Assembly: GCA_965644295.1 (NCBI GenBank)
Contig: CBFFRP010000244.1
Coordinates: forward strand, 35,381 to 99,380
Direction of reading: 5' to 3'
Origin: Paraphysomonas bandaiensis
Lineage: Eukaryota; Protista; Chrysophyceae
DNA length: 64,000 bases
Shown here: one piece after another, positions 1-64,000 of the stretch
Layout of the letters: the number at the start of each line of letters is the position of its first letter
How positions within the stretch are numbered: the first letter of the stretch is position 1
Program-made: the position numbers and the translations under genes
The notes under the pieces: model-generated
Database searches by the model: none
The model's input: the letters and a program-made list of their open reading frames with translations, nothing else
What the model was told of the DNA's origin: nothing

Positions 1-400
1 CCCTTGTGAATGAGGATCAAGAACAAAAAAGTGTGGGACAGGGTGGGACTTGGGGAGGTGCAGTGGAGGAGAGGAACGACCAGTTACAGAGAGATGCCAC
101 CCTTAAGGCTGAGGTATGTTGTCGACATATTGTTTTCAACGTGTGAGTAACACGTCGTGTCGATATTAGTCTGAAAAGCTGAATGAGTTGCGAGCTAAGG
201 CCGAAGCCCAAAGAGTAGATGCCTTGAAAGAAGCGATGCAGCGTCAGAATTCTGCTACGTCGAAGGAGATAGATGATAGAAACCTGCAACTTGAGCGACT
301 AAGAAATGAGGAAAGAGCTAGAAGAGAAAGTATGGAACCCACTGTGGAGCTGAACGATGCACACTCGGCTCTCTTTGATCATGAGTCATTTGGCTTATAA
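1..400 (+). CDS. 3' end of a coiled-coil protein gene (5' part lies outside the window)
   Basis: Open frame from the window edge, a GT-AG intron at 114-169, then in frame into ...SEKLNELRAKAEAQRVDALKEAMQ...HESFGL* ending at 400. Confidence 0.65.
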
Positions 401-791
401 TAAGCGCGCACTTGGAGATGTGGATTGCTTTCTCTACATGGTAGACAATTTTATCATCTGTGTTTTATATTTCTTGCCTCTCAAATAGTATGTATTATGA
501 ACCACTTTCGCCGCTCTTGTTGTTACGCGAATCGTAGATCTTGTGCAGCGGTCACGTTAAGTGAAGTTGTGCACACTTTAGTCGTTGTTATTAATAATGC
601 CTGAATTATTGTATATCAATTAAGATGGTGTAGATTCCTTAGTGGGATTTTTTCCTAATAAATGTTGCTTCGGAATGTAGTTTGAAAATTTACTGTTTAG
701 CTAATACTGATAGTTATTACACTCTTTCATATTCCATGTTTTGTCATCATAGTATATTTGGATTTGTTGTATACAACTTTTTGGGGTGTAG

Positions 792-1104
792 TGTTGGAAT
801 ACGTATGTTTCTCTGAGACAGTAGTGTAGAATACGTTAAATACTAAATACAATGTGGAAAACAGCAAGACGTAGTCAAAGATACTATATAGCTATAACTG
901 TGAAACAAAAGTATTGTAACATGACGATTCAAGATACGGAAGTTGAGCAGTGGTTAACACGAACGAAATATATTATGAAGTTGTTGACATGTTTTACATG
1001 ACAACACACAATTATGTGTGCAATATAGTAAAAGAGGCTATCTAGTTTGATTACAATAAACTTCTCTTAACGATCTTAATTGTGGAAATGACCAATAGTC
1101 AATA
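792..1104 (+). mobile_element. Solo LTR of the Copia-2 family
   Basis: Colinear, diverged match to the LTR at 53451-53771 (TGTTGGAATACG...TAGTCAATA). Flanks TGTAG/TGAAG match at 4 of 5 positions (TSD). Confidence 0.85.
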
Positions 1105-1146
1105 TGAAGGGTACAGGGTACAGTACGGGAAGTGTGACCTTGACAG

Positions 1147-1416
1147 TGTCAAGTTATGACACAATTGGATGATTTACTAAGTTAACTGGACGTTTATTTA
1201 CTCTTGAATCAAGTTAAGATAAGAGAAGATTATAATAAATATAATAAGCAATATATCATGTTATCTCTACTACCACTCATTTCTAGTACGATCTTACATC
1301 GTCATGATATCACTTCTCATAATACAGCTCATCACTACTGTATTCTTCGACTAACGGTCATAATTCCAACACCTTAGAATTACAGCTTTTAATTGCTCAA
1401 ACAGCAAAACTCAACA
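1147..1416 (-). mobile_element. Solo LTR, family B
   Basis: TGT...ACA termini with a perfect 5-bp TSD GACAG (1142-1146, 1417-1421). The reverse complement matches 9109-9413 and 9561-9770. Confidence 0.85.
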
Positions 1417-1609
1417 GACAGAAATCAAAAGTTGTAATAGGTAACTAAATGAAAAGTTAGTACATTCTTTAACTTAAAACCACGATGCCGTAAAAAACTG
1501 GAAGCAACAAAAGAAACATGCAAAATTGATACACTGTCCCTACTCTATACAAATGCATATATAACAACGCCCCACGTATCAGAGCTGCAAACAAATCGTA
1601 CACTGAGAA

Positions 1610-2845
1610 CTATTGGTTAGTACTTGGAAGGGTAGAACAGCGCAGGTCAGATACACTTGTTCCATATCTGATATAAGTAATAATTTGTTCAATAACCCCG
1701 GAAAGTGTATAATGCGATGATACAAAAGACAGCATGAGTTTCCGTCTCTCTGTTACCTCTTTAGGCGATAGCGCGAACTTCAATCTCTCCAACTCGGAAG
1801 CAAGATCCGATACGTTAACTGAAAAGCCGAAAGAAGTGAGGTGAGCGTGTGTCCCAGCATAGGGAAGCCATTCTATGTCGTCGTATATATATAATGGCAG
1901 CACACCCATTTGTATTGACTCATACAGACGGAAACTGCTGCGACCGTACCCGCGAGGACAGAGAGCGATAGACGAGTTGGCTAATACCTCTAACCATTTC
2001 ACCGTTTTACCACAACACTTAATAGAGGGATCATCTATACCCAGTACAGCCCGCCGGAAAAGTCGTCGCGATGTTCCAAATTTTGTCTGCCCCATAAAAC
2101 TGCTCGAGTAAGTACACTGTCTCTCACCTATACCCCCGCATAAGTGAGACAAAACAGGGGGTCTGTAGCTGAGGAGGGGAATAGGCACATGACCATAACC
2201 TCCAGCAGAGAAAGTGAATATGTTCCACAATTTTAAGTGTGAAGGGAAAATACCCGTGTCGTGCTGGGAAACAGTCACGTACAGAACATCTTTCCTCAAA
2301 TAGAGCTCAAATAATCTCCATAACTTAGTAGAGAAATTATTGCGCATCTCTAGGCGGCAATCTGTCCACTGGATTAACAGAGGCACAACTCCGCCAGGAA
2401 ATAAGTGCCGTATGTCGTTAGTGAGATTCAAAGCGTTCATAATCTCATCAATCCACAAATTTTCTATCCAAGGGCCACTATATCCACCATAACTATGAAC
2501 TGTGCAGTTGCGGAAGGGAGCCGTCTTCCTCATGATCGCCGCGAAGTGCTCTTGCATCTGCGGAGCTACTAGTTTACTCTGTCTGAACTTGCGGTGACCA
2601 TGAGGGGTGCTGATGCAGTTATCCACCTCTGCATTCCAGTCTACACGAGTGGGCTGACCTGAGAAGATCGGGTCAAAGTGCACTGTTCTGTTCTCAGGCT
2701 GTACAGTGAGATTATAAGACACGCGCTTGACGTGTCTCCTGAACTTAACGTGATGGCCCACTACACCCGACCTCTCCTTACCAAACCGAACACCCACACT
2801 ACGATCAGACAAAGCAGCCGCCAGCAGCAGGAAAAACAGATACAT
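1610..2845 (-). CDS. Exostosin/GT47-family glycosyltransferase (intronless)
   Basis: 411 aa with a hydrophobic N-terminus and the C-terminal motif ALCPRGYGRSSFRLYESIQMGVLPLYIYDDIEWLPY typical of GT47. Confidence 0.85.
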   Translation of the reverse strand: MYLFFLLLAAALSDRSVGVRFGKERSGVVGHHVKFRRHVKRVSYNLTVQPENRTVHFDPIFSGQPTRVDWNAEVDNCISTPHGHRKFRQSKLVAPQMQEHFAAIMRKTAPFRNCTVHSYGGYSGPWIENLWIDEIMNALNLTNDIRHLFPGGVVPLLIQWTDCRLEMRNNFSTKLWRLFELYLRKDVLYVTVSQHDTGIFPSHLKLWNIFTFSAGGYGHVPIPLLSYRPPVLSHLCGGIGERQCTYSSSFMGQTKFGTSRRLFRRAVLGIDDPSIKCCGKTVKWLEVLANSSIALCPRGYGRSSFRLYESIQMGVLPLYIYDDIEWLPYAGTHAHLTSFGFSVNVSDLASELERLKFALSPKEVTERRKLMLSFVSSHYTLSGVIEQIITYIRYGTSVSDLRCSTLPSTNQ

Positions 2846-2938
2846 GCTATGGAAAGATAACTCTATCCCCTCTGCTGCCCACGACTGCTCACATGGAGGT
2901 CTACTATATATGAGTGTGCATACATCAAGTCTGCTGTC

Positions 2939-3102
2939 GTATGTAGGTATGTAGGTATGTATGTATGTAGGTAGGTAGGTAGGTAGGTATGTATGTATGT
3001 ATGTATGTATGTATGTATGTATGTATGTATGTATGTATGTATGTATGTATGTAGGTAGGTAGGTAGGTAGGTAGCTAGGTATGTAGGTATGTAGGTATGT
3101 AT
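2939..3102. repeat. Compound tetranucleotide microsatellite (GTAT)n/(GTAG)n
   Basis: About 160 bp of GTAT/GTAG units between the divergent GT47 and SLC35 starts. Confidence 0.97.
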
Positions 3103-3323
3103 CTGTATCTTTGGTCGTGTTGTATACAGAGTAGGTGTAGTCCTATAGGGTATACACGATATACTCTGTAGAGTCTGTTCATCTCGTCTGGAAGTAACGC
3201 ACCGGAAGCAAGTCTCGTTGTCAAGGCTTCAAAGGATCTACCCATCGCAGCTGCTGTCCAGTGGGTGTGTTATTGGTCCTCTGTAAGTGCGTCATTCCAC
3301 TGGACATCTCTCTATATAGTCCT

Positions 3324-4428
3324 ATGGAGGAAAGGAGGAATCATAGAATCATACGCATCGCTGTTCTTGTGGTCATAAGCCTGCAATCTGCCTGGTAAGT
3401 AATTAGACAAATGTGCGACTGTCTGACTCGTTGTCATCAGTCACAGCATATCGACGAATTACTCGAGAGGCATCAAGAGAGAGACGTACTCTCCCTTAGA
3501 GGTCATTGCGGTGGCAGAGATCATGAAATTAATCGTGTCCGGAACCTTAACAGTTGTCGAAATGAAGGATACGAATCGATTTTTGACCAAACTTTATAAA
3601 TTAATGAGGTTAATATTGAGCGGGAGACGTGTCGCTGTGTTAGTGATAATGTATAGCATTTCTAACGTACTACCTTTCTTCGCCATACCTATCATTGGAG
3701 CCCCCATATATTCCGTCGTCACCCAAATGAAAATATTTTTGACTGCTGTGTTTGCCACAGTCCTGCTTGGGCGGTCGTATTCTGCAGCCAAGTGGCGGGC
3801 GCTGGCACTTTTGGTGGTGGGATGTGTGCTTGTGTCCTCTCCGATGTTTGCACCAGGATGCGAGGAGACAACTAATATTAAAGGTGATAAAGGTGGACAG
3901 GAAGATAAAAGCGTGAGCCCTGTCATGGCAGTCCTAGGACTGGCTGCTACCCTATTGCAGGCCTGTATCAGTGCACTCTCCTCCGTGTATTTCGAGGGCT
4001 TACTCAAAGATAAAGATGCCGAGCTGTCCATATGGGAGAGAAATTTTCAGTTAGCTTTCTACAGCATTGTCGTTGTGTTGCTGTCCATGTCTGCGCAGCA
4101 TGTATCGGCGGCATTTCGAGGCAGAGCGCAATTGCACTCATTGAGTCTAACGTTTCCTGGTCTCTTCGAGGGATGGACCTGGCTTGCCTTACTGAATGCT
4201 ACACTACTTGGCTTGGGTGGAATGCTGGTAGCGGCAACGCTGAAGTATGCTGACGCCATACTGAAGTGCTTTGCAACCGCGGTCTCAATTATTATGATCT
4301 CTGTGGCTGGACACTTTATTCTTGATAGTCGGATAGATGTGTATGTAGGAATTGGGATGATAGTTACAGTAATATCTATATTTAACTACGCGCTAGACTA
4401 TGATCCCAGCGTGCTTCAGTCAAAGTAG
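3324..4428 (+). CDS. Nucleotide-sugar transporter, SLC35A (UDP-Gal/CMP-sialic acid transporter) family
   Basis: ATG at 3324, intron 3395-3440 (GTAAGT...CAG) joining in frame. Motifs VAEIMKL, QMKIFLTAVF, SVYFEGLLK, SIWERNFQL, LKYADAILKCFA. Multiple TM segments. Confidence 0.9.
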
Positions 4429-4618
4429 TTTACGTGGAGTTTATAGTTTATTCTCAATATATTGCAAGTTGATTTTGAAGAGAGGTGTGTATATATGTGT
4501 ATATAGTTCTATGTTGTAATCTAAGTAACGTACTTATTACTTTCTGAGTGCTGTTTACGTGCTAGAGAAAGTTCCGAAAATATCACTCTCTATGTGTGGT
4601 GTGTATCTCACTTGAAAA

Positions 4619-4970
4619 TGTTAGCTTTGGACATTTCACTGAAGTTAACTTTGCTCTACGCGTAAACCGTAACCTTGCTGTTGAACACAATGCACTTTCA
4701 AGTAAGAAATTATGATTATTATTCTGAACACTTCACTACATATTCGTGTAACATATGTTGAAACATCTGTTCTTATAGCAACATCTGTTTATCATATGTT
4801 CATCAGTCAGTTCTATATCTTGTATAGTCACACATCAGTAACTGAATTTAATTCCTTTGTAACTACTATAATCACCCGTTACACCTATGAGTTGACTTTA
4901 CCTATAATTGCACACTGTTAACTCACTTCAATTGCACAATATATATCACATCATATTGCAGAACTCAACA
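4619..4970 (-). repeat. Copia-1 3' LTR
   Basis: Identical by eye to 8449-8800 at a constant offset of 3830. Confidence 0.97.
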
Positions 4971-5114
4971 CTCCCACTCAATTGGGTGTAGTTAACCATT
5001 CTAAAATTTGTGAAGAACATTGCTATCGGATACGCAACCACCGAACCTCATAGGACACTGGTGGACGTATGACTCCGCTGGTATAGCTAGCTCCCACCAT
5101 TCAGTAACACCTAA

Positions 5115-6056
5115 CTAGGTACGACGAGCTCTCTTTACCTTGGGTACCTCTGCGATAATTTGTTCAGTAGTCTTAAATTTTTCCCCAAGATTTCGCTCCC
5201 TCTGTTCAATGAATATTGGACCTCTCAAAGCCTTGGTATATATATCAGCCATCTGTTGTCGACTGCTCACATGAATTAATTTCGCTGTATTAAACTGTTC
5301 GGGATCCACATGCTCTCTAATCATATGATACTTAATCTCAATATGTTTCGATCGTTGATGTTGCACTGGATTTTCCGATATATCCTGAGCACTTTGACTA
5401 TCCAGGAATAATGGTGTGGGCTCGTCAATTTTCAATCCTACTTCACCAGTCACCCCCCGAGACCATATCATTTCCTGTAATCCATTATATAAGCATTGAT
5501 ACTCTGCTTGCATAGTCGATGTAGCTACAGTAGACTGAAGTTTGGAACCCCACGATAGTGGTCCACCAGCTCCAAACATAACATAACCTGAAGTTGATCT
5601 CCTCGTCAACGGATCGCCTGCCCAGTCAGCATCAGTGAACATATGAAGATCAAAATCTCTCCCTCTATAATGAATGCCTTTATCTGTAGTACCTCGTACA
5701 TACTGCATTAAATACATCAGGAGCTTACATACAGTGATATTAACTTTCGTTGAGAATCGTGACAATACTCCCACTGCATATGAGATATCCGGCCTTGTAT
5801 TCATAGATAAATAGAGTAACGCTCCTAGGAGTGGACGATAGGGAAAATTATCAACTAACTTCTGCTCCTCAGCTGAATGCACATGTTCCACTCCCACTTT
5901 GACATCACTAGGTAGTGGGTATAGCCGCGTCTTGTCCCTTGCACCCAGAAAATCCACATACTTCACCAATATCTTTTTGATGAACACTGTCTGGTCAAGT
6001 TTGAGACAATTCGGAGTTCTCGTCACTCTCACGTTCAAAAAACTGGCCACTCTCAT
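5115..6056 (-). CDS. Copia RT C-terminus plus RNase H (intact segment of pol)
   Basis: Motifs YRPLLGALLYL..TRPDISYAV, FTDADWAGD..TRRSTSG, STMQAEY, RSKHIEIKYH, QMADIYTKAL. Confidence 0.9.
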   Translation of the reverse strand: MRVASFLNVRVTRTPNCLKLDQTVFIKKILVKYVDFLGARDKTRLYPLPSDVKVGVEHVHSAEEQKLVDNFPYRPLLGALLYLSMNTRPDISYAVGVLSRFSTKVNITVCKLLMYLMQYVRGTTDKGIHYRGRDFDLHMFTDADWAGDPLTRRSTSGYVMFGAGGPLSWGSKLQSTVATSTMQAEYQCLYNGLQEMIWSRGVTGEVGLKIDEPTPLFLDSQSAQDISENPVQHQRSKHIEIKYHMIREHVDPEQFNTAKLIHVSSRQQMADIYTKALRGPIFIEQRERNLGEKFKTTEQIIAEVPKVKRARRT

Positions 6057-8448
6057 TCATATCTGTAATATCAAACCTTTCACATACTCGTCGCTTAATT
6101 TCCAAAATAATATTCGTATCTCGACATGCTCTCAGCATATTATCATCATGACTGTGGTGAGCTTCGAAGACCATATAAACTTTTCTTCAGTTTAAAGCAA
6201 TATCCTGGTGGCAATTTGAAATCTGCTGGTGTTGCATACTTATACACACATCTCCTTTTATATCTGCATATACAAGAATGCATTAGATACGTCGAGTTGA
6301 TGCACCACCATATTCATAACAAACGCGATAGCTAATAGCAATCTTACTGTTACCGCTTTTACCACTGGAGTATAATTGTTGGCTCTACCAACCTCATGGC
6401 CTCCGCATCCAAGTACCACAAGTCTTGCTTTCTATCGTGGAATCGCACCCTCCTTGTTGCGTTTCAAAGCAAAGACATACTCAGGATTCCAATTGCAGTG
6501 ACACTGGGGTAGGGATGATGGGCTTAACTTCCATTACTTCCCTTCGTTCCAGTCTGTCACGCTCAGCCTGTCTTGCTGTCAATGGAGTGACACTGGGGTA
6601 GGTATGGGCTTAACTTCCATTACTTCCCTTCGTTCCAGTTCGTCACATTCAGCCTGGCTGAACTCCATTGCTTCCGTTCCGGCAACTCCAAGGATTCGGA
6701 ATATGTCTGAGGCACCTTAGGTCCCGCTGACGAGCACCAGATGGAATCTGCCTCCTCTAGTAGGCTGCACTCCACTTCGTCACACGAAGGTAATACGTGC
6801 TTCTCCCCTACTACTGACACATTCGTCACCACCCTTGGAGCCCTTGTGCGCCTGCCCCTAGTTGAGCGATCTGATGGAGCTTCCTCTCCCGGAGCACTTA
6901 CGAAGTCAGAAGGGGATGGAACCGTCCCAGTCAACTGCTGTAATAAATGTCCGCTGGTCCCGTCGTCACGAGATCCAGAACTAGCAGATACTCTTGTCAC
7001 AAGGTCTTCACTCATCCGCGATGATGTGAATAGGAGTCTTAACTTCCAGTTGCTCCTCACCACCTGACATCAGGGATCTATATCCCACAGTTAGACCTCT
7101 TTCCGAATCTATATTCGCGTGGTCTTGTTGTACAGTTGGCCGCCATCTTCACATGGGTTTTGTCGATAACACTCCTCCCTGAGGAACCACTGCCACCGTG
7201 GCTTAGTCCATTTCTCGGTAGTAATCAGCCGATCTCTAGGGCACTGATACATCAAACAGGACATGAACAGACGTGACTATTGTATCTCCTACTATCAACA
7301 CTTGATACCCCATCTGCTCGTTGGGAAACACACAAAATATCCTGTTTGTGCCTTTTCCTCCCAGACTTTCCGTCTATCGGCCTTCGGGACTAATACATAC
7401 GCCTTGCACCCCCATTTCCTCTCAACCAGGATAACTCGGGCACCTTTCCTCCCAGGAACACACTCATAAGGCAACATCCACTAACTTTACTGTCCTCCTT
7501 GGCATTTTCCTCCATTACATGATGGCATGATGACGTAATAATAGGCTAATTCAAAACGTCATAATATTATATAGTGCCTCCCATGGCATTCCTCCATGCT
7601 CATCATAGTCTCCAGCCAGCACCTCTCTACCAGTGTTTAACTCTACAATTCTCGGTACTCTAAGTAGTTCCAATCCACACACCAGTGCCCGCAGCATTCC
7701 GCCTGAGACAATATTCTTCACCGCATCTTCACATACTTTGATGCCTTCTCTTTTGCCAGTGTTGAAAGCTTCCTACTCCTTGAGTCTCCATTGCTGACCC
7801 CTTCTTCGTCAGAGATATGACTCCTGGCTCTGCTTCATATTTCTCTAGCACTCTATGATCTTTAACAACAATGAATAGCTGCTTTCCGGCACAACTGCCT
7901 AGATACACTCGTTGGTCTACTGTTTCAGTCATAAGCACTTCACCATCTATCATATTGGACTCCCCTCCAGATGAGACATCATCATCTTCATATTAGCACC
8001 ATTCCGCCGATGAACTCTGTCTCTGTCTCTGTTCATGTGTATGTTCAGCACTCCTGCTCGTTAACTATGAACAGCTGCACTGCTCTGCTGCTCTGCTCAG
8101 TGTACAAGGCAGTTTTAGTAGAAAATACATTTCAGCCTATCAATCTCTATTTCGACCATATCATTGGCCAATATTTACAAGCTGGTATTTCGCTGTAGTC
8201 TTTTGGAGTACTACTCCCAACTCACTCCTAGACCTATCCACCAGCGTTTGAAGCATATGATTGGACAAAACCTCCTTATTCGGATCATCGTCTGGTAGTC
8301 GCCTCCATGTATCGGCTGGCACCCTCCAATACATCTGCGTCATGTTCACATGCCTCCCAAATCGTTACAACACACGTGTCGTTTCACTTGTCAAACTTCA
8401 GCACCTTGCTGTCCTCCTCCGCCTCATCAGAACTACCATCCGCTACCA
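6057..8448 (-). pseudogene. Frameshifted and deleted Copia gag-PR-IN-RT remnants
   Basis: Short fragments only: VYLGSCAGKQLF (protease site region), WGCKAYVLVPKADRRKVWEEKAQTGYFV (post-integrase), VPQTYSESLE (RT start). Imperfect internal duplication at about 6497-6570/6587-6657. Confidence 0.85.
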
Positions 8449-8800
8449 TGTTAGCTTTGGACATTTCACTGAAGTTAACTTTGCTCTACGCGTAAACCGT
8501 AACCTTGCTGTTGAACACAATGCACTTTCAAGTAAGAAATTATGATTATTATTCTGAACACTTCACTACATATTCGTGTAACATATGTTGAAACATCTGT
8601 TCTTATAGCAACATCTGTTTATCATATGTTCATCAGTCAGTTCTATATCTTGTATAGTCACACATCAGTAACTGAATTTAATTCCTTTGTAACTACTATA
8701 ATCACCCGTTACACCTATGAGTTGACTTTACCTATAATTGCACACTGTTAACTCACTTCAATTGCACAATATATATCACATCATATTGCAGAACTCAACA
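8449..8800 (-). repeat. Copia-1 5' LTR
   Basis: Followed on the minus strand by the PBS and a gag-like start (MSKANMVADGSSDEAEEDSKVLKFD). Confidence 0.97.
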
Positions 8801-9108
8801 GAAAACAAATATATATATTTCAAATAAAGTAAAATCTTGTGGACAATAAATTTGATAATGAAATGAATAATGATTCTGACTCGGATTCTTTTACAATGTC
8901 AGAATATAGTATTAATGTTGTTTATTGTTTTCCAAATGATATTAATGCTTTGAAAGAATTGGCAAAACGTTTGAGTTCTACTGAGTTTAATGATACAATA
9001 GTAATAAAAAAATCTATACGTTTTGACCAGCTGTGAAGAATTTTATCATAGGAAAAGAAGATTATGAAACCTAACAATAATAATTATGATAAGTAACTTC
9101 TAATTATG

Positions 9109-9770
9109 TGTTGAGTTTTGCTGTTTAAGCAATTAAAAGCTGTAATTCTAGGATATTGGAAGTATGACGGTTACTGGAGAATACAGTAGTGGTTAACTGC
9201 ATTATGAGAAATAATGAGAACTGAATATATATTGACCATACGAGAAGATAGTGACGATATATGATCGATCGTACTAGAAATGAGTGGTAGTAGAGATAAC
9301 GTGATATATTGTTTATTATATTTATTATAATCTTCTCTTATCTTAACTTGATTAATGAGTGAATACACGTCCAGTTAACTTAGTAAATCATCCAATTGTG
9401 TCATATCTTGACAATCAGTGTCACTTATATTTATATCAATTACAATGCACAGATATAACAACATGCGGCGACCTCACACACAAAACAACATACTCAAATG
9501 ATTGGTTGCGAATCCAAAACGTATCTTGAAAGGATTTGAAGTTCGTTCGATATATCATAGCTGTATTATCAGAAGTAATGAGAACTGAATATATATTGAC
9601 ATACAAGAAGATAGTGACGATATAAGATCGTACTAGAAATGAGTGGTAGTAGAGATAACGTGTTTTTTGTTATTTTATTTATTATAATCTTCCCTCATCT
9701 TAACTTGTTTAATGAGTAAATACACGTCCAGTTAACGTAGTAAATCATCCAATTGTGTCATAACTTGACA
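9109..9770 (+). mobile_element. Two family-B LTR copies (9109-9413 complete, about 9561-9770 truncated)
   Basis: Both match the reverse complement of 1147-1416. Outer flanks TTATG/CTATG match at 4 of 5 positions. Confidence 0.75.
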
Positions 9771-10272
9771 CTATGGCATCAGAAGGTCAGAAGGTAATTA
9801 AATATTTTCAAACTACTAGTCGTGTAAACAGACATTCTAAAATGGCGAAGTGGCTAGTAACTGATTGAATTGATAGACTTCAATGCAATGGTATGATTAC
9901 TAGATATTTGTCACAAGGATCTTCCAGGGTTGACGGAGCCGCTAATTGAATTGTGTGGTCAGTCACGCACCGTGGTAGGTGGTAGTATAGTAGTATACCA
10001 CTGGTACATCTTGTAGCCTTCAAACGGTCGTAAGCTTCATCTAGCTACTGCGAAATAATTAAGCATTAAGTAATAGTTCGACAAGAGCATGTATTCCTTG
10101 TTCCATATAGACGAATTGTAGGTTGTAGGGGGGTATGTTTGCAGTTGGAAAGCTCGTAAATGCAATGTGCCAGTGGGAAACTGTATGTATTATAGGAAAC
10201 ACACAAAGTAAATACCTACTAAAAATCGTATGTATACATCTCACACTACGCTTCCATTCACATTAATATATG

Positions 10273-11818
10273 CTAATCAGTATTAGAACTCATATCATCA
10301 TCTTGCTGTCCTACTGTATCGTTCTTGTCAATGTCGTCGATTCGATTATGTAAATCTACAGACTTGGTGCTGTCATCTGACTCCACAATATTGGGGCCAA
10401 CATGACTTTCCGGTACTACTACGTCGTCGACGGACTTATCTCCAACAGCATCTACATCAAAGAGTATGGGAAGTTGATTTTGTGTACTATTTCTCCTCCG
10501 CCTTTGCGAAGCGATGTCATCGTTTTCTTTAGAGAGCGTCGAAGTAGCAGAATTCAACCAGTTCCCAGTAGCAGTACCAATATCTATTGGCAGCTGAATG
10601 TCCTTAAAAGTTCCTCTTCGAGTAGGTGCATTACTATCCCCAGAATGTGATCTACCACTTGTTCCCTCTTTCTTAGAGAAGAACGAGCCAGATAACAGCG
10701 GCCTAATACCATCGGAGAGACCTCCGGCTGCATGCTTCAAGAGCCCTCGTATAGGTCGAGACTCCTCGTTGATTCGGTCCTCACCCTCTACTGGGGGAGA
10801 TAGTAGGGGGAGGTTGCATCTGCAAGTGGAGTACTTTGGCCCTTCAACTGTCCCACCGCATCGGAAGCACGTCGGCACCATATAAGTGGTAGTGGCGGAG
10901 GTATCCGGCTCTCCGGTGGGGAGGCTCCATACATCTAACAGAGTTCCCCTAGTGGTATTAACAGTGGGAACATCAGGTGGAAGAGAAGGTTTGCTATTCT
11001 CCGAAATTTGTTCATCACACAAATCTCCAGCTTCAGGTGGTACCGGATTCGATACTTCTTCACTTCCGACGTCACTTACCATGAACTGTCTCGCTTTGCT
11101 GGCAGTATTAAGACAATCGTTAGATTTCTGTATGGTTGTTTCAGCTATTAATCTTTCACTCTCACAAGAAATGCCATCAATGTTTCTCTGTAGAACTTGA
11201 CAAAGACTGACTACACAATCTTCTAGTCTCACATTTGACTCCGTCAATCGATTTGTATTCTCCTCCAGATCAGATATTCGCGATCGAAGAGATTTGACCT
11301 CCTTGATCAACAGGCGTTGTTGTTCTGCTGCTTGGGTGACTTTATCATCCAGGCGAGCCTTTCGAGAACGCAGCGAATTTATCTTTTCCGTGGCATCAGT
11401 TTGTAACTATCACACAACATGTAAGCTCATTTGGAAATTAAGCGGAAAGATAGACCTTTTCGGCATAGCTTTCTATACTTTTCCTGGTTTCTCGCTCTTC
11501 TTCCAACAATTTCTCTAATTCTCGAATGTATGCAGACTGTAATAGACATAAAACACGATCATATGATAGTGCGTGCATGACCTGATCGTCCGGCGTGGGT
11601 GTCTCTGGTGCCTCTGTGTCGGAGGGATTCAGGTCACTGACTATCTGTGTAAGAGTTCTTCCTAGCTGCGCGACTGCAGATAGTTCACTCTTATCTATCT
11701 GAGTGGTGTGATCTACCTCCTGTTCACTGGTCAGTGGATCATGCAGTGGGAGGGAGTCAGTTACCTGCAGACTGTTTATAGCCTCCTGAAGAGAACGAGC
11801 AGCCGCTTCCACCTGCAT
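10273..11818 (-). CDS. Unknown coiled-coil protein with a small Cys motif (CFRC..GPKYSTCRC)
   Basis: Two ORFs (11438-11818 and 10273-11310) join in frame through a GT-AG intron at 11455-11407. Confidence 0.75.
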
Positions 11819-11922
11819 ATCAGACGACGGACTGCACTATGAAATCTTGTGTTGAACAATTATACGGCTGGGCTGGTGTTTAATGTATGAGTTTGACGAG
11901 CAAACGGAGTATATATATGCGT

Positions 11923-11963
11923 GCATACAGCAGCATACAGCATACAGCATACAGCATACAGCA
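11923..11963. repeat. Heptamer tandem repeat (CAGCATA)n
   Basis: Seen directly, in the divergent intergenic region. Confidence 0.9.
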
Positions 11964-12081
11964 GTATAGGCGTCTCCTACACACGTGCACCATATCTATG
12001 GAATGTGCTGTGTAGAACTGTATTGTAATGCTGTATGTAGGTATACCATGCCACAGGATTCTATTCTTCCATAGCTGTACG

Positions 12082-12177
12082 GTACGTATAAAACAGTATA
12101 AGACGGTATACGCCGTATAGTCCAACTGTGTACGTATAAAACAGTATAAGACGGTATACGCCGTATAGTCCAACTGT
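12082..12177. repeat. Perfect 48-bp tandem duplication
   Basis: GTACGTATAAAACAGTATAAGACGGTATACGCCGTATAGTCCAACTGT twice (12082, 12130). Confidence 0.95.
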
Positions 12178-12414
12178 GTGGGAGATGAGAATACAACTTA
12201 TACAGCACTGTATACAGCATATAATCGGCAGTTACACGATGTCTGTATGAGAGTGGACACTACGCTGCTGTATAGTCACAGTATAGCCTGCAGATGTAGG
12301 TGTCCAGTGCAGTGGGGGCGACATACACACACATACATACACATCGAGAGATCGGGACCCACTTCAGCACTGAACTTAACGTCCGCATACATCTCATCTT
12401 AACAAATCAAAGAG

Positions 12415-14742
12415 ATGGACGACATAAAAGATATCATTGGTACTATAGTGAGGGGGTGTGCGCAGGGCGGAGTCGTAGTCTCTGAGGTGCTTGCTGCCTT
12501 TGTTGCTCGTACGGTAATACACACACACGTATATATATACATACACACTGCTAACGTGCCTTTAGATCGTGGAATCAAGCACAGACTCCTTTGCTCTTGA
12601 TCGTGCGCTCACTTCTGAGGCGAAAGATGAGGTTATCATTCAGAGCATCGAGAAGCTGTTGGAGAAAGACAGTCCGCAGCTTGAGACTATGAAGATGCAG
12701 GTAAATACACTCATTGCGGTCGTTGTCGATACTATTTTTATATTAACTCTTTACAGGTTGACTTTGATTGTTCATTTTTAGAAGAAGACGCTGAGTTCCA
12801 AAAAACTATACGACTTCACAAAAAAGTTGTGTCCACAGCAAGGGCGAACATTGCCGAATTAGAAATGCAAGACGCGAATGACTTTGAAGCACTGACGACA
12901 TTGTACCGCAAAATATTTCGATTTCTTTTAGAATTTGTGCCGACAGAAAAATCTATACAGGACCGGGCCATCGAGAGGGAGGTGGCTGCAGCGTTAGAGA
13001 GCGTGTTTCCTAGGATTGGTCTAAAGGCGTTTGTGCAACTCTCTTACGAAGAAAAGAACGCGCAACTGATGGAACTTGCCCGCATTGTATTTGGCATTCG
13101 TCTTTTTAATCGCCATCAAGATAGAGGGGGGGCTGGTATCGATAATATTGATTCGAAATGTCCGGAATTAGCTGGAAGTATTGATCGCGAAATTCGAAAA
13201 GAAGCCGAATCTGTATCAAATTTGTGCAGTAAGTATCAGGAAATCATTGTGAAAACGCATTTGCAACGACGTCGTCTTGAAATGAAAGCGAGAGAGAAGA
13301 TTAACGGTAGAATAAACGATTGCAAAGACGAAGATATTAAGGGTGATGATAGCGTGGATGATGTGGAGATGGAAGACGAAGAAGTGGGTGACTGGCTGTT
13401 GGAGCGATGGTCACATGAGCTGGCTAATAGACGTCAGTATCTCGCATTTCTCAGAAGTTTGCAGGAAGAAGTGGGTGCTAGTGTGGCAAAGATCACTGAT
13501 TTGATAGATACAATTCAGGACGAATTGATCAACCTGAGTGGCTTGGTGGGGGGCCGGGCGTCGGTCGCGAAGGAGCAAGTTTACCCACGATTTGATGCTC
13601 TTGCCAGTACGTGGTTGACTCTTTGGGAAGAATATAACCTTTTGAGGGCCAGGAATAACACCTACATGAAATTAAAACTCTATCGATCATCCTATGTCTG
13701 TGCATTGACGGAACGCATGTATTCCACATTGGGAAGAATCATGGACTTGAAGGGAGATGTTGTGTCACTCGCTGCTGCAAAGAGTGGTGCATATGATGAT
13801 GAAAAAGCCACTATGACACCATTGGACAAGAAGCATAGCATTGAAGATAAATCTGGCAATAAAGGTGGTATGTCAAAGGTAGATGACGAAGACAACGACG
13901 GGGATGGTGGACCTGACGACATGACTGCTGAAGCAAAGACTGACAGTGCAAACAATGAATCTTCTATTCCGAGGGTTTACAATGATCGAGATATTGTACT
14001 GGAGACCATGTCAGCCAAAGGTGCTGCTCTACTTTCTGTACACGATACTCCCGATTTTATGCAGCTACCTCTTGAGTTACAAGGGTTCTGTCCATGGACA
14101 ATGGTGCACGCCAACGGCCTATTGGTTCCAGGAAAACCTGCTCTTGGAGTAATTCGATATGAAAATTTATACTACGTTTGCGAACATAAAGTCGCCATAA
14201 AAGCCTTTATGGATGATCCTGCTTATCATATAAAGAAAATCAAAGAAACTGCTCAAAAGAGTCCTGAATATATTCATTTGCTACGACTTCAAAACTACTT
14301 TCCTTCAGCCTCCATTGCTCGCCTCGTCGAAAGACCGGACTTTGATGCGCAAAGTGGAAGCAAACCAACGACCAAAGATGCTAGCACAGGAACTCCTACC
14401 CATTTCATTGAGAAGAGAATTGATCCTCATTATCATTGGAATGAGTGGGTATTGCGCCAGCGGGTGTTGAAAGTTGTAAATTTGAAAAATTGTCGCACTG
14501 TTGGACAACAAACAGATCAATCACATTTCAAGCGCGACAGCGAAACTCAAGTGTATTTGCCACGGGCGAAAGAAACTCAGACTAAACGTGACCGAGGAAC
14601 TAACCCAGCTACTAAGTCGGTGTATATAACTGGACTGCGAGGAAAGCTATCAGAAGATGCCAAGGCTGTTTCCAGATACATTTCTCCTGATGTTAGCAAC
14701 AAGGAAAGAGTTCGTGCAGTTACCCTCACTTTGGATCCATAA
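12415..14742 (+). CDS. CFAP206: Cilia- and flagella-associated protein 206
   Basis: Introns 12514-12565 and 12701-12756 restore the frame. Motifs REVAAALESVFP, GIRLFN, LELQGFCPWT..GLLVPGKP, TPTHF..HWNEWVLR. Confidence 0.93.
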
Positions 14743-15104
14743 TTCTTTACTGGAAAATGTTTTCAATGAAATGTTTAAATGAAATTAGCATGAGCCGGAT
14801 GTTATTGAAGCCTAGAATTTAGTTGTTCGGCAGTGTGCCCACTTCTGTAGTAGTAGTAGGGGCTGTAGTATGAAAACGTATTAATAATTATATGAGTTTA
14901 TGTTTTATACATTGGCCTTCGAAATGTAATTTTTAGTAGATCCTTATAAGCTTCAATGGATAGAGCGTCTGATCACAACTGCATACTTAGAACTAGCGAA
15001 TATGTACTGTTCGACATGTTAATCGCTTATGAAACAATACTTCAATACAGTTGTAGTGAGTTGACACATTTGTAGTCCCTAATGACAAATTCAATCTAAT
15101 TGAG

Positions 15105-16608
15105 AAGGGCTTGGTAACCATTAGTGACCCATTTATGAGTGCCCAGTTTCTGGCAATTACAATGGCAACTAAAATGACCACTAATACCGAACTAGATAAT
15201 AATTGCTCAAATATTTTTTATGAATGTTTTTGAGTTCAAATGCGATGCATATTTCCAATGATTTTTAGAATTTTTGGGCATGGTTGGGGCCATTGGCCTC
15301 TTATCAGCATTGAAGGATCAATTCTTTCGTTAGAATGAGAAAAAAAGCGTGATGATTATCATCACTACACGTAACAGAGTCATTGATAAATTTGATTCGA
15401 TATGATGAAGAAAAGTAAGTAAAAGTATGAAATTTTCAAGTAGTATATATCATAATGTGAATGGATGGAAGATAAATAATACGATGACATATATGGTAGT
15501 CACTTATGCCGTTATATTTGTTCTATATTGTGAGCTATTACTACTTTACCTGATATATATATATGTCGCACATAAAACAATTAAAGTGTTTATTGCAATT
15601 GAATGTCTTATTATTAGCAATAGGAGTTTAAGATTTAGTGCTTAACTCTGATATCCTATTGTGCGTCACCTCAACCACTTTCGCCCTATCACTCAAAGCA
15701 AATGCAGCGAGCAGGAGAAGAATGTCGACAAACCTGACATCTTCTGACTTCTAGATTTTTGAGTCCTTAAGGTGAACAGCCTGGATGCTTGACTTTAGTA
15801 GAGGCAGCCCAACAATATCCCGGATGCCTATTTATTTGTCAAGGCCCAAAGACGTCTACACAAATGAAACGTATTTGTGTCCCTTGTACCACACAAGTAT
15901 TTGGCTATGAGTGGGCAGAACAATATCTGCTACTATATATATGCAACTCACGTTAGTTTCCCGGAGAAATATCTCCGGTACTTGTTCCCCAGAACACCAC
16001 GAAGAGAGGCGAGTCCAACTTTGTGGAGGGTAAAGTTATGTACTTTTAAGTAAGAAATTATAATTATTAATTTAAGCACTTCACAGCTTATTCGTGTAAC
16101 TCACGGCGAACACCTGTTCTCAGCAACATGTGTTTATCATATATATGTTGAGGCTTACTATAGCAAACACCACGAAGCAGGAACTTCAATTTGTCGAGTG
16201 TGTTGTTGCTCACAAATCTATTTTCTAACTCTTATATATATATATGGCAATAAGTTTGCCTCTGATAATGCGAATGCTTCCACGAAGTAGCTGTAGAGTT
16301 GCATGAACATTGTTTAGAGTTTCTTTGGAGAATAAAGGAGATACTATATATATCGTTACAATTTAATACACTTAATACTATATAACATGTATCAAGTACC
16401 AGTAATTATATACTAATATTTTGTAATTTAATCATTATAATTGGACTTGAAAATATTATTATATTTTACTTTAGCTAGCAATATATTGTCGACTGGCCCT
16501 GGTAATTACCACTAATGGGTGCCCAGTTACCGGAAATAATGGCTTTACTATTAATTGTAATTAATCACATCGATTGTAATTAATTGTATTACTATTAATC
16601 AGACCCTG
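15105..16608 (+). mobile_element. Non-autonomous hAT-like DNA transposon carrying a nested insert of about 560 bp (15599-16158)
   Basis: Termini AAGGGC.../...CCCTG with an 8-bp TSD TAATTGAG/TAATAGAG (7 of 8). Subterminal GTGCCCAGTT motifs. The body matches 26840-27800 and 36654-37350. Confidence 0.75.
15599..16044 (+). repeat. Repeat family D, copy 1 (decayed coding fragment)
   Basis: Matches the reverse complement of 16770-17080 and 48025-48114. Followed at about 16045-16148 by a diverged fragment of the Copia-1 LTR. Confidence 0.8.
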
Positions 16609-16754
16609 TAATAGAGAGCATCACATCGATCAGACATTCCCTTGAAATTATTTGTGTGACCTTCTTCCGATATCGTAATTAATTTCCAGAAGTCACAACA
16701 AATTTGTGCTGATTAGTTATGGGTAGAGGTCTAACTAGTATGCCTAGCATTCAA

Positions 16755-17080
16755 CTAGCCACTATATTGGTACAAGTTTTTTCCCTCAACAAATTCGGAC
16801 TCGCACCTTTTCGTGGTGTTCTGGGGGATAAGTACTGGAGAGATTCTCTCTGGGAAACTAACGTGAGCCGCAAACATAGTCAGCAGATATTCTTCTGCCC
16901 ACTCATAGCCGAATGCTTGTGTGGTACAAGGGATACCAATAAGTGTCACTTGTGTAGTCGTCTTTGGCCCCTGACAAATAAACAGGCATCCGGGAATGGG
17001 TCCACCTCAAGGGCATCCGGGACAGGGCCCACTTGCTATTGCTATTTAACCCCTATTGCTAAATAATAAGACTTTCAATA
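16755..17080 (-). repeat. Repeat family D, copy 2
   Basis: Encodes ...PGCLFICQGPKTTTQVTLIGIPCTTQAFGYEWAEEYLL...VEGKNLYQYSG*. Shares the terminal TTGAAwGTCTTATTATT with copy 1. Confidence 0.8.
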
Positions 17081-17323
17081 TAGAAGTCGTATTACGATAT
17101 TTGATACGGTCTTCAATCGCTTAATCATTACACAATTAATATTATTACTTTGCTATAATGTTATTCTATTTCACTACTCGTGTAGGCGTTGAAGAATATT
17201 ATATTGCTCGAATATGTGTTCCATACGCACCGTGTATAGAAAGGAGATACAGCTGAATTACGCATATATAGTAAAATATAAATATGCGATGCACAAATTA
17301 TTTTTACAAATCTTACCAAACCA

Positions 17324-20300
17324 TTATGAAGCAGTGTAGTTATACAAAAAACTTTCAATGATAACAATTGACAGTTCATAGCACACAGAAACGCTTTCGC
17401 ATTGCTTAATAAACTCCTGTAGTGTGGTACCTGACACATCTTTCGTTGACATGCAATCGCTCACTCTGGGTGTACTGGATGGAAGCCAAACGAAGCCATC
17501 CAATCCTACTCTGACAGCAGCATTACCTTTGCGCTGCATATACTGATTGTCATAATGAATGTGACGCCGTCCTCTATTTCTTGGAGTCGAAGACAGCGAT
17601 TTAACCGAATCAATACTTCCAACCACGTTTTCTTCAGTTTGATGCTTCGGCAATTCAGACTCAGCACTAGGTACTGTTTCCGCAACTTTTTCAGGAACTT
17701 TAGTCGCAGATTCATTCGACATAACACTGACACCTTGCATCAGCGGGGATGTAGAAACCAGAGTCGATGTAGAACCGGAAAGAGTATTAGTGCCAAACGA
17801 TCCAATTCCGTACAGTGCTTTCTCCCTACTCGGACTTCCGGGAATAATTTCGTCAGTGGACTCCTCGGATAATGACTCAGCGTGGCTGGCACTGTCAAGA
17901 CTGCACACTGATTCCGAAGAGTTCATGGCTGATGGAACTTTTTCATCCGCTTTATCACACTTTATTTCATCTGCCATATGAAGCAGCTGCTGCCTGGCAC
18001 TTCCCCTACCTGTAAAACGAGACCCAATGTCCATAAATCTGCTCCGAAAATCCGATCGGACTGGTGACCCCGCTTGTGTAGTTTTAAGATAAGACAACTT
18101 CTGCGACAGTTGAGACTCGCGATTTCGAGAATTTGTTTGCCTTCCTCCTGTGTAATTGCGAGAGTGTACGTCATATTTACATTGCGGATCTCGCATTCCA
18201 AGATCAGTCCAGTTCGTTCGCTGCTTCTCATCAGGAATCCAATCGAACTCTGTACACATTAAAATAAGTTTCTCGATTCGTGAAGTAGGCGACTCATATT
18301 GTTTAAGTACAGATAATGTCACGTGGGGTGGCGATGAAGGCGGTAGTGTCAACGGCGGAACACGAATAATAGGATGAGCCCTAAAGGGGTGCAACTGCAA
18401 ATTGGATGCACAAAAGTATTCCGGTATTTGAACAATGCGCAATGGGAGACTGGAAACGCGCCTAAAGAGATTATTTATAAATTTGTCCATTAATGCAGGA
18501 ATGCAAACAATCCAATGAATAGCAAAATGGAATACTCTTTTAAAGTTGTACGTGGGCTCACATTGAAGATAAGCCCACTGGGGAAGAGTGGTGGACTGAT
18601 GCTTTCCAGCCAACCAAAACTTGACATTAAGCATCTGTTTCTTGGGATTACACCCACGATCTGTATTCACATTTTCGTAGGATACCACTAAATCATCTGC
18701 GCGGTCACAATATGAATGAAACACACTCAAAAATTTTTCAAATGCATTTTTGTAATCGTCTACGACGTTCGATAAATCTACAGACAACACAGGTATCACA
18801 GCAAATCTCAGTCTCTTTGCTTTCGAACCCTCTGATAAAACATCCATATTCCCGAGGAGAACTTCATCGGTAAGGTTCCATGAGTACTCTGGCTCTGGAT
18901 ACTGATAAAATAACTGCTTCGTGCTTTCAAATTTATGGAGATACCGTGACCATATTTTGTACGAGTAAAGAGCAGTTGTGTCACTGTCATTGACACCAAT
19001 TTTAGACATGTAGCGATGAACGCTAACGGCACCACGCGATGGTAAATATGAAAGAAATTGAATTCGGTGTCCCATTGAAAGCGCAATAAATTGCTGATCC
19101 GACGCCTCCTTTTCGTTGGTGGACAATACGAATCGTTTGTAGGACTTCATATCAACCGCATCAGCGTCAACAACTTGGAATTCCTGGGCTAAGCGCTGAT
19201 TCACCATTTCCTCTAGAAGAGCCTCGGGATTTCTATAAGGACATACGGAAGGATCTAACAACAATGAATAATTGGATAGTGTATATCCGTTTCTAATATC
19301 GTCAATCGCTGGCAAGTAATCAGTTGCCAATGGTAGAACGGCAGGCTGGCAAAGGCTGTTATAATTTAAATGATAGCCAGTGCTAATATTGGATTCAACG
19401 TGTCCAGAAGAAAATGCATAAGCCCACCTCCGTCTGTTGTGTGTTCGCGTTTCCATAAATTGTTGTCCCTCCTCTCTGCGAAAAGGGTTTATTCCGTACC
19501 TGCGCTTTTGAAACTCTTGTAATGGAAGTGAGAAAAGTCCCTTGTATGACACCGGAGGTTGAGACTTCAATCTATCACGGTCGATGTCCAGGCTTCCAGC
19601 AAGCGACACACCTGCACCATCTGGAGGTGTCGCACACATAACACTGTTATCAGCTCCAGCTGAAGATGCCGAACGATGGCCGTCCCCACGTTGATCGTCT
19701 GATTTCTGAGATTGACGGCTCAATTGTTGGGATGTCTCGATATCACTTAGTGATGTTGCCACACCACTCTGTCGCTGAGTGGAGTGGGTGGAAATTCCTT
19801 TCCACTCCTTTCGAGTTGCATCAATGCGGGTTCGAGACACAGGTATAGCAATAGGTGCACTGCTCTTTACCGCAGCTCTAGAAACATTCGATGGCTTGCG
19901 TTGCGGAGGACTGTCATTGGCACTCTCCTTCGCAACTGCATTAAAATACTGTTGGCGAAACCTATTTGACATTCGCGTTACAAGCGGCGAGTTAGTTACA
20001 GGATTCGTAGTCAGGGCAGGTCGCGACATGACGTGGCTTGTTGTGTCATTTCCATCGACCTGAGCTGAGGAGTAATTCGCGCCACGATTGTGCCTTATGC
20101 CGTCAGCATATTCTACGGGAAATTCTTGAAAGTTATACCCACTCATAACACGTGCACTTTGTGGTATTGGATTCGGCAAATAAGGTACTCGAGAATGTGA
20201 ACGGTTGCAGGCTTTGCTTCTATCCGATATCGCTTCTCCCACTGCATCTTCTTTTACATTAGTATTCAGATACAAATTTCCGCCCTGGCCAGATAGAGAT

Positions 20301-22662
20301 CCCGCACAATTAGACACGCCGATAGGCACCATCGTATGGGCTCCAGCAGAAGCTTTATAATCACTGCACTCACTATCTCTCCGACTTAAGGTTTTCGAAA
20401 ACACCTGACAATAGCATACACTTAAATTCATATCGAAACTTGCAAAAATCATACCTGGTACACTCTACTTCCAATACCTTTATCATGTAAATGCATTCGC
20501 TCTGCAAGAGTGGTTTTCTCACTTTCTAATGTCCCATTTGCAATCATGCTCAATAAATTATCAGAACTGTCCGAAGATTCAAGAGGTGATCCCACTGCAG
20601 GAGTTGCACTTGCGACATTGCACTTCTCACGAAAATCGATTTTTCCCCATACAACGACCTTATCCGGTATGCTATTAGTATTACAAGAATTTACGTTCAA
20701 TTTAGGCCCCGTGTCGCTACACTTTTCACTCTTAGATTCATCATGAAAATTATCATGTACGTTAGAATCACAATACTTCCCAGTTATGCTGTACAATAAT
20801 GCCCGAGGAATAGATGAAAAGAGAGGAAGCGTGACAGAGTTTGACCTTGCAAAACCGCTTAATATATCTGTGTAAGGAAATGGGGCAAAACTCCCCCATA
20901 AATCTTCCTGGAGTAGCATGACTTCTGTATTGAGTGAAGTCGCATGATTCGTAGCTAAGGACGGCTGTGCTGCAACTGATCCAAAGCTGTTATTCCGCGC
21001 ATGTGACTTCACATTAAGACTATCCCTCCTAGACTGCTGTCCACTTTCGTTCACATGAGATACGTGAGAAGGTAAATTATCAAGTGACCGCCGCTTTCTC
21101 CTCTTTCCTTGCTCAGGCATATATCGAAACTGTGCAGCATAGGTTGTTGTTGTCAGCGGTTTTAGTGCGTCGTCGGCATCCAGCTGCTCTAGCCCCGTCC
21201 ATCTAAAGTCGTTCTTTGGAGGACCATTCCATCCATCAAAAACTTGTGATTCCGAATACTTTGTTTTCGCAGTCATCGGAGTTTGAGCGACCCCGGACAT
21301 TTTCATATGCAGTGCCATAGAAGACCTAATAAAAGATTATTTCACGACAGAAAAAAAATATTGCACTTGCCTTGTGTCTTTTCCTATTAGAATATACTGC
21401 AAATTAATCCAGTGAGGCACTTCATAAAATCCGCCTACGCCATGATCTTTCGGGAGAACATGAAAAAGAGGAACGACGTGAAGTGGTGGCTGGGAGAGTG
21501 AGACTAAATCCATTCCTATTCCGGTGTCCATCATGCGCTGCTTGGTAATCTGTGCAAGCTTCGGGTCAACTTTAAAATAGCCCGAGCCAGCTGTGACCAT
21601 GACGATACTGTTTCCTGTCCGCACGAGATCACGGTCCATGTAATGTTTATCTAGAACGTTGAAAGTCACATTGATGGCTTCTAGCATATTCCCTTCCGCG
21701 GCCCCACTGGGAACAGTAATGGTGCCAGTAGACGATGGCTTGGAGGGGGAGTCAGGCATGTCTCCATTCACATTTGGGAATGGCACTTTCCAATTCAGAG
21801 CCTTTGCAAAATCCCAGAATTCCGCCTTAAGATTTCTGATAACAATTGATTTGTCATACACTGTCGAGTTTTCTAACACAACTTTAAAGTAATCTTGGTA
21901 TGAAACCCGTTCGGAGGCATCTGAGACGGTCTCCTCGGTGGAAATAACTTTATCACTATCAGCTTTTCCCTTCAGACGAAAGGTTCTTGCAAAAAACACT
22001 ATTGACAAAGAGTGAGTAACATCCTTGCTTTTCCACCTATCTAGAATAGGATCCACGAACATGTGTAAAAAGCGTTCGAAATACAAATTTCCATTCCTCT
22101 CCATTTCCCACATTTCCGATGATATCTGAATTAGCCAATAAATTCTTGCAGAGCGCGAACGAAATACAATGTTTGTCTTCGGTGTTATGATGCCAGACTT
22201 CACGTACTTTCTTTTCGTTTCAAGTTCTTGTATCTGAGCTTGCACATTTTCAATGCTCACCGACTGTCCACTGTACATTATTCTCCCGACAATGGCGTGT
22301 TTGAATCGCAATATATGACCGCGCTGAACAAATTGCCTTTTGCATGCTAATACAGCAAACTCTACTTCAGCATCTTCAGAGGCCACAGCACTGACCATAA
22401 CACGAGACGACAGTGAGTTCAAGCTGAGTAATTCCGCCACAAGTTTGGACACCATAACCTCATATCTATTCCCTCTTGTGGACGTCACAGAGGTTACTTT
22501 CAACACCAGCTGATCATCCTTACTCTCTAGGTTCGATATCTGTACGTAGTCGCCCTCTGATATGGAGGGAGCGGTCTCGCTGCTTATCTCAGGGTGCTGG
22601 AGAGATATAGCGTCATCATTTGACTTGTTGTCTATGCGCACTGTGTACGTCCTCTGCGTCAT
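17324..22662 (-). CDS. DEPDC5: GATOR1 subunit DEPDC5/Iml1
   Basis: IML1 motifs FRSRSARIYWLIQISSEMWE and GNMLEAINVTFNVLDKHYMDRDLVRTG; RRRWAYAF; C-terminal FHFAIHWIVC. Introns 21370-21326 (GC-AG) and 20454-20405. The first in-frame ATG is at 22662. Confidence 0.92.
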
Positions 22663-24629
22663 GACTCTCACTCGATGTCCCCCTACATCAGACACAGCAT
22701 ACTCTCCAGCTCTGCCTCTCTTGAGTATGCGTGTGTGTATATGTATCTGGGCATGAAGTCAACTTCGTCTGCTCCTCTATACATACATACACTCCGCTCT
22801 ACAGAACCCTCTGCTATGACTACATGAAATACCCCCTATACACTTTGTATACCATGTGCGTGATTGACTGCACATAAGATATGATGAGTATACATACGGC
22901 ACGTATTCTTCAGTATAGTAGTTGACGATGTATGGAGTTGGTGGGTATCTTGCATATCTATCCATGATATGACAGTGTCCCTCACTCATAACCGTGCAGT
23001 CAATACATATGCATCGCAACTAGACGTCACTACTTGGTGCAATGACGACAAGTAGCATACATACTTTCTAATATTTTGAGTAGAAGGAGAAGGACTATGT
23101 TTCATTCAAGCAAATGTCTTATTTATTCTCAGGCCATATTCATATCTTGTAACTTAGAGCACATTGAGCTATACATATAACATTATATATATGATGATTG
23201 ATGTGAAGAATTCAAGGAAGTTAAATGTTTCATAATAGCGAAACAAGTCTATCCATTTGCATGCATTCCATACCTAACGGCATAGATATCTATCGATCAC
23301 ACTCACTGTCAGTTTGCCATACCTTCATATTGCATGTTTGCTTGAGATGTATTGAGTACAAGAAGAGAATACCGCAACGTCAGATGGGGGAAGCAGGCAC
23401 TGCATGTAGTGATAACTAGGACAGGGTTGTCGAATATAACTTAGGGTTTTGTAGGAACGCACAATTTGGTCACATCATTTAACGAAACCCCGATAAGAAA
23501 TGAAAGAAGAGGCGGGAAATCGATTCGCTGCTGAAACACGCCCTAGGATTATGATAGTAGTTTGTTATTGGGACACACCAAAATTAATATAAAATAATAT
23601 GATATGATAGTGAGTAGAGTAATAAATGTATATATAATAGAAGTATAAGTGCATGTAAGGTAGAGATGAAGTTTCTGTGGAAGTGTATCATAAGTAATGT
23701 TAAGCAAGTATAGCGACTTGCATGAAAACTCTCAATGGCACTGCAATAATAGCAATGCTCTGTTTCACACAATATTGGCCATTCAGTATCCGATTCAGAC
23801 AGATAAATACATAAATACGATCGCCATAATTTTATTTCTGCAATAACTACAACCAAACCGTACAAGTAGTTAAAGCTGGTCCTTGCAACTCATAAAAAAT
23901 AATATATATACCAGGAATTAGTGATATTGAACAACATATTATGATAGTGTTGTTTGTGTAAATACGATTACAATTTACAATCATATACAATAGACACTTT
24001 GGTCTAAACCATATATATCTGCTGGCAACGGAACTGCCGGTCAGAATCGTGTTGCTACATTTGATGAAGTCTATGTAGAAACAAAAAAATGCATACTTTA
24101 TATCTATATAGTTTTTCCTGCTCTTGATTAATACTTGTAGCACTAACAATTCTTCCACACGATATAGCAGCATACAGAAGTAAAATAGTGGTACGGAATA
24201 TATATTATATATCTACGGTAATGACTTTGCGGAAATCTGTAGAATGATCAAACGATTCGTCGTCATAAATTTATGCCTGTACTAGAGAAGGGAAATGCAT
24301 ACATGAGTAACCATAACAAACTAAACACACAGCTGTATGAACTCGTGATGTGTATATGTTACACATATTTATATATTATTCACAAAGCATGAATCACTGC
24401 AGCACAAGCAAATATTAACATTGCATCCCTCATTACGTCGCCACAAAAGGAACATATGCTACTCAATATTTATGGATCGAAAAGGTGAAACATAATACTG
24501 ATACTCATGTAGTATTTGATATTTACATATAGAGTTATTACGAACCCGTGAATTTATTTTCATGGAAGACTCGCCACTGGTAGTACCATAGATTGCTGAG
24601 GACTTTGTATTACCCACTTCTGATGGCTC

Positions 24630-25319
24630 TTAATTTATTGTCGACTTAATATTATGAGATGATAAGAAATCGTCCGTTACATTTGGAAGGGTCGCTAGAA
24701 AACGGTTGACCTCCTCGAATTGCTTATGTAAATAGTGCTTCATGTCCTCGGCATTCCAACTTTCAAAGTGCCAGCAATCATCATCCGCCTCTCTTCGCAT
24801 TAAGTCTCGCCTACAATTCGGACATGACGGGTTTTGGTCGCGCCAATCCTAAGACAGTAGTATCAGAATATATAAAAGACATATGCAAGTCGACACCTCA
24901 AAGCATTTAGTACAGAAGCTATGACTACACGGCAATACAATGTCCACAGGAGCATCCATACAAATAGTGCACTCATCGGAATCTTTTTTTAATTCATTTA
25001 GAGCTCCGGCAGCTACTAAGCGCTCAATGTCATACGCCATTTTGCGGAGGGTTAAATATTGACTGTAGCTCAAAACTCTTTTGACCTGAGATCTTGGTAT
25101 TTCACCACCACCCTCGATTACAGTACCGTGAATCAATTCTGACTGTGAGTAAGAAATAACATAACTTGGAGACTCAGGAAAAACATATTTAATGAACGAT
25201 AAATGAGAGGCCTCTCTCGAGTTACTGACAGCGACATGTAGGATGAAATCATCATATAATAACCTCATTCTTTCCGCCACCACTTTCGCCTCATCTAATC
25301 CCGATTGGCTTTGGCCCAT
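24630..25319 (-). CDS. RING-HC E3 ligase, RNF141-like, with N-myristoylation motif
   Basis: MGQSQS start. Intron 24896-24849 completes the C3HC4 RING CTIC..CSHSFCTKC..W..CPNC. Stop at 24630. Confidence 0.85.
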
Positions 25320-25790
25320 GACTGAATGAGATGTTAATGGGAAGCACTGATATCTCCCTCCCTCCCTCACTCACTCTTCCTTATGATTCCTATGATCGTT
25401 CGACTGCTTCGACTGCTGTCTGCTGCTGTATAGGAGTGTAATACAGCAGCAGTACTGCATAGAGTACACTGTGTTCGCAATTCCTACAACAGTATTCCGC
25501 GGTATTCTTGGAAGACAGGTCGAGGTGTTGGAGTTGAGTGAGATCGTATCGGCATCCTTTGTATATTTTTGTTCAAATATGCCTCGTACATTGAGACAAT
25601 AATTATGTGTATTACAGCCGTAGTTTTATCACAGTAATATAGAGGATTTCTGCTTCAATATATTTCCGAATACTATGATGCTGTCTGCCGATACGATCAG
25701 AGGAGTGCTCTGCTCTGTTCGGCTGTGTGCAATAAGTAGCGCCTCATTTCAGTTCATTTACATCTGAGACTATTCGTGCGTCTCTGCGAT

Positions 25791-26237
25791 ATGAGATCAG
25801 AGCATAAAGGTTGTGATGACGATGAAGAAACTGTGAGGACCCCGTGGAGAAAGTCCATACTAGGCGACGCAGTCCTCTACTGCTCATCTGATGACTTCGA
25901 AGAGGAAATTAATAACTTTAAGAGAAATAATGCGCATATTTTTGCTCAGTATGCAGAGTCGAAACACTCTGATGATATGGAGCATAAGTTAGAGTGTACT
26001 GAAGCATTTAATGAATATCAAAACCTAATTGAGAGTTTACTTGAAGACTTTACCGCTTCAAAGGGGTCGACAGTGAAGGAGTTTTATGCAGAATGCAGAA
26101 GTTCCATAGAAGGAGGATTTACTGCACTTTTTGAGGATCATGAACACAAGTGGTTTGTTGATGCTCTCCTTTCTTGGCTAGATTACTCGCACTTCTTTGA
26201 AGATATGGTTCGTGCTTCTAGAATGAGTCATAAATAG
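25791..26237 (+). CDS. BART-domain protein (ARL2BP/CFAP36-like)
   Basis: EHKLECTEAFNEYQNLIESLLEDF...FVDALLSWLDYSHFFEDM matches the BART pattern. Confidence 0.8.
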   Translation: MRSEHKGCDDDEETVRTPWRKSILGDAVLYCSSDDFEEEINNFKRNNAHIFAQYAESKHSDDMEHKLECTEAFNEYQNLIESLLEDFTASKGSTVKEFYAECRSSIEGGFTALFEDHEHKWFVDALLSWLDYSHFFEDMVRASRMSHK

Positions 26238-26839
26238 CGCACAGTTTTTGGAAACTCAGTTTTTGCCATTTGTATGTTTCATGTATTGGCACCTAATATT
26301 GCTGTAATAATAGATGTTTTTTTTCCTCGAAATATCTTTATATCACGGATCTGCAGATGTAATGGTTATTATCGAGACTTCGAAGGAGATCAATGTTAGC
26401 TCTGAATTTATATCTTCATCACGTGAAGATCGGTATTTACTAACTACATGCACTTATGAGTCTACACATGTAGATTTTAAGAAAAAGATACAGCAATACG
26501 TATTCAGCAATGTATAAATGAAGTTATTTAGGCGACTGTCGAATTCGATTTCGTAATAATATATAGATATAATAAGATAATAGCCAACTAATCATAAACT
26601 ATGTCAGATTACATACAAATAGAAAAAGTTATTGTATCGAAATAGTTGTATCGAGTATTGTTGTAAAACAAGGAGCAATATTGTTGTTTAAGAGTATAAT
26701 ATAATTTGTAATTTCCGCAAAAGCAGATCTTGTTCAATTGTAAAGCACTAAGCCTTTTTCATGCTCAACTATACGTTTTAAAATGATCATGGTAATAGTA
26801 AAACGATACTATGTCTAATGTCAGATTGCTAAGTAGGAG

Positions 26840-27800
26840 CAGGGCCAGTTAATTATTCATAGTAATGGCATAATCACTGCCGGGACCTATTTCATTAATT
26901 GCCATTATCCGGGAACTGGGTACTTGATATATATATCTTACAAAGAATTAAGTATTTATAAGATAATATTATAGTAGCTCCTCTATTCTCCGAATATACT
27001 CTAAACGATGTTCATGCAACTCTACAGCTACTTAGCGGCAACTTTACGCATTTCAAGCGGCAAACTTAATGTATATATATATTAAAATAGTTTCGTGAGC
27101 AACAACATACTCGACAATTGAAGTGCCTGCTTCGTGGTGTTTGCAATTAACACTTTCATTGCTTTGTGAACGACACACATATATTATATGTGTTTAGGTA
27201 AAATAATAATAGCTCAAAATACAACAAATATAACAGCGTAATGACTGCCATATATATACTATCATATAATTCATCCTCCATATCAACCCACATTATGATA
27301 TACTTCTTGTAAACTTCGTGGTTTTATTTACTTCTTAATCATACAAAATGAAGAATATCAATGACTCTACTATTGTTCATCACGCTTATGCTCTCGCTTC
27401 ACGAAAGAATTCGCTTCCTTTTATGGATAGGGCCGATCCAATGACCCAGCTAGAAAATATGCATGAAAGTATTTCGGAAATAAGTTACGCAGTGAAACAC
27501 ACTTATTATAACATATATTAAAGAACGACGATGGCAACAAAATTGATGGTAGTGTCTTCCGGTGGATTTGGAAGCCTTGCAATAAGACCTTGATGTGCCA
27601 GTGGAGAGCGCAAAGTTTAATGATGTGTAGTTACGATTCGTAGTCTGTTATTTTACTAAATTAGTAATTAAAGGAGTACCATATTATCAATTACGAGGAA
27701 TATTATCTAGTTAGATATTAATAAATGGCCAATATGATTACCGGGAAGTGGGCATCCATTAATGGGCCATTAATTAATGGCTACAACACCCCACACCCTG
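26840..27800 (-). mobile_element. hAT-like non-autonomous element, copy 2
   Basis: CAGGG...CCCTG ends. Reverse complement of the 36654-37350 and 15105-16608 bodies. No TSD recognisable. Confidence 0.7.
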
Positions 27801-28078
27801 GTATTAAGCACGCCATATTGAATTCTGAACCAATATATAGGTGCTTTCAACATACACACATACACATGCATGCGTTTGCTGCAAATTAACGACAAATCTT
27901 GAGCATATATAAATTTCACCAAATCTTATAGTTCATTACAGTACACCATCTAGTTCTCATTATTGCTTGCGCATGTAACAGAAAAGCAATAACTGTACCC
28001 CAATGAATGAACTGATTATTACTCAACAGCCCAATAGTACTCCAGCTACACACTCTACTACTCTAGTCTCTAGTACCA

Positions 28079-29532
28079 CTACTTATTACCTGACACTAGC
28101 CGGGAGTCTCTGGAGCTTAAAGCCATTTCTGATGCAATTCTCTTTTTACCACGACTGAGAGCATTGCTCAGTAAGTCGAGCATATCCACTACCTCACCTG
28201 CATGGTCTTCTTTTTCCATTTCAAACACGGTTTCATGCCGTAAATCAGCACATGAATCAACGACGTACTCGGACTGAACTTTCACTGCGCATTTCAAATG
28301 CTTTTCTCCCCTCCAATCTAATAGGCATTCTGCTTGCTTGCGTCGTCTTCAATAACCTCGAGACATACACTCTCCGCATTTCAACATGTCACGGGAACCC
28401 ACTTGTCACGCTCATTTTGTCGATAATGAGGCATAAACCTTTACAATAGCTCTCCCGCATAGTAATGAAGCTTGCAATACGAACTCACAGTTAATAATGG
28501 CACGATTCACTGTGTCTTCGCTCTCTCAAATTCCTTCTGTGGGAATAAGTCGATCCAGCGGAATATGTCGATCCAGCAAAAAAATCGACCTTTTTTCGTT
28601 ATTTCTCTGAAATATATTCGTCAAAAAACAACATGCATCAAAAAAGCCTGGATTTTTTTTCTGGATCGGCATATTCTGCTGGATCTTATATTCCCACACA
28701 CAGAATTGTTGCCTTATTGGAATTCCAAGAAATCACTATCTAAGTGCGTGGCATTCGCTACTATCTAATTGAAGTTGCGGTTTCTGCAGCACGACATCAA
28801 GATTTCAGCTGGATGATGGTATCTTGTTCCCTCAAACCATCCCTATCTGCTCCTTGGAGTTCCAAAACGCTGTTCATATACCAGTGCCTGCCAGTACTTC
28901 AATGTTCTGTTCGACGTCATACTTTAGTCAGCCGCATTTGCGATTACTACACAATCACAACTTCACTGCAATCAAGTCAGAGTTATCATCACGACTAAGA
29001 TTCGTGTCCTCACAGTGAGTGTTGCCTGGAGTGACACTTCTTTATTGGCATGCTCCATTTCTGATTGGCTTCTGCGGTATATTTTTTTGGACAAGACGAT
29101 GAAAAACGACGCTTTTGTTCTCGTTAGCGCGAAGGGCATCCCAGTAGAGCTCATAGAACTCCCATCCATACACTCGTATCCAGAATGTACTCCAGAGCGC
29201 AAGTAAAACTCCCTTGCCTGACAATCCTGGAGTTTTACTTGCGCTCTGGAGCTTGAGGAAGATTTTACTCCCTTGCCTGACGATCCTGCAGAGTGTTCGA
29301 TCATGGAAGACCGCAGTCCTGATCCCTTCTATCAGACATTGCATGCTCTTACTTGTCCAGATACACTGGATGAAATGATTCGTTACTAATATTCGCCGCA
29401 AGAGAATGAATACTTTAAACGAGCAGCAGCATGTGGCAGCTCAAACAGCCGAACTGGAGACATCACGGTATCATGATCAGCTCACTGAAACCTATTCATT
29501 TCCGTCGGCTGACTTAGCACTTCTTCCTGCAT
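28079..29532 (-). pseudogene. Decayed coding remnant (TE or gene), unidentified
   Basis: GC-richer island with broken protein-like frames (e.g. YGWEFYELYWDALRANENK), several stops and frameshifts, interrupted by a MITE. Confidence 0.35.
28533..28703. mobile_element. 171-bp MITE with about 55-bp imperfect TIRs and an AATT target duplication
   Basis: Left TGTGGGAATAAGTCGATCCAGCGGAATATGTCGATCCAGCAAAAAAATC versus reverse-complemented right TGTGGGAATATAAGATCCAGCAGAATATGCCGATCCAGAAAAAAAATC. AATT on both flanks. Confidence 0.8.
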
Positions 29533-30112
29533 CGTTTGTTTCTACTTAGTAAATTTTTTGCTATCTGTTCCTTAGTCTTAGTTTGTTCCATTTTTACCAT
29601 TAACTAACATTCGATACAACGTAACACTTACATAACCTTTCGACACTTAGTAACACTTACTTCTATTCACAATTAGCAACAACTTAGTAACACTATATAG
29701 TATACATTATACCCAGAGGGCATACCATTACAACTTTACATTCGAAGAAAAATGTTGATTAGAAGGCCTTACGTTTTATTTACAATTCATTGCGATCATA
29801 ATTTAATTGAGCTACATAGCTGATTGTGGTAGCCTTTTATCAATATTTCGATGATAGTGACAGTCACTACATTTCAGTTTGATGTAATTCATAGCATTTT
29901 ATGAATTTTATTAACTACTATATTTATTATCAATTATATTATAATTCAAAATTGTAATCTACAGCATAGAATTGCAGTCATAAGCAATATGTACTGTTCG
30001 TAATACGCAGAAAATTACTTAATTAATGACTACATATTCCTAGTAAAAACAAACAACAGACTCTAATTCGGCAAGACACAGTCAATATAATTAAGTGCAC
30101 AGTATCAGAATA

Positions 30113-32237
30113 TTAAGCAGATTGAGGTTTCTGATCTGCTGCAAGAAGCAATTTTTCCATCTTATCAACTTGCAACTGGACAGGATCGTGAGGCAACACT
30201 TCACCCTCCTCTCCTCTAGGCTCGTGAACCTGCAACACTATTAGAGACTGAAGAAAAATACGAAGTAGGTTACCTTTCTAAGGTTTGGAGACAGTTTTAG
30301 AGAGTTCACTCCACCTCTGTCATCACCGACGATAAGAATGGGATCACTCTGGTTGAAACACACATGTGTCAGCTTCGCTCTCTTGACAACCTTCTGTTCA
30401 CATAACGGTTCGTGTTTATTCTCCGCCAGATCAAATACATGCACCTGTAATATAAATCATAATAAGACTAGGGTTTAGGTGTAACCACACAACTAACCTT
30501 TCCGTCCGAAGTAACAGCGGCAAAAACCGTTGATGAATACGGGGCCCAAGCTACATCTCCTACAGCGTTTCCTAGGTCAAACGACAGGATAGGAGTTGGG
30601 AAATTGTGATCCCATATCTTAACAGTCCAATCTGCGGAGCACGAAATGAATACACGAGGATGGAAAGGGTTCCATTTCAGCGCATACACCGCCATGTGAT
30701 GTCCCTGATATGTCTCCAGGTACTGCCCGCTGTATGCCTTTGAGCACTTGTGAATATTTCCTTCCTCCGTGCCTACGATGAATAGGTGCTCATTGTGCCG
30801 GTTAAAATCGAAGCAGCACCCTCCTGCAAGACCTGAGAGGTTAACCTCATCAGGGTCATCCCTGGCAGTAGCCACCAGTTTCAGCTGCATGACAGGTTCC
30901 ATTTTCAACTCGTTCTTGCTCATGATCCAGGAAGCAACTTGACCATCAGAGGATATCGAGAAAAAGTTTAGCTCTTTTACCAAGTCCTCATCTTGCCAGT
31001 GTACTTGCCACACAGGGTCAGTGTGCTTCCCCGTGCGAATCGAAGACGAGTAGATTGGCCGGTTCACGCGGTTGCGCACATCAAATACCATTACAGTCCC
31101 ATCATAGCATCCCACAGCCAGTAGAGATTGATGCCTTGGGTGAAAGTCTAGACTCATAACTCCAGACTCTGTTGAAAATATATATTCTGGGTGAGAAGTA
31201 TTCTTTAGGGAAAAGCAGCACACCATTCCGGATCCCTGTCGCATGAAGTCATAACTCCCATACGCCACTGCGAACAAGTCCGGATAAGCAGGGTTCCACC
31301 GGATAGCGGTAACCTGCTTGCGCTTCGTGCGCTCAGTGCTGAATCTCCACAGTGGGAGCAAACTTCCCTCTCCATTGCGGTACCAGTCGCTAGCGTCTTC
31401 CCAATACTTAAAGTCCTGGAATATCTCATCCTCAGCGTTCTGATTTACCATGCGCTCAAGAATCTTGAGTGCATTGCTCATCTTTTGACTATGAACCATA
31501 TCATCCTCTTTATTTGTCTTGCTAGATGCATCTTCCATACTTTGCGCGGAAGTGCTACTTTTACGTTTTTCAACATTCTTTTGTGACTCCTCCTCTTGAA
31601 TCTGCTTTTTGTACTCAGCCATGTAAGCGTCGTAGATTTCCCACTGTGTCACAGTAGCAAAGAATTGTACAACAGGAGGAGGTTCAGTCGCAACTCCGCG
31701 AGAACGAAGAGAATTATTAAACGTTTGTGCGGCGCGTTCACTGTAATTGAACTGATTCTTTCCTGTTTTTGGAGCTTCTGCATCCACATCATCCTCACCA
31801 GCATCCAGTGCTTCCTGCGCCGCCTCCTTGCGAAGCCTTTCGATTTCCATAGCTTTCGCCTCTTCTAACTGCTGCTGATGCTTGGCTTCATCACTGTCTT
31901 TATGAAGAGAGCATCCGTCCATTTGAAAGTGGAATGCAAGATTGTCCATGGGTCCTTCGGGATCCTGCTTGTAAGCCTTCTCTTTGTAGTTATATTTGGT
32001 CGTGTTATTTGGCACATTCGGATCATTTGCAGTTAAAATACGAGTAAACTCTTCAGCAAGTTGTTCTTCAGTCAACACGACCTGATTTTCAGGTCTCACA
32101 ACACGCTTAATGGGCTCACGATAGAAATCTTCCTCCTCGTGAACTAATGGAGCGGTTGGTAACATGCTCGAGGCATTGTTCTCATCTGATCCATCTTTTT
32201 TCTTTTTAGTGGCCCTCTTCACAGGTTTTGGGGCCAT
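30113..32237 (-). CDS. DNAI1: Axonemal outer-arm dynein intermediate chain (IC78/IC1 type), WD40
   Basis: [58 protein letters not shown]. Introns 30497-30445 and 30273-30230. Stop at 30113. Confidence 0.92.
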
Positions 32238-32669
32238 GTTTATAATTCAATACGAACTACCCTCCCAGCACAGGGCAACTATATCTCACCATTCGCATGC
32301 ACATACATACATACATGAGATGAAGATCAATTAACACGAAAAAATAAATCTAAGAGGATCCGTTTCACTCTTTATGTATGTAATATGTGTGTGCTGATAT
32401 CTTCTGCAGTCAAACTGAAAGACTATGTACAGGGGTGGTACAACTGTGGAGTGTTTGTCCAGTTCTGTATACCATATAGCATTCTACTTCAGTAATACAG
32501 TCCTATGCACTGTATGATGTAGATGTATGTACTGTACATGTACAGAGAGCAGCATATCTAGCTATAGTATAGATAATACAGTCAGCCATGGAGCTGTACA
32601 CACACTGAGGCCACTGGAACAGAGCGGATAGAGGACGAAAGAAATCTGTAGAGCACATCTATTGTCTGT

Positions 32670-35600
32670 ATGTTTTTAGAGCCGTCACCTTTAAAGAGAG
32701 ATCCCTCTAGTTCAAAGAGACTAGGGAAGAGACACGTTGAGTTCAAACGAGGTGAGACGTGGCTCTATTAGCGATATGTCTATGTGCCTATCAATGAGCG
32801 TATATCTGTATAGTAACTGAGTGATGTATAGATGTGGGTAGCACTGTGAGTGAGAGTGCTGCCACACAGAGTCTGCTGCCACTCAACAGTGAATCCGAAA
32901 AGATTACTAGAAAAGAAAGTAGTGATGCCTCCTCGACTGCGAGGGCACGGGCATCACTTGATATTTCTGATCTTCTGGAAAAGATTGACGTGCTAACTCA
33001 CAATATGTACGAGAATGATGTCCGTGTAAGTCGCCTTCGAGCTGAATTGAGAGACGAGAGAGAACGCAATACACTGGCACAGGATGAGCTTCGGAGGGTA
33101 CTTTCGGAAGAGATTACATCACGTCGACGAACTGTGAGCAAAATTAATGTAACACTTGATAAGTTGCACTCTGATTCATGCGATAGAGATGAGGCGTTGA
33201 GCTCTCTGGCAACAATCACAGATGATAGAATAATAGGTCTCGATGCTAGCATTACTAAAGTGGCAAACAGTTTTGCTGATCAAATTGTTACACTTCAGAA
33301 CAGTATTAAAAGTGCTCTTCGAACGTTGCAAGTTGACCTGAAAGGTGTTTCGAGTCGCCTTGATAATTCTGTTGATGAGTACAAACGCCTTTACGATCTA
33401 TCTCGTGGTCAGATAAACCAGAGCGCAGAAAGATGCTCTACCATAACATCCTCCCTTAGTGTGCGGTTGGATAAGGTTTGTACGCTGGTTGATTCATTGC
33501 CAGGTAACATAGAAGATAAATATGGGGAACTTGGTAGCCACATTTCTGAGGAAACTAGGCGTCGATGTGATACTATGCAGAGTATGCGGGCTTCTATTGA
33601 CCAGCTATGTAGGGAGACTGAGGATCGCTTACTTTCAGCATTACATGAGGTGCGACAGAGTATGCGAGGGTTAGAGGAGCGTGCAGAGGATGTGGCAAAG
33701 CGGGAGACCGAAGCAATGCGCGCGGAAATTATGCGGACAGTGCAGGGTAAGGTAGAGGACGGTGGACGGAGCTTGGCTGTGCAATTTCAGCAGCTGCTTG
33801 ACAATGAGGTAATGGGTCTCCATACCGCGATGGATGGGGCAGAAAAGCGCTTCGTTGGAGAGGCCGAAGCGTTGAGACGAGAAGTACAGATCACCGATCG
33901 GAAACTGTCAGAGTCTGCAGTGATGCAGGTGTCATTGAATAGCCAGATCAGAAGTTTTAGGGCTGATTTAGAGGCGGATATGTCCCGTCGCGTATCCACT
34001 ATTGCGGCTGATATCGAAGAACTTAAGCGTACAGAAGTAAACTCTCAAGTGCAGGTTGAAATGAACAACCTACAGGATCGAATTACCGTGTGCGAGCGTG
34101 GAGTTGAGCGAGTAGATGGGCTAGTAACTGATATCGAAGAACTTAAGCGTACAGAAGTAAACTCTCAAGTGCAGGTTGAAATGAACAACCTACAGGATCG
34201 AATTACCGTGTGCGAGCGTGGAGTTGAGCGAGTAGATGGGCTAGTAACTGATATCGAAGAACTTAAGCGTACAGAAGTAAACTCTCAAGTGCAGGTTGAA
34301 ATGAACAACCTACAGGATCGAATTACCGTGTGCGAGCGTGGAGTTGAGCGAGTAGATGGGCTAGTAACTGATATCGAAGAACTTAAGCGTACAGAAGTAA
34401 ACTCTCAAGTGCAGGTTGAAATGAACAACCTACAGGATCGAATTACCGTGTGCGAGCGTGGAGTTGAGCGAGTAGATGGGCTAGTGACTGATATCGAAGA
34501 ACTTAAGCGTACAGAAGTAAACTCTCAAGTGCAGGTTGAAATGAACAACCTACAGGATCGAATTACCGTGTGCGAGCGTGGAGTTGAGCGAGTAAATAGG
34601 CTAGTGACTGATATCAGGCGACCGATTGAAACACAGAAGGAAAATTTCCGAGCGGTATTTAGGTATATGGAGGACGTAAAAGGAATTCTGGAAGGACTGA
34701 AAGATCTACGAAGTGAGTCCGTATCCCGACAGCAGGCAGTGGAATTTGCACTGGCAATGATGAATGAGCATAGAAACAAACTGGATTGCGAAGTCCGGAA
34801 AGTACTGTACGAGTGGACTGAGAGTCAGGATGTGTGGACATTGGAGGCAAGGTTGACGGTAGATAGGATTGTCAATGCTGTGGTGTCTAATCACATAGAG
34901 TCTGTTACTGGAGCTCGCAATTGTGAAAGTGGCCTGATTGATGTGGAGAGGAGAGGAGGTACAGAAGAGGCAACAAACACTGCAGTAGTCGACAGGTTGA
35001 AACTTGAGGCTACTGCAGATTCGAAGGTCCCAGATATAGAAGACAAAATCATTCTACTTCAAGAAAATATCGAAGTGAAGAATACTGAGCTCATGGAACT
35101 AATATGTACAGGTGCTGAGACTCGCAAAGATAGAAACATGATTGCGGAGGAATTAGCCGATACGAAGGCTGCGTATGAGGAGTGCATGATGAAGTCCAAC
35201 GATGAGATTTTTGCGCTTCGCAGTCAATTAGACACTGCCTGTAAAGCAGAATCTTCATTGGAGAAAAAGATTTCCTCTTTAGAAATAGAGCTTAAAAGTG
35301 TGGAGTCTGTATCTGCAGAGCGATGGTCTGATGTCATAGAGTCACAGACAGAGCTGACTCGTGTCAAAGAGGAAAAAAAGGAAAAGGAGGAAGTTGATAC
35401 TGTCAGGGACATGGACCTCGTCACTGCACTGACTGACAACGATAGATTAAAGAGGAAGCTTGAAATTGTGGATAGGCGTCCAGATATAAAGGGGCAAAGT
35501 GAACAGCGCCCTGAGATAGGTATTGATATGGTAGATTGTAAGACTGACGCTCTCCGACGTCGTCCACGCTGTCCTGACACCTCACCCGAAGGTGAAAGAG

Positions 35601-35920
35601 TGAACTCTAGCGACGATTCGACTGGTAATAGTTGTATGAAAAGGCATTGTACTCACTGACATTGTGTCTGTTAGTCGACGAACCTGTTTATCTTACTATA
35701 CCAAGAGAAGGTGGTGACAATCAGACGTGGATGGAATGCAAAGATCCGCGCACTGGGTACTTCTATTACTACAATCCAGACACAGAGTACGTGCAATATT
35801 AATACAATTCATGATGTATGGTCCTATGAAGTAATGTACAGCATTTATATTGAATACAGTGGCAAGTTGTGGTCTTATTTACTCTTTCACAGTGAAAGTC
35901 AATGGACAATGCCGACATAA
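32670..35920 (+). CDS. Long coiled-coil protein with five 40-aa tandem repeats and a C-terminal WW domain
   Basis: ATG at 32670. Introns 32752-32831, 35625-35674 and 35787-35892 give the C-terminus WMECKDPRTGYFYYYNPDTDESQWTMPT* (WW consensus). Confidence 0.8.
34008..34615 (+). repeat. Coding minisatellite, 5 x 120 bp, nearly identical
   Basis: Unit encodes DIEELKRTEVNSQVQVEMNNLQDRITVCERGVERVDGLVT. Only a few substitutions, in units 4-5. Confidence 0.98.
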
Positions 35921-36653
35921 TGCTTTGATAATCTACTACTATTGAAGAATATTGTACATATTCTACACGAGGATATTGCAGATAAATACAGCGTTGTATT
36001 GGCGGATGTATATTTTGTTTACCACACAGATATTTTTGCTATACGGACGCCAAGCATGTTGCTATGTTTATAGAATTCGGTGTTAATGTTTGTTGCAATT
36101 TTTCATTGTGATTAATGTAGTTGAGAGTATATTGTGTGTCTTGCGCTCATCTATTGCCTCTTTCGGATTACATGAACTGATCTTCACACCCATCTGATGT
36201 AGTTAATGCTGTAAATGTAAATATTACCTAGACAACCATATACAATGGTGGACATATTGATTTGTTATCACTGGGAATTTGTTACTCACTTCTAAAAGTA
36301 GGAAAAAAAGAATAGATAAAATGCTATCAATTGTTCTGTGCACATATTAAATTTTAAAACTGATGGAAGACTGCAGCAATGGCAAGAGTGTATATATTAT
36401 ATATTATGTTTATACGTTTATACATTATTTAACATTGACTGCTTATGTAGTTCTCTCCATTTCTTGAGAAGTTGTAATATTGCAATAATCCTTTTCTGCT
36501 ATAAGTTTGCTGTTATGCTGATAATTTATTTGATAGTTTGTAACTGCAAATGAAAGTTTATATTTTTCACTGCTACGTATATGTAACTCAGTAGGTAGAC
36601 CCAACCTGCATACTTTAAACTTTAAATGTTTTTTTTTGAAATTTTAGAAATAG

Positions 36654-37350
36654 CAGGGGTTATTGGATTGGCCATATCGACATAAAAGGAAGCGAATTCT
36701 TTCATAAAACGAGATTATAAGGCGTGATGAATAATAGTAGAGTCATTGATATTCTTCATTTTATATGATTAAGAAGTAAAAAAAATCAGGAAGTTTGCAA
36801 GCAGTATACCATAATGAGGGTTAATGGAGGATGAATTATATGATAGTATATATATGACAGTCGCTTACGCTGTTATATTTGTTGTATTTTGAGCTTTATT
36901 ACTTTACCCGAACATATATTATAATATATATGTGTCGTACACAAAACAATATATTATATGAAAGTGCTAATTGCAAACACCACAAAGCAGGCACTTCAAT
37001 TGTCGAGTATGTGGTTGCTCACGAAACTATTTTAATATATATATATAACATTAAGTTTGCCGCTTGAAATGCGTAAAGTTGCCGTAAGTAGCTGTAGAGT
37101 TGCATGAACTTTGTTTAGAGTATATTCGGAGAATAGAGGAACTACTATAATATTATCTTATAAATACTTAATTCTTTGTAAGATATATATATCAAGTACC
37201 AGTAAATTCAATTTATGACAATGGGAAATGGGTGCCCAGTTCCCGGATAGTGGCAATAATGAAATAGGTCCCGGCAATGATTATGCCATCACCATCAATG
37301 GTCCTTTCATCGATATTAATGCCATTACCATTAATGGTTACCAGGCTCTG
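36654..37350 (+). mobile_element. hAT-like non-autonomous element, copy 3 (left end uncertain)
   Basis: The body matches the other two copies. The right end TTAATGGTTACCAGGCTCTG is the near reverse complement of the left end of the 15105 copy. Confidence 0.7.
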
Positions 37351-38868
37351 GAACCAGTAACCTTGAGTGCCCTCCATCAGTATGTATTGATGACATTTTC
37401 TACTAATCGAGGTTCTCGAGAGGTATGGATCTAGATATTGCAGTAGTATTGCATGTATGAGTTACGTGCTCAAAATGCCTATTCTCGTTATATTGATGAT
37501 TGATGTGTTGACGATTAACTTGAAATGCACAATCAGTTTGTTATTAATTACCAACGTATACTACTTTTCTTCCGGAATCACTAAACAAGGAAGATAACGG
37601 TAGTAGTTATTACTAAGTTCTTCATACTCTCACTTCCATCACCTGAACTCCTCTCTTACTTTCAAATCTATTAACTAATTGAGATATGAATACATTCGGT
37701 ATTTAGTGTTGACTAGCTTTTAGAAATATTGCTGAATACTTAAGCCTACAGAACACTGTCCTAATACGAGACATGAGCATCCTAAGTAGTGTTACGACAA
37801 CAAGTTCTTGTTGCTTTCTCGTACCAAAGAAGCAATTATTTTCCGTATTACATATATCAGAACGTAGTAAATATTACACTCGAATAGTCCAATCTGTATA
37901 AATTGATATTGTGTTCTTAATGTCAGAACACAGCAACGACTCCAGCAGACATCTCTTGCCGATTGAAAATCTGTACTTTCCCTTTCTGAAAATTCAAAAG
38001 CTCGTCCTCGTCTAGGTTCATATTCTTAAGTTGCTGGAAAAACTTGGCAACAAGTTACAAAAGTGTGTAATCTATACTCAGTACAGAAACATAGGAGGAC
38101 TGGATGATTCGAATTGTTGTATTTACGAAACAACCATTGCATTTGTGAAATGCCTGTCTAGAAATTGTTTACACCTTTGTTGTCCATAGTCTACAGGAAG
38201 AAAGTTCATGTCTCCTGTATGATAAATTAAGTCAATTTCCGCGTAAGTTCACAGTGCTTCCATAAATTAAAAATAATTCCTCTCAACACTTATTGATACA
38301 GCCAGTAAATAATTTACGCTCCGGACTCGGTTTCAGTGACTACCTTCCTCGTCACCACACACTCAAATTAACACAGCAAAGTCCATTAACGGAATTAAAC
38401 AGACTCGTGACCCTTAAATCTCGATCAATATTACACGAACTCATCTTATTGGCCGGACATATCAATGACTCCGATCACATCGTCTGATTCCTACAAACAG
38501 TCATACACAGGATTTCAGCACTCTCTCTTGCATTCTGATACTCACACTGGTAGCAGTGTCGACAAGAAAAGAAGGGATGCACAAATTAGCTCTATGTTTA
38601 GCTGTTAAAGCAGACTGCACGCATATCCGGACCAGATTCATCTTATACTACTGTATATGTGCTGTACAACTACGTATTACCCCTGCAGATGTGTTTTTTT
38701 GTAAGAAGCAGACATTGATGATGGTGCTGCCTGGTCTTGTATGGTGTTCGTATTGTAGTGTGCATGCTCTCATACCTTAGCGGGCTGTATCACTTTCTGA
38801 AACATTTATAATCATCTTGTTTGACGAGCGCTCTGTGGAGTGAGGAAACGAGTGCAATTATTTCTGAT

Positions 38869-39225
38869 ATGATCTCTAAGGCGCTCAACTTTCTTGGCCT
38901 TATACTGCTTGCACATGCTGCATACTCTGCCCATCACTATAAAGGCATCGTTGCAGCTCTTGGAATGACGGGAGATGTCAGTATGCCTCCAGCAGATGTA
39001 AACTAATTTCCCTACTAGTAATTTATTTAATATGTGTTGTAGGTAATAATAGAAACCGCAGTTGCGTTCGCTCTTGTTGTGATAGGACAAATAGCCCCGA
39101 TGAAAATGATCCCAGTTCGAATATCATCTGAGAAAATTTCAAAGTCGTGGGAAGAAACAATGCAGCGCCCAGAATTCGCAACATTTAATCATCGGGGAAG
39201 GGCTCTTTTCAAGAGAAACAATTAA
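38869..39225 (+). CDS. EMC5: ER membrane complex subunit 5 / membrane magnesium transporter
   Basis: MISKALNFLGLILLAHAAYSAHHY..PPAD|VIIET..RPEFATFNHRGR. Intron 38998-39042. Confidence 0.9.
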
Positions 39226-41234
39226 TTTTGATGAAAACAGTTACGTAGAGACTTCATACTGACTTTGTACATAAGGACTACGAATGGATTGAGCCAACAG
39301 GGGTGCATGTAGCAGTATAGACACTACATATAAATCATCGTTTAGTCCTAGTATTTCTGTTCATTCTACCCAACATTAAAATGACTTAACAAAGTTGAAA
39401 TAGTTTTACTTTGTCGTGGCAGATTCCAGATAATTTCTGATCCTACTAGGTCTTTGAATTCAAACTACAGGTTCAATTTTCTGAACTAGATAGTATCACT
39501 GTTGAAACAATGTACTACCTATTCTGGGAGAATTAGAAAAATTCATCCTATATGAGAGGCTTTTTAATTACAACATATATCTCTACGCTCTACGGCGTAT
39601 TCAAGTATTCAAATACAACATATACGAGTTGTATATTTCTATGACATATAATTTTACTTTATGAAAGGGTAACCTGCTTACATGTAATAGGCCTTCCATT
39701 TAAGGGGCAGTAAGCGATAAAACAAAGCCATCGCTGATACTAGTAGCTTAGTAGTAGTACCTTCGAACTTCGTACCTTGCTATACTATTGTGACATTAGA
39801 ATGTCATGTCGTAGCTCATAGGGACTATATTCTTTGACTATTATCCTAATCTAACCATTTTTGAAGTATCTCTAGAAGCATTATATTCTTCAGTCAGCAC
39901 TATGTTGAATCTTTTGATTAAATTAATCCTGTTTGCTAAAAAAAATCAATGAACGATTTTCTAACTATGTAAAGATTATAAAAACAGATTCTCAGGTAAA
40001 AGAAATTAAATAATTGCAGCTCGTTGTCAAAAATATACGCCTGCTACCTATCTAGAATATGACAACAGCAATACTTGATATTTTGGCAGCACTCCTATGT
40101 ATATCATAGTTTACTTTTTCTCGATTCGTATTATCTGATTATACTAGCAGTGTGTATGTGTCATATACATATATAAAAATCTTACGTTAGAATAATCAAA
40201 TTACTGGTTACTATACTATTTATATGAGCATTCCGACAGCACTAGCCGTGTTTTTATATCATACATTATGATGCATCCTAAAGTTGGCTAGAACTTGTTG
40301 TGGCGAATACTTATATTTCCTTGTAATGAAATACTAATTTTGTACATAATATGACGTACGCAAGGTTTTAATAATACGCAAATCTAATTGTCTTGTTTAT
40401 GTTGCTTTACCTAAAGCACAACTATAAACAATATAGAGCTTGGTATAATCAAGTACTTCACTCAGATATACAGGTGAGAACACAACTACTGCGTATTTTA
40501 TCAAGTCAATTAGATATCATGAATACACAAGTTCATCGTAACACAGAAAATATATGCATCACCAACATTATGTAACAGCTGTGACTTCGAGTCAACATCA
40601 CTCAGTGTCGATGTGAGCCATCAGTGAAGCACACCAGGCCACTCTCAGAGGACACGAAGGCGAAACCAATGTTGAAACGTCACACTAGTATTGTCTCTGT
40701 GCTTTCACGTTCCCCGAAGTCTTCGAAATATCCAAGTTGACGTAGCTGGTGTATCGTTTCATCCAGCAGGACACATATTGTATGTACCAAACAAGATATG
40801 GATGCCCAGGACAGTCACACATACGTCAGTAACTCTACTGCATATTATACTCTGTATACAGTGTCTATACGGATAGTTTCCGTTGAAATCTCTCTTCAAA
40901 TTACTGCTCTGGACTGCACAGTGTGGACTACACTGCACAGTGTTCCCCTCTTTTTTGTTGCACTTCCACTTCACACAAGAAACAAAAACAAAAAATTCCT
41001 TCCACCTACAAAAATAACGCCATTACAGAGCTACAAACGTCATACGCTCTGATCGAGAGAAGTGAAGTAACACTATTCGGTATTCTATAGCGGCTGTGCA
41101 CTTCGTCTCACTTGTGTGTGGTTGCCTTCTCGATAGAAGTTTCAGTGCACTTTATTATGCGTTTCTCTTCGTGACATATTGAGAACGGGGTCTGTTTGTA
41201 AGCGTATAATTGGAGAGTGATAAGGAGGCATCAG

Positions 41235-44200
41235 ATGGACTCAGATGAGGAGGATAGCTTTGTTAGGGACTTCCACGATGAAGAAAAGGGCGAGGATTAT
41301 CCAAGCGATGACGATAATGGTCCAGAAGTTAACAGCGATGATAGCAGAGATGGAGGTGGTCGGTCCGGTGGTCTGGACATCGCTGAAGTGGATAAGAAAG
41401 TGGCTGATGCGATACAGAAACGTCGGGCTGCTAAGGCAGCCGCAAACTTAAAAAGCGATAGTGGTTTCATTGAGGATTATAAGGATGTAGATGAACGTTT
41501 GGGTGACGACTTCGAGGACACGAGATGGGTTCCACCTACGCTGGAATTGGTAAGTTGAGTTTGTTTTTCACCTGTTGTAATAAGTATATTTGTATGGTTC
41601 CAGGCTTGGGAGTGGAGACTGGATAATCTTTACCGGGGAGGCAGAGCAAAGCAGTCTCGAACTAAGTTAACTAAATCGACCGACCTCGGGCAAGGTGTCC
41701 CGTTGTATTTCCTTTTCATTCAAACTATTGCGTACGCTCTAGTGTTGATGTCCCTGCTATCTGTCCCGGCTCTTCTGTTTGCGTACTATGGCTCCCATGT
41801 CGCTGAGTCGGACAAGGATTTCGCTGGTCTCTATAAACTAACAGTAGGCAACATCGGCTACGATCCGGAGAGTGCTCGTTATGCAGAGCGATCCGCTTGC
41901 TCAGGAAACCCGGATATAATCTGTGTTCGGCTATTTTCACTGGAATTTAGTCTTCAGAGTGTGGCTGGTATCTTAACTGTATGTGAATTATTACAGGCAT
42001 TAGTTTTTATGGCTGCTGTGTGGCGGCTCAAGGCGCGCTGTAATGTAGTACGCAAGCGCACGGAGGGTCGTCTATGCTCGGCTTCTGATTATGCTGTCAG
42101 AGTGGACAACATACCACCAGACACGACTTTGGAGCAACTGGTAGACCACTTTTCAAACTTATACTGCCTGGATAAACCAGATTGGCGAGGAAGATACCCC
42201 CTGGAGGATGCCAAACCGTTGCAACATTGCAATAACACTGGTAAGGCCTACCACATTGGCACCTGGGTGGCGGAAGCCACAGTCTACTCTGAAATAGGCT
42301 CTTTGATACGCGCATTCAAGGATAAGAAAATGTTAATGACAAACTTACTGCGGCATAGAGCGAGGATGAAAATGTACAAGGGTGACACTCCTCATTCCCA
42401 TGGACCAAACCCTGCAAAATACAGGTCTTTGAAAATCAAAATTCTCCTGATTGAGAGCTGATGTTTATATGATTTTAGAATTGCTGAACGAGATATGCTA
42501 CATGCGGGTTCGCAAATCGATGATTTGACTAGGAAATCTCTACTAAAAGCGAAGTATATATCTCACCTTTTCATTGAAATGGCTAATGTGAAATGTCAGG
42601 AAAAATGTTATCACCACTGATGCCCCAAACTCCACATCTCAAGTTAAAGGTCTGAACGCTCAAGCGCACACAGCATATGTAATATTCAACTACTCCGAAA
42701 GTATGGCAAGATGCTTAGATGACTACTCTACGTTCAATCTCTTCCCCTTCAAAATATTTATGCCTGGGAAGATGATGTTTCGTGGGCACCGTATCACAGT
42801 GACACAGGCTTGTGAACCTGACGAAATAGTGTGGGAGAACCTGGAGGTAATCGACTTTAGTCCTGACCCGACATTTTTTGAAATTGCCACCTAACTGGTG
42901 TCATGAACGCAGGTATCATCTGTACGAAAAATGGCTCGACGGGCAGTATCTGCTGTGTTTGCGTTATGCCTGTTGATCGTCGGATTCGCTATCATTCTTC
43001 AAGCAGCGGAGTACAGGAGAGTTTTTAACGAAGAAATTCCAAAGCTCAATATGTGCCACAAGGAGGTTAGCTGCATTTAAATATTAACGATCTGTGTTGA
43101 TAATATATTTGCAACTCAGATTCCAGCCCTTTATGCGGGATCATATGATTTTCCGAGCGGAGTAGAAATTGTGAGGCCGGATCCTAGCGAGGACGACACA
43201 GGTGCTAATTGTAGGATTGTGTATATATCAACTCAGGTATTTGCTATGTAGGAAGGACGCGGGATGATTACGATCTTGAGTGCACGGCCAGAGTTAAGGT
43301 CAGTGTATGGTTCCCCTGTTTAAAGTATTTGAATTGCATACAGGGATCATTTTATGCCATATATACAACCAACGGCAACTTCAATAGTCCACTTGCGAAT
43401 TATTCCATAACTGATGTTTGCAAGTATGGGTACGTTATTGTTTTTGAGATTGGATGTTGTCGTCATTGCTATAATCGACAGATCCTCTGCTGCAACAACT
43501 GACTGTCCCCTGCCGGATCAGTCTGTGTTCTGTCCTTGTCTGTCGTCATCTAGCTCTGATACATGTGAAACACTCTCTTGCGAAGAGAGCAACGGCAATT
43601 GCGATGAATTCAAAGCAAGCACGGTTGCTGGGTGTTTTTGCTACCAGGAATTGGTTAGTACTATCTTTTTCGTACATACTTTTATGACAGCTGCATTTCC
43701 AGCTATCGTTGTTTTCAAGTCCGCTACTTTCATTGTGGTCACAAGTGCAAACAGTGGATGCTAACTGCGAAGAATTTCTGACGAGTTATGGAAGCGGTAT
43801 TATGCAAATATTTTTTGCTGAGCATGGATGACCAATTATGTAGCGCTACTACTGACTGTGGCCGCGTCTCTGTGCACTGTAGTCATTAACTTTGTGCTGA
43901 AGTCTATAATGAAATACCTGGCGAAACGAGAGTTCCATACTACCGTAGACGAGGAGCACCGGGCTATTGTTGTCAAAGTATTCATTGCAACCTATATCAA
44001 CATGGCTTTTGTGGCCTTGTTAGCTTACGGTTACGTCAACAAGAAACCGTCAATTGTAACTAATGTAAGATATCAATTTCCCTTTTCTGTGTCTTAAGAA
44101 ATATATAGGCTTCAATACTCGACAGTGAATATTCAGATTTTGACCCGGAGTGGTACGGAAATGTGAGATTTTGTGGATGTTTGAAGTGTACTGAAGTTAA

Positions 44201-46208
44201 CACCTTGTATTAAAGGTTGGGTTCTATTTAATTGTGACTTTCATAATCCAAATGATATCGCCACTTGCATCGGTTTTGTTCAAGTATTACATTGCCAAGC
44301 CTTGTCGGTAAATATACCAATTATGCAGCCATTGCCGACCTGCTGATTTATTGGCGTAGGATGTGCAGGGCCCACCCTAAAATAGAATCCCTCACGTCAC
44401 ACAAGTACCCCATGCAAGCTGATGTTAACGCGTTGGTATGGATCTACTATTTTATGTACATTTGTTTTACTCGACATTTATTCAGGAGCTGGGCGGAGTG
44501 TTCGATACGACTGTTCATACAGCTCAGTTGCTGTCGCTGCTGTTCTTTGGAATGACATACGCTGGGGGTACATATTGTCTTGTACCCTGTGAAGCTTGTT
44601 CTAATGTTGCCACAGGAATGCCATTGATGATGCCTCTCTTAGCAGCTACTTTTTGTTTTTATTTCGCGACTGATAAGATGCTACTGCTCCGGTACTATCA
44701 GATCCCACCTAAAATGAGTGATGCCGTGATGCGAGTATGTATATTTTACATGAAGTCATGATGTTCTCTCATCCCTTAATTAAAGGTGGTTTTATCGCTT
44801 CTGCCGTGGGTTTGCGTCATTCGGCTGTCGTTTTCATGTTGGATTCTGTCAAATGAGGAAATATTTCCAGTAACAGAGCTTCCTATCGGTATATAGACTT
44901 TTAACTTTTTGCCTCAGTTCTAACGCTACCTATAGATGCACTTCCAAGTTATAGTTATTTTGATTCAGAACGTGTATCGTCGATGTATAACACATGGGTT
45001 GAAAACCAAGTTAACAGAGATCTGTATTATATTAATACTGGTATGTGTGCGTCAGTACATTCTGTCTGCAGTTTCACGGTAAGGTTTTTCTTACAGGAAC
45101 CAGAATACCTCGAGGACATATCATTCCTATATTTGCTCTGATGATTATCATTGCTGTGGGGACAGTCTTGTTTACAATGTAAGTTTTGTATGATGGAAGT
45201 TATTATAACCTTAGTGTCACTATAGACTACGCCACTCCCCTTTGTATTATATGGCGAGGACATTTATTTGGGCTTTTCGTAGCCTTCGTCGTCTTTGTTC
45301 GAAGAAGGCAGTCAATATAGTTAAAAGTTATGATTTGGCTGTCAGCGGAGATCCCAGAAGATCGGAAGTTGCTCCGTATACTGGAGATTACTTCCAGTTC
45401 CTTGAATCCGAATTAGCTAAGTCGAAGGCGAAATGTTGTAGATTTAGCTTTTTGGATAGGATATTCATGTCATCGAGGTTGGAGATATGTATTAACTGTA
45501 ATTGAGATTTTGATTCTTTTTACAGCGAGGAACTATCCCGTGAAGACATTGAGAATGGTTGGCGAGTCACCTACAAGACCACTCATAAAGTCAAAGTCAC
45601 GCAGTGGGAGCAAACCACACGAGTTGATGGTTGGATAAGTTTTCATAGTGTGGTTTTTTTCTTAAATATTTGTAGGTGTAACCAGACCAAAGGGAAGCAT
45701 GAAGCGAACGTACGAAGTAATTTCTACTTATGGCTGTACGTCGTACATGCTCCACAGGTTAACGGTTTATTTTGCATAAGATTGTAATATAACAAGATTG
45801 CAGAATTCCGCATTATAAGAAAGTTTTTAACGCTATCCAGGAAGGTGTATCGAGTATTGCTGATGAACATGACGAGGTGTGTTGCGAGTTTGTGTTTCTG
45901 CTCTGTGCATCATGCAATTTGTAGGAGCTCGGTCGCGCTTCTAAAATGACGGTTGTGGGAAACTACAACAAACACAAGAACAAACAACAACACATGGCTG
46001 AAGAGAAAAAGAAAGCTAACGAGGTATCGTCGTAGTGATAATTACGTTATGCCGTCTTACCACTGTTCAGAAACTGTGGACGAAGCAGAAAAAGGGTAAA
46101 GCGATGAAATCGGCAAAGGTTGCTGTGGATAATGATGATAGTGTGCGTCCATATGAAGATCCGAATTCTGAATCCTCTGATTCTGATAGACTTAGCGATG
46201 ATGAGTGA
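41235..46208 (+). CDS. TMC/OSCA(CSC1)-superfamily multi-pass channel-like protein, 25 exons
   Basis: 24 short GT-AG introns traced in frame. Motifs DLGQGVPLYF, ASDYAVRVDNIP, AYVIFN, ACEPDEIVWENL, VKVFIATYIN, YSDFDPEWYGNVG, TYAGGMPLM, DKMLLLRYYQIPP. Confidence 0.8.
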
Positions 46209-46659
46209 GAATCCATGTATATGCGATACCAGTAATTATTGTTTTTATTATACTCCATATATCATGAATGGTTTATTTATGATGTGATATATATAAGATC
46301 TATGGACTGTAATTGTATCCGGAATATGAACTGATTGTATATAGCTGTCAGATTATGTTTCGTAATAGCGTTTTACTTTGCATTGTAACTCCACCAGTTT
46401 TATGCGTTAGGACGACTGGCGCATCGATTGAGTAATTAATAATTTTTAAGGAGAGTGATAAATGACACAACAGTATATAGAATACTCTATTATATATCAG
46501 TTATACATTCGATTACTCGTCAGCAACTCCCATTGATTGATAAGTATAGGCCAATGGCATCAAAGTACTAATTTTGAATTTTGTCTACGTATGGCGAGTC
46601 ATAAGATTACGTATATCCATATAATGTAATATATGTAACGTCTAAAGCCGGTATATCTT

Positions 46660-47204
46660 TTTTATTTCTTAGGAGCACATAAACGCTTCTCGGACTCCGC
46701 CAAAGAACTAAAATGGGGCTCTCTACAGCGCGCCATAACACTAGTTGGGGATGCAGGTGAAGCAGCGCACTTCCTTCTTACACAGACATTTGCTCCGCAC
46801 TCAAACTACCACCACTTTGCCTTAAGCCTAAGGGAATGGGGTACCGAGGTCGGCCTCACACTCCAACAGCCCGAGCCACCTAAACCTCAAGATGCACATA
46901 CCCTGAATAACATTATACGCACCTTAGGACTCGACGATGTCGACCCTGATACTTACCAACAAGCAATCTTCACAGACGGATCATACACGCCCGGAGCTCT
47001 TTCCCCACGCCACCTTACGCATGTAAACCTACGCATAAGATGGACACATCACGGAGGAACGACGGCCGCATCATACAAGCCCCCTACTCACTGACTTCCA
47101 ATCCCTCCGCAGCCAACGGATGCTGGAGACCTACACTGCGCGTCGAGATCAACGCTAAGGTCACAATCCCGACCGGGCGCCTGGATATCGGACAGACTTT
47201 AGCT
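46660..47204 (+). mobile_element. Probable non-LTR retrotransposon fragment (start of RNase H)
   Basis: C-rich island with an ATG-less open frame containing QAIFTDGSYTP (RNase H first-Asp motif), within AT-rich intergenic DNA. Confidence 0.45.
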
Positions 47205-47769
47205 TATATTCAGTGTGGCACTTGAAGACAATGTACGAGAATACAGTGATATATAGTGATGTACAAATGCTGTGATGATATTGAGAACTGAAATAGTTTG
47301 ATCTTTTAAGATATATTATTTAGTAACGAGAGGTTCACATATGTATGAGATTATGCGTGGAGATTGTGTTGTTTGTCACAATTCGTGTAAACGATATTAA
47401 TTAATCTATTTATAGTCTACACATAATTTCTCTCTGAGATCTAGTTAAGAATGAGCAGTTTACAACAATATGTTAATAGTTTGCATACTTCAATATGCAC
47501 CATATTACTGAACCGAGACAGTACTTCCACCGCATAGTCAATATAACATAACAGAAGTTGACATTATTTGCTAAGGTTTGCTGTTCTCAATTGTATAAGA
47601 TTGAAATTATAACATTACATGATAAAGAACCTAGATTGTACTTTCAACACCAATCATTTACTTCTATAATGTACGAACCACACACTCAGTAATCGTATCC
47701 TGTAGAGCCACCATTCTAGTATATTCAGTGTGGCACTTGAAGACAATGTACGAGAATACAGTGATATAT
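47205..47769. repeat. Identical 50-bp direct repeats (47205-47254, 47720-47769)
   Basis: TATATTCAGTGTGGCACTTGAAGACAATGTACGAGAATACAGTGATATAT twice, 515 bp apart. Confidence 0.85.
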
Positions 47770-48024
47770 TGTCTTCAAATGACATACTGAATATACTAGA
47801 ATAAGATCCATATTCTAATGGAACACAGTAAAAGTGAGAATTATGAATAACAATATAAAACATAACTATCTTGCACAACGGAATAATTAGAAGTGTAACT
47901 GATAATGACGACGTTATGATGACGATCATGTATCTTCAACAGATACTCTCTCTAATTCAGTTCATGATATATTTCATTGAACATTATAACTCACAGATAC
48001 TATCATGTATTATGCTGAATCCTA

Positions 48025-48114
48025 ATACCCTTGAGATGGGCCATTTTCCCGGATGCCTGCTTATTCGTAAAGGCCCAAAGACGTCTGCACAAGTGCTACT
48101 AATTAGTGTCCCTT
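48025..48114 (+). repeat. Repeat family D, copy 3 (short)
   Basis: Encodes FPGCLLIRKGPKTSAQVLLISVP, homologous to copies 1 and 2. Confidence 0.75.
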
Positions 48115-48295
48115 CTCAGAGTGATATTTTTAAGAGATGGTTTCTAATGGTTACTTTAATGGAGTACAGTCAACAAAAGACAAAATCACCATCGTCGTGG
48201 AATAAAATAATACATTTATTATCATCTGAAAATTACATCTACACTCGTCTATCTACGGACTGTTTGTGGACTCAGATAGTGCAACCAATGCAAAT

Positions 48296-51041
<2,746 letters not shown>

Positions 51042-51545
51042 TTAAATTACTGCCGAGGATATATATGTGTATATATGCTCGTTCATCAGCCTCTCTGAGA
51101 GGCTCCTCTGTGCATGTGGATCATCCAGCAGCGCTGCGCTGCGCTGCTCTGCTCTGGACATACCAAAATATGAAACCGTTGAAACACTGCCTCCTGGCAT
51201 ACAGTGTATTCTGATCGTATACTGTGTGTAGTTGGTCATTCCCTACTGCTGTATGCTGCTGGCAGTACCAGTGCACACACTCTGCTGTGCTGAGCTGATG
51301 TATGTATCGTGCAGTACAGTATTATCACCTACAGTATACCGTCTACTGTACTATGGTGTATGTATGTAGAGTATGGTGGAGTTTAGCCTGCATAGCACAC
51401 CTGCATGATCTAAACGCACGGCACGCCTGAGAGCGAGACAGTTTGAGGCCTGCTGTATCGTTGCATGCACTGGCAATCGTACACCCGAAGCATACACCGC
51501 TTTACTACATTTATTTTAGCAGTAGCATTGGTACGGTAGTGCTGC

Positions 51546-53135
51546 ATGAATCAGAACCGCAAAGTGCAGCTTATGGGCATCACGATAGGATTCATACTGT
51601 ACTGCATTCTGAGCATATGGGCACGAGGAACAACTGCAATTCCTGCGAGAAATGCAAAATATCGGCACAAGGTATGTGTTTGCTGCTCTGTTTGCGCATT
51701 GACGTCTGCTACAGTCCGCTCCATCAAACAGACTGCGTGTCAGGAGTGGTAAGTAACGCAGCGTGTTCTGCTTACCTCAACATCTCTGTACACAGCTGTC
51801 AACAACAATGCATTGGTACCCGAAACCAAGAATTCATCTATGACGGAACAAACCTCTCGATATGGGAAGTTCTGGTCCGGTATTTCACAGGCTTCCGAGT
51901 TATTTACACACAAAGAGAACGATAAATCTTCGGCCGGAGGATGCGCAGAAGATACCACCGAAGGTGCGTAGCGATCTATATTACAAGATGCGGTGATTAT
52001 ATTGCGTATCAGGAAGTTGGTGTGCCGAAACAGCAGAGAAGTTGAACTTTGTTCCACTTAAGGATAGTATCGACCGCTTTTCCCAGCCGATCCGCCAGCA
52101 GTGGATTCAAAGGAATTGTGATAACCTATACAAGCACCAGAATATATGTGCCCAACCCGTTCCGGTGTGTCGGTCTGGTGGTGATCCTAACGATCCTGCA
52201 GCTCCCCTTATTGCTGTTCTTGCCGCTACTACTACGAGGAGAGTCGTAAACCCACACGTAGACAAAATTGCACTTTTCACTCTCCTATTACCCTCCCTGG
52301 TGCGCACTTTGGACTGCGGATTTAGATACGTCTATGTTATGGGTTATGATGTAGGCGATCCCTTCTACGATTCGACTGAGGTGTATCACAGCTGGGTTCC
52401 CTGTGTTTTGTGAGGTAACGTTTTTGCTTTTGTCAGGGTATCAATGAAGTGAAAGGCTGGTTCCGAGATCAAATTGAAACCCCTATGCTGAGGAGAGGCA
52501 TAAGCATTTCATTAGAACCTGTGAAAGTTGCTAATCACCTAAAAAAACCTGGTCCAGTGTTTTTGGCGATGGCACGGGCAGCGTATGGACTTGGTGCCGA
52601 ATTTTTCTATCGCGTCAATGACGATACGGAGTTTCGAGGTCATTGGCCAAAGCTCTTCGTAAACGCACTCATGCGTCTATCTCCACCCTATGGTATTGTG
52701 GGTCCTTCCAGCTGGGGTAGTGCAGATGTTAGTGTGTTTTTCAACATTTTTGTTGTTACTCTTTTTATTATTTAGGCGATTTTAACGCACGATTTCTGTC
52801 ACCGAACTCATATGGAGGTTTTTGACATGAATTACTACCCTCCGGAACTCACGGACTGGTGGATGGACAACTGGATATCCAGGGTATATGGAAGAAAGCG
52901 TACTTTCATATCGAAAAAAGTTGCTGTTGTACATCACACGTATGCTCATGGGCAAAGGTATGAAGTGAATAGGGCCAACCAACGCCTATTGGAACCTGCC
53001 ATAAAGAATGGAAGAAATAAGATTCGATCATGGATGCTCAAAAACAACGCTTCCACTGATGAACTTATAGAATTTGACAGAGATACGTATAGTCGAAGAT
53101 TTAAAATGATAGATATCTCCAATATTGTTCACTAG
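51546..53135 (+). CDS. Type II membrane GT-A-fold glycosyltransferase-like protein
   Basis: N-terminal TM anchor and five short introns. Motifs GYDVGDPFYD, FFYRVNDDTEF (DxD-like), GIVGP, ILTHDFCHRTH, DWWMDNWISRVY. Confidence 0.75.
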
Positions 53136-53754
53136 CTAATATGTAATTCCAACGTCCAGTTCGTCCTATTCCGCCCGTGTAATTAGCAGCACTCGTCACA
53201 ATGAAGTTTCCGTTCTCAATGTTCATTTGTTTATCACATATATACACTTATTAATTGAAGGTTTCTTCTTAATTTTTATCACTGCCAACCTAGCTTACGA
53301 AAAATAGTTTTAGAGTCATGCTAAGATCACTTCTATTACAAGTGCTTGTACTTGCTGAACTATACACTATACCATATCCAGTAGATAGATTTTTCCTATG
53401 AGTATGCAAATATGTAAAGGAGTTAGAAGTTATAATAAAACAGTGGAAACTGTTGGAATACGTATGGTTCTCTAAGATAGTACTGTAGAATACGTTAAAT
53501 ACAATGTGAAAAACAGTAATACGTAGTCAATAGTCAAAAGGTGCTATATAGCTATAACTGTGAAACTGAAGTATTATATCATGACGATTCAAGATACGGA
53601 AGTTGAGCAGTGGTTAACATGAACGAAATAATTTATCATGTTGTTGACATGTGCTACATGACAACACACACAATTGTGTATACAATCATAATAAAGTAAT
53701 CTATCTAGTTTGACTAACTTAAACTTCTCTTACAACGATCTTAATCATCTGAAA

Positions 53755-54161
53755 ATGGTCTTTAGTCAATATGGTAGCGAATGCGGAGGAGAGAAGGAGG
53801 ATAGAGCTGATGTTCCATGGTTCGACGAGAGCAACGTTGAACAATGGATCGAAGACTTTGAGACGTTCCTTATGAGAAAGGAGCAGAGTGAGGTGGCTCT
53901 AGAAAGGCCACCAGAGGAAGAGGATTTCGGAATTCAACCCCTGAATAGTCTTGAGACCAAGTCCTACAAAGAAGCGGTGGACAAGTATTGGAAGGCGAAT
54001 GCAATTGCCTACTCATACTGCAGAGAGGCGGTGAAGCGATCTCCGAAGGCGCTGCAGAAGTTTCATCTGAAGCACAAGGAGTTCAAGGCAGCTGAAGGAA
54101 GAGTTAATAAGTTCAGCGCCAGAGAGATGGTTAGCACTCTTAAATCGTGTTTTGAAGGGGG
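53755..54161 (+). CDS. Copia-2 gag, N-terminal part
   Basis: ATG lies inside the LTR. MVFSQYGSEC..VPWFDESNVEQWIEDFETFL..LKSCFEG. Confidence 0.85.
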
Positions 54162-55355
54162 TATGAACAACTCAGGTCTTGCAACCTAAGATCACTGAAA
54201 AGATATGAAATGGTTGTTTATCGAAACAACAAAACAGAAAGCTATAATAATAACTCTTTAAGAAACCAACAGCCAGAAACACAAGCTCCCCTGTATCCTG
54301 CAATCTAAAGCTCCCAATAGACAGATCAGTCAACCAACTATGTTAATTTCATAGAGAATTATTATTAAAAACTAAGTTACAAGCGAAACAAAAGACAGAC
54401 CCCTCTAGTCTAAAGACTCCTCCTCATACACAGGACATTGAATGCAACCACAACCGTACAATGTGCTCATACATGTACTACACTACATACGATTCTTATC
54501 CTACATCGTTTATAGTCAAAAACTCCCTGAAATACGCCTAAATAGGTCCTTTCCAAAAAACTCCGATTTTTGAGTCCAAAAACCCAAAAATCCCCAATTT
54601 TTTGAGAATTGCAGAAAATCGCCGATTTTCGAGCCACAAACACCCAAAAATGACAATATTCGAATCCACAAAAATTGCAAGCACATTTCATGACAACGTG
54701 AAATACACAATCGCCAACTCATGCATAATACCGACAAAATGCAATCGGGTTCAAAAGCTTACAATCGAACGGTTAAATATCATTTCCTTGCAAGAGTGTG
54801 TACTTTAGACTGGACCATACAAATACACTCATATTCAGATCACTAACATGCCCATGACACCTCTACATCTACGTCCAATGGCACCTTACGAATTCCTCCC
54901 CATTCCGGAGAAAATCAACGGTGTATGGCAATGGAGGAATATTCGTATATCAGAATCCAGAACAATGATCAAGCACATAGAGCTGTTCAAAACCATCAGA
55001 AAGCTTCTCATAATGATGGGTGGACTACGAATATCGCACATGCGGTACCAATCAATGCTTCCTGACCCAAAACGCTATGACACCGACTACCGTATGGATA
55101 TAGGCGTAAACCGACGGGTAGCAATCGCGTAGATCAAAGAAAACGTGTGTTCGAGGGTAAATCCTAGTTGTCTGTCGTCTTGCCCTCGTAATAATAATCT
55201 GTATCTCTTGTTGTCACCAATCTTATACAAAACAAGCTACATATACCCTACATATTATGTTATCATATCGTTATTGCATTAATATAGTTATCAATATTAT
55301 TATGATGATGTCATTAAACGTGTTAAAGGGTGTTATAAAAGCCCACGGCTTTACA
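54162..55355 (-). repeat. Gypsy 3' LTR
   Basis: Minus strand TGTAAAGCC...GTTCATA, preceded by the PPT GGGGGGGGAGAAAGGG. Confidence 0.95.
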
Positions 55356-55385
55356 TTACCCTTTCTCCCCCCCCGGATGCCGTAG

Positions 55386-58300
55386 CTACTCCTGAATAAT
55401 TTTGGGATAAGCCGCAGCGAGCGACGCATCAACCAAAATCATGCGAGCAGGGTCAAAATCCTTCTGGGACCCCCAACAATAGACCAAATAGTTGTCGAAC
55501 GCATAGTTGGCACCGTTAAGGTTAAATTGAGCGCTAATCTTACGTCTCGAATTCTTATGATACCAATGAGTATACGTAAATTCCATGACGTACTCAGCCG
55601 TGTCGAAATCAGGTAAACCAAGACTCTCATACCAAAGGTCACCGTAAAATCTGAGATCAACATAAACAGTATCTCCAACCGAAACTGTTGTGATATTCTC
55701 TTTCCTCATTGAAGAGATAAAACGCTTCGCCGTAAACGAGTCATACGCAAGATGCCGCAGGTAAGGCCTAGACTCACAGAAATCATAATACGCTTCACAC
55801 TGAATATCCGGTGTCCATGGAATGTCCAGGATATCGCCGTCTGCATACTTCACCTTGAAAACCATCGTAGATTTAGTACGTGAATCACCCGTATATGAAA
55901 GAATCTCCTCCACCTTAAATTGTTCATGGTCTCGCATCGCCGCCTCAATAGCCGATTCCTTATCTCCGAAAAATGGCTCAAGATCAGAGACAGAGTATTC
56001 CCGAATCCCCCCGGTAAGAAGATTTCGAATTTGAACATCATTCTTGTATTGCCGTACCACTTCGAAAGGACCCTTCATCCTCGAGGATAATTTCGGATGT
56101 GGTTTAGCACCAGCGTCGAACATAACAAAATCGCCTGGACAATACTGGTTTTGTTTGGCAGGATCCAAACCCGCTTCCGCTCGTTTCTCAACTAGAGACT
56201 TCTGGTAATCTGCTGATATCTGGCGAACTAGAGCTAAGTAATCGTTCAGCCTTTTCAACAGCTGATGAGACGGATCATTGTCTCTCCCCTGGGCGGCCAG
56301 AAGATTCTTATAAATGGAATCCTGGGACCCAAACGTCAGTTCGAATGCAGAATACCCCGTCTCACTACTCTCGTGGGTATTCAGAATGAACATGATAGTG
56401 GCAAGTAACAGTTCGTCCTCCAAAACAGCATCCGCCTCAATTCGCTTGTCAAAACAAATAGCACGGATGTGACGAACCACTTCCTTAATAATACGCTCAC
56501 ACCCATTGACATGCCTGTTGGCGATACTAAAAACATGACGGAGTCCTGACAACTTAACCAGCTCTGCGAAAAGCTCTGATTTGAGATCCGGACCCATATC
56601 TGATATAATCATATCCGTGAGCCCGTATGTACACCAGCACTTCCATACTGCTGTAGCCAAATTGATAGCCGTCATTCCTTTCACCGCATATAGGTACACC
56701 AATTTCGTAAACAAATTAACCATGACCACAATATGCGTGTAACCAGATTTAGAAACAGGTGTAATAGCAACCGCGTCAATTCCCAAAGCACTCCTGGAAT
56801 GAGGCGGTTTTAAATGTCTAGTGATAGGAATCAATCGCTGCTTCAGCTCTCGCCTATTCTTCTGACAGTTGATACATTCGTCCACGAAGTCTGCAACCAC
56901 CTTGAAAGGCACGCCGTGTCCCGGAAATTGCTTACACAGACGCTTCCACGTCTCTTTCGCACCCCAGTGTCCTACTTGCGCGTTGTGAACCTCCTTGATA
57001 GCCTGATGATAACCTATCCTCTGCTCCTCCGTAGGTGGCGCGATCTCCTGCACTTCGTCCTCAAAATCGTCTTTTTCAAAGATGTTATGCAGCGTCACGA
57101 AGTTCACTTCATCTGAGTCGAAATCGTCACTTTCGTCCACAAATCCGGACAAATACAGCAATCTTGACAAGCAATCCGCAACCACATTGTTCTTCCCTGG
57201 GATATGACGAATCAAAAAGTCAAAATCCTGCAAATAAATTCTCCATCGAATTATCTTCGCAACTTCTGATGCCTCCATCCACACAAGGTTGTTGTGGTCC
57301 GTCTCGATTGTAAATTTCTTTCCTCTCAGATAAACGAAAATTTCTTGACTGAATAGAATATACCAAAACCCTCCTTCTCAATAGTACACCACTTCAAGGC
57401 TTGCTCTGACAATTTCTTGGAACAGATAGCAATAGTTTGCTGTTGAATCGGACTAGACCCAGTTCCCTCAACAGTCTGGAAAAGAATGCCTGCCACTCCA
57501 TAGTCACTGGCATCTGTCCTAAGTGTCCACTCAAGATCATAATTCGGATAAAACAAAGCACAAGACTGTTGCAAACCACTCTTATAGTTTTCAAACTCCT
57601 GCCTATAATCGTGCTGCCATGTCGTTTCTTCCCAATTAAAACTACTCTTAGTCATATCCGTAAGATGTTTGACCAAATCTGAGTAATTCTGAACAAATGG
57701 AGCAAAGAATACTCCCAGACCCAACAAAGATCTAATCTTCTTACATCTATTTCCATTCTCTGGAAAAGGAATCTTCAATAAAGCCTCTTTCCTATCGTCC
57801 GTGAGCTCGAAACTATTGTGCCTTACCAAATAGCCAAAAAACTTGATCTCCCTAAATCCTAACCAGGTCTTTGCAAATTTCAACACAACTCCATGTTCAA
57901 TGCATCTATCCAGGAAAATCTCCAGCTTCTTATACGCATCATCAAAATCATGTGCCAATAACAGAACATTATCAAATATACACAGCGCCCATTCCAGATC
58001 TCCAAACAATTTGACTACCGCTTCTTGCAACACACTAATCCCTGGAGACACTCCCTCCGGAAGGAATAAAGGCTGAAATTGGCCCCACGGTGTTTGAACT
58101 GACAATTTTTCAGATGTGTTCTCATGCAACCTGATCTGATGGAACGCATTCGTGAGGTCAATGTCCATAAATATCTTATAGCCAATAATACGATCCAACT
58201 CATGTCTTACATTAGGAACTGTATAGTGTGGACTTGGAATGTACTTGTTGATTTGCACGTAATCCCCACAAATCCTAATAAAAGGTTTCGTGGCTTTTGG

Positions 58301-59323
58301 CGCGATCACCAAACAAGAAGCCCATGGCGACCTACTAGGAACATAGATGTAACCACACAGTCTCCTAAACTCCTTCTCCGCATCCTCATATAATCTAGGA
58401 TTTACGGGTCTTGCTTTCGGCTTGATCCTAGGAGGCAAATTCTCAGCGAACTTGATGTTCAACGGATCCACTCCTTTTATACCTTCCCACCGCTCTGGAA
58501 CAAATACCTCTACTCCCTTAGTCCTCAATAACTCCAGCACCGGTCGCGCTGCTGAGAACTCTGGAGACACGTGCTCACCAAACATATCCTCGAACTCGCT
58601 CAAAGCTTCCTCTCTAGTCTTTCCAAGAAAACTTGAGGCAAATCCGAACTGCGAAGGGTCCGGAACATCCAATTCTTCAGGTGCTACCTCCCTACTACTG
58701 TCACACCACGGCTGCAATAATTCTTCAACCGCATTCAACAACAAATCATCCTCGGTAATATCGTCCTCACGCCTTTTAATAAAACTTACTTCTGATTCAA
58801 TTCGTTCAATAGTCCTTCCTTTAAGCATAAATAGAAAATAATCCCATAAATCCTTAACGATAGCCGGAAGTCCAATAATAATATCGTTGCTACCCATATC
58901 AGCAACAATGAAATCCCCGTCATATAACACGAACTCTCCCTTGGAGTCTTCTCTCTCAAACCTCAATTTTAATTTCACTACAAAACTACACTTCATTCTC
59001 GACGTTTTATCGGCAAATCCTATAACTGTTTCTTTTTTTATGACTTTGTTTTCACACACATGATTTCTAAACGTCTCAAACAAATCCTTGGAAATGAAGT
59101 TAGATGTTAGGGCTCCAGTGTCGAACAATATTCCACGCACAGATATTATATAGTTATCATCACATACAATGCTTCCCCCAGAATGAGCCAATGTCAAGTC
59201 TTTTCGTTCTCGCGTATTACAGACATTCATCAAATTTCTGAGGAAAACTCGACTAACAGTCTCAGGATCATTCAAACCGTACAATATTTCTTCGTGATCC
59301 TGCGAACCATTAGCCTCGCACAT
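55386..59323 (-). CDS. Gypsy pol (PR-RT-RNase H-IN-chromodomain), with one frameshift near 57333
   Basis: PR ILFDTGA; RT RICGDY, DIDLTNAFHQI, CIFDNVL, FFGY; RH TDASD, EKEG, ETDH, VADCLSR; IN HHCC, GIDA, ISDMG, NGCE. Adding one T gives FSFYLRGKKFTIETDHNNLVW. Confidence 0.92.
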
Positions 59324-59326
59324 TTG

Positions 59327-60797
59327 TCAAGTCACTCCACCAGGCCTCGGCAAAATCTTTCGCGGCCCTTTGGAATCATCTGCCATCATCTGAGACAGCT
59401 TCTTCATCATCCATTTCCGGGTTTCCGTTGCAACTGCTCCATTATGACCCTGAACATGCTTACATTCCTTCCCTTTGTAGCAGTTCCCATACAACGCATA
59501 CGCAACGCAACCACGGGTTGGATTAACAGTCTTCTCCAGGTTCATCACCTGTTCTATAGCTTCCTTATCAGACTCTGGTTCGCCGAGCAACATCTCCTCA
59601 ACCTCATTCTCGAAATCATCATCTGACATCCCGTCATCCTTGACCACAACTATCGGGTCAACCTCCTTGTCATCTAAATCACTGTAGAAATCATCCTCAA
59701 CTCGGTCCGCAAACTGCACGTTGTTTAAAGATTTCGGTTTCTCCTTTGCAACGTATCCATTGTCCCGATTCCTCGAACTCCTTTGAATTTGCTTCTTACT
59801 GAAATCGGACCCTTCATAAGGCACCAATCTGATGTTCTTGGACGCCTCATAATGCTCACTCGCCTTGGAAACGTATGTATCCAGAAACTCTTCAACATTA
59901 CCATAATTAGTATCCGTCACCCTTGGAATCTCAGCCAGAACTCGTTTGTTGTAAGACTCGTCGATCAACTCCAAAAATACTTGAGCCGATCCAAACTCTT
60001 TTCCTCCAACCGGCGGACACTTAGTACTATTGGCCTCCATCATGATAGTAAACGTACGCATAAAAATACTCTTTCGCTTCAAAATCTCTTGAAAAAAACA
60101 GCTCATGTGTATTCGGCCGCACTGATTTCCAATCCAGTGGCTTAAAATATCTCAGCGCGTATCGCAAAGTCTCAATGAACTCAACTTTGGACAACACCTT
60201 GGTCTCCTTAGCCATCATCTCACAGAATTTCTGAGCACTCAACTTAACAAACATTTTATCCGTCAAGCTATTGTTGAACATAAGCAGGTTCCGAACACGC
60301 CTGCTAACTATCTGGGCTGGCTCAAGCTTAATCCCATTGATCTGTTCATATTCAAACCATTGGATGATAAACTTTGTAAAATCACTAAGCTCCATCGAAT
60401 CCAGAAAAATATGCTTATGGGATGGCTTTTCAACATTGATGATGACATGCTTTGGAACCTCCATTCCCTCTGAAGACTCAGCCTCCCTCATGAATACAGA
60501 TGTCCTTCGCTCTTTCTTCTTGCCTTTGTCGTCGGCAGCCCTGCCACTCTCTCTGGTATGTCCCTGCTGCTCTTCACGCTGGTCACGGATGGCCTCATCT
60601 ACTTCCTTCTGAGCTTCCTCCAGCTCATTAACTAAAACTTCTTCATTAATAGACATTCTGGACTCCAGATTATCTACCCTACTGGCAGTTGCTACACACA
60701 ACTTAGTGACGTTCTCCAAATTGAGAGCAATTCCCCGTAACATTTCCTTAACTTCATCTAACTCAGATGAACCAACAGGACCCTCCGAATCAGACAT
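59327..60797 (-). CDS. Gypsy gag (coiled coil, capsid-like region, CCCH finger), with one frameshift at the T7 run 60098-60092
   Basis: ORFs 60027-60797 and 59327-60106 join if one T is removed (HELFF|QEILKRK). Confidence 0.75.
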
Positions 60798-60865
60798 TTC
60801 GATATATATCTGTAATCTACAATAATGATATCTTCACTTACGTGTTTTACCGTTAGTAAATTTAC

Positions 60866-62059
60866 TATGAACAACTCAGGTCTTGCAACCTAAGATCACT
60901 GAAAAGATATGAAATGGTTGTTTATCGAAACAACAAAACAGAAAGCTATAATAATAACTCTTTAAGAAACCAACAGCCAGAAACACAAGCTCCCCTGTAT
61001 CCTGCAATCTAAAGCTCCCAATAGACAGATCAGTCAACCAACTATGTTAATTTCATAGAGAATTATTATTAAAAACTAAGTTACAAGCGAAACAAAAGAC
61101 AGACCCCTCTAGTCTAAAGACTCCTCCTCATACACAGGACATTGAATGCAACCACAACCGTACAATGTGCTCATACATGTACTACACTACATACGATTCT
61201 TATCCTACATCGTTTATAGTCAAAAACTCCCTGAAATACGCCTAAATAGGTCCTTTCCAAAAAACTCCGATTTTTGAGTCCAAAAACCCAAAAATCCCCA
61301 ATTTTTTGAGAATTGCAGAAAATCGCCGATTTTCGAGCCACAAACACCCAAAAATGACAATATTCGAATCCACAAAAATTGCAAGCACATTTCATGACAA
61401 CGTGAAATACACAATCGCCAACTCATGCATAATACCGACAAAATGCAATCGGGTTCAAAAGCTTACAATCGAACGGTTAAATATCATTTCCTTGCAAGAG
61501 TGTGTACTTTAGACTGGACCATACAAATACACTCATATTCAGATCACTAACATGCCCATGACACCTCTACATCTACGTCCAATGGCACCTTACGAATTCC
61601 TCCCCATTCCGGAGAAAATCAACGGTGTATGGCAATGGAGGAATATTCGTATATCAGAATCCAGAACAATGATCAAGCACATAGAGCTGTTCAAAACCAT
61701 CAGAAAGCTTCTCATAATGATGGGTGGACTACGAATATCGCACATGCGGTACCAATCAATGCTTCCTGACCCAAAACGCTATGACACCGACTACCGTATG
61801 GATATAGGCGTAAACCGACGGGTAGCAATCGCGTAGATCAAAGAAAACGTGTGTTCGAGGGTAAATCCTAGTTGTCTGTCGTCTTGCCCTCGTAATAATA
61901 ATCTGTATCTCTTGTTGTCACCAATCTTATACAAAACAAGCTACATATACCCTACATATTATGTTATCATATCGTTATTGCATTAATATAGTTATCAATA
62001 TTATTATGATGATGTCATTAAACGTGTTAAAGGGTGTTATAAAAGCCCACGGCTTTACA
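60866..62059 (-). repeat. Gypsy 5' LTR
   Basis: Same sequence as the 3' LTR. The four LTR-internal ORFs in the track are identical in both copies. Confidence 0.95.
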
Positions 62060-62063
62060 GGGG

Positions 62064-64000
62064 AACACAAAACAAGATTAGTGCTCTGCTTGCTCAGTTT
62101 GGATCATTCGAGATGAAGCCAGGGGAGACCGCGAAAGAGTATGTACTGCGTTTTGAGCTGCTTCTTCGTGAACTTCAGGCGCATAACCAAACGGTAACGG
62201 AAGAATCAAAAATTAGTAGGCTGAAGGAGGGAATTATCAGTGATGAATATGACGGTTTGAATTATGCCCTGTATTTAATGCCCGATGATGTACCATATGA
62301 ATTGCTATCCAAACGTATCGAACAGTTCGACGACACCAAGTATGGGAGGAAAATCATAGAGAAGAAGCGCAAGAGCACGGAGGAGCTGAATCATATTGAA
62401 AAGCCTCGAAAGAAAGAGAGAGTATCTACAAAGAGGAAGTGCACTTATTGCTCGAAGAAAGGTATAATACACAATCATAATACAGAACAATGTAGGAAGA
62501 AAAAGGGGGAAACGAAGGGACAAAGACCGGGCAGTAAGGAATATACAGGATGCAGAGTATGCAAATCCAAAAACCATCGCGCGAACGAATGTCCCCGAAA
62601 TTCGACTGGAAAGACCAAGAAACCCCAGAAATCTGGGAAGGTTTTCACATTCGAGAATATCCGCAGAGGAGGAACCGAGTCTGACTCGGAGTCCGAAGCG
62701 AATATGCTTTATGACTGTGCTGTTGATATATATGATAAAAGTGACACATGTTGTATGATTGGTACTGCTGAACACTATACATACATAGATACATGCTGTT
62801 CATCATCAATGTTCTTGATGAATGATGTGACCATGCTTGACACTCATATGAATACATCAAAGGTGATAAACGGATCTAAGAAGGGATCAGAGATTCATAT
62901 CACAAGTGTGGGTTCCCGTGGAGCATGGAGAGACATAGAAATTTCAGATCAGATCAATCGATGCCTGTGCTCCGGACGTAAGCTGAACGAAATGGGCTAT
63001 CGATTCACGGTGTGGTATGGGATCCAAATTTATGACTGTAATACCGGTGAGCTGGTACTGGAGGGACCCATGAAAAATGGAATGACTGCAGTTCCAACTC
63101 AGCAGCTGTTGGAGCTTCCAGATGTGTCTACACCGAGTAATTGTGAAGTAAATCTTAGCGATAGGACTGGTGAGGACGAGCTGGAACTGCTGCATAGGAG
63201 AATGGGCCATTTCAACAAAGGGGCTCTAACGGAGGCACATAGAAGGATGTTGTTCACGGGCTCAAATCTGCAGAGGAAGCACCTATCGAAGACTGCATTA
63301 AAAAAATCTTGTCTCTGTAGCATATGTGCCAGATCAAAGATTACGAGAGTTTCGTTTCACACAAAGGAGGATACGGATGTCAAGCCGGACATATCGGCTG
63401 ATGTGCAAGTATTTCTGAATACTCCCGCTCGAGGTGATGAGCGCTACGTGATCAAACTAACTCATCACCCGAGTAGGATGTTCTGGGTAAAAGGCGTAAA
63501 CCAGCGTACTAAAGAAGAAGTGATTCAGTTTTTTAGAGAGGTGTTCGAAGGAGAGATTAGGCAATATAAGCTGAGAGTGGACCACTACCACGCTGATGGA
63601 GCTGGAGAACTCATAAATCAAGAACTTAGGAGCTATTTGAGATCACAAGGCTGCTACAAACATACTTGGTCTTCAACAGATAGTCCGGAAATGAATGCAG
63701 TAGAGGAGCGAAAATTCAGGACTGCATCAGAGATGGCGTTGGCGATGTTGTTGCAGTCAGGCCTACCGGTTCCATTCTGGTTAGACGCGTATCATGCTGC
63801 TCGCTATACACTGATCAGACTCCCTACAAGGACGGACAGAGGATACATGTCCCCATATGAGTATGTCACGGGTCAGCCACCCAGTTTGAAATATTTTAGA
63901 GTATGGGGGTGCAAAACTTATATATTGACACCTAAGGCGGACAGGCGAAAGGACTGGGACGATAAATCAAAGATTGGATACCTAGTGGGATATTCGGAAG
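62064..64000 (+). CDS. Copia-2 gag (continued)-protease-integrase, open to the window end (absent from the ORF track)
   Basis: Hand translation: FEMKPGETAKEYVLRFE, zinc knuckle CRVCKSKNHRANEC, YIDTCCS (PR), HRRMGH..CSIC, ISADV, HADGAGE, EMNAVEERK, FRVWGCKTY. No stop codon. Confidence 0.92.

What the first reader, a model, noticed from the sequence alone, without database searches (positions are those of the whole stretch)
54162..62059. Young gypsy-like retroelement that departs from consensus at nearly every diagnostic site: candidate undescribed lineage
Seen: apparently identical 1.2-kb LTRs and a perfect TSD, indicating recent transposition. The same element has RT motif IFDN, a CCCH Gag finger, a UGA-CAA gag/pol junction, D(33)E integrase spacing, TG...TA ends, a 4-bp TSD, no tRNA PBS but a palindrome, and a chromodomain plus an extra domain. 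Established: Ty3/gypsy normally have YxDD, CCHC (or no finger), D(35)E, TG...CA and a tRNA- or self-primed PBS. Inference: so many co-occurring deviations look like a coherent lineage with its own priming, expression and integration mechanics rather than random decay.
Basis: partly seen in the sequence, partly recalled or inferred. Interest (0 to 1): 0.88.

Follow-up and report, generated by a model that had tools for sequence, protein, structure and literature searches.

The report
Golden-alga retrotransposon clade with palindromic primer site
This is a recently inserted, slightly broken copy of a large and apparently undescribed family of Ty3/gypsy-type jumping genes from golden algae, whose whole family has an altered reverse-transcriptase active site and a self-complementary palindrome where the tRNA primer site normally sits.

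Summary
On the minus strand lies a 7,898-bp LTR retrotransposon with two identical 1,194-bp LTRs and a 4-bp duplication (GGGG). It is nested in a copia-like element whose reading frame closes exactly when the insert is removed.

The oddities are family traits, not decay:
- More than 300 relatives (33-75% protein identity; chrysophytes Ochromonas, Synura, Pedospumella; lake and marine metagenomes) all have x-F-D-N instead of YxDD, and PEG instead of PFG in motif B.
- Most have a Gag CCCH finger and none a CCHC knuckle.
- Integrase spacing is D(34)E, and D(33)E only in the window's own subclade.
- Gag and pol are usually separated by an in-frame UGA followed by C.
- All share a chromodomain plus a Tudor-like barrel.
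- A perfect 12-16-nt palindrome starts at the last A of the 5' LTR. Its sequence varies by paired changes, so self-pairing is what is selected, not a host tRNA.

RT-RNase H is under strong purifying selection (dN/dS 0.02-0.07).

Caveats: this copy has two frame breaks in T runs (gag, RNase H); TA ends occur in only about 30% of relatives; a 4-bp duplication and stop-codon readthrough are ordinary. The priming mechanism is inferred. The closest precedent is the unexplained hairpin site of fungal GalEa copia elements.

The parts
60866..62059 (-). 5' LTR (sense orientation), 1,194 bp, begins TGTAAA and ends TTCATA
   Evidence: 100% identical to 54162-55355
54162..55355 (-). 3' LTR
62060..62063 (.). 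target-site duplication GGGG, copy next to the 5' LTR
54158..54161 (.). target-site duplication GGGG, copy next to the 3' LTR
   Evidence: Removing the element plus one copy restores an open frame of at least 801 codons in the host copia-like element
60854..60867 (-). Palindrome TAGTAAATTTACTA at the primer-binding-site position. The 10-nt core is 60856-60865; the first two bases are the last two of the LTR.
   Evidence: The same architecture occurs in 48 of 52 related elements with covarying sequence. Predicted homodimer energy is -13.4 kcal/mol.
60027..60797 (-). Gag, N-terminal part (ORF1, ATG at 60797)
   Evidence: aa 12-235 align to aa 5-229 of the single 523-aa Gag of L001
60092..60098 (-). 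T7 run where the gag frame is broken
   Evidence: The relative reads ..HELFFQ.. straight through.
59327..60106 (-). Gag, C-terminal part (ORF2), ending in TGA
   Evidence: aa 4-254 align to L001 Gag 228-515
59444..59509 (-). Gag zinc finger C-x8-C-x5-C-x5-H (CCCH type)
   Evidence: A CCCH-type finger is present in 63 of 75 related gag regions and CCHC in none.
59324..59329 (-). In-frame TGA followed by CAA: the gag/pol junction, a presumed readthrough site
   Evidence: 38 TGA and 5 TAG junctions among relatives; 31 of the 38 TGA are followed by C
57326..59323 (-). Pol part 1: protease (FDTGAL at 59108-59125), RT, and the N-terminal part of RNase H
   Evidence: Pfam RVT_1, RT_RNaseH_2 and RT_RNaseH. 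The clade profile matches Ty3 Gag-Pol at E=7e-102.
58136..58165 (-). RT motif A, DIDLTNAFHQ (canonical form is D-L-x-x-G-Y-H-Q)
58049..58063 (-). RT motif B, LPEGV (PEG in place of PFG)
57968..57979 (-). RT motif C, IFDN, in place of YxDD
57332..57337 (-). Second frame break, inside RNase H (..KKFS / YLRGKKF..), at a short T run
   Evidence: Relatives are continuous here (consensus).
55386..57377 (-). Pol part 2 (frame open from 57377): RNase H C-terminal part; integrase HHCC (56862-56987); D (56769-56786), D (56589-56606) and E (56490-56507) with D-x58-D-x33-E spacing; SH3-like GPF module (56055-56075)
   Evidence: Pfam Integrase_H2C2 and rve; spacing; coordinates
55758..55919 (-). Chromodomain-like domain
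   Evidence: hhalign to the C-terminus of a Pfam-annotated chromovirus neighbour gives probability 91%, E=1e-6. AlphaFold2 model pLDDT is 90.9.
55389..55733 (-). Extra C-terminal domain of about 115 aa, a Tudor / chromo-barrel-like beta-barrel
   Evidence: AlphaFold2 pLDDT 96.2. Foldseek gives only weak matches, all to Tudor, chromo-barrel, Agenet or PWWP folds (best E=0.11, probability 0.89 to SMN Tudor). The domain is conserved in all relatives.
55356..55374 (-). Polypurine tract GGGGGGGGAGAAAGGGTAA, directly before the 3' LTR
   Evidence: Relatives share ..GGGTA(A/G/C)|TGT.
62064..64000 (+). Host sequence: a copia-type Gag-Pol frame interrupted by the insertion. It continues from about 53.7 kb and runs off the window end.
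   Evidence: Pfam gag_pre-integrs and SH3_retrovirus

Best explanation
WHAT IT IS. The feature is one recent insertion of a chromodomain-bearing Ty3/gypsy-type LTR retrotransposon. It belongs to a large, old clade found in chrysophytes (golden algae) and in lake and marine plankton metagenomes. The unusual sites are conserved, selected characters of that clade.

HOW IT MOST LIKELY WORKS.
- Expression (inferred from layout): the LTR drives a genomic RNA. Gag, with a C-terminal CCCH zinc finger as its nucleic-acid-binding part, ends at a UGA in a leaky context (UGA followed by C). Occasional readthrough gives Gag-Pol.
- Enzymes (shown by homology): Pol carries protease, RT, RNase H and integrase.
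- Active site (sequence shown, activity inferred): the RT has D (motif A) plus D-N (motif C), with PEG in motif B. It is nonetheless functional, as shown by strong purifying selection and recent insertions.
- Priming (inferred): minus-strand synthesis does not use a tRNA 3' end. A 10-nt palindrome plus a T abuts the last A of U5. The only partner for it in the element is itself, so priming most likely depends on self-pairing. Either two co-packaged RNAs pair with each other, or the RNA folds back on itself. A cut at the 3' edge of the palindrome would then supply the primer 3'-OH next to U5. This would be a Tf1-like self-priming logic with a different geometry.
- Integration (inferred): the integrase (D33/34E) makes 4-bp duplications. 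Its chromodomain plus Tudor-like barrel probably tethers it to marked chromatin.

STATE OF THIS COPY. As assembled, it is disabled by two one-base frame disruptions in T runs. These are either real slippage mutations or homopolymer errors of the assembly.
For: - Structure and youth.
- Ty3/gypsy affinity: domain order and Pfam; the clade profile hits Ty3 Gag-Pol at 7e-102, ahead of caulimovirus (6e-57) and retroviral RTs (1e-27).
- Clade-wide traits: motif C, CCCH finger, stop-codon junction, D34/33E, C-terminal module.
- Size of the clade: 277 confirmed loci in JGI metagenomes; 1,208 50%-cluster representatives at E<=1e-30.
- Hosts: Ochromonas danica, Synura sphagnicola, Pedospumella encystans. 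The window's FAP206 gene is 100% identical to an MMETSP transcript and has Spumella and Ochromonas among its named relatives.
- Selection: dN/dS 0.02-0.07 in 10 pairs.
- Palindrome position: it begins at the LTR's terminal A in all 8 elements where both LTRs are seen.
- Palindrome frequency: present in 44 of 52 elements by script (48 with four added by hand), against 255 of 2,000 random windows.
- Palindrome covariation: the six inner pairs vary by double changes, for example A-T, T-A and C-G at pair 1, and G-C, A-T and T-A at pair 5.
- No second copy of the palindrome exists in the LTR or elsewhere in the element, and no enriched downstream complement.
- Predicted duplex energy is -7 to -19 kcal/mol.
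- Precedent for an Asn at the second Asp: Ty1 RT D211N still polymerises in vitro (PMC2148107).
Against: - No experiment bears on priming. A palindrome could serve dimerisation or packaging while the primer is something else.
- A simple symmetrical 'both RNAs cut' scheme would lose the primer site from the template, so the geometry is unresolved.
- In Ty1 the D-to-N change slows polymerisation 223-fold and abolishes transposition, so activity of the natural DN enzymes is inferred from selection only.
- The Tudor-like assignment rests on weak Foldseek scores.
- The chromodomain is below Pfam's threshold in this copy.
- This copy has two frame breaks, so it is not itself autonomous as assembled.
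Confidence: 0.78

Rival explanations
1. The palindrome is only a dimer-initiation or packaging signal (like the HIV-1 DIS). The real primer is a host RNA, for example an internal tRNA fragment as in copia or Ty5, annealing at or near it.
For: Palindromes are classic dimerisation sites. In many relatives the palindrome is predicted as a small hairpin next to a U5 hairpin, and in one subclade it is enclosed by a U5-leader stem, as in retroviral PBS domains. Internal-tRNA priming is known in other LTR elements (PMC5445492).
Against: - The palindrome sits exactly where the primer 3' end must abut U5, in 8 of 8 elements with both LTRs.
- No other conserved sequence follows it.
- No TGG follows the LTR in most classes.
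- Its sequence changes between subclades while symmetry is kept. A fixed host primer would not demand that.
Confidence: 0.17
2. Initiation is protein-primed or de novo at the palindromic hairpin, with no RNA primer. The altered active site (D..DN, PEG) reflects that chemistry.
For: The catalytic motifs A, B and C are all altered clade-wide. Hairpins serve as origins for protein priming in hepadnaviruses (my own knowledge).
Against: No terminal-protein-like domain was detected between protease and RT. The A..T outer pair that includes the last LTR base is conserved in 46 of 47 distinct sequences, which fits a base-paired 3' end better.
Confidence: 0.06
3. It is a decayed or non-autonomous element whose odd sites are chance damage, or the clade is RT-dead and is mobilised in trans by canonical elements.
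For: This copy has two frame breaks. D-to-N at this site kills Ty1 transposition. A canonical YLDD chromovirus coexists in a relative's genome.
Against: The identical traits occur in more than 300 diverged relatives. dN/dS is 0.02-0.07 on RT-RNase H. Relatives have intact long ORFs and identical LTR pairs.
Confidence: 0.03
4. It is an assembly artefact: the identical LTRs or the element boundaries come from collapsed or chimeric assembly.
For: Both frame breaks lie in homopolymer runs, typical of long-read errors. Many metagenomic relatives are terminally redundant contigs.
Against: The flanks rejoin into one long copia Gag-Pol frame only with the stated ends and a 4-bp duplication. Relatives from independent assemblies show the same architecture with 4-bp duplications ACAA, TGCT and GCAT.
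Confidence: 0.02

Closest known systems
Ty3/gypsy (Metaviridae) chromoviruses
   Same: Gag, then PR-RT-RH-IN order. RT, RNase H and integrase are most similar to Ty3. LTRs with a TG start, a polypurine tract and a short target duplication. An integrase C-terminal GPY/F module followed by a chromodomain homologous to that of a canonical chromovirus.
   Different: - Motif C is xFDN, not YxDD.
- Motif B is PEG, not PFG.
- Motif A is D-x-D-[LM]-x-N-[AS]-F-H-Q.
- Integrase spacing is D34E or D33E, not D35E.
- Gag has a CCCH finger, not CCHC.
- There is no tRNA or Tf1-type primer site.
- There is an additional Tudor-like barrel after the chromodomain.
A canonical neighbour in a relative's contig has YLDD and a plain chromodomain.
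Fungal GalEa Ty1/copia elements with the 'Conserved Hairpin Site' (Donnart et al. 2017, PMC5445492)
   Same: There is no tRNA primer site. Directly after the 5' LTR comes a short sequence that is palindromic only when the final A of the LTR is included. Variants arise by symmetric substitutions. The Tyr of the YxDD box is also lost there (QTDD), and the Gag finger is non-standard. The mechanism is unknown.
   Different: - GalEa is in a different superfamily (copia gene order).
- Its palindrome is 10 nt (ACTGATCAGT type).
- GalEa has a conserved second complementary box 12-41 nt downstream; here no downstream complement is enriched.
- GalEa keeps both Asp residues.
- GalEa has 5-bp duplications and a single ORF.
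Tf1/sushi-type self-priming Ty3/gypsy elements
   Same: Both are independent of a tRNA primer, and a self-derived RNA primer is plausible. RNase H cutting of an RNA-RNA structure would be needed (my own knowledge of Tf1; summarised in PMC5445492).
   Different: Tf1 pairs the primer site with the first 11 nt of the transcript (the start of R). Here the palindrome has no second copy in the LTR. The Tf1 primer site is not palindromic.
Stop-codon readthrough retroelements (gammaretroviruses; Dictyostelium Skipper; alphavirus-type UGA-C contexts)
   Same: Gag and pol share one frame, separated by a single stop. UGA-CGG, UGA-CUA and UAG-G contexts dominate and match classic leaky contexts (my own knowledge).
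   Different: I know of no report of this as a clade-wide feature in chromovirus-like elements. About a third of the clade has fused gag-pol instead.
Ty1 RT mutant D211N (second Asp of YXDD)
   Same: It has the same D-N pair at the catalytic loop. The mutant keeps polymerase activity in vitro, prefers Mn2+, and is partly rescued by RNase H suppressors (PMC2148107).
   Different: That is an engineered, transposition-dead mutant of a copia-type RT. Here D-N is the natural, conserved state in a gypsy-type RT with accompanying changes in motifs A and B.

Membership tests
Ty3/gypsy (Metaviridae) LTR retrotransposons | Pol domain order PR-RT-RNase H-IN between two LTRs | tested here: met
   Pfam hits in order along the element; a DTG protease motif upstream of RT; LTRs
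Ty3/gypsy (Metaviridae) LTR retrotransposons | RT/RNase H/IN sequence closer to Ty3/gypsy than to other reverse-transcribing groups | tested here: met
   The profile against PDB gives Ty3 7e-102, CaMV 6e-57, gammaretrovirus 1e-27 and foamy virus 1e-22. No tree with reference clades could be built, because no reference set was available.
Ty3/gypsy (Metaviridae) LTR retrotransposons | Catalytic YxDD box in RT motif C | tested here: not met
   IFDN aligns to YLDD of Ty3. The change is clade-wide.
Ty3/gypsy (Metaviridae) LTR retrotransposons | Integrase D,D(35)E | tested here: not met
   D-x58-D-x33-E here. Relatives: x34 in 61, x33 in 12 and x35 in 2 of 75.
Ty3/gypsy (Metaviridae) LTR retrotransposons | Primer-binding site complementary to a tRNA 3' end, next to the 5' LTR | tested here: not met
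   No TGG follows the LTR; a palindrome sits there instead. Host tRNA genes were not available (0 in the window), so internal-tRNA complementarity was not testable.
Chromoviruses | Chromodomain at the C-terminus of integrase | tested here: met
   hhalign of the clade's C-terminal alignment to a Pfam-Chromo-annotated neighbour gives probability 91%, E=1e-6. The model shows three strands plus a helix. Pfam Chromo is not significant for this copy but is recorded for relative P0106.
Tf1/sushi self-priming group | Primer site complementary to the 5' end of the element's own transcript (start of R in the LTR) | tested here: not met
   The palindrome (its own complement) occurs once per element and never in the LTR.
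GalEa-type 'Conserved Hairpin Site' elements | Post-LTR sequence that is palindromic when the final A of the LTR is included | tested here: met
   A..T outer pair in 46 of 47 distinct sequences; 48 of 52 elements
GalEa-type 'Conserved Hairpin Site' elements | Second conserved box 12-41 nt downstream, complementary to the first | tested here: not met
   The longest shared word downstream averages 3.87 nt, against 3.85 nt in shuffles.
GalEa-type 'Conserved Hairpin Site' elements | Ty1/copia gene order (IN before RT) | tested here: not met
   IN follows RNase H.
Readthrough-expressed retroelements | Gag and pol in the same frame, separated by one stop in a leaky context | tested here: met
   TGA CAA here. 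Relatives have 38 TGA (31 followed by C) and 5 TAG-G junctions. Actual readthrough is not testable with these tools.

The most novel reading that the evidence does not exclude
The clade may replicate by a priming mode not described for any retroelement. In this reading, the palindrome at the U5 border pairs two co-packaged genomic RNAs, or folds back on itself. A cut at its 3' edge then turns the element's own leader into the minus-strand primer. The RT active site (D..D-N, PEG) would have co-evolved with this initiation complex. The fungal GalEa copia elements, which also lost the YxDD tyrosine, would be an independent case of the same solution.
Probability: 0.35. Interest if true: 0.85.

Novelty: new variant of a known kind. 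Interest (0 to 1): 0.68.

Why it matters
YxDD is treated as the near-universal signature of reverse transcriptases, and a tRNA (or the Tf1-type 5'-end) primer as the rule for LTR elements.

This clade is large, actively transposing and under purifying selection, yet it has Asn at the second catalytic Asp. It is the natural counterpart of the Ty1 D211N mutant. It has also replaced the primer-binding site with a covarying palindrome.

That offers a natural system for asking how much the RT active site can vary. It also makes the unexplained 'hairpin site' priming problem, raised for fungal GalEa elements in 2017, directly testable in a second, unrelated superfamily.

The conserved CCCH Gag finger and the chromo plus Tudor-like integrase tail are further handles on RNA packaging and on chromatin-targeted integration in stramenopile algae. 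The clade is abundant in lake and marine metagenomes, so annotation pipelines that rely on YxDD, CCHC or tRNA primer sites may under-call it.

Tried and rejected
- Tf1-type self-priming: I searched the window and loci for a second copy of the palindrome, allowing up to 1 mismatch. There is none in any LTR.
- GalEa-type second box: I tested for a downstream complement and found no enrichment over shuffles.
- tRNA and RNA families: the window has no tRNA gene and no Rfam hit, so host tRNA complementarity could not be examined.
- Other copies in the window: none, not even solo LTRs.
- Exact-sequence look-up of the window's PR-RT ORF in the assemblies index: not on record. Sibling copies from the same genome could therefore not be fetched to settle whether the frame breaks are real.
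- Pfam on gag, the protease region and the C-terminus: nothing significant.
- Foldseek on the whole 232-aa C-terminal model and on the extra domain alone: only weak 'Royal family' matches. The fold class is suggestive, not established.
- Reference phylogeny with named chromovirus, Tf1/sushi and Skipper clades: not possible, because no reference sequences were obtainable through the tools. The one canonical outgroup from a neighbouring element sat on a very long branch.
- Literature: full-text searches found no description of such a Ty3/gypsy clade. Terms covered IFDN/FDN with reverse transcriptase, palindromic primer-binding sites, 'conserved hairpin site', CCCH Gag fingers in gypsy elements, diatom GyDi elements and chrysophyte retrotransposons. 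The GyDi description gives no motif details.
- One Pfam call failed on a frame slip of my own and was repeated with the right coordinates.
- Operator notes: the contig is not human; it comes from a flagellated stramenopile alga.

Full report
**1. What is in the window**

The element lies on the minus strand.
- Two 1,194-bp direct repeats (54162-55355 and 60866-62059) are identical at every base.
- In sense orientation each begins TGTAAA and ends TTCATA. The flanks carry GGGG on both sides.
- Removing the element and one GGGG fuses the flanks into a single open frame of at least 801 codons. That frame has two CCHC knuckles, a protease and an integrase, with Pfam gag_pre-integrs and SH3_retrovirus hits.
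- The element is therefore nested inside a copia-like element. The rejoined frame confirms the ends and the 4-bp duplication independently of the repeat search.
- There are no other copies or solo LTRs in the window.

**2. Anatomy, 5' to 3' in sense orientation**
- 5' LTR.
- The 14-nt palindrome TAGTAAATTTACTA (60854-60867). Its first two bases are the last two of the LTR.
- Gag, starting at the ATG at 60797.
- A CCCH-type finger, C-x8-C-x5-C-x5-H (59444-59509).
- TGA followed by CAA (59324-59329), in the same frame as pol.
- Protease (FDTGAL).
- RT with motif A DIDLTNAFHQ, motif B LPEGV and motif C IFDN.
- RNase H.
- Integrase with HHCC and D-x58-D-x33-E.
- A GPF SH3-like module, a chromo-like domain, and an extra domain of about 115 aa.
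- The polypurine tract GGGGGGGGAGAAAGGGTAA, then the 3' LTR.

- Gag is split by a frame break in a T7 run (60092-60098).
- RNase H is split by a second break at a short T run (about 57332-57337).

ORF1 aligns to residues 5-229 of the single Gag of a relative, and ORF2 to residues 228-515. The RNase H consensus of relatives runs straight through the second break. Both breaks sit in homopolymers. They may be real slippage mutations or assembly errors, and I could not decide which.

**3. Host**

The window holds long-exon eukaryotic genes, including FAP206, IML1 and a CH-like ciliary protein. The FAP206 ORF is 100% identical to an MMETSP transcript. Its named relatives include Spumella and Ochromonas danica. 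The contig is from a chrysophyte-like stramenopile. It is not human.

**4. Relatives: the deviations are clade characters**
- A protein search with the PR-RT-RNase H ORF gave 180 hits. The 120 listed are 33-75% identical and come from ENA and JGI metagenomes and EukProt.
- A scan of JGI metagenome contigs confirmed 277 loci.
- An exhaustive HMMER search of 1.84 billion cluster representatives gave 1,208 at E<=1e-30.
- Named hosts are Ochromonas danica, Synura sphagnicola and Pedospumella encystans.
- A profile of the clade matches Ty3 Gag-Pol best in the PDB (7e-102), ahead of a caulimovirus (6e-57) and retroviral RTs (1e-27 or weaker). That search aligns IFDN with YLDD of Ty3.

Trait by trait:

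| Trait | Finding among relatives |
|---|---|
| RT motif C | x[FYHWM]DN in 116 of 118 aligned proteins (two lack the region), 90 of 90 RT copies in loci, 126 of 126 further representatives |
| RT motif B | PEG instead of PFG |
| RT motif A | D-x-D-[LM]-x-N-[AS]-F-H-Q |
| Canonical contrast | A neighbouring chromovirus in a relative's contig has YLDD |
| Gag finger | CCCH-type in 63 of 75, mostly C-x8-C-x4/5-C-x3-H; none has a CCHC knuckle; the x5-H variant marks the window's subclade |
| Gag/pol junction | 43 distinct in-frame stops: 38 TGA (31 followed by C; CGG 12, CTA 5, CTG 4, CAA 4) and 5 TAG followed by G; 23 elements have fused gag-pol |
| Integrase spacing | D34E in 61, D33E in 12, D35E in 2 of 75 |
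| D33E distribution | The D33E set is exactly the window's 10-row clade (SH-aLRT 96) |
| LTR ends and duplications | LTRs start TGT; ends are CA in about 60% and TA in about 30% of distinct sequences; duplications of 4 bp (ACAA, TGCT, GCAT) in relatives |
| C-terminal module | All 232 aa conserved at 31-57% identity throughout |

RT-RNase H shows dN/dS of 0.02-0.07 in ten pairs. dS is near saturation, so these values are rough.

**5. The primer-site palindrome**
- In all eight elements where both LTRs are visible, the LTR ends at an A that is the first base of a perfect palindrome.
- Among 52 distinct elements with the gag start and upstream sequence, 44 have a perfect palindrome of at least 12 nt within 400 nt upstream of the gag ATG. 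Four more were found by hand. The rate in random windows of the same loci is 255 of 2,000.
- The common form is [C/T]A, then five bases, then their reverse complement, then T.
- The sequence differs between subclades. Examples are AGTAAATTTACT, AGTATTAATACT, AGTATCGATACT, AGTGTTAACACT, CAATATTAATATTG, TAATATCGATATTA, AATATCGATATT and AAATATATATTT. Symmetry is kept through double changes at pairs 1, 2 and 5.
- The palindrome occurs once per element and never in the LTR. That excludes the Tf1 scheme.
- No downstream complementary box is enriched, unlike the fungal GalEa 'Conserved Hairpin Site'.
- Predicted homodimer energies are -7 to -19 kcal/mol.
- A U5 hairpin usually precedes the palindrome. 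In one subclade a U5-leader stem encloses it.

A host-encoded primer would not require the site to be its own complement. The selected property is therefore self-pairing. I infer self or dimer priming with a cut at the 3' edge of the palindrome. This step is not shown, and a simple symmetrical scheme has a template problem that I could not resolve.

**6. The catalytic D-N**

For Ty1 RT, changing the second Asp of YXDD to Asn:
- leaves polymerisation measurable in vitro;
- slows kpol 223-fold;
- shifts metal preference to Mn2+;
- abolishes transposition, which RNase H suppressors partly restore (PMC2148107).

The clade here is the natural, selected version of that state, with accompanying changes in motifs A and B. 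Fungal GalEa elements, the only other group known to me with a palindromic post-LTR site, have QTDD in place of YVDD. In both cases the tyrosine is lost together with the tRNA primer site. I note this as a correlation only.

**7. C-terminal module**
- AlphaFold2 models are confident: pLDDT 90.9 for the 232 aa and 96.2 for the extra domain alone.
- Residues 4-111 align to the integrase tail plus Pfam-annotated chromodomain of a canonical chromovirus (probability 91%, E=1e-6).
- The extra domain is a small beta-barrel. Its only structural neighbours, all weak, are Tudor, chromo-barrel, Agenet and PWWP domains.
- A tandem reader of modified chromatin is the likely role. This is inference.

**8. 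Comparison and novelty**
- By domain order and sequence it works like, and belongs with, chromodomain-bearing Ty3/gypsy elements.
- It fails three textbook features of that group: YxDD, D35E and a tRNA or Tf1-type primer site.
- Stop-codon readthrough and 4-bp duplications are ordinary.
- The nearest parallel for the primer site is the GalEa copia hairpin site (PMC5445492), whose mechanism is unknown.
- Full-text searches found no description of a Ty3/gypsy clade with these traits. Repbase and GyDB could not be checked.

I rate it a new variant of a known kind.

**9. Limits**
- No reference-clade phylogeny could be built.
- No host tRNA set was available.
- No sibling copies from the same genome were retrieved.
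- All mechanistic steps beyond homology are inferred.

Noticed in passing
window about 53700-54161 and 62064-64000 (+ strand): The element is nested in a copia-type Gag-Pol frame (two CCHC knuckles, protease, HHCC integrase; Pfam gag_pre-integrs and SH3_retrovirus). That frame is open for at least 801 codons once the insert is removed and runs off the window end. The host element therefore also looks young.
   Followed up: partly
L001:14196-15047 (-), L085:13348-14127 (-), L003:13913-14449 (-): The closest relatives have a 1.3-1.5-kb spacer between the pol stop and the polypurine tract. It holds a conserved antisense ORF of about 180-280 aa (49% identity between L001 and L085, E=4e-85, no Pfam hit). 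The window element lacks the spacer and the ORF. Its function is unknown.
   Followed up: partly
L019, L022, L029, L036, L038, L039 (about 40 nt either side of the palindrome CAATATTAATATTG): In this subclade a stem between U5 (GGCUAUAU..) and the leader (..AUAUAGCC) encloses a U5 hairpin and the palindrome. This resembles the U5-leader stem plus U5-IR arrangement of retroviral primer-site domains. Most other relatives have at least a hairpin in U5 just before the terminal CA or TA.
   Followed up: partly
L002:7382-7818 and 15968-16404: One relative is flanked by a 437-bp perfect direct repeat that abuts or overlaps the LTR ends. This is much longer than a target duplication. It may reflect insertion into a repeat followed by recombination, or an assembly effect.
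   Followed up: no
L050 (1-5533 = 8286-13818), L053 (1-1860 = 8444-10302), and about 30 contigs with 55-230-nt terminal overlaps: Many metagenomic relatives assemble as terminally redundant or tandem LTR-internal-LTR-internal contigs. This is expected for multi-copy elements but would also fit tandem arrays or circular forms.
   Followed up: no
L084:1459-5550 and 7959-12686: Two members of the clade from different subclades lie within 8 kb on one 103-kb contig. One has D33E spacing and the x5-H finger. The other has D34E spacing and the palindrome AGTAATATTACT. Several sublineages therefore coexist in one genome.
   Followed up: partly
window 12829-14742 (+): A FAP206 ciliary gene as a single long ORF, 100% identical to an MMETSP transcript. 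Together with IML1 (21337-22695) and other long ORFs it shows a gene-dense, intron-poor flagellate genome.
   Followed up: partly

Follow-up and report, generated by a model that had tools for sequence, protein, structure and literature searches.

The window, i.e., the whole stretch of 64,000 nucleotides analyzed here, contains on its minus strand a complete LTR retrotransposon, in which the following features were identified.

54162–62059, minus strand: whole LTR retrotransposon, 7,898 bp, with GGGG on either side as the 4-bp target-site duplication
60866–62059, minus strand: 5' LTR, 1,194 bp
54162–55355, minus strand: 3' LTR, 1,194 bp, 100% identical to the 5' LTR over 1,194 bp
55359–55374, minus strand: polypurine tract GGGGGGGGAGAAAGGG, adjoining the 3' LTR on its upstream side, read directly from the sequence
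59330–60797, minus strand: gag region, in two overlapping frames (60797–60030 and 60106–59330)
59327–59329, minus strand: in-frame stop codon separating gag and pol, placed by frame arithmetic
57329–59323, minus strand: pol part 1, with protease (LFDTGA), reverse transcriptase (RT) and the N-terminal part of RNase H
58136–58165, minus strand: RT motif A, DIDLTNAFHQ, from alignments to Ty3, CaMV and MMLV
58052–58060, minus strand: RT motif B, P-E-G, from a HMMER alignment and relatives
57968–57979, minus strand: RT motif C, I-F-D-N instead of Y-x-D-D, from the sequence, alignments and a structural model
57326–57331, minus strand: frame break within RNase H, between the second and third acidic residues
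55389–57284, minus strand: pol part 2, with the C-terminal part of RNase H (ETDHNN...ADCLSR), integrase (H2C2 and rve) and a C-terminal extension

Results

Structure and Affiliation of the Element

The 665-aa minus-strand ORF (59323–57329) matches the Pfam families RVT_1, RT_RNaseH_2 and RT_RNaseH, and the ORF that follows it, Integrase_H2C2 and rve, the latter with 27.8 bits, below the curated cut-off of 32.6 bits. The pol domains are arranged in the order protease, RT, RNase H, integrase, with the protease known only from its LFDTGA motif; no Pfam protease family matches the window copy. The LTRs, the 4-bp target duplication, the polypurine tract and gag followed by PR-RT-RH-IN with H2C2 and rve are shared with Ty3/gypsy elements (Metaviridae), while the end of gag is different, as a CCCH-like cysteine/histidine cluster is observed there and not a CCHC knuckle. 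The sequence following the 5' LTR does not begin with TGG, and a tRNA primer-binding site is not obvious there.

The best sequence matches in PDB are Ty3 RT (PDB 4OL8, 7Q5B), then CaMV, then gammaretroviral RTs. The match to Ty3 RT has an E-value of 1.7e-25 with the single sequence and 2.4e-56 with the clade profile, at 22–23% identity. No BEL/Pao-type families (Peptidase_A17 and related) were found in the window element by Pfam, and the nearest solved RT is that of Ty3. Chromovirus membership was considered and rejected: Pfam detects no chromodomain at the integrase C-terminus of the window copy, as PF00385 does not match its final 204 aa, not even with E-values of up to 5 allowed. This domain is carried by some relatives from the same clade (P0093, P0094, P0195, P0203, P0207, P0229).

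The window copy itself is defective. All codons for the RNase H acidic residues, which the preliminary description had considered intact, are present, but they do not lie in one frame, being separated by the break listed above. Only the window copy has this break, which amounts to a one-base difference in length: all 29 other aligned copies differ from it by one base at this point and keep the frame. Likewise, gag is split by a private one-base length difference near 60092; here the X14–X16 contigs and about half of the X1 depth differ from it in length by one base, at 60092. As the frames are broken both in RNase H and in gag, the window copy is not itself a source of the enzyme. Its insertion must be explained in one of three ways: the protein came from sibling copies, the breaks arose later, or they are assembly errors. 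Fourteen other copies have an open pol frame of 1,313 aa that begins directly after the gag/pol stop codon.

Motif C of the Reverse Transcriptase

The plus strand at 57968–57979 reads ATTATCAAATAT, whose reverse complement, ATA TTT GAT AAT, encodes I-F-D-N in frame with the RT, inside EWALCIFDNVLLLA of the 665-aa ORF. Hence the earlier reading of the motif as IFDN and not YxDD holds, as does the claim that the change from Tyr to Ile took more than one step, since it requires at least two base changes. The upstream catalytic Asp, also described as intact, was found in DIDLTNAFHQ. Of the three catalytic aspartates, two are kept, that of motif A and the first of motif C, and the third, the second Asp of motif C, is replaced by Asn. 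Neither the window element nor its clade has the canonical Y-x-D-D box of Ty3/gypsy elements.

In HMMER comparisons with solved RTs, I-F-D-N is aligned without gaps to Y-L-D-D of Ty3, and for Ty3, CaMV (YVDD) and MMLV/XMRV (VDD) alike, D falls opposite the first Asp and N opposite the second. An error of alignment register, with the true catalytic pair elsewhere, is one alternative. Some freedom does exist at the first two positions, as a one-residue gap that sets F opposite Y appears in one alignment each, that of the single sequence with CaMV and that of the profile with MMLV, but the D and N pairing is the same in all alignments and no conserved DD dipeptide occurs nearby. Moreover, an AlphaFold2 model (pLDDT 94.5) places F-D at the turn of a beta-hairpin, like in canonical RTs, and its predicted RT fold has TMq of 0.76–0.83 to CaMV, MMLV and Ty3 RTs. 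A related possibility is that Asn is recoded to Asp by A-to-I editing of AAT or AAC; against it, contigs from RNA libraries have the same letters as the genome at the motif, and one of them shows no difference at all. We consider an artifact of either kind extremely unlikely.

Conservation Across Copies, Families and the Clade

IFDN is found in 27 out of 27 readable copies of the window element's family, and [IL]FDN in approximately ten diverged families of the same genome (51–90% amino acid identity). In a set of RT cores made up of the window's own and those of non-redundant relatives with identities as low as approximately 40%, Asn of motif C is present in 224 of 224 and the preceding Asp in 223 of 224, while the motif A Asp is invariant (224/224); the clade consensus of motif C is [ILVM]-[FYWH]-D-N. 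An alignment of homologs had been proposed to see whether [IV]FDN is fixed in the family, and DN is indeed retained throughout copies, sister families and RT cores. A second word search, seeded with P0118, one of the most distant members, added 104 proteins, each of which has the complete signature. The clade is spread over chrysophyte-like stramenopiles, the host of the window element being a marine one of these, and many aquatic metagenomes; a search of a protein atlas returned generic gypsy RT clusters only.

The same genome also harbors a canonical gypsy family with long open frames and the motifs LYLDD, ILDL and PMG, which is 28% identical. Within this genome identity falls from approximately 45–51% among the FDN families straight to these 28% for YLDD. 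Among the relatives found, no intermediates (FDD, DN without PEG, or PEG with DD) were observed, the search not reaching the clade boundary towards YxDD.

These surveys bear on the suggestion that Asn reflects an inactivating G-to-A change confined to this copy, which would be dead and mobilized in trans, in which case other copies were expected to carry FDD. The broken RNase H and gag frames of the window copy would agree with this, but copies, sister families and aligned RT cores all have DN, and the Asn codon itself varies among own-genome sequences (AAT in seven, AAC in six), with GAT or GAC for the Asp. We therefore reject a private mutation, which retains a negligible probability.

Comparison of the subfamilies gives a pN of 0.06 and a pS of 0.93. 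These are raw values, given without a dN/dS ratio, which is not computable as the synonymous sites are saturated and the Jukes–Cantor correction is undefined. The pS of 0.93 is what is expected from saturation with many two-fold sites, and GC3 differs little.

These comparisons show that the motif is fixed and under long-term purifying selection. Fixation of Asn in all copies and more than 220 relatives argues for a working, remodeled site and not for a defect.

Footprints of Recent Activity

In addition to its identical LTRs, the window copy has a perfect 4-bp target duplication. The same is true of all six full copies (the window copy and five others of the same architecture): the 4-bp duplication of the target is perfect in each, and the two LTRs of a copy are 99.1–100% identical. 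Open pol frames of 1,313–1,330 aa are present in 15 of 24 near-identical copies, and the FDN families of the genome together contain at least 64 open pol frames of at least 1,250 aa. Metatranscriptome contigs cover the motif region with 0–1 differences from the genomic letters, although contigs from RNA libraries may contain DNA. The insertions show that elements with this motif have finished full cycles of retrotransposition very recently. From the fresh insertions, the genomic footprints and the conservation we infer that the RT is probably able to polymerize.

One could argue instead that the RT is catalytically dead throughout the clade and that the elements are copied by the canonical YxDD RT of another element. 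A possible donor exists, namely the YLDD gypsy family described above, and the Asp-to-Asn mutant D211N of Ty1 RT (YVDN) polymerizes in vitro with a 223-fold lower kpol and a preference for Mn2+, and is unable to transpose (PMC2148107). The preliminary description had this mutant transposing very poorly, whereas the paper reports complete loss, with suppressor mutations in RNase H bringing back 5–10% of transposition (PMC2148107). Still, the RT domain of the clade is under strong purifying selection, as seen from the low pN at saturated synonymous sites, and all other polymerase motifs are kept over more than 220 lineages down to approximately 40% identity. A dead domain would not keep the metal-binding aspartates of motifs A and C, and the sole YxDD RT found is only distantly similar and belongs to elements with their own gag and LTRs. 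Hence, a dead RT served in trans is very improbable.

Additional Acidic Residues Near the Active Site

Motif A of the clade reads D-x-D. The second D (58159–58157) falls opposite the catalytic Asp in the alignments to Ty3, CaMV and MMLV RTs, and the first one (58165–58163) is a clade-specific extra acidic residue at position –2, where D or E is found in 224 of 224 RT cores; the corresponding residue is T in Ty3, S in CaMV, V in MMLV and I in the YLDD family of the same genome. Over its whole length motif A is D-I-D-L-T-N-A-F-H-Q here and T-L-D-L-H-S-G-Y-H-Q in Ty3. Similarly, PEG of motif B is present in all 224 RT cores, Glu replacing Phe of Ty3 and CaMV (PFG) or Gln of MMLV (PQG), with Met at this position in the own-genome YLDD family.

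The MMLV Gln opposite the clade Glu presumably corresponds to HIV-1 Q151, a residue of the dNTP pocket, and structural matches of the RT model include many Q151M ternary complexes. Given these two invariant extra acidic residues, the label of a two-aspartate RT is incomplete and may misdescribe the chemistry.

Discussion

The element most likely to explain these observations is, in our opinion with considerable confidence, a recently inserted Ty3/gypsy-type LTR retrotransposon of a large and old clade, in which remodeling of the RT active site is a lineage trait. The preliminary description had gone further and proposed a natural two-aspartate RT that completes retrotransposition. The absence of the second Asp and the recent insertions agree with this, while the extra acidic residues qualify the number of carboxylates and the broken frames of the window copy set it apart from the copies that would supply the enzyme.

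Replacement of the second Asp of the RT box by Asn is known in nature. Nematode BEL/Pao elements (Belpaoviridae: Cer, Tas, Atlas virus) naturally have YVDN and are apparently active, Atlas having identical LTRs and an intact polyprotein (bioRxiv 10.1101/2021.11.23.469668); the preprint credits the nematode motif to Bowen and McDonald (1999) and Felder et al. (1994). BEL/Pao elements constitute a different superfamily with animal hosts and keep the Tyr, whereas the clade studied here has an aliphatic and then an aromatic residue. The Asn is a shared trait and not a sign of shared ancestry. Most likely, YVDN of BEL/Pao and FDN of Ty3/gypsy arose independently; judging by this precedent, LTR retroelements seem to have come to DN on two or more occasions. 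Accordingly, the FDN motif is a new variant in Ty3/gypsy and not a new principle. In the literature searched, whose scope excluded most subscription journals and Repbase, no description of an IFDN/FDN-type motif in Ty3/gypsy was found. The Mononegavirales L polymerase has GDN in motif C. Birnavirus VP1 polymerase has ADN for GDD (PMC3121795). Both are fully active right-hand polymerases with Asn for the second motif C Asp at the same beta-hairpin apex, but these are RNA polymerases of RNA viruses and not RTs, their sequence relationship to the element is undetectable here, and the birnavirus enzyme has a permuted motif order. Among stramenopiles, the diatom Ty3/gypsy elements GyDi form a stramenopile-specific cluster with PR-RT-RH-IN, also present in marine metagenomes (PMC2806351); their catalytic motif is not given in that paper, and they are at most candidates for membership of the FDN clade.

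The Asp-to-Asn change at the second Asp is the same as in Ty1 D211N, but the natural clade transposes efficiently and the mutant does not, which implies built-in compensation. The loss of rate and of transposition in Ty1 indicates that a DN site needs such compensation, so far proposed only. We suggest that polymerization by the enzyme would rely on two essential metal ligands, the Asp of motif A and the first Asp of motif C, and that the amide oxygen of Asn may keep a contact to metal or water, as has been proposed for other right-hand polymerases with DN. The Glu and Asp that are fixed along with it could then re-tune the handling of dNTP, pyrophosphate or metal, and this re-tuning would spare the clade the large loss of rate caused by Asn introduced into Ty1 RT.

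A more radical version is that the third carboxylate has been relocated, with the PEG Glu and/or the motif A –2 Asp taking over from the lost motif C Asp towards metal, pyrophosphate or dNTP, so that three carboxylates work in a new geometry. This concerns the mechanism only and not the identity of the element. Both residues are invariant in the clade and absent from all comparators, and DN without PEG or PEG with DD was never seen among the relatives found; the presumed correspondence of the Glu to Q151, with Q151M complexes among the structural matches, points in the same direction. In HIV-1 RT, Q151 is positioned towards the sugar of the dNTP and D186 towards the primer and metal A, and a direct swap thus seems geometrically doubtful. 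In addition, the motif A strand directs its –2 residue to the palm core, and shared ancestry alone could explain the co-conservation. We consider relocation possible but rather unlikely, re-tuning of a site with Asn in place being the preferred reading. If relocation is true, the geometry of metal, dNTP and pyrophosphate would be unlike that of any characterized RT, and fidelity, pyrophosphorolysis or the preferred metal might differ as well.

According to reviews and enzymological work (e.g., PMC2148107), three conserved aspartates are a feature of every RT. Mutants made in the laboratory with Asn for the second Asp of motif C are severely impaired or dead in vivo, yet a very large and evidently successful clade lives with Asn and has kept it over a span in which synonymous sites became saturated many times. 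The clade constitutes a natural, many-fold replicated experiment on the role of the third carboxylate and on compensation of its loss. It is also a practical warning for annotation: under the rule that an RT with YxDD missing is dead, active elements of chrysophytes and of marine and freshwater metagenomes would be put in the wrong class by the hundreds.

Reading and placement of the IFDN motif

The stretch ATTATCAAATAT (plus strand, 57968–57979) reads ATA TTT GAT AAT on the minus strand and translates directly as I-F-D-N. The open reading frames concerned are as follows.

59323–57329, minus strand: 665-aa ORF with IFDN within its EWALCIFDNVLLLA; RVT_1, RT_RNaseH_2 and RT_RNaseH (Pfam)
57284–55389, minus strand: ORF with Integrase_H2C2 and rve (Pfam), the latter at 27.8 bits, below the 32.6-bit cut-off

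In a HMMER search of all PDB chains, the top match of the window RT is the Ty3 RT (4OL8, E = 1.7e-25), with c-i-f-d-n aligned gap-free on V-Y-L-D-D, and m-d-i-d-l of motif A on T-T-L-D-L. With a HMMER profile of 97 members of the FDN clade (Ty3/gypsy-type elements with x-aromatic-D-N in motif C) the Ty3 match improves to E = 2.4e-56, and the pairing for Ty3 and CaMV is the same as in the single-sequence Ty3 alignment; against MMLV and XMRV, a one-residue gap puts F opposite Y, and D and N again pair with the first and second Asp. In an AlphaFold2 model of the RT and the start of RNase H (pLDDT 94.5, pTM 0.85), strand 146–149 (ALCI), turn F150–D151 and strand 152–157 (NVLLLA) are predicted to form the canonical motif C hairpin, and Foldseek matches the model to the CaMV, MMLV and Ty3 RTs (TMq 0.76–0.83). 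Given this agreement of the HMMER pairing, hairpin and Foldseek matches, the observation is real and the preliminary description placed IFDN correctly at the YxDD position. Its statement that the catalytic Asp of motif A (DIDLTNAF) is intact also holds, this residue being aligned with L-D-L of Ty3.

Structure and integrity of the window copy

54162–55355, minus strand: 3' LTR, 1,194 bp
60866–62059, minus strand: 5' LTR, 1,194 bp
Adjoining the 3' LTR: polypurine tract GGGGGGGGAGAAAGGG, read from sequence

The LTRs are 100% identical over 1,194 bp each, with the minus-strand element between them and GGGG bordering both ends. An in-frame stop (59329–59327) separates gag from pol, whose domains run in the order protease (LFDTGA), RT, RNase H, integrase. 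The LTRs, this domain order and the similarity of the RT make it a Ty3/gypsy-type retrotransposon, although it lacks the YxDD motif characteristic of that class.

Gag and pol share one frame, parted by the single stop codon, which is conserved, as the 1,313-aa open pol frame of 14 other copies starts right after it; this suggests readthrough rather than frameshifting. The gag C-terminus (59444–59509, minus strand) has a Cys/His cluster, CVAYALYGNCYKGKECKH, of CCCH type versus the usual CCHC zinc knuckle. No chromodomain was detected in the window copy. Where its 5' LTR meets the interior (60854–60867) there is a perfect 14-bp palindrome, TAGTAAATTTACTA, and nothing resembling a TGG-type primer-binding site for a tRNA stands out.

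The window copy is not intact. Its RNase H frame is shifted near 57326–57331 by a private one-base length difference (29/29 other aligned copies are in frame), and a second such difference splits gag near 60092. The RNase H acidic residues, described earlier as intact, are all present, but the frame is broken between the second and the third. These breaks may be assembly errors, since one DNA run of the organism resembles noisy long reads with many fractional one-base gaps; they may also have arisen by mutation afterwards, or mean that sibling copies mobilised this one.

Positions 1–54000 of the window carry host genes with long intron-poor ORFs, including:

12829–14739: FAP206
21340–22695: IML1/DEPDC5 N-terminal domain
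30471–32237: WD40

FAP206 matches an MMETSP transcript at 100% identity; among named organisms its closest relatives are in Pedospumella, Mallomonas, Dinobryon and Ochromonas, which makes the host a marine stramenopile of the chrysophyte lineage. The gene further implies that the host has a flagellate stage, its axonemes bearing radial spokes.

Conservation within the genome

A DNA search of the organism's own assembly (62.6 Mb, 669 contigs) turned up at least 24 copies that are ≥99% identical, as well as diverged copies. FGDLEWALCIFDNVLLLA is present in 27/27 readable copies of the window family; one heavily decayed copy has IFDT. A protein search gave about 150 RT matches in tiers of 100, 90, 73, 72, 70, 65, 63, 62, 54, 52 and 51% identity, the next being 28%, and [IL]FDN is found in representatives of every tier above the 28% family. 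A private mutation of the window copy is therefore ruled out.

Asn is encoded by AAT (n = 7) or AAC (n = 6) across these families, and Asp by GAT or GAC; comparing the window family with its sister at 90% aa identity gives pN 0.06 and pS 0.93 (saturated). Together this shows that the RT, both codons included, has long been under strong purifying selection.

The 28% family is canonical gypsy (FIILDLVSGYYQ, LPMGL, LYLDDLIIY), located on contigs C146, C412, C435 and C241 (loci L051–L054 of genome G000) with open frames of up to 1,614 aa. Hence the DN change is not imposed by the host, and RT assays or expression work could use this family as a control from within the same genome.

Several family copies (loci L068–L075) have RT regions at least 99% identical to the window copy, while their LTRs align to that of the window over only 440–550 nt (70–92% identity), the remainder being unalignable. 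Such joining of near-identical coding sequence to different LTRs suggests recombination or template switching between families. On contig C408 of the same genome (106197–119172), two copies about 4.9 kb apart have a truncated LTR common to both between them, possibly a tandem or nested arrangement from LTR recombination.

The wider clade and its signature

All 120 relatives listed by a word-based protein search (42–80% identical to the window RT core) have x-aromatic-D-N. When the search was repeated with one of the remotest members as seed, 104 further proteins came up, the majority being full-length pols. Residues were counted in alignments of 119 + 105 RT cores, the window's own core being in both sets.

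Residues conserved in RT cores of the clade
Motif C Asn: 224/224
Preceding motif C Asp: 223/224
Aromatic residue before that Asp: 224/224
Aliphatic residue in place of the Tyr: 224/224
Motif A catalytic Asp: 224/224
Acidic residue at motif A –2 (two positions before that Asp): 224/224
Motif B P-E-G: 224/224

The aromatic-D-N motif is thus fixed, an outcome the preliminary description had left to alignment of homologous RTs. In contrast to the acidic residue at motif A –2 and E in motif B of the clade, Ty3 has T and F, CaMV S and F, MMLV V and Q, and the own-genome YLDD family I and M; no intermediate combinations were found among the clade cores and these comparators.

Named organisms with clade members are Ochromonas (Chlorochromonas) danica and Synura sphagnicola, most others coming from aquatic metagenomes; one relative occurs in several copies in a eukaryotic assembly, on contigs as long as 532 kb. 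The window element DNA is nearly complete in marine metagenomes from about ten studies. Three metagenomic members (P0136, P0137, P0154; 1,694–1,756 aa) have PF03372 besides RT, RNase H and integrase; this Exo_endo_phos domain, the AP-endonuclease-like fold of LINE elements, is unusual in an LTR element.

Activity

All six full copies (window and five others) lie at different sites, each flanked by a perfect 4-bp target duplication, and their LTR pairs are 99.1–100% identical. Pol frames of 1,313–1,330 aa are open in 15 of 24 near-identical copies, and at least 64 open pol frames of at least 1,250 aa occur across the own-genome FDN families. Contigs of two metatranscriptome libraries, which may contain DNA, span most of the element, with 0 and 1 differences in the motif region. 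The perfect duplications, near-identical LTRs and open frames show that elements with IFDN-type RT have been reverse-transcribed and integrated more than once, and very recently. Given RT conservation across the clade, it is very unlikely that the clade RT is dead and that the YLDD family, at 28% identity, supplies the enzyme. An RT completing retrotransposition, as proposed earlier, agrees with the fresh insertions; its description as a two-aspartate enzyme needs qualification, the site also having the invariant motif A –2 acid and the P-E-G Glu.

Possible mechanism

No polymerase of this fold is known to do without the Asp of motif A or the first Asp of motif C as ligands, and the clade retains them in 224/224 and 223/224 cores. 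The clade motif B Glu occupies the aligned position of an MMLV Gln, the counterpart of HIV-1 Q151 of the dNTP pocket. Mononegavirales L proteins naturally have GDN. The second motif C Asp is the most tolerant position: Ty1 D211N keeps polymerase activity in vitro, as the preliminary description stated, with kpol 223-fold lower and Mn2+ preferred, but its transposition is lost rather than very poor, RNase H suppressors bringing back 5–10% (PMC2148107), and birnavirus polymerases have a natural ADN motif (PMC3121795). From this tolerance, the clade Asn probably keeps a weaker contact with the metal or with water, while the co-fixed motif B Glu, extra motif A Asp and aromatic residue at x may re-tune the active site. 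We consider it rather unlikely that a new carboxylate (motif B Glu or motif A –2 Asp) truly replaces the lost Asp.

Precedent and implications

That an active LTR element can naturally carry an Asp-to-Asn RT was already known: in nematodes, elements of the BEL/Pao group, among them the intact Atlas virus, have YVDN (bioRxiv 10.1101/2021.11.23.469668, where Bowen & McDonald 1999 and Felder et al. 1994 are cited for it). Catalytic motifs are not a topic of the paper on diatom GyDi elements (PMC2806351). In the literature searched (Repbase and many journals being outside its coverage) we found no description of a DN motif in Ty3/gypsy or of the P-E-G plus D-x-D signature. The FDN clade is a second natural Asp-to-Asn case in LTR elements, much larger than BEL/Pao and probably of independent origin, and its co-varying P-E-G and D-x-D signature makes the question of compensation testable.
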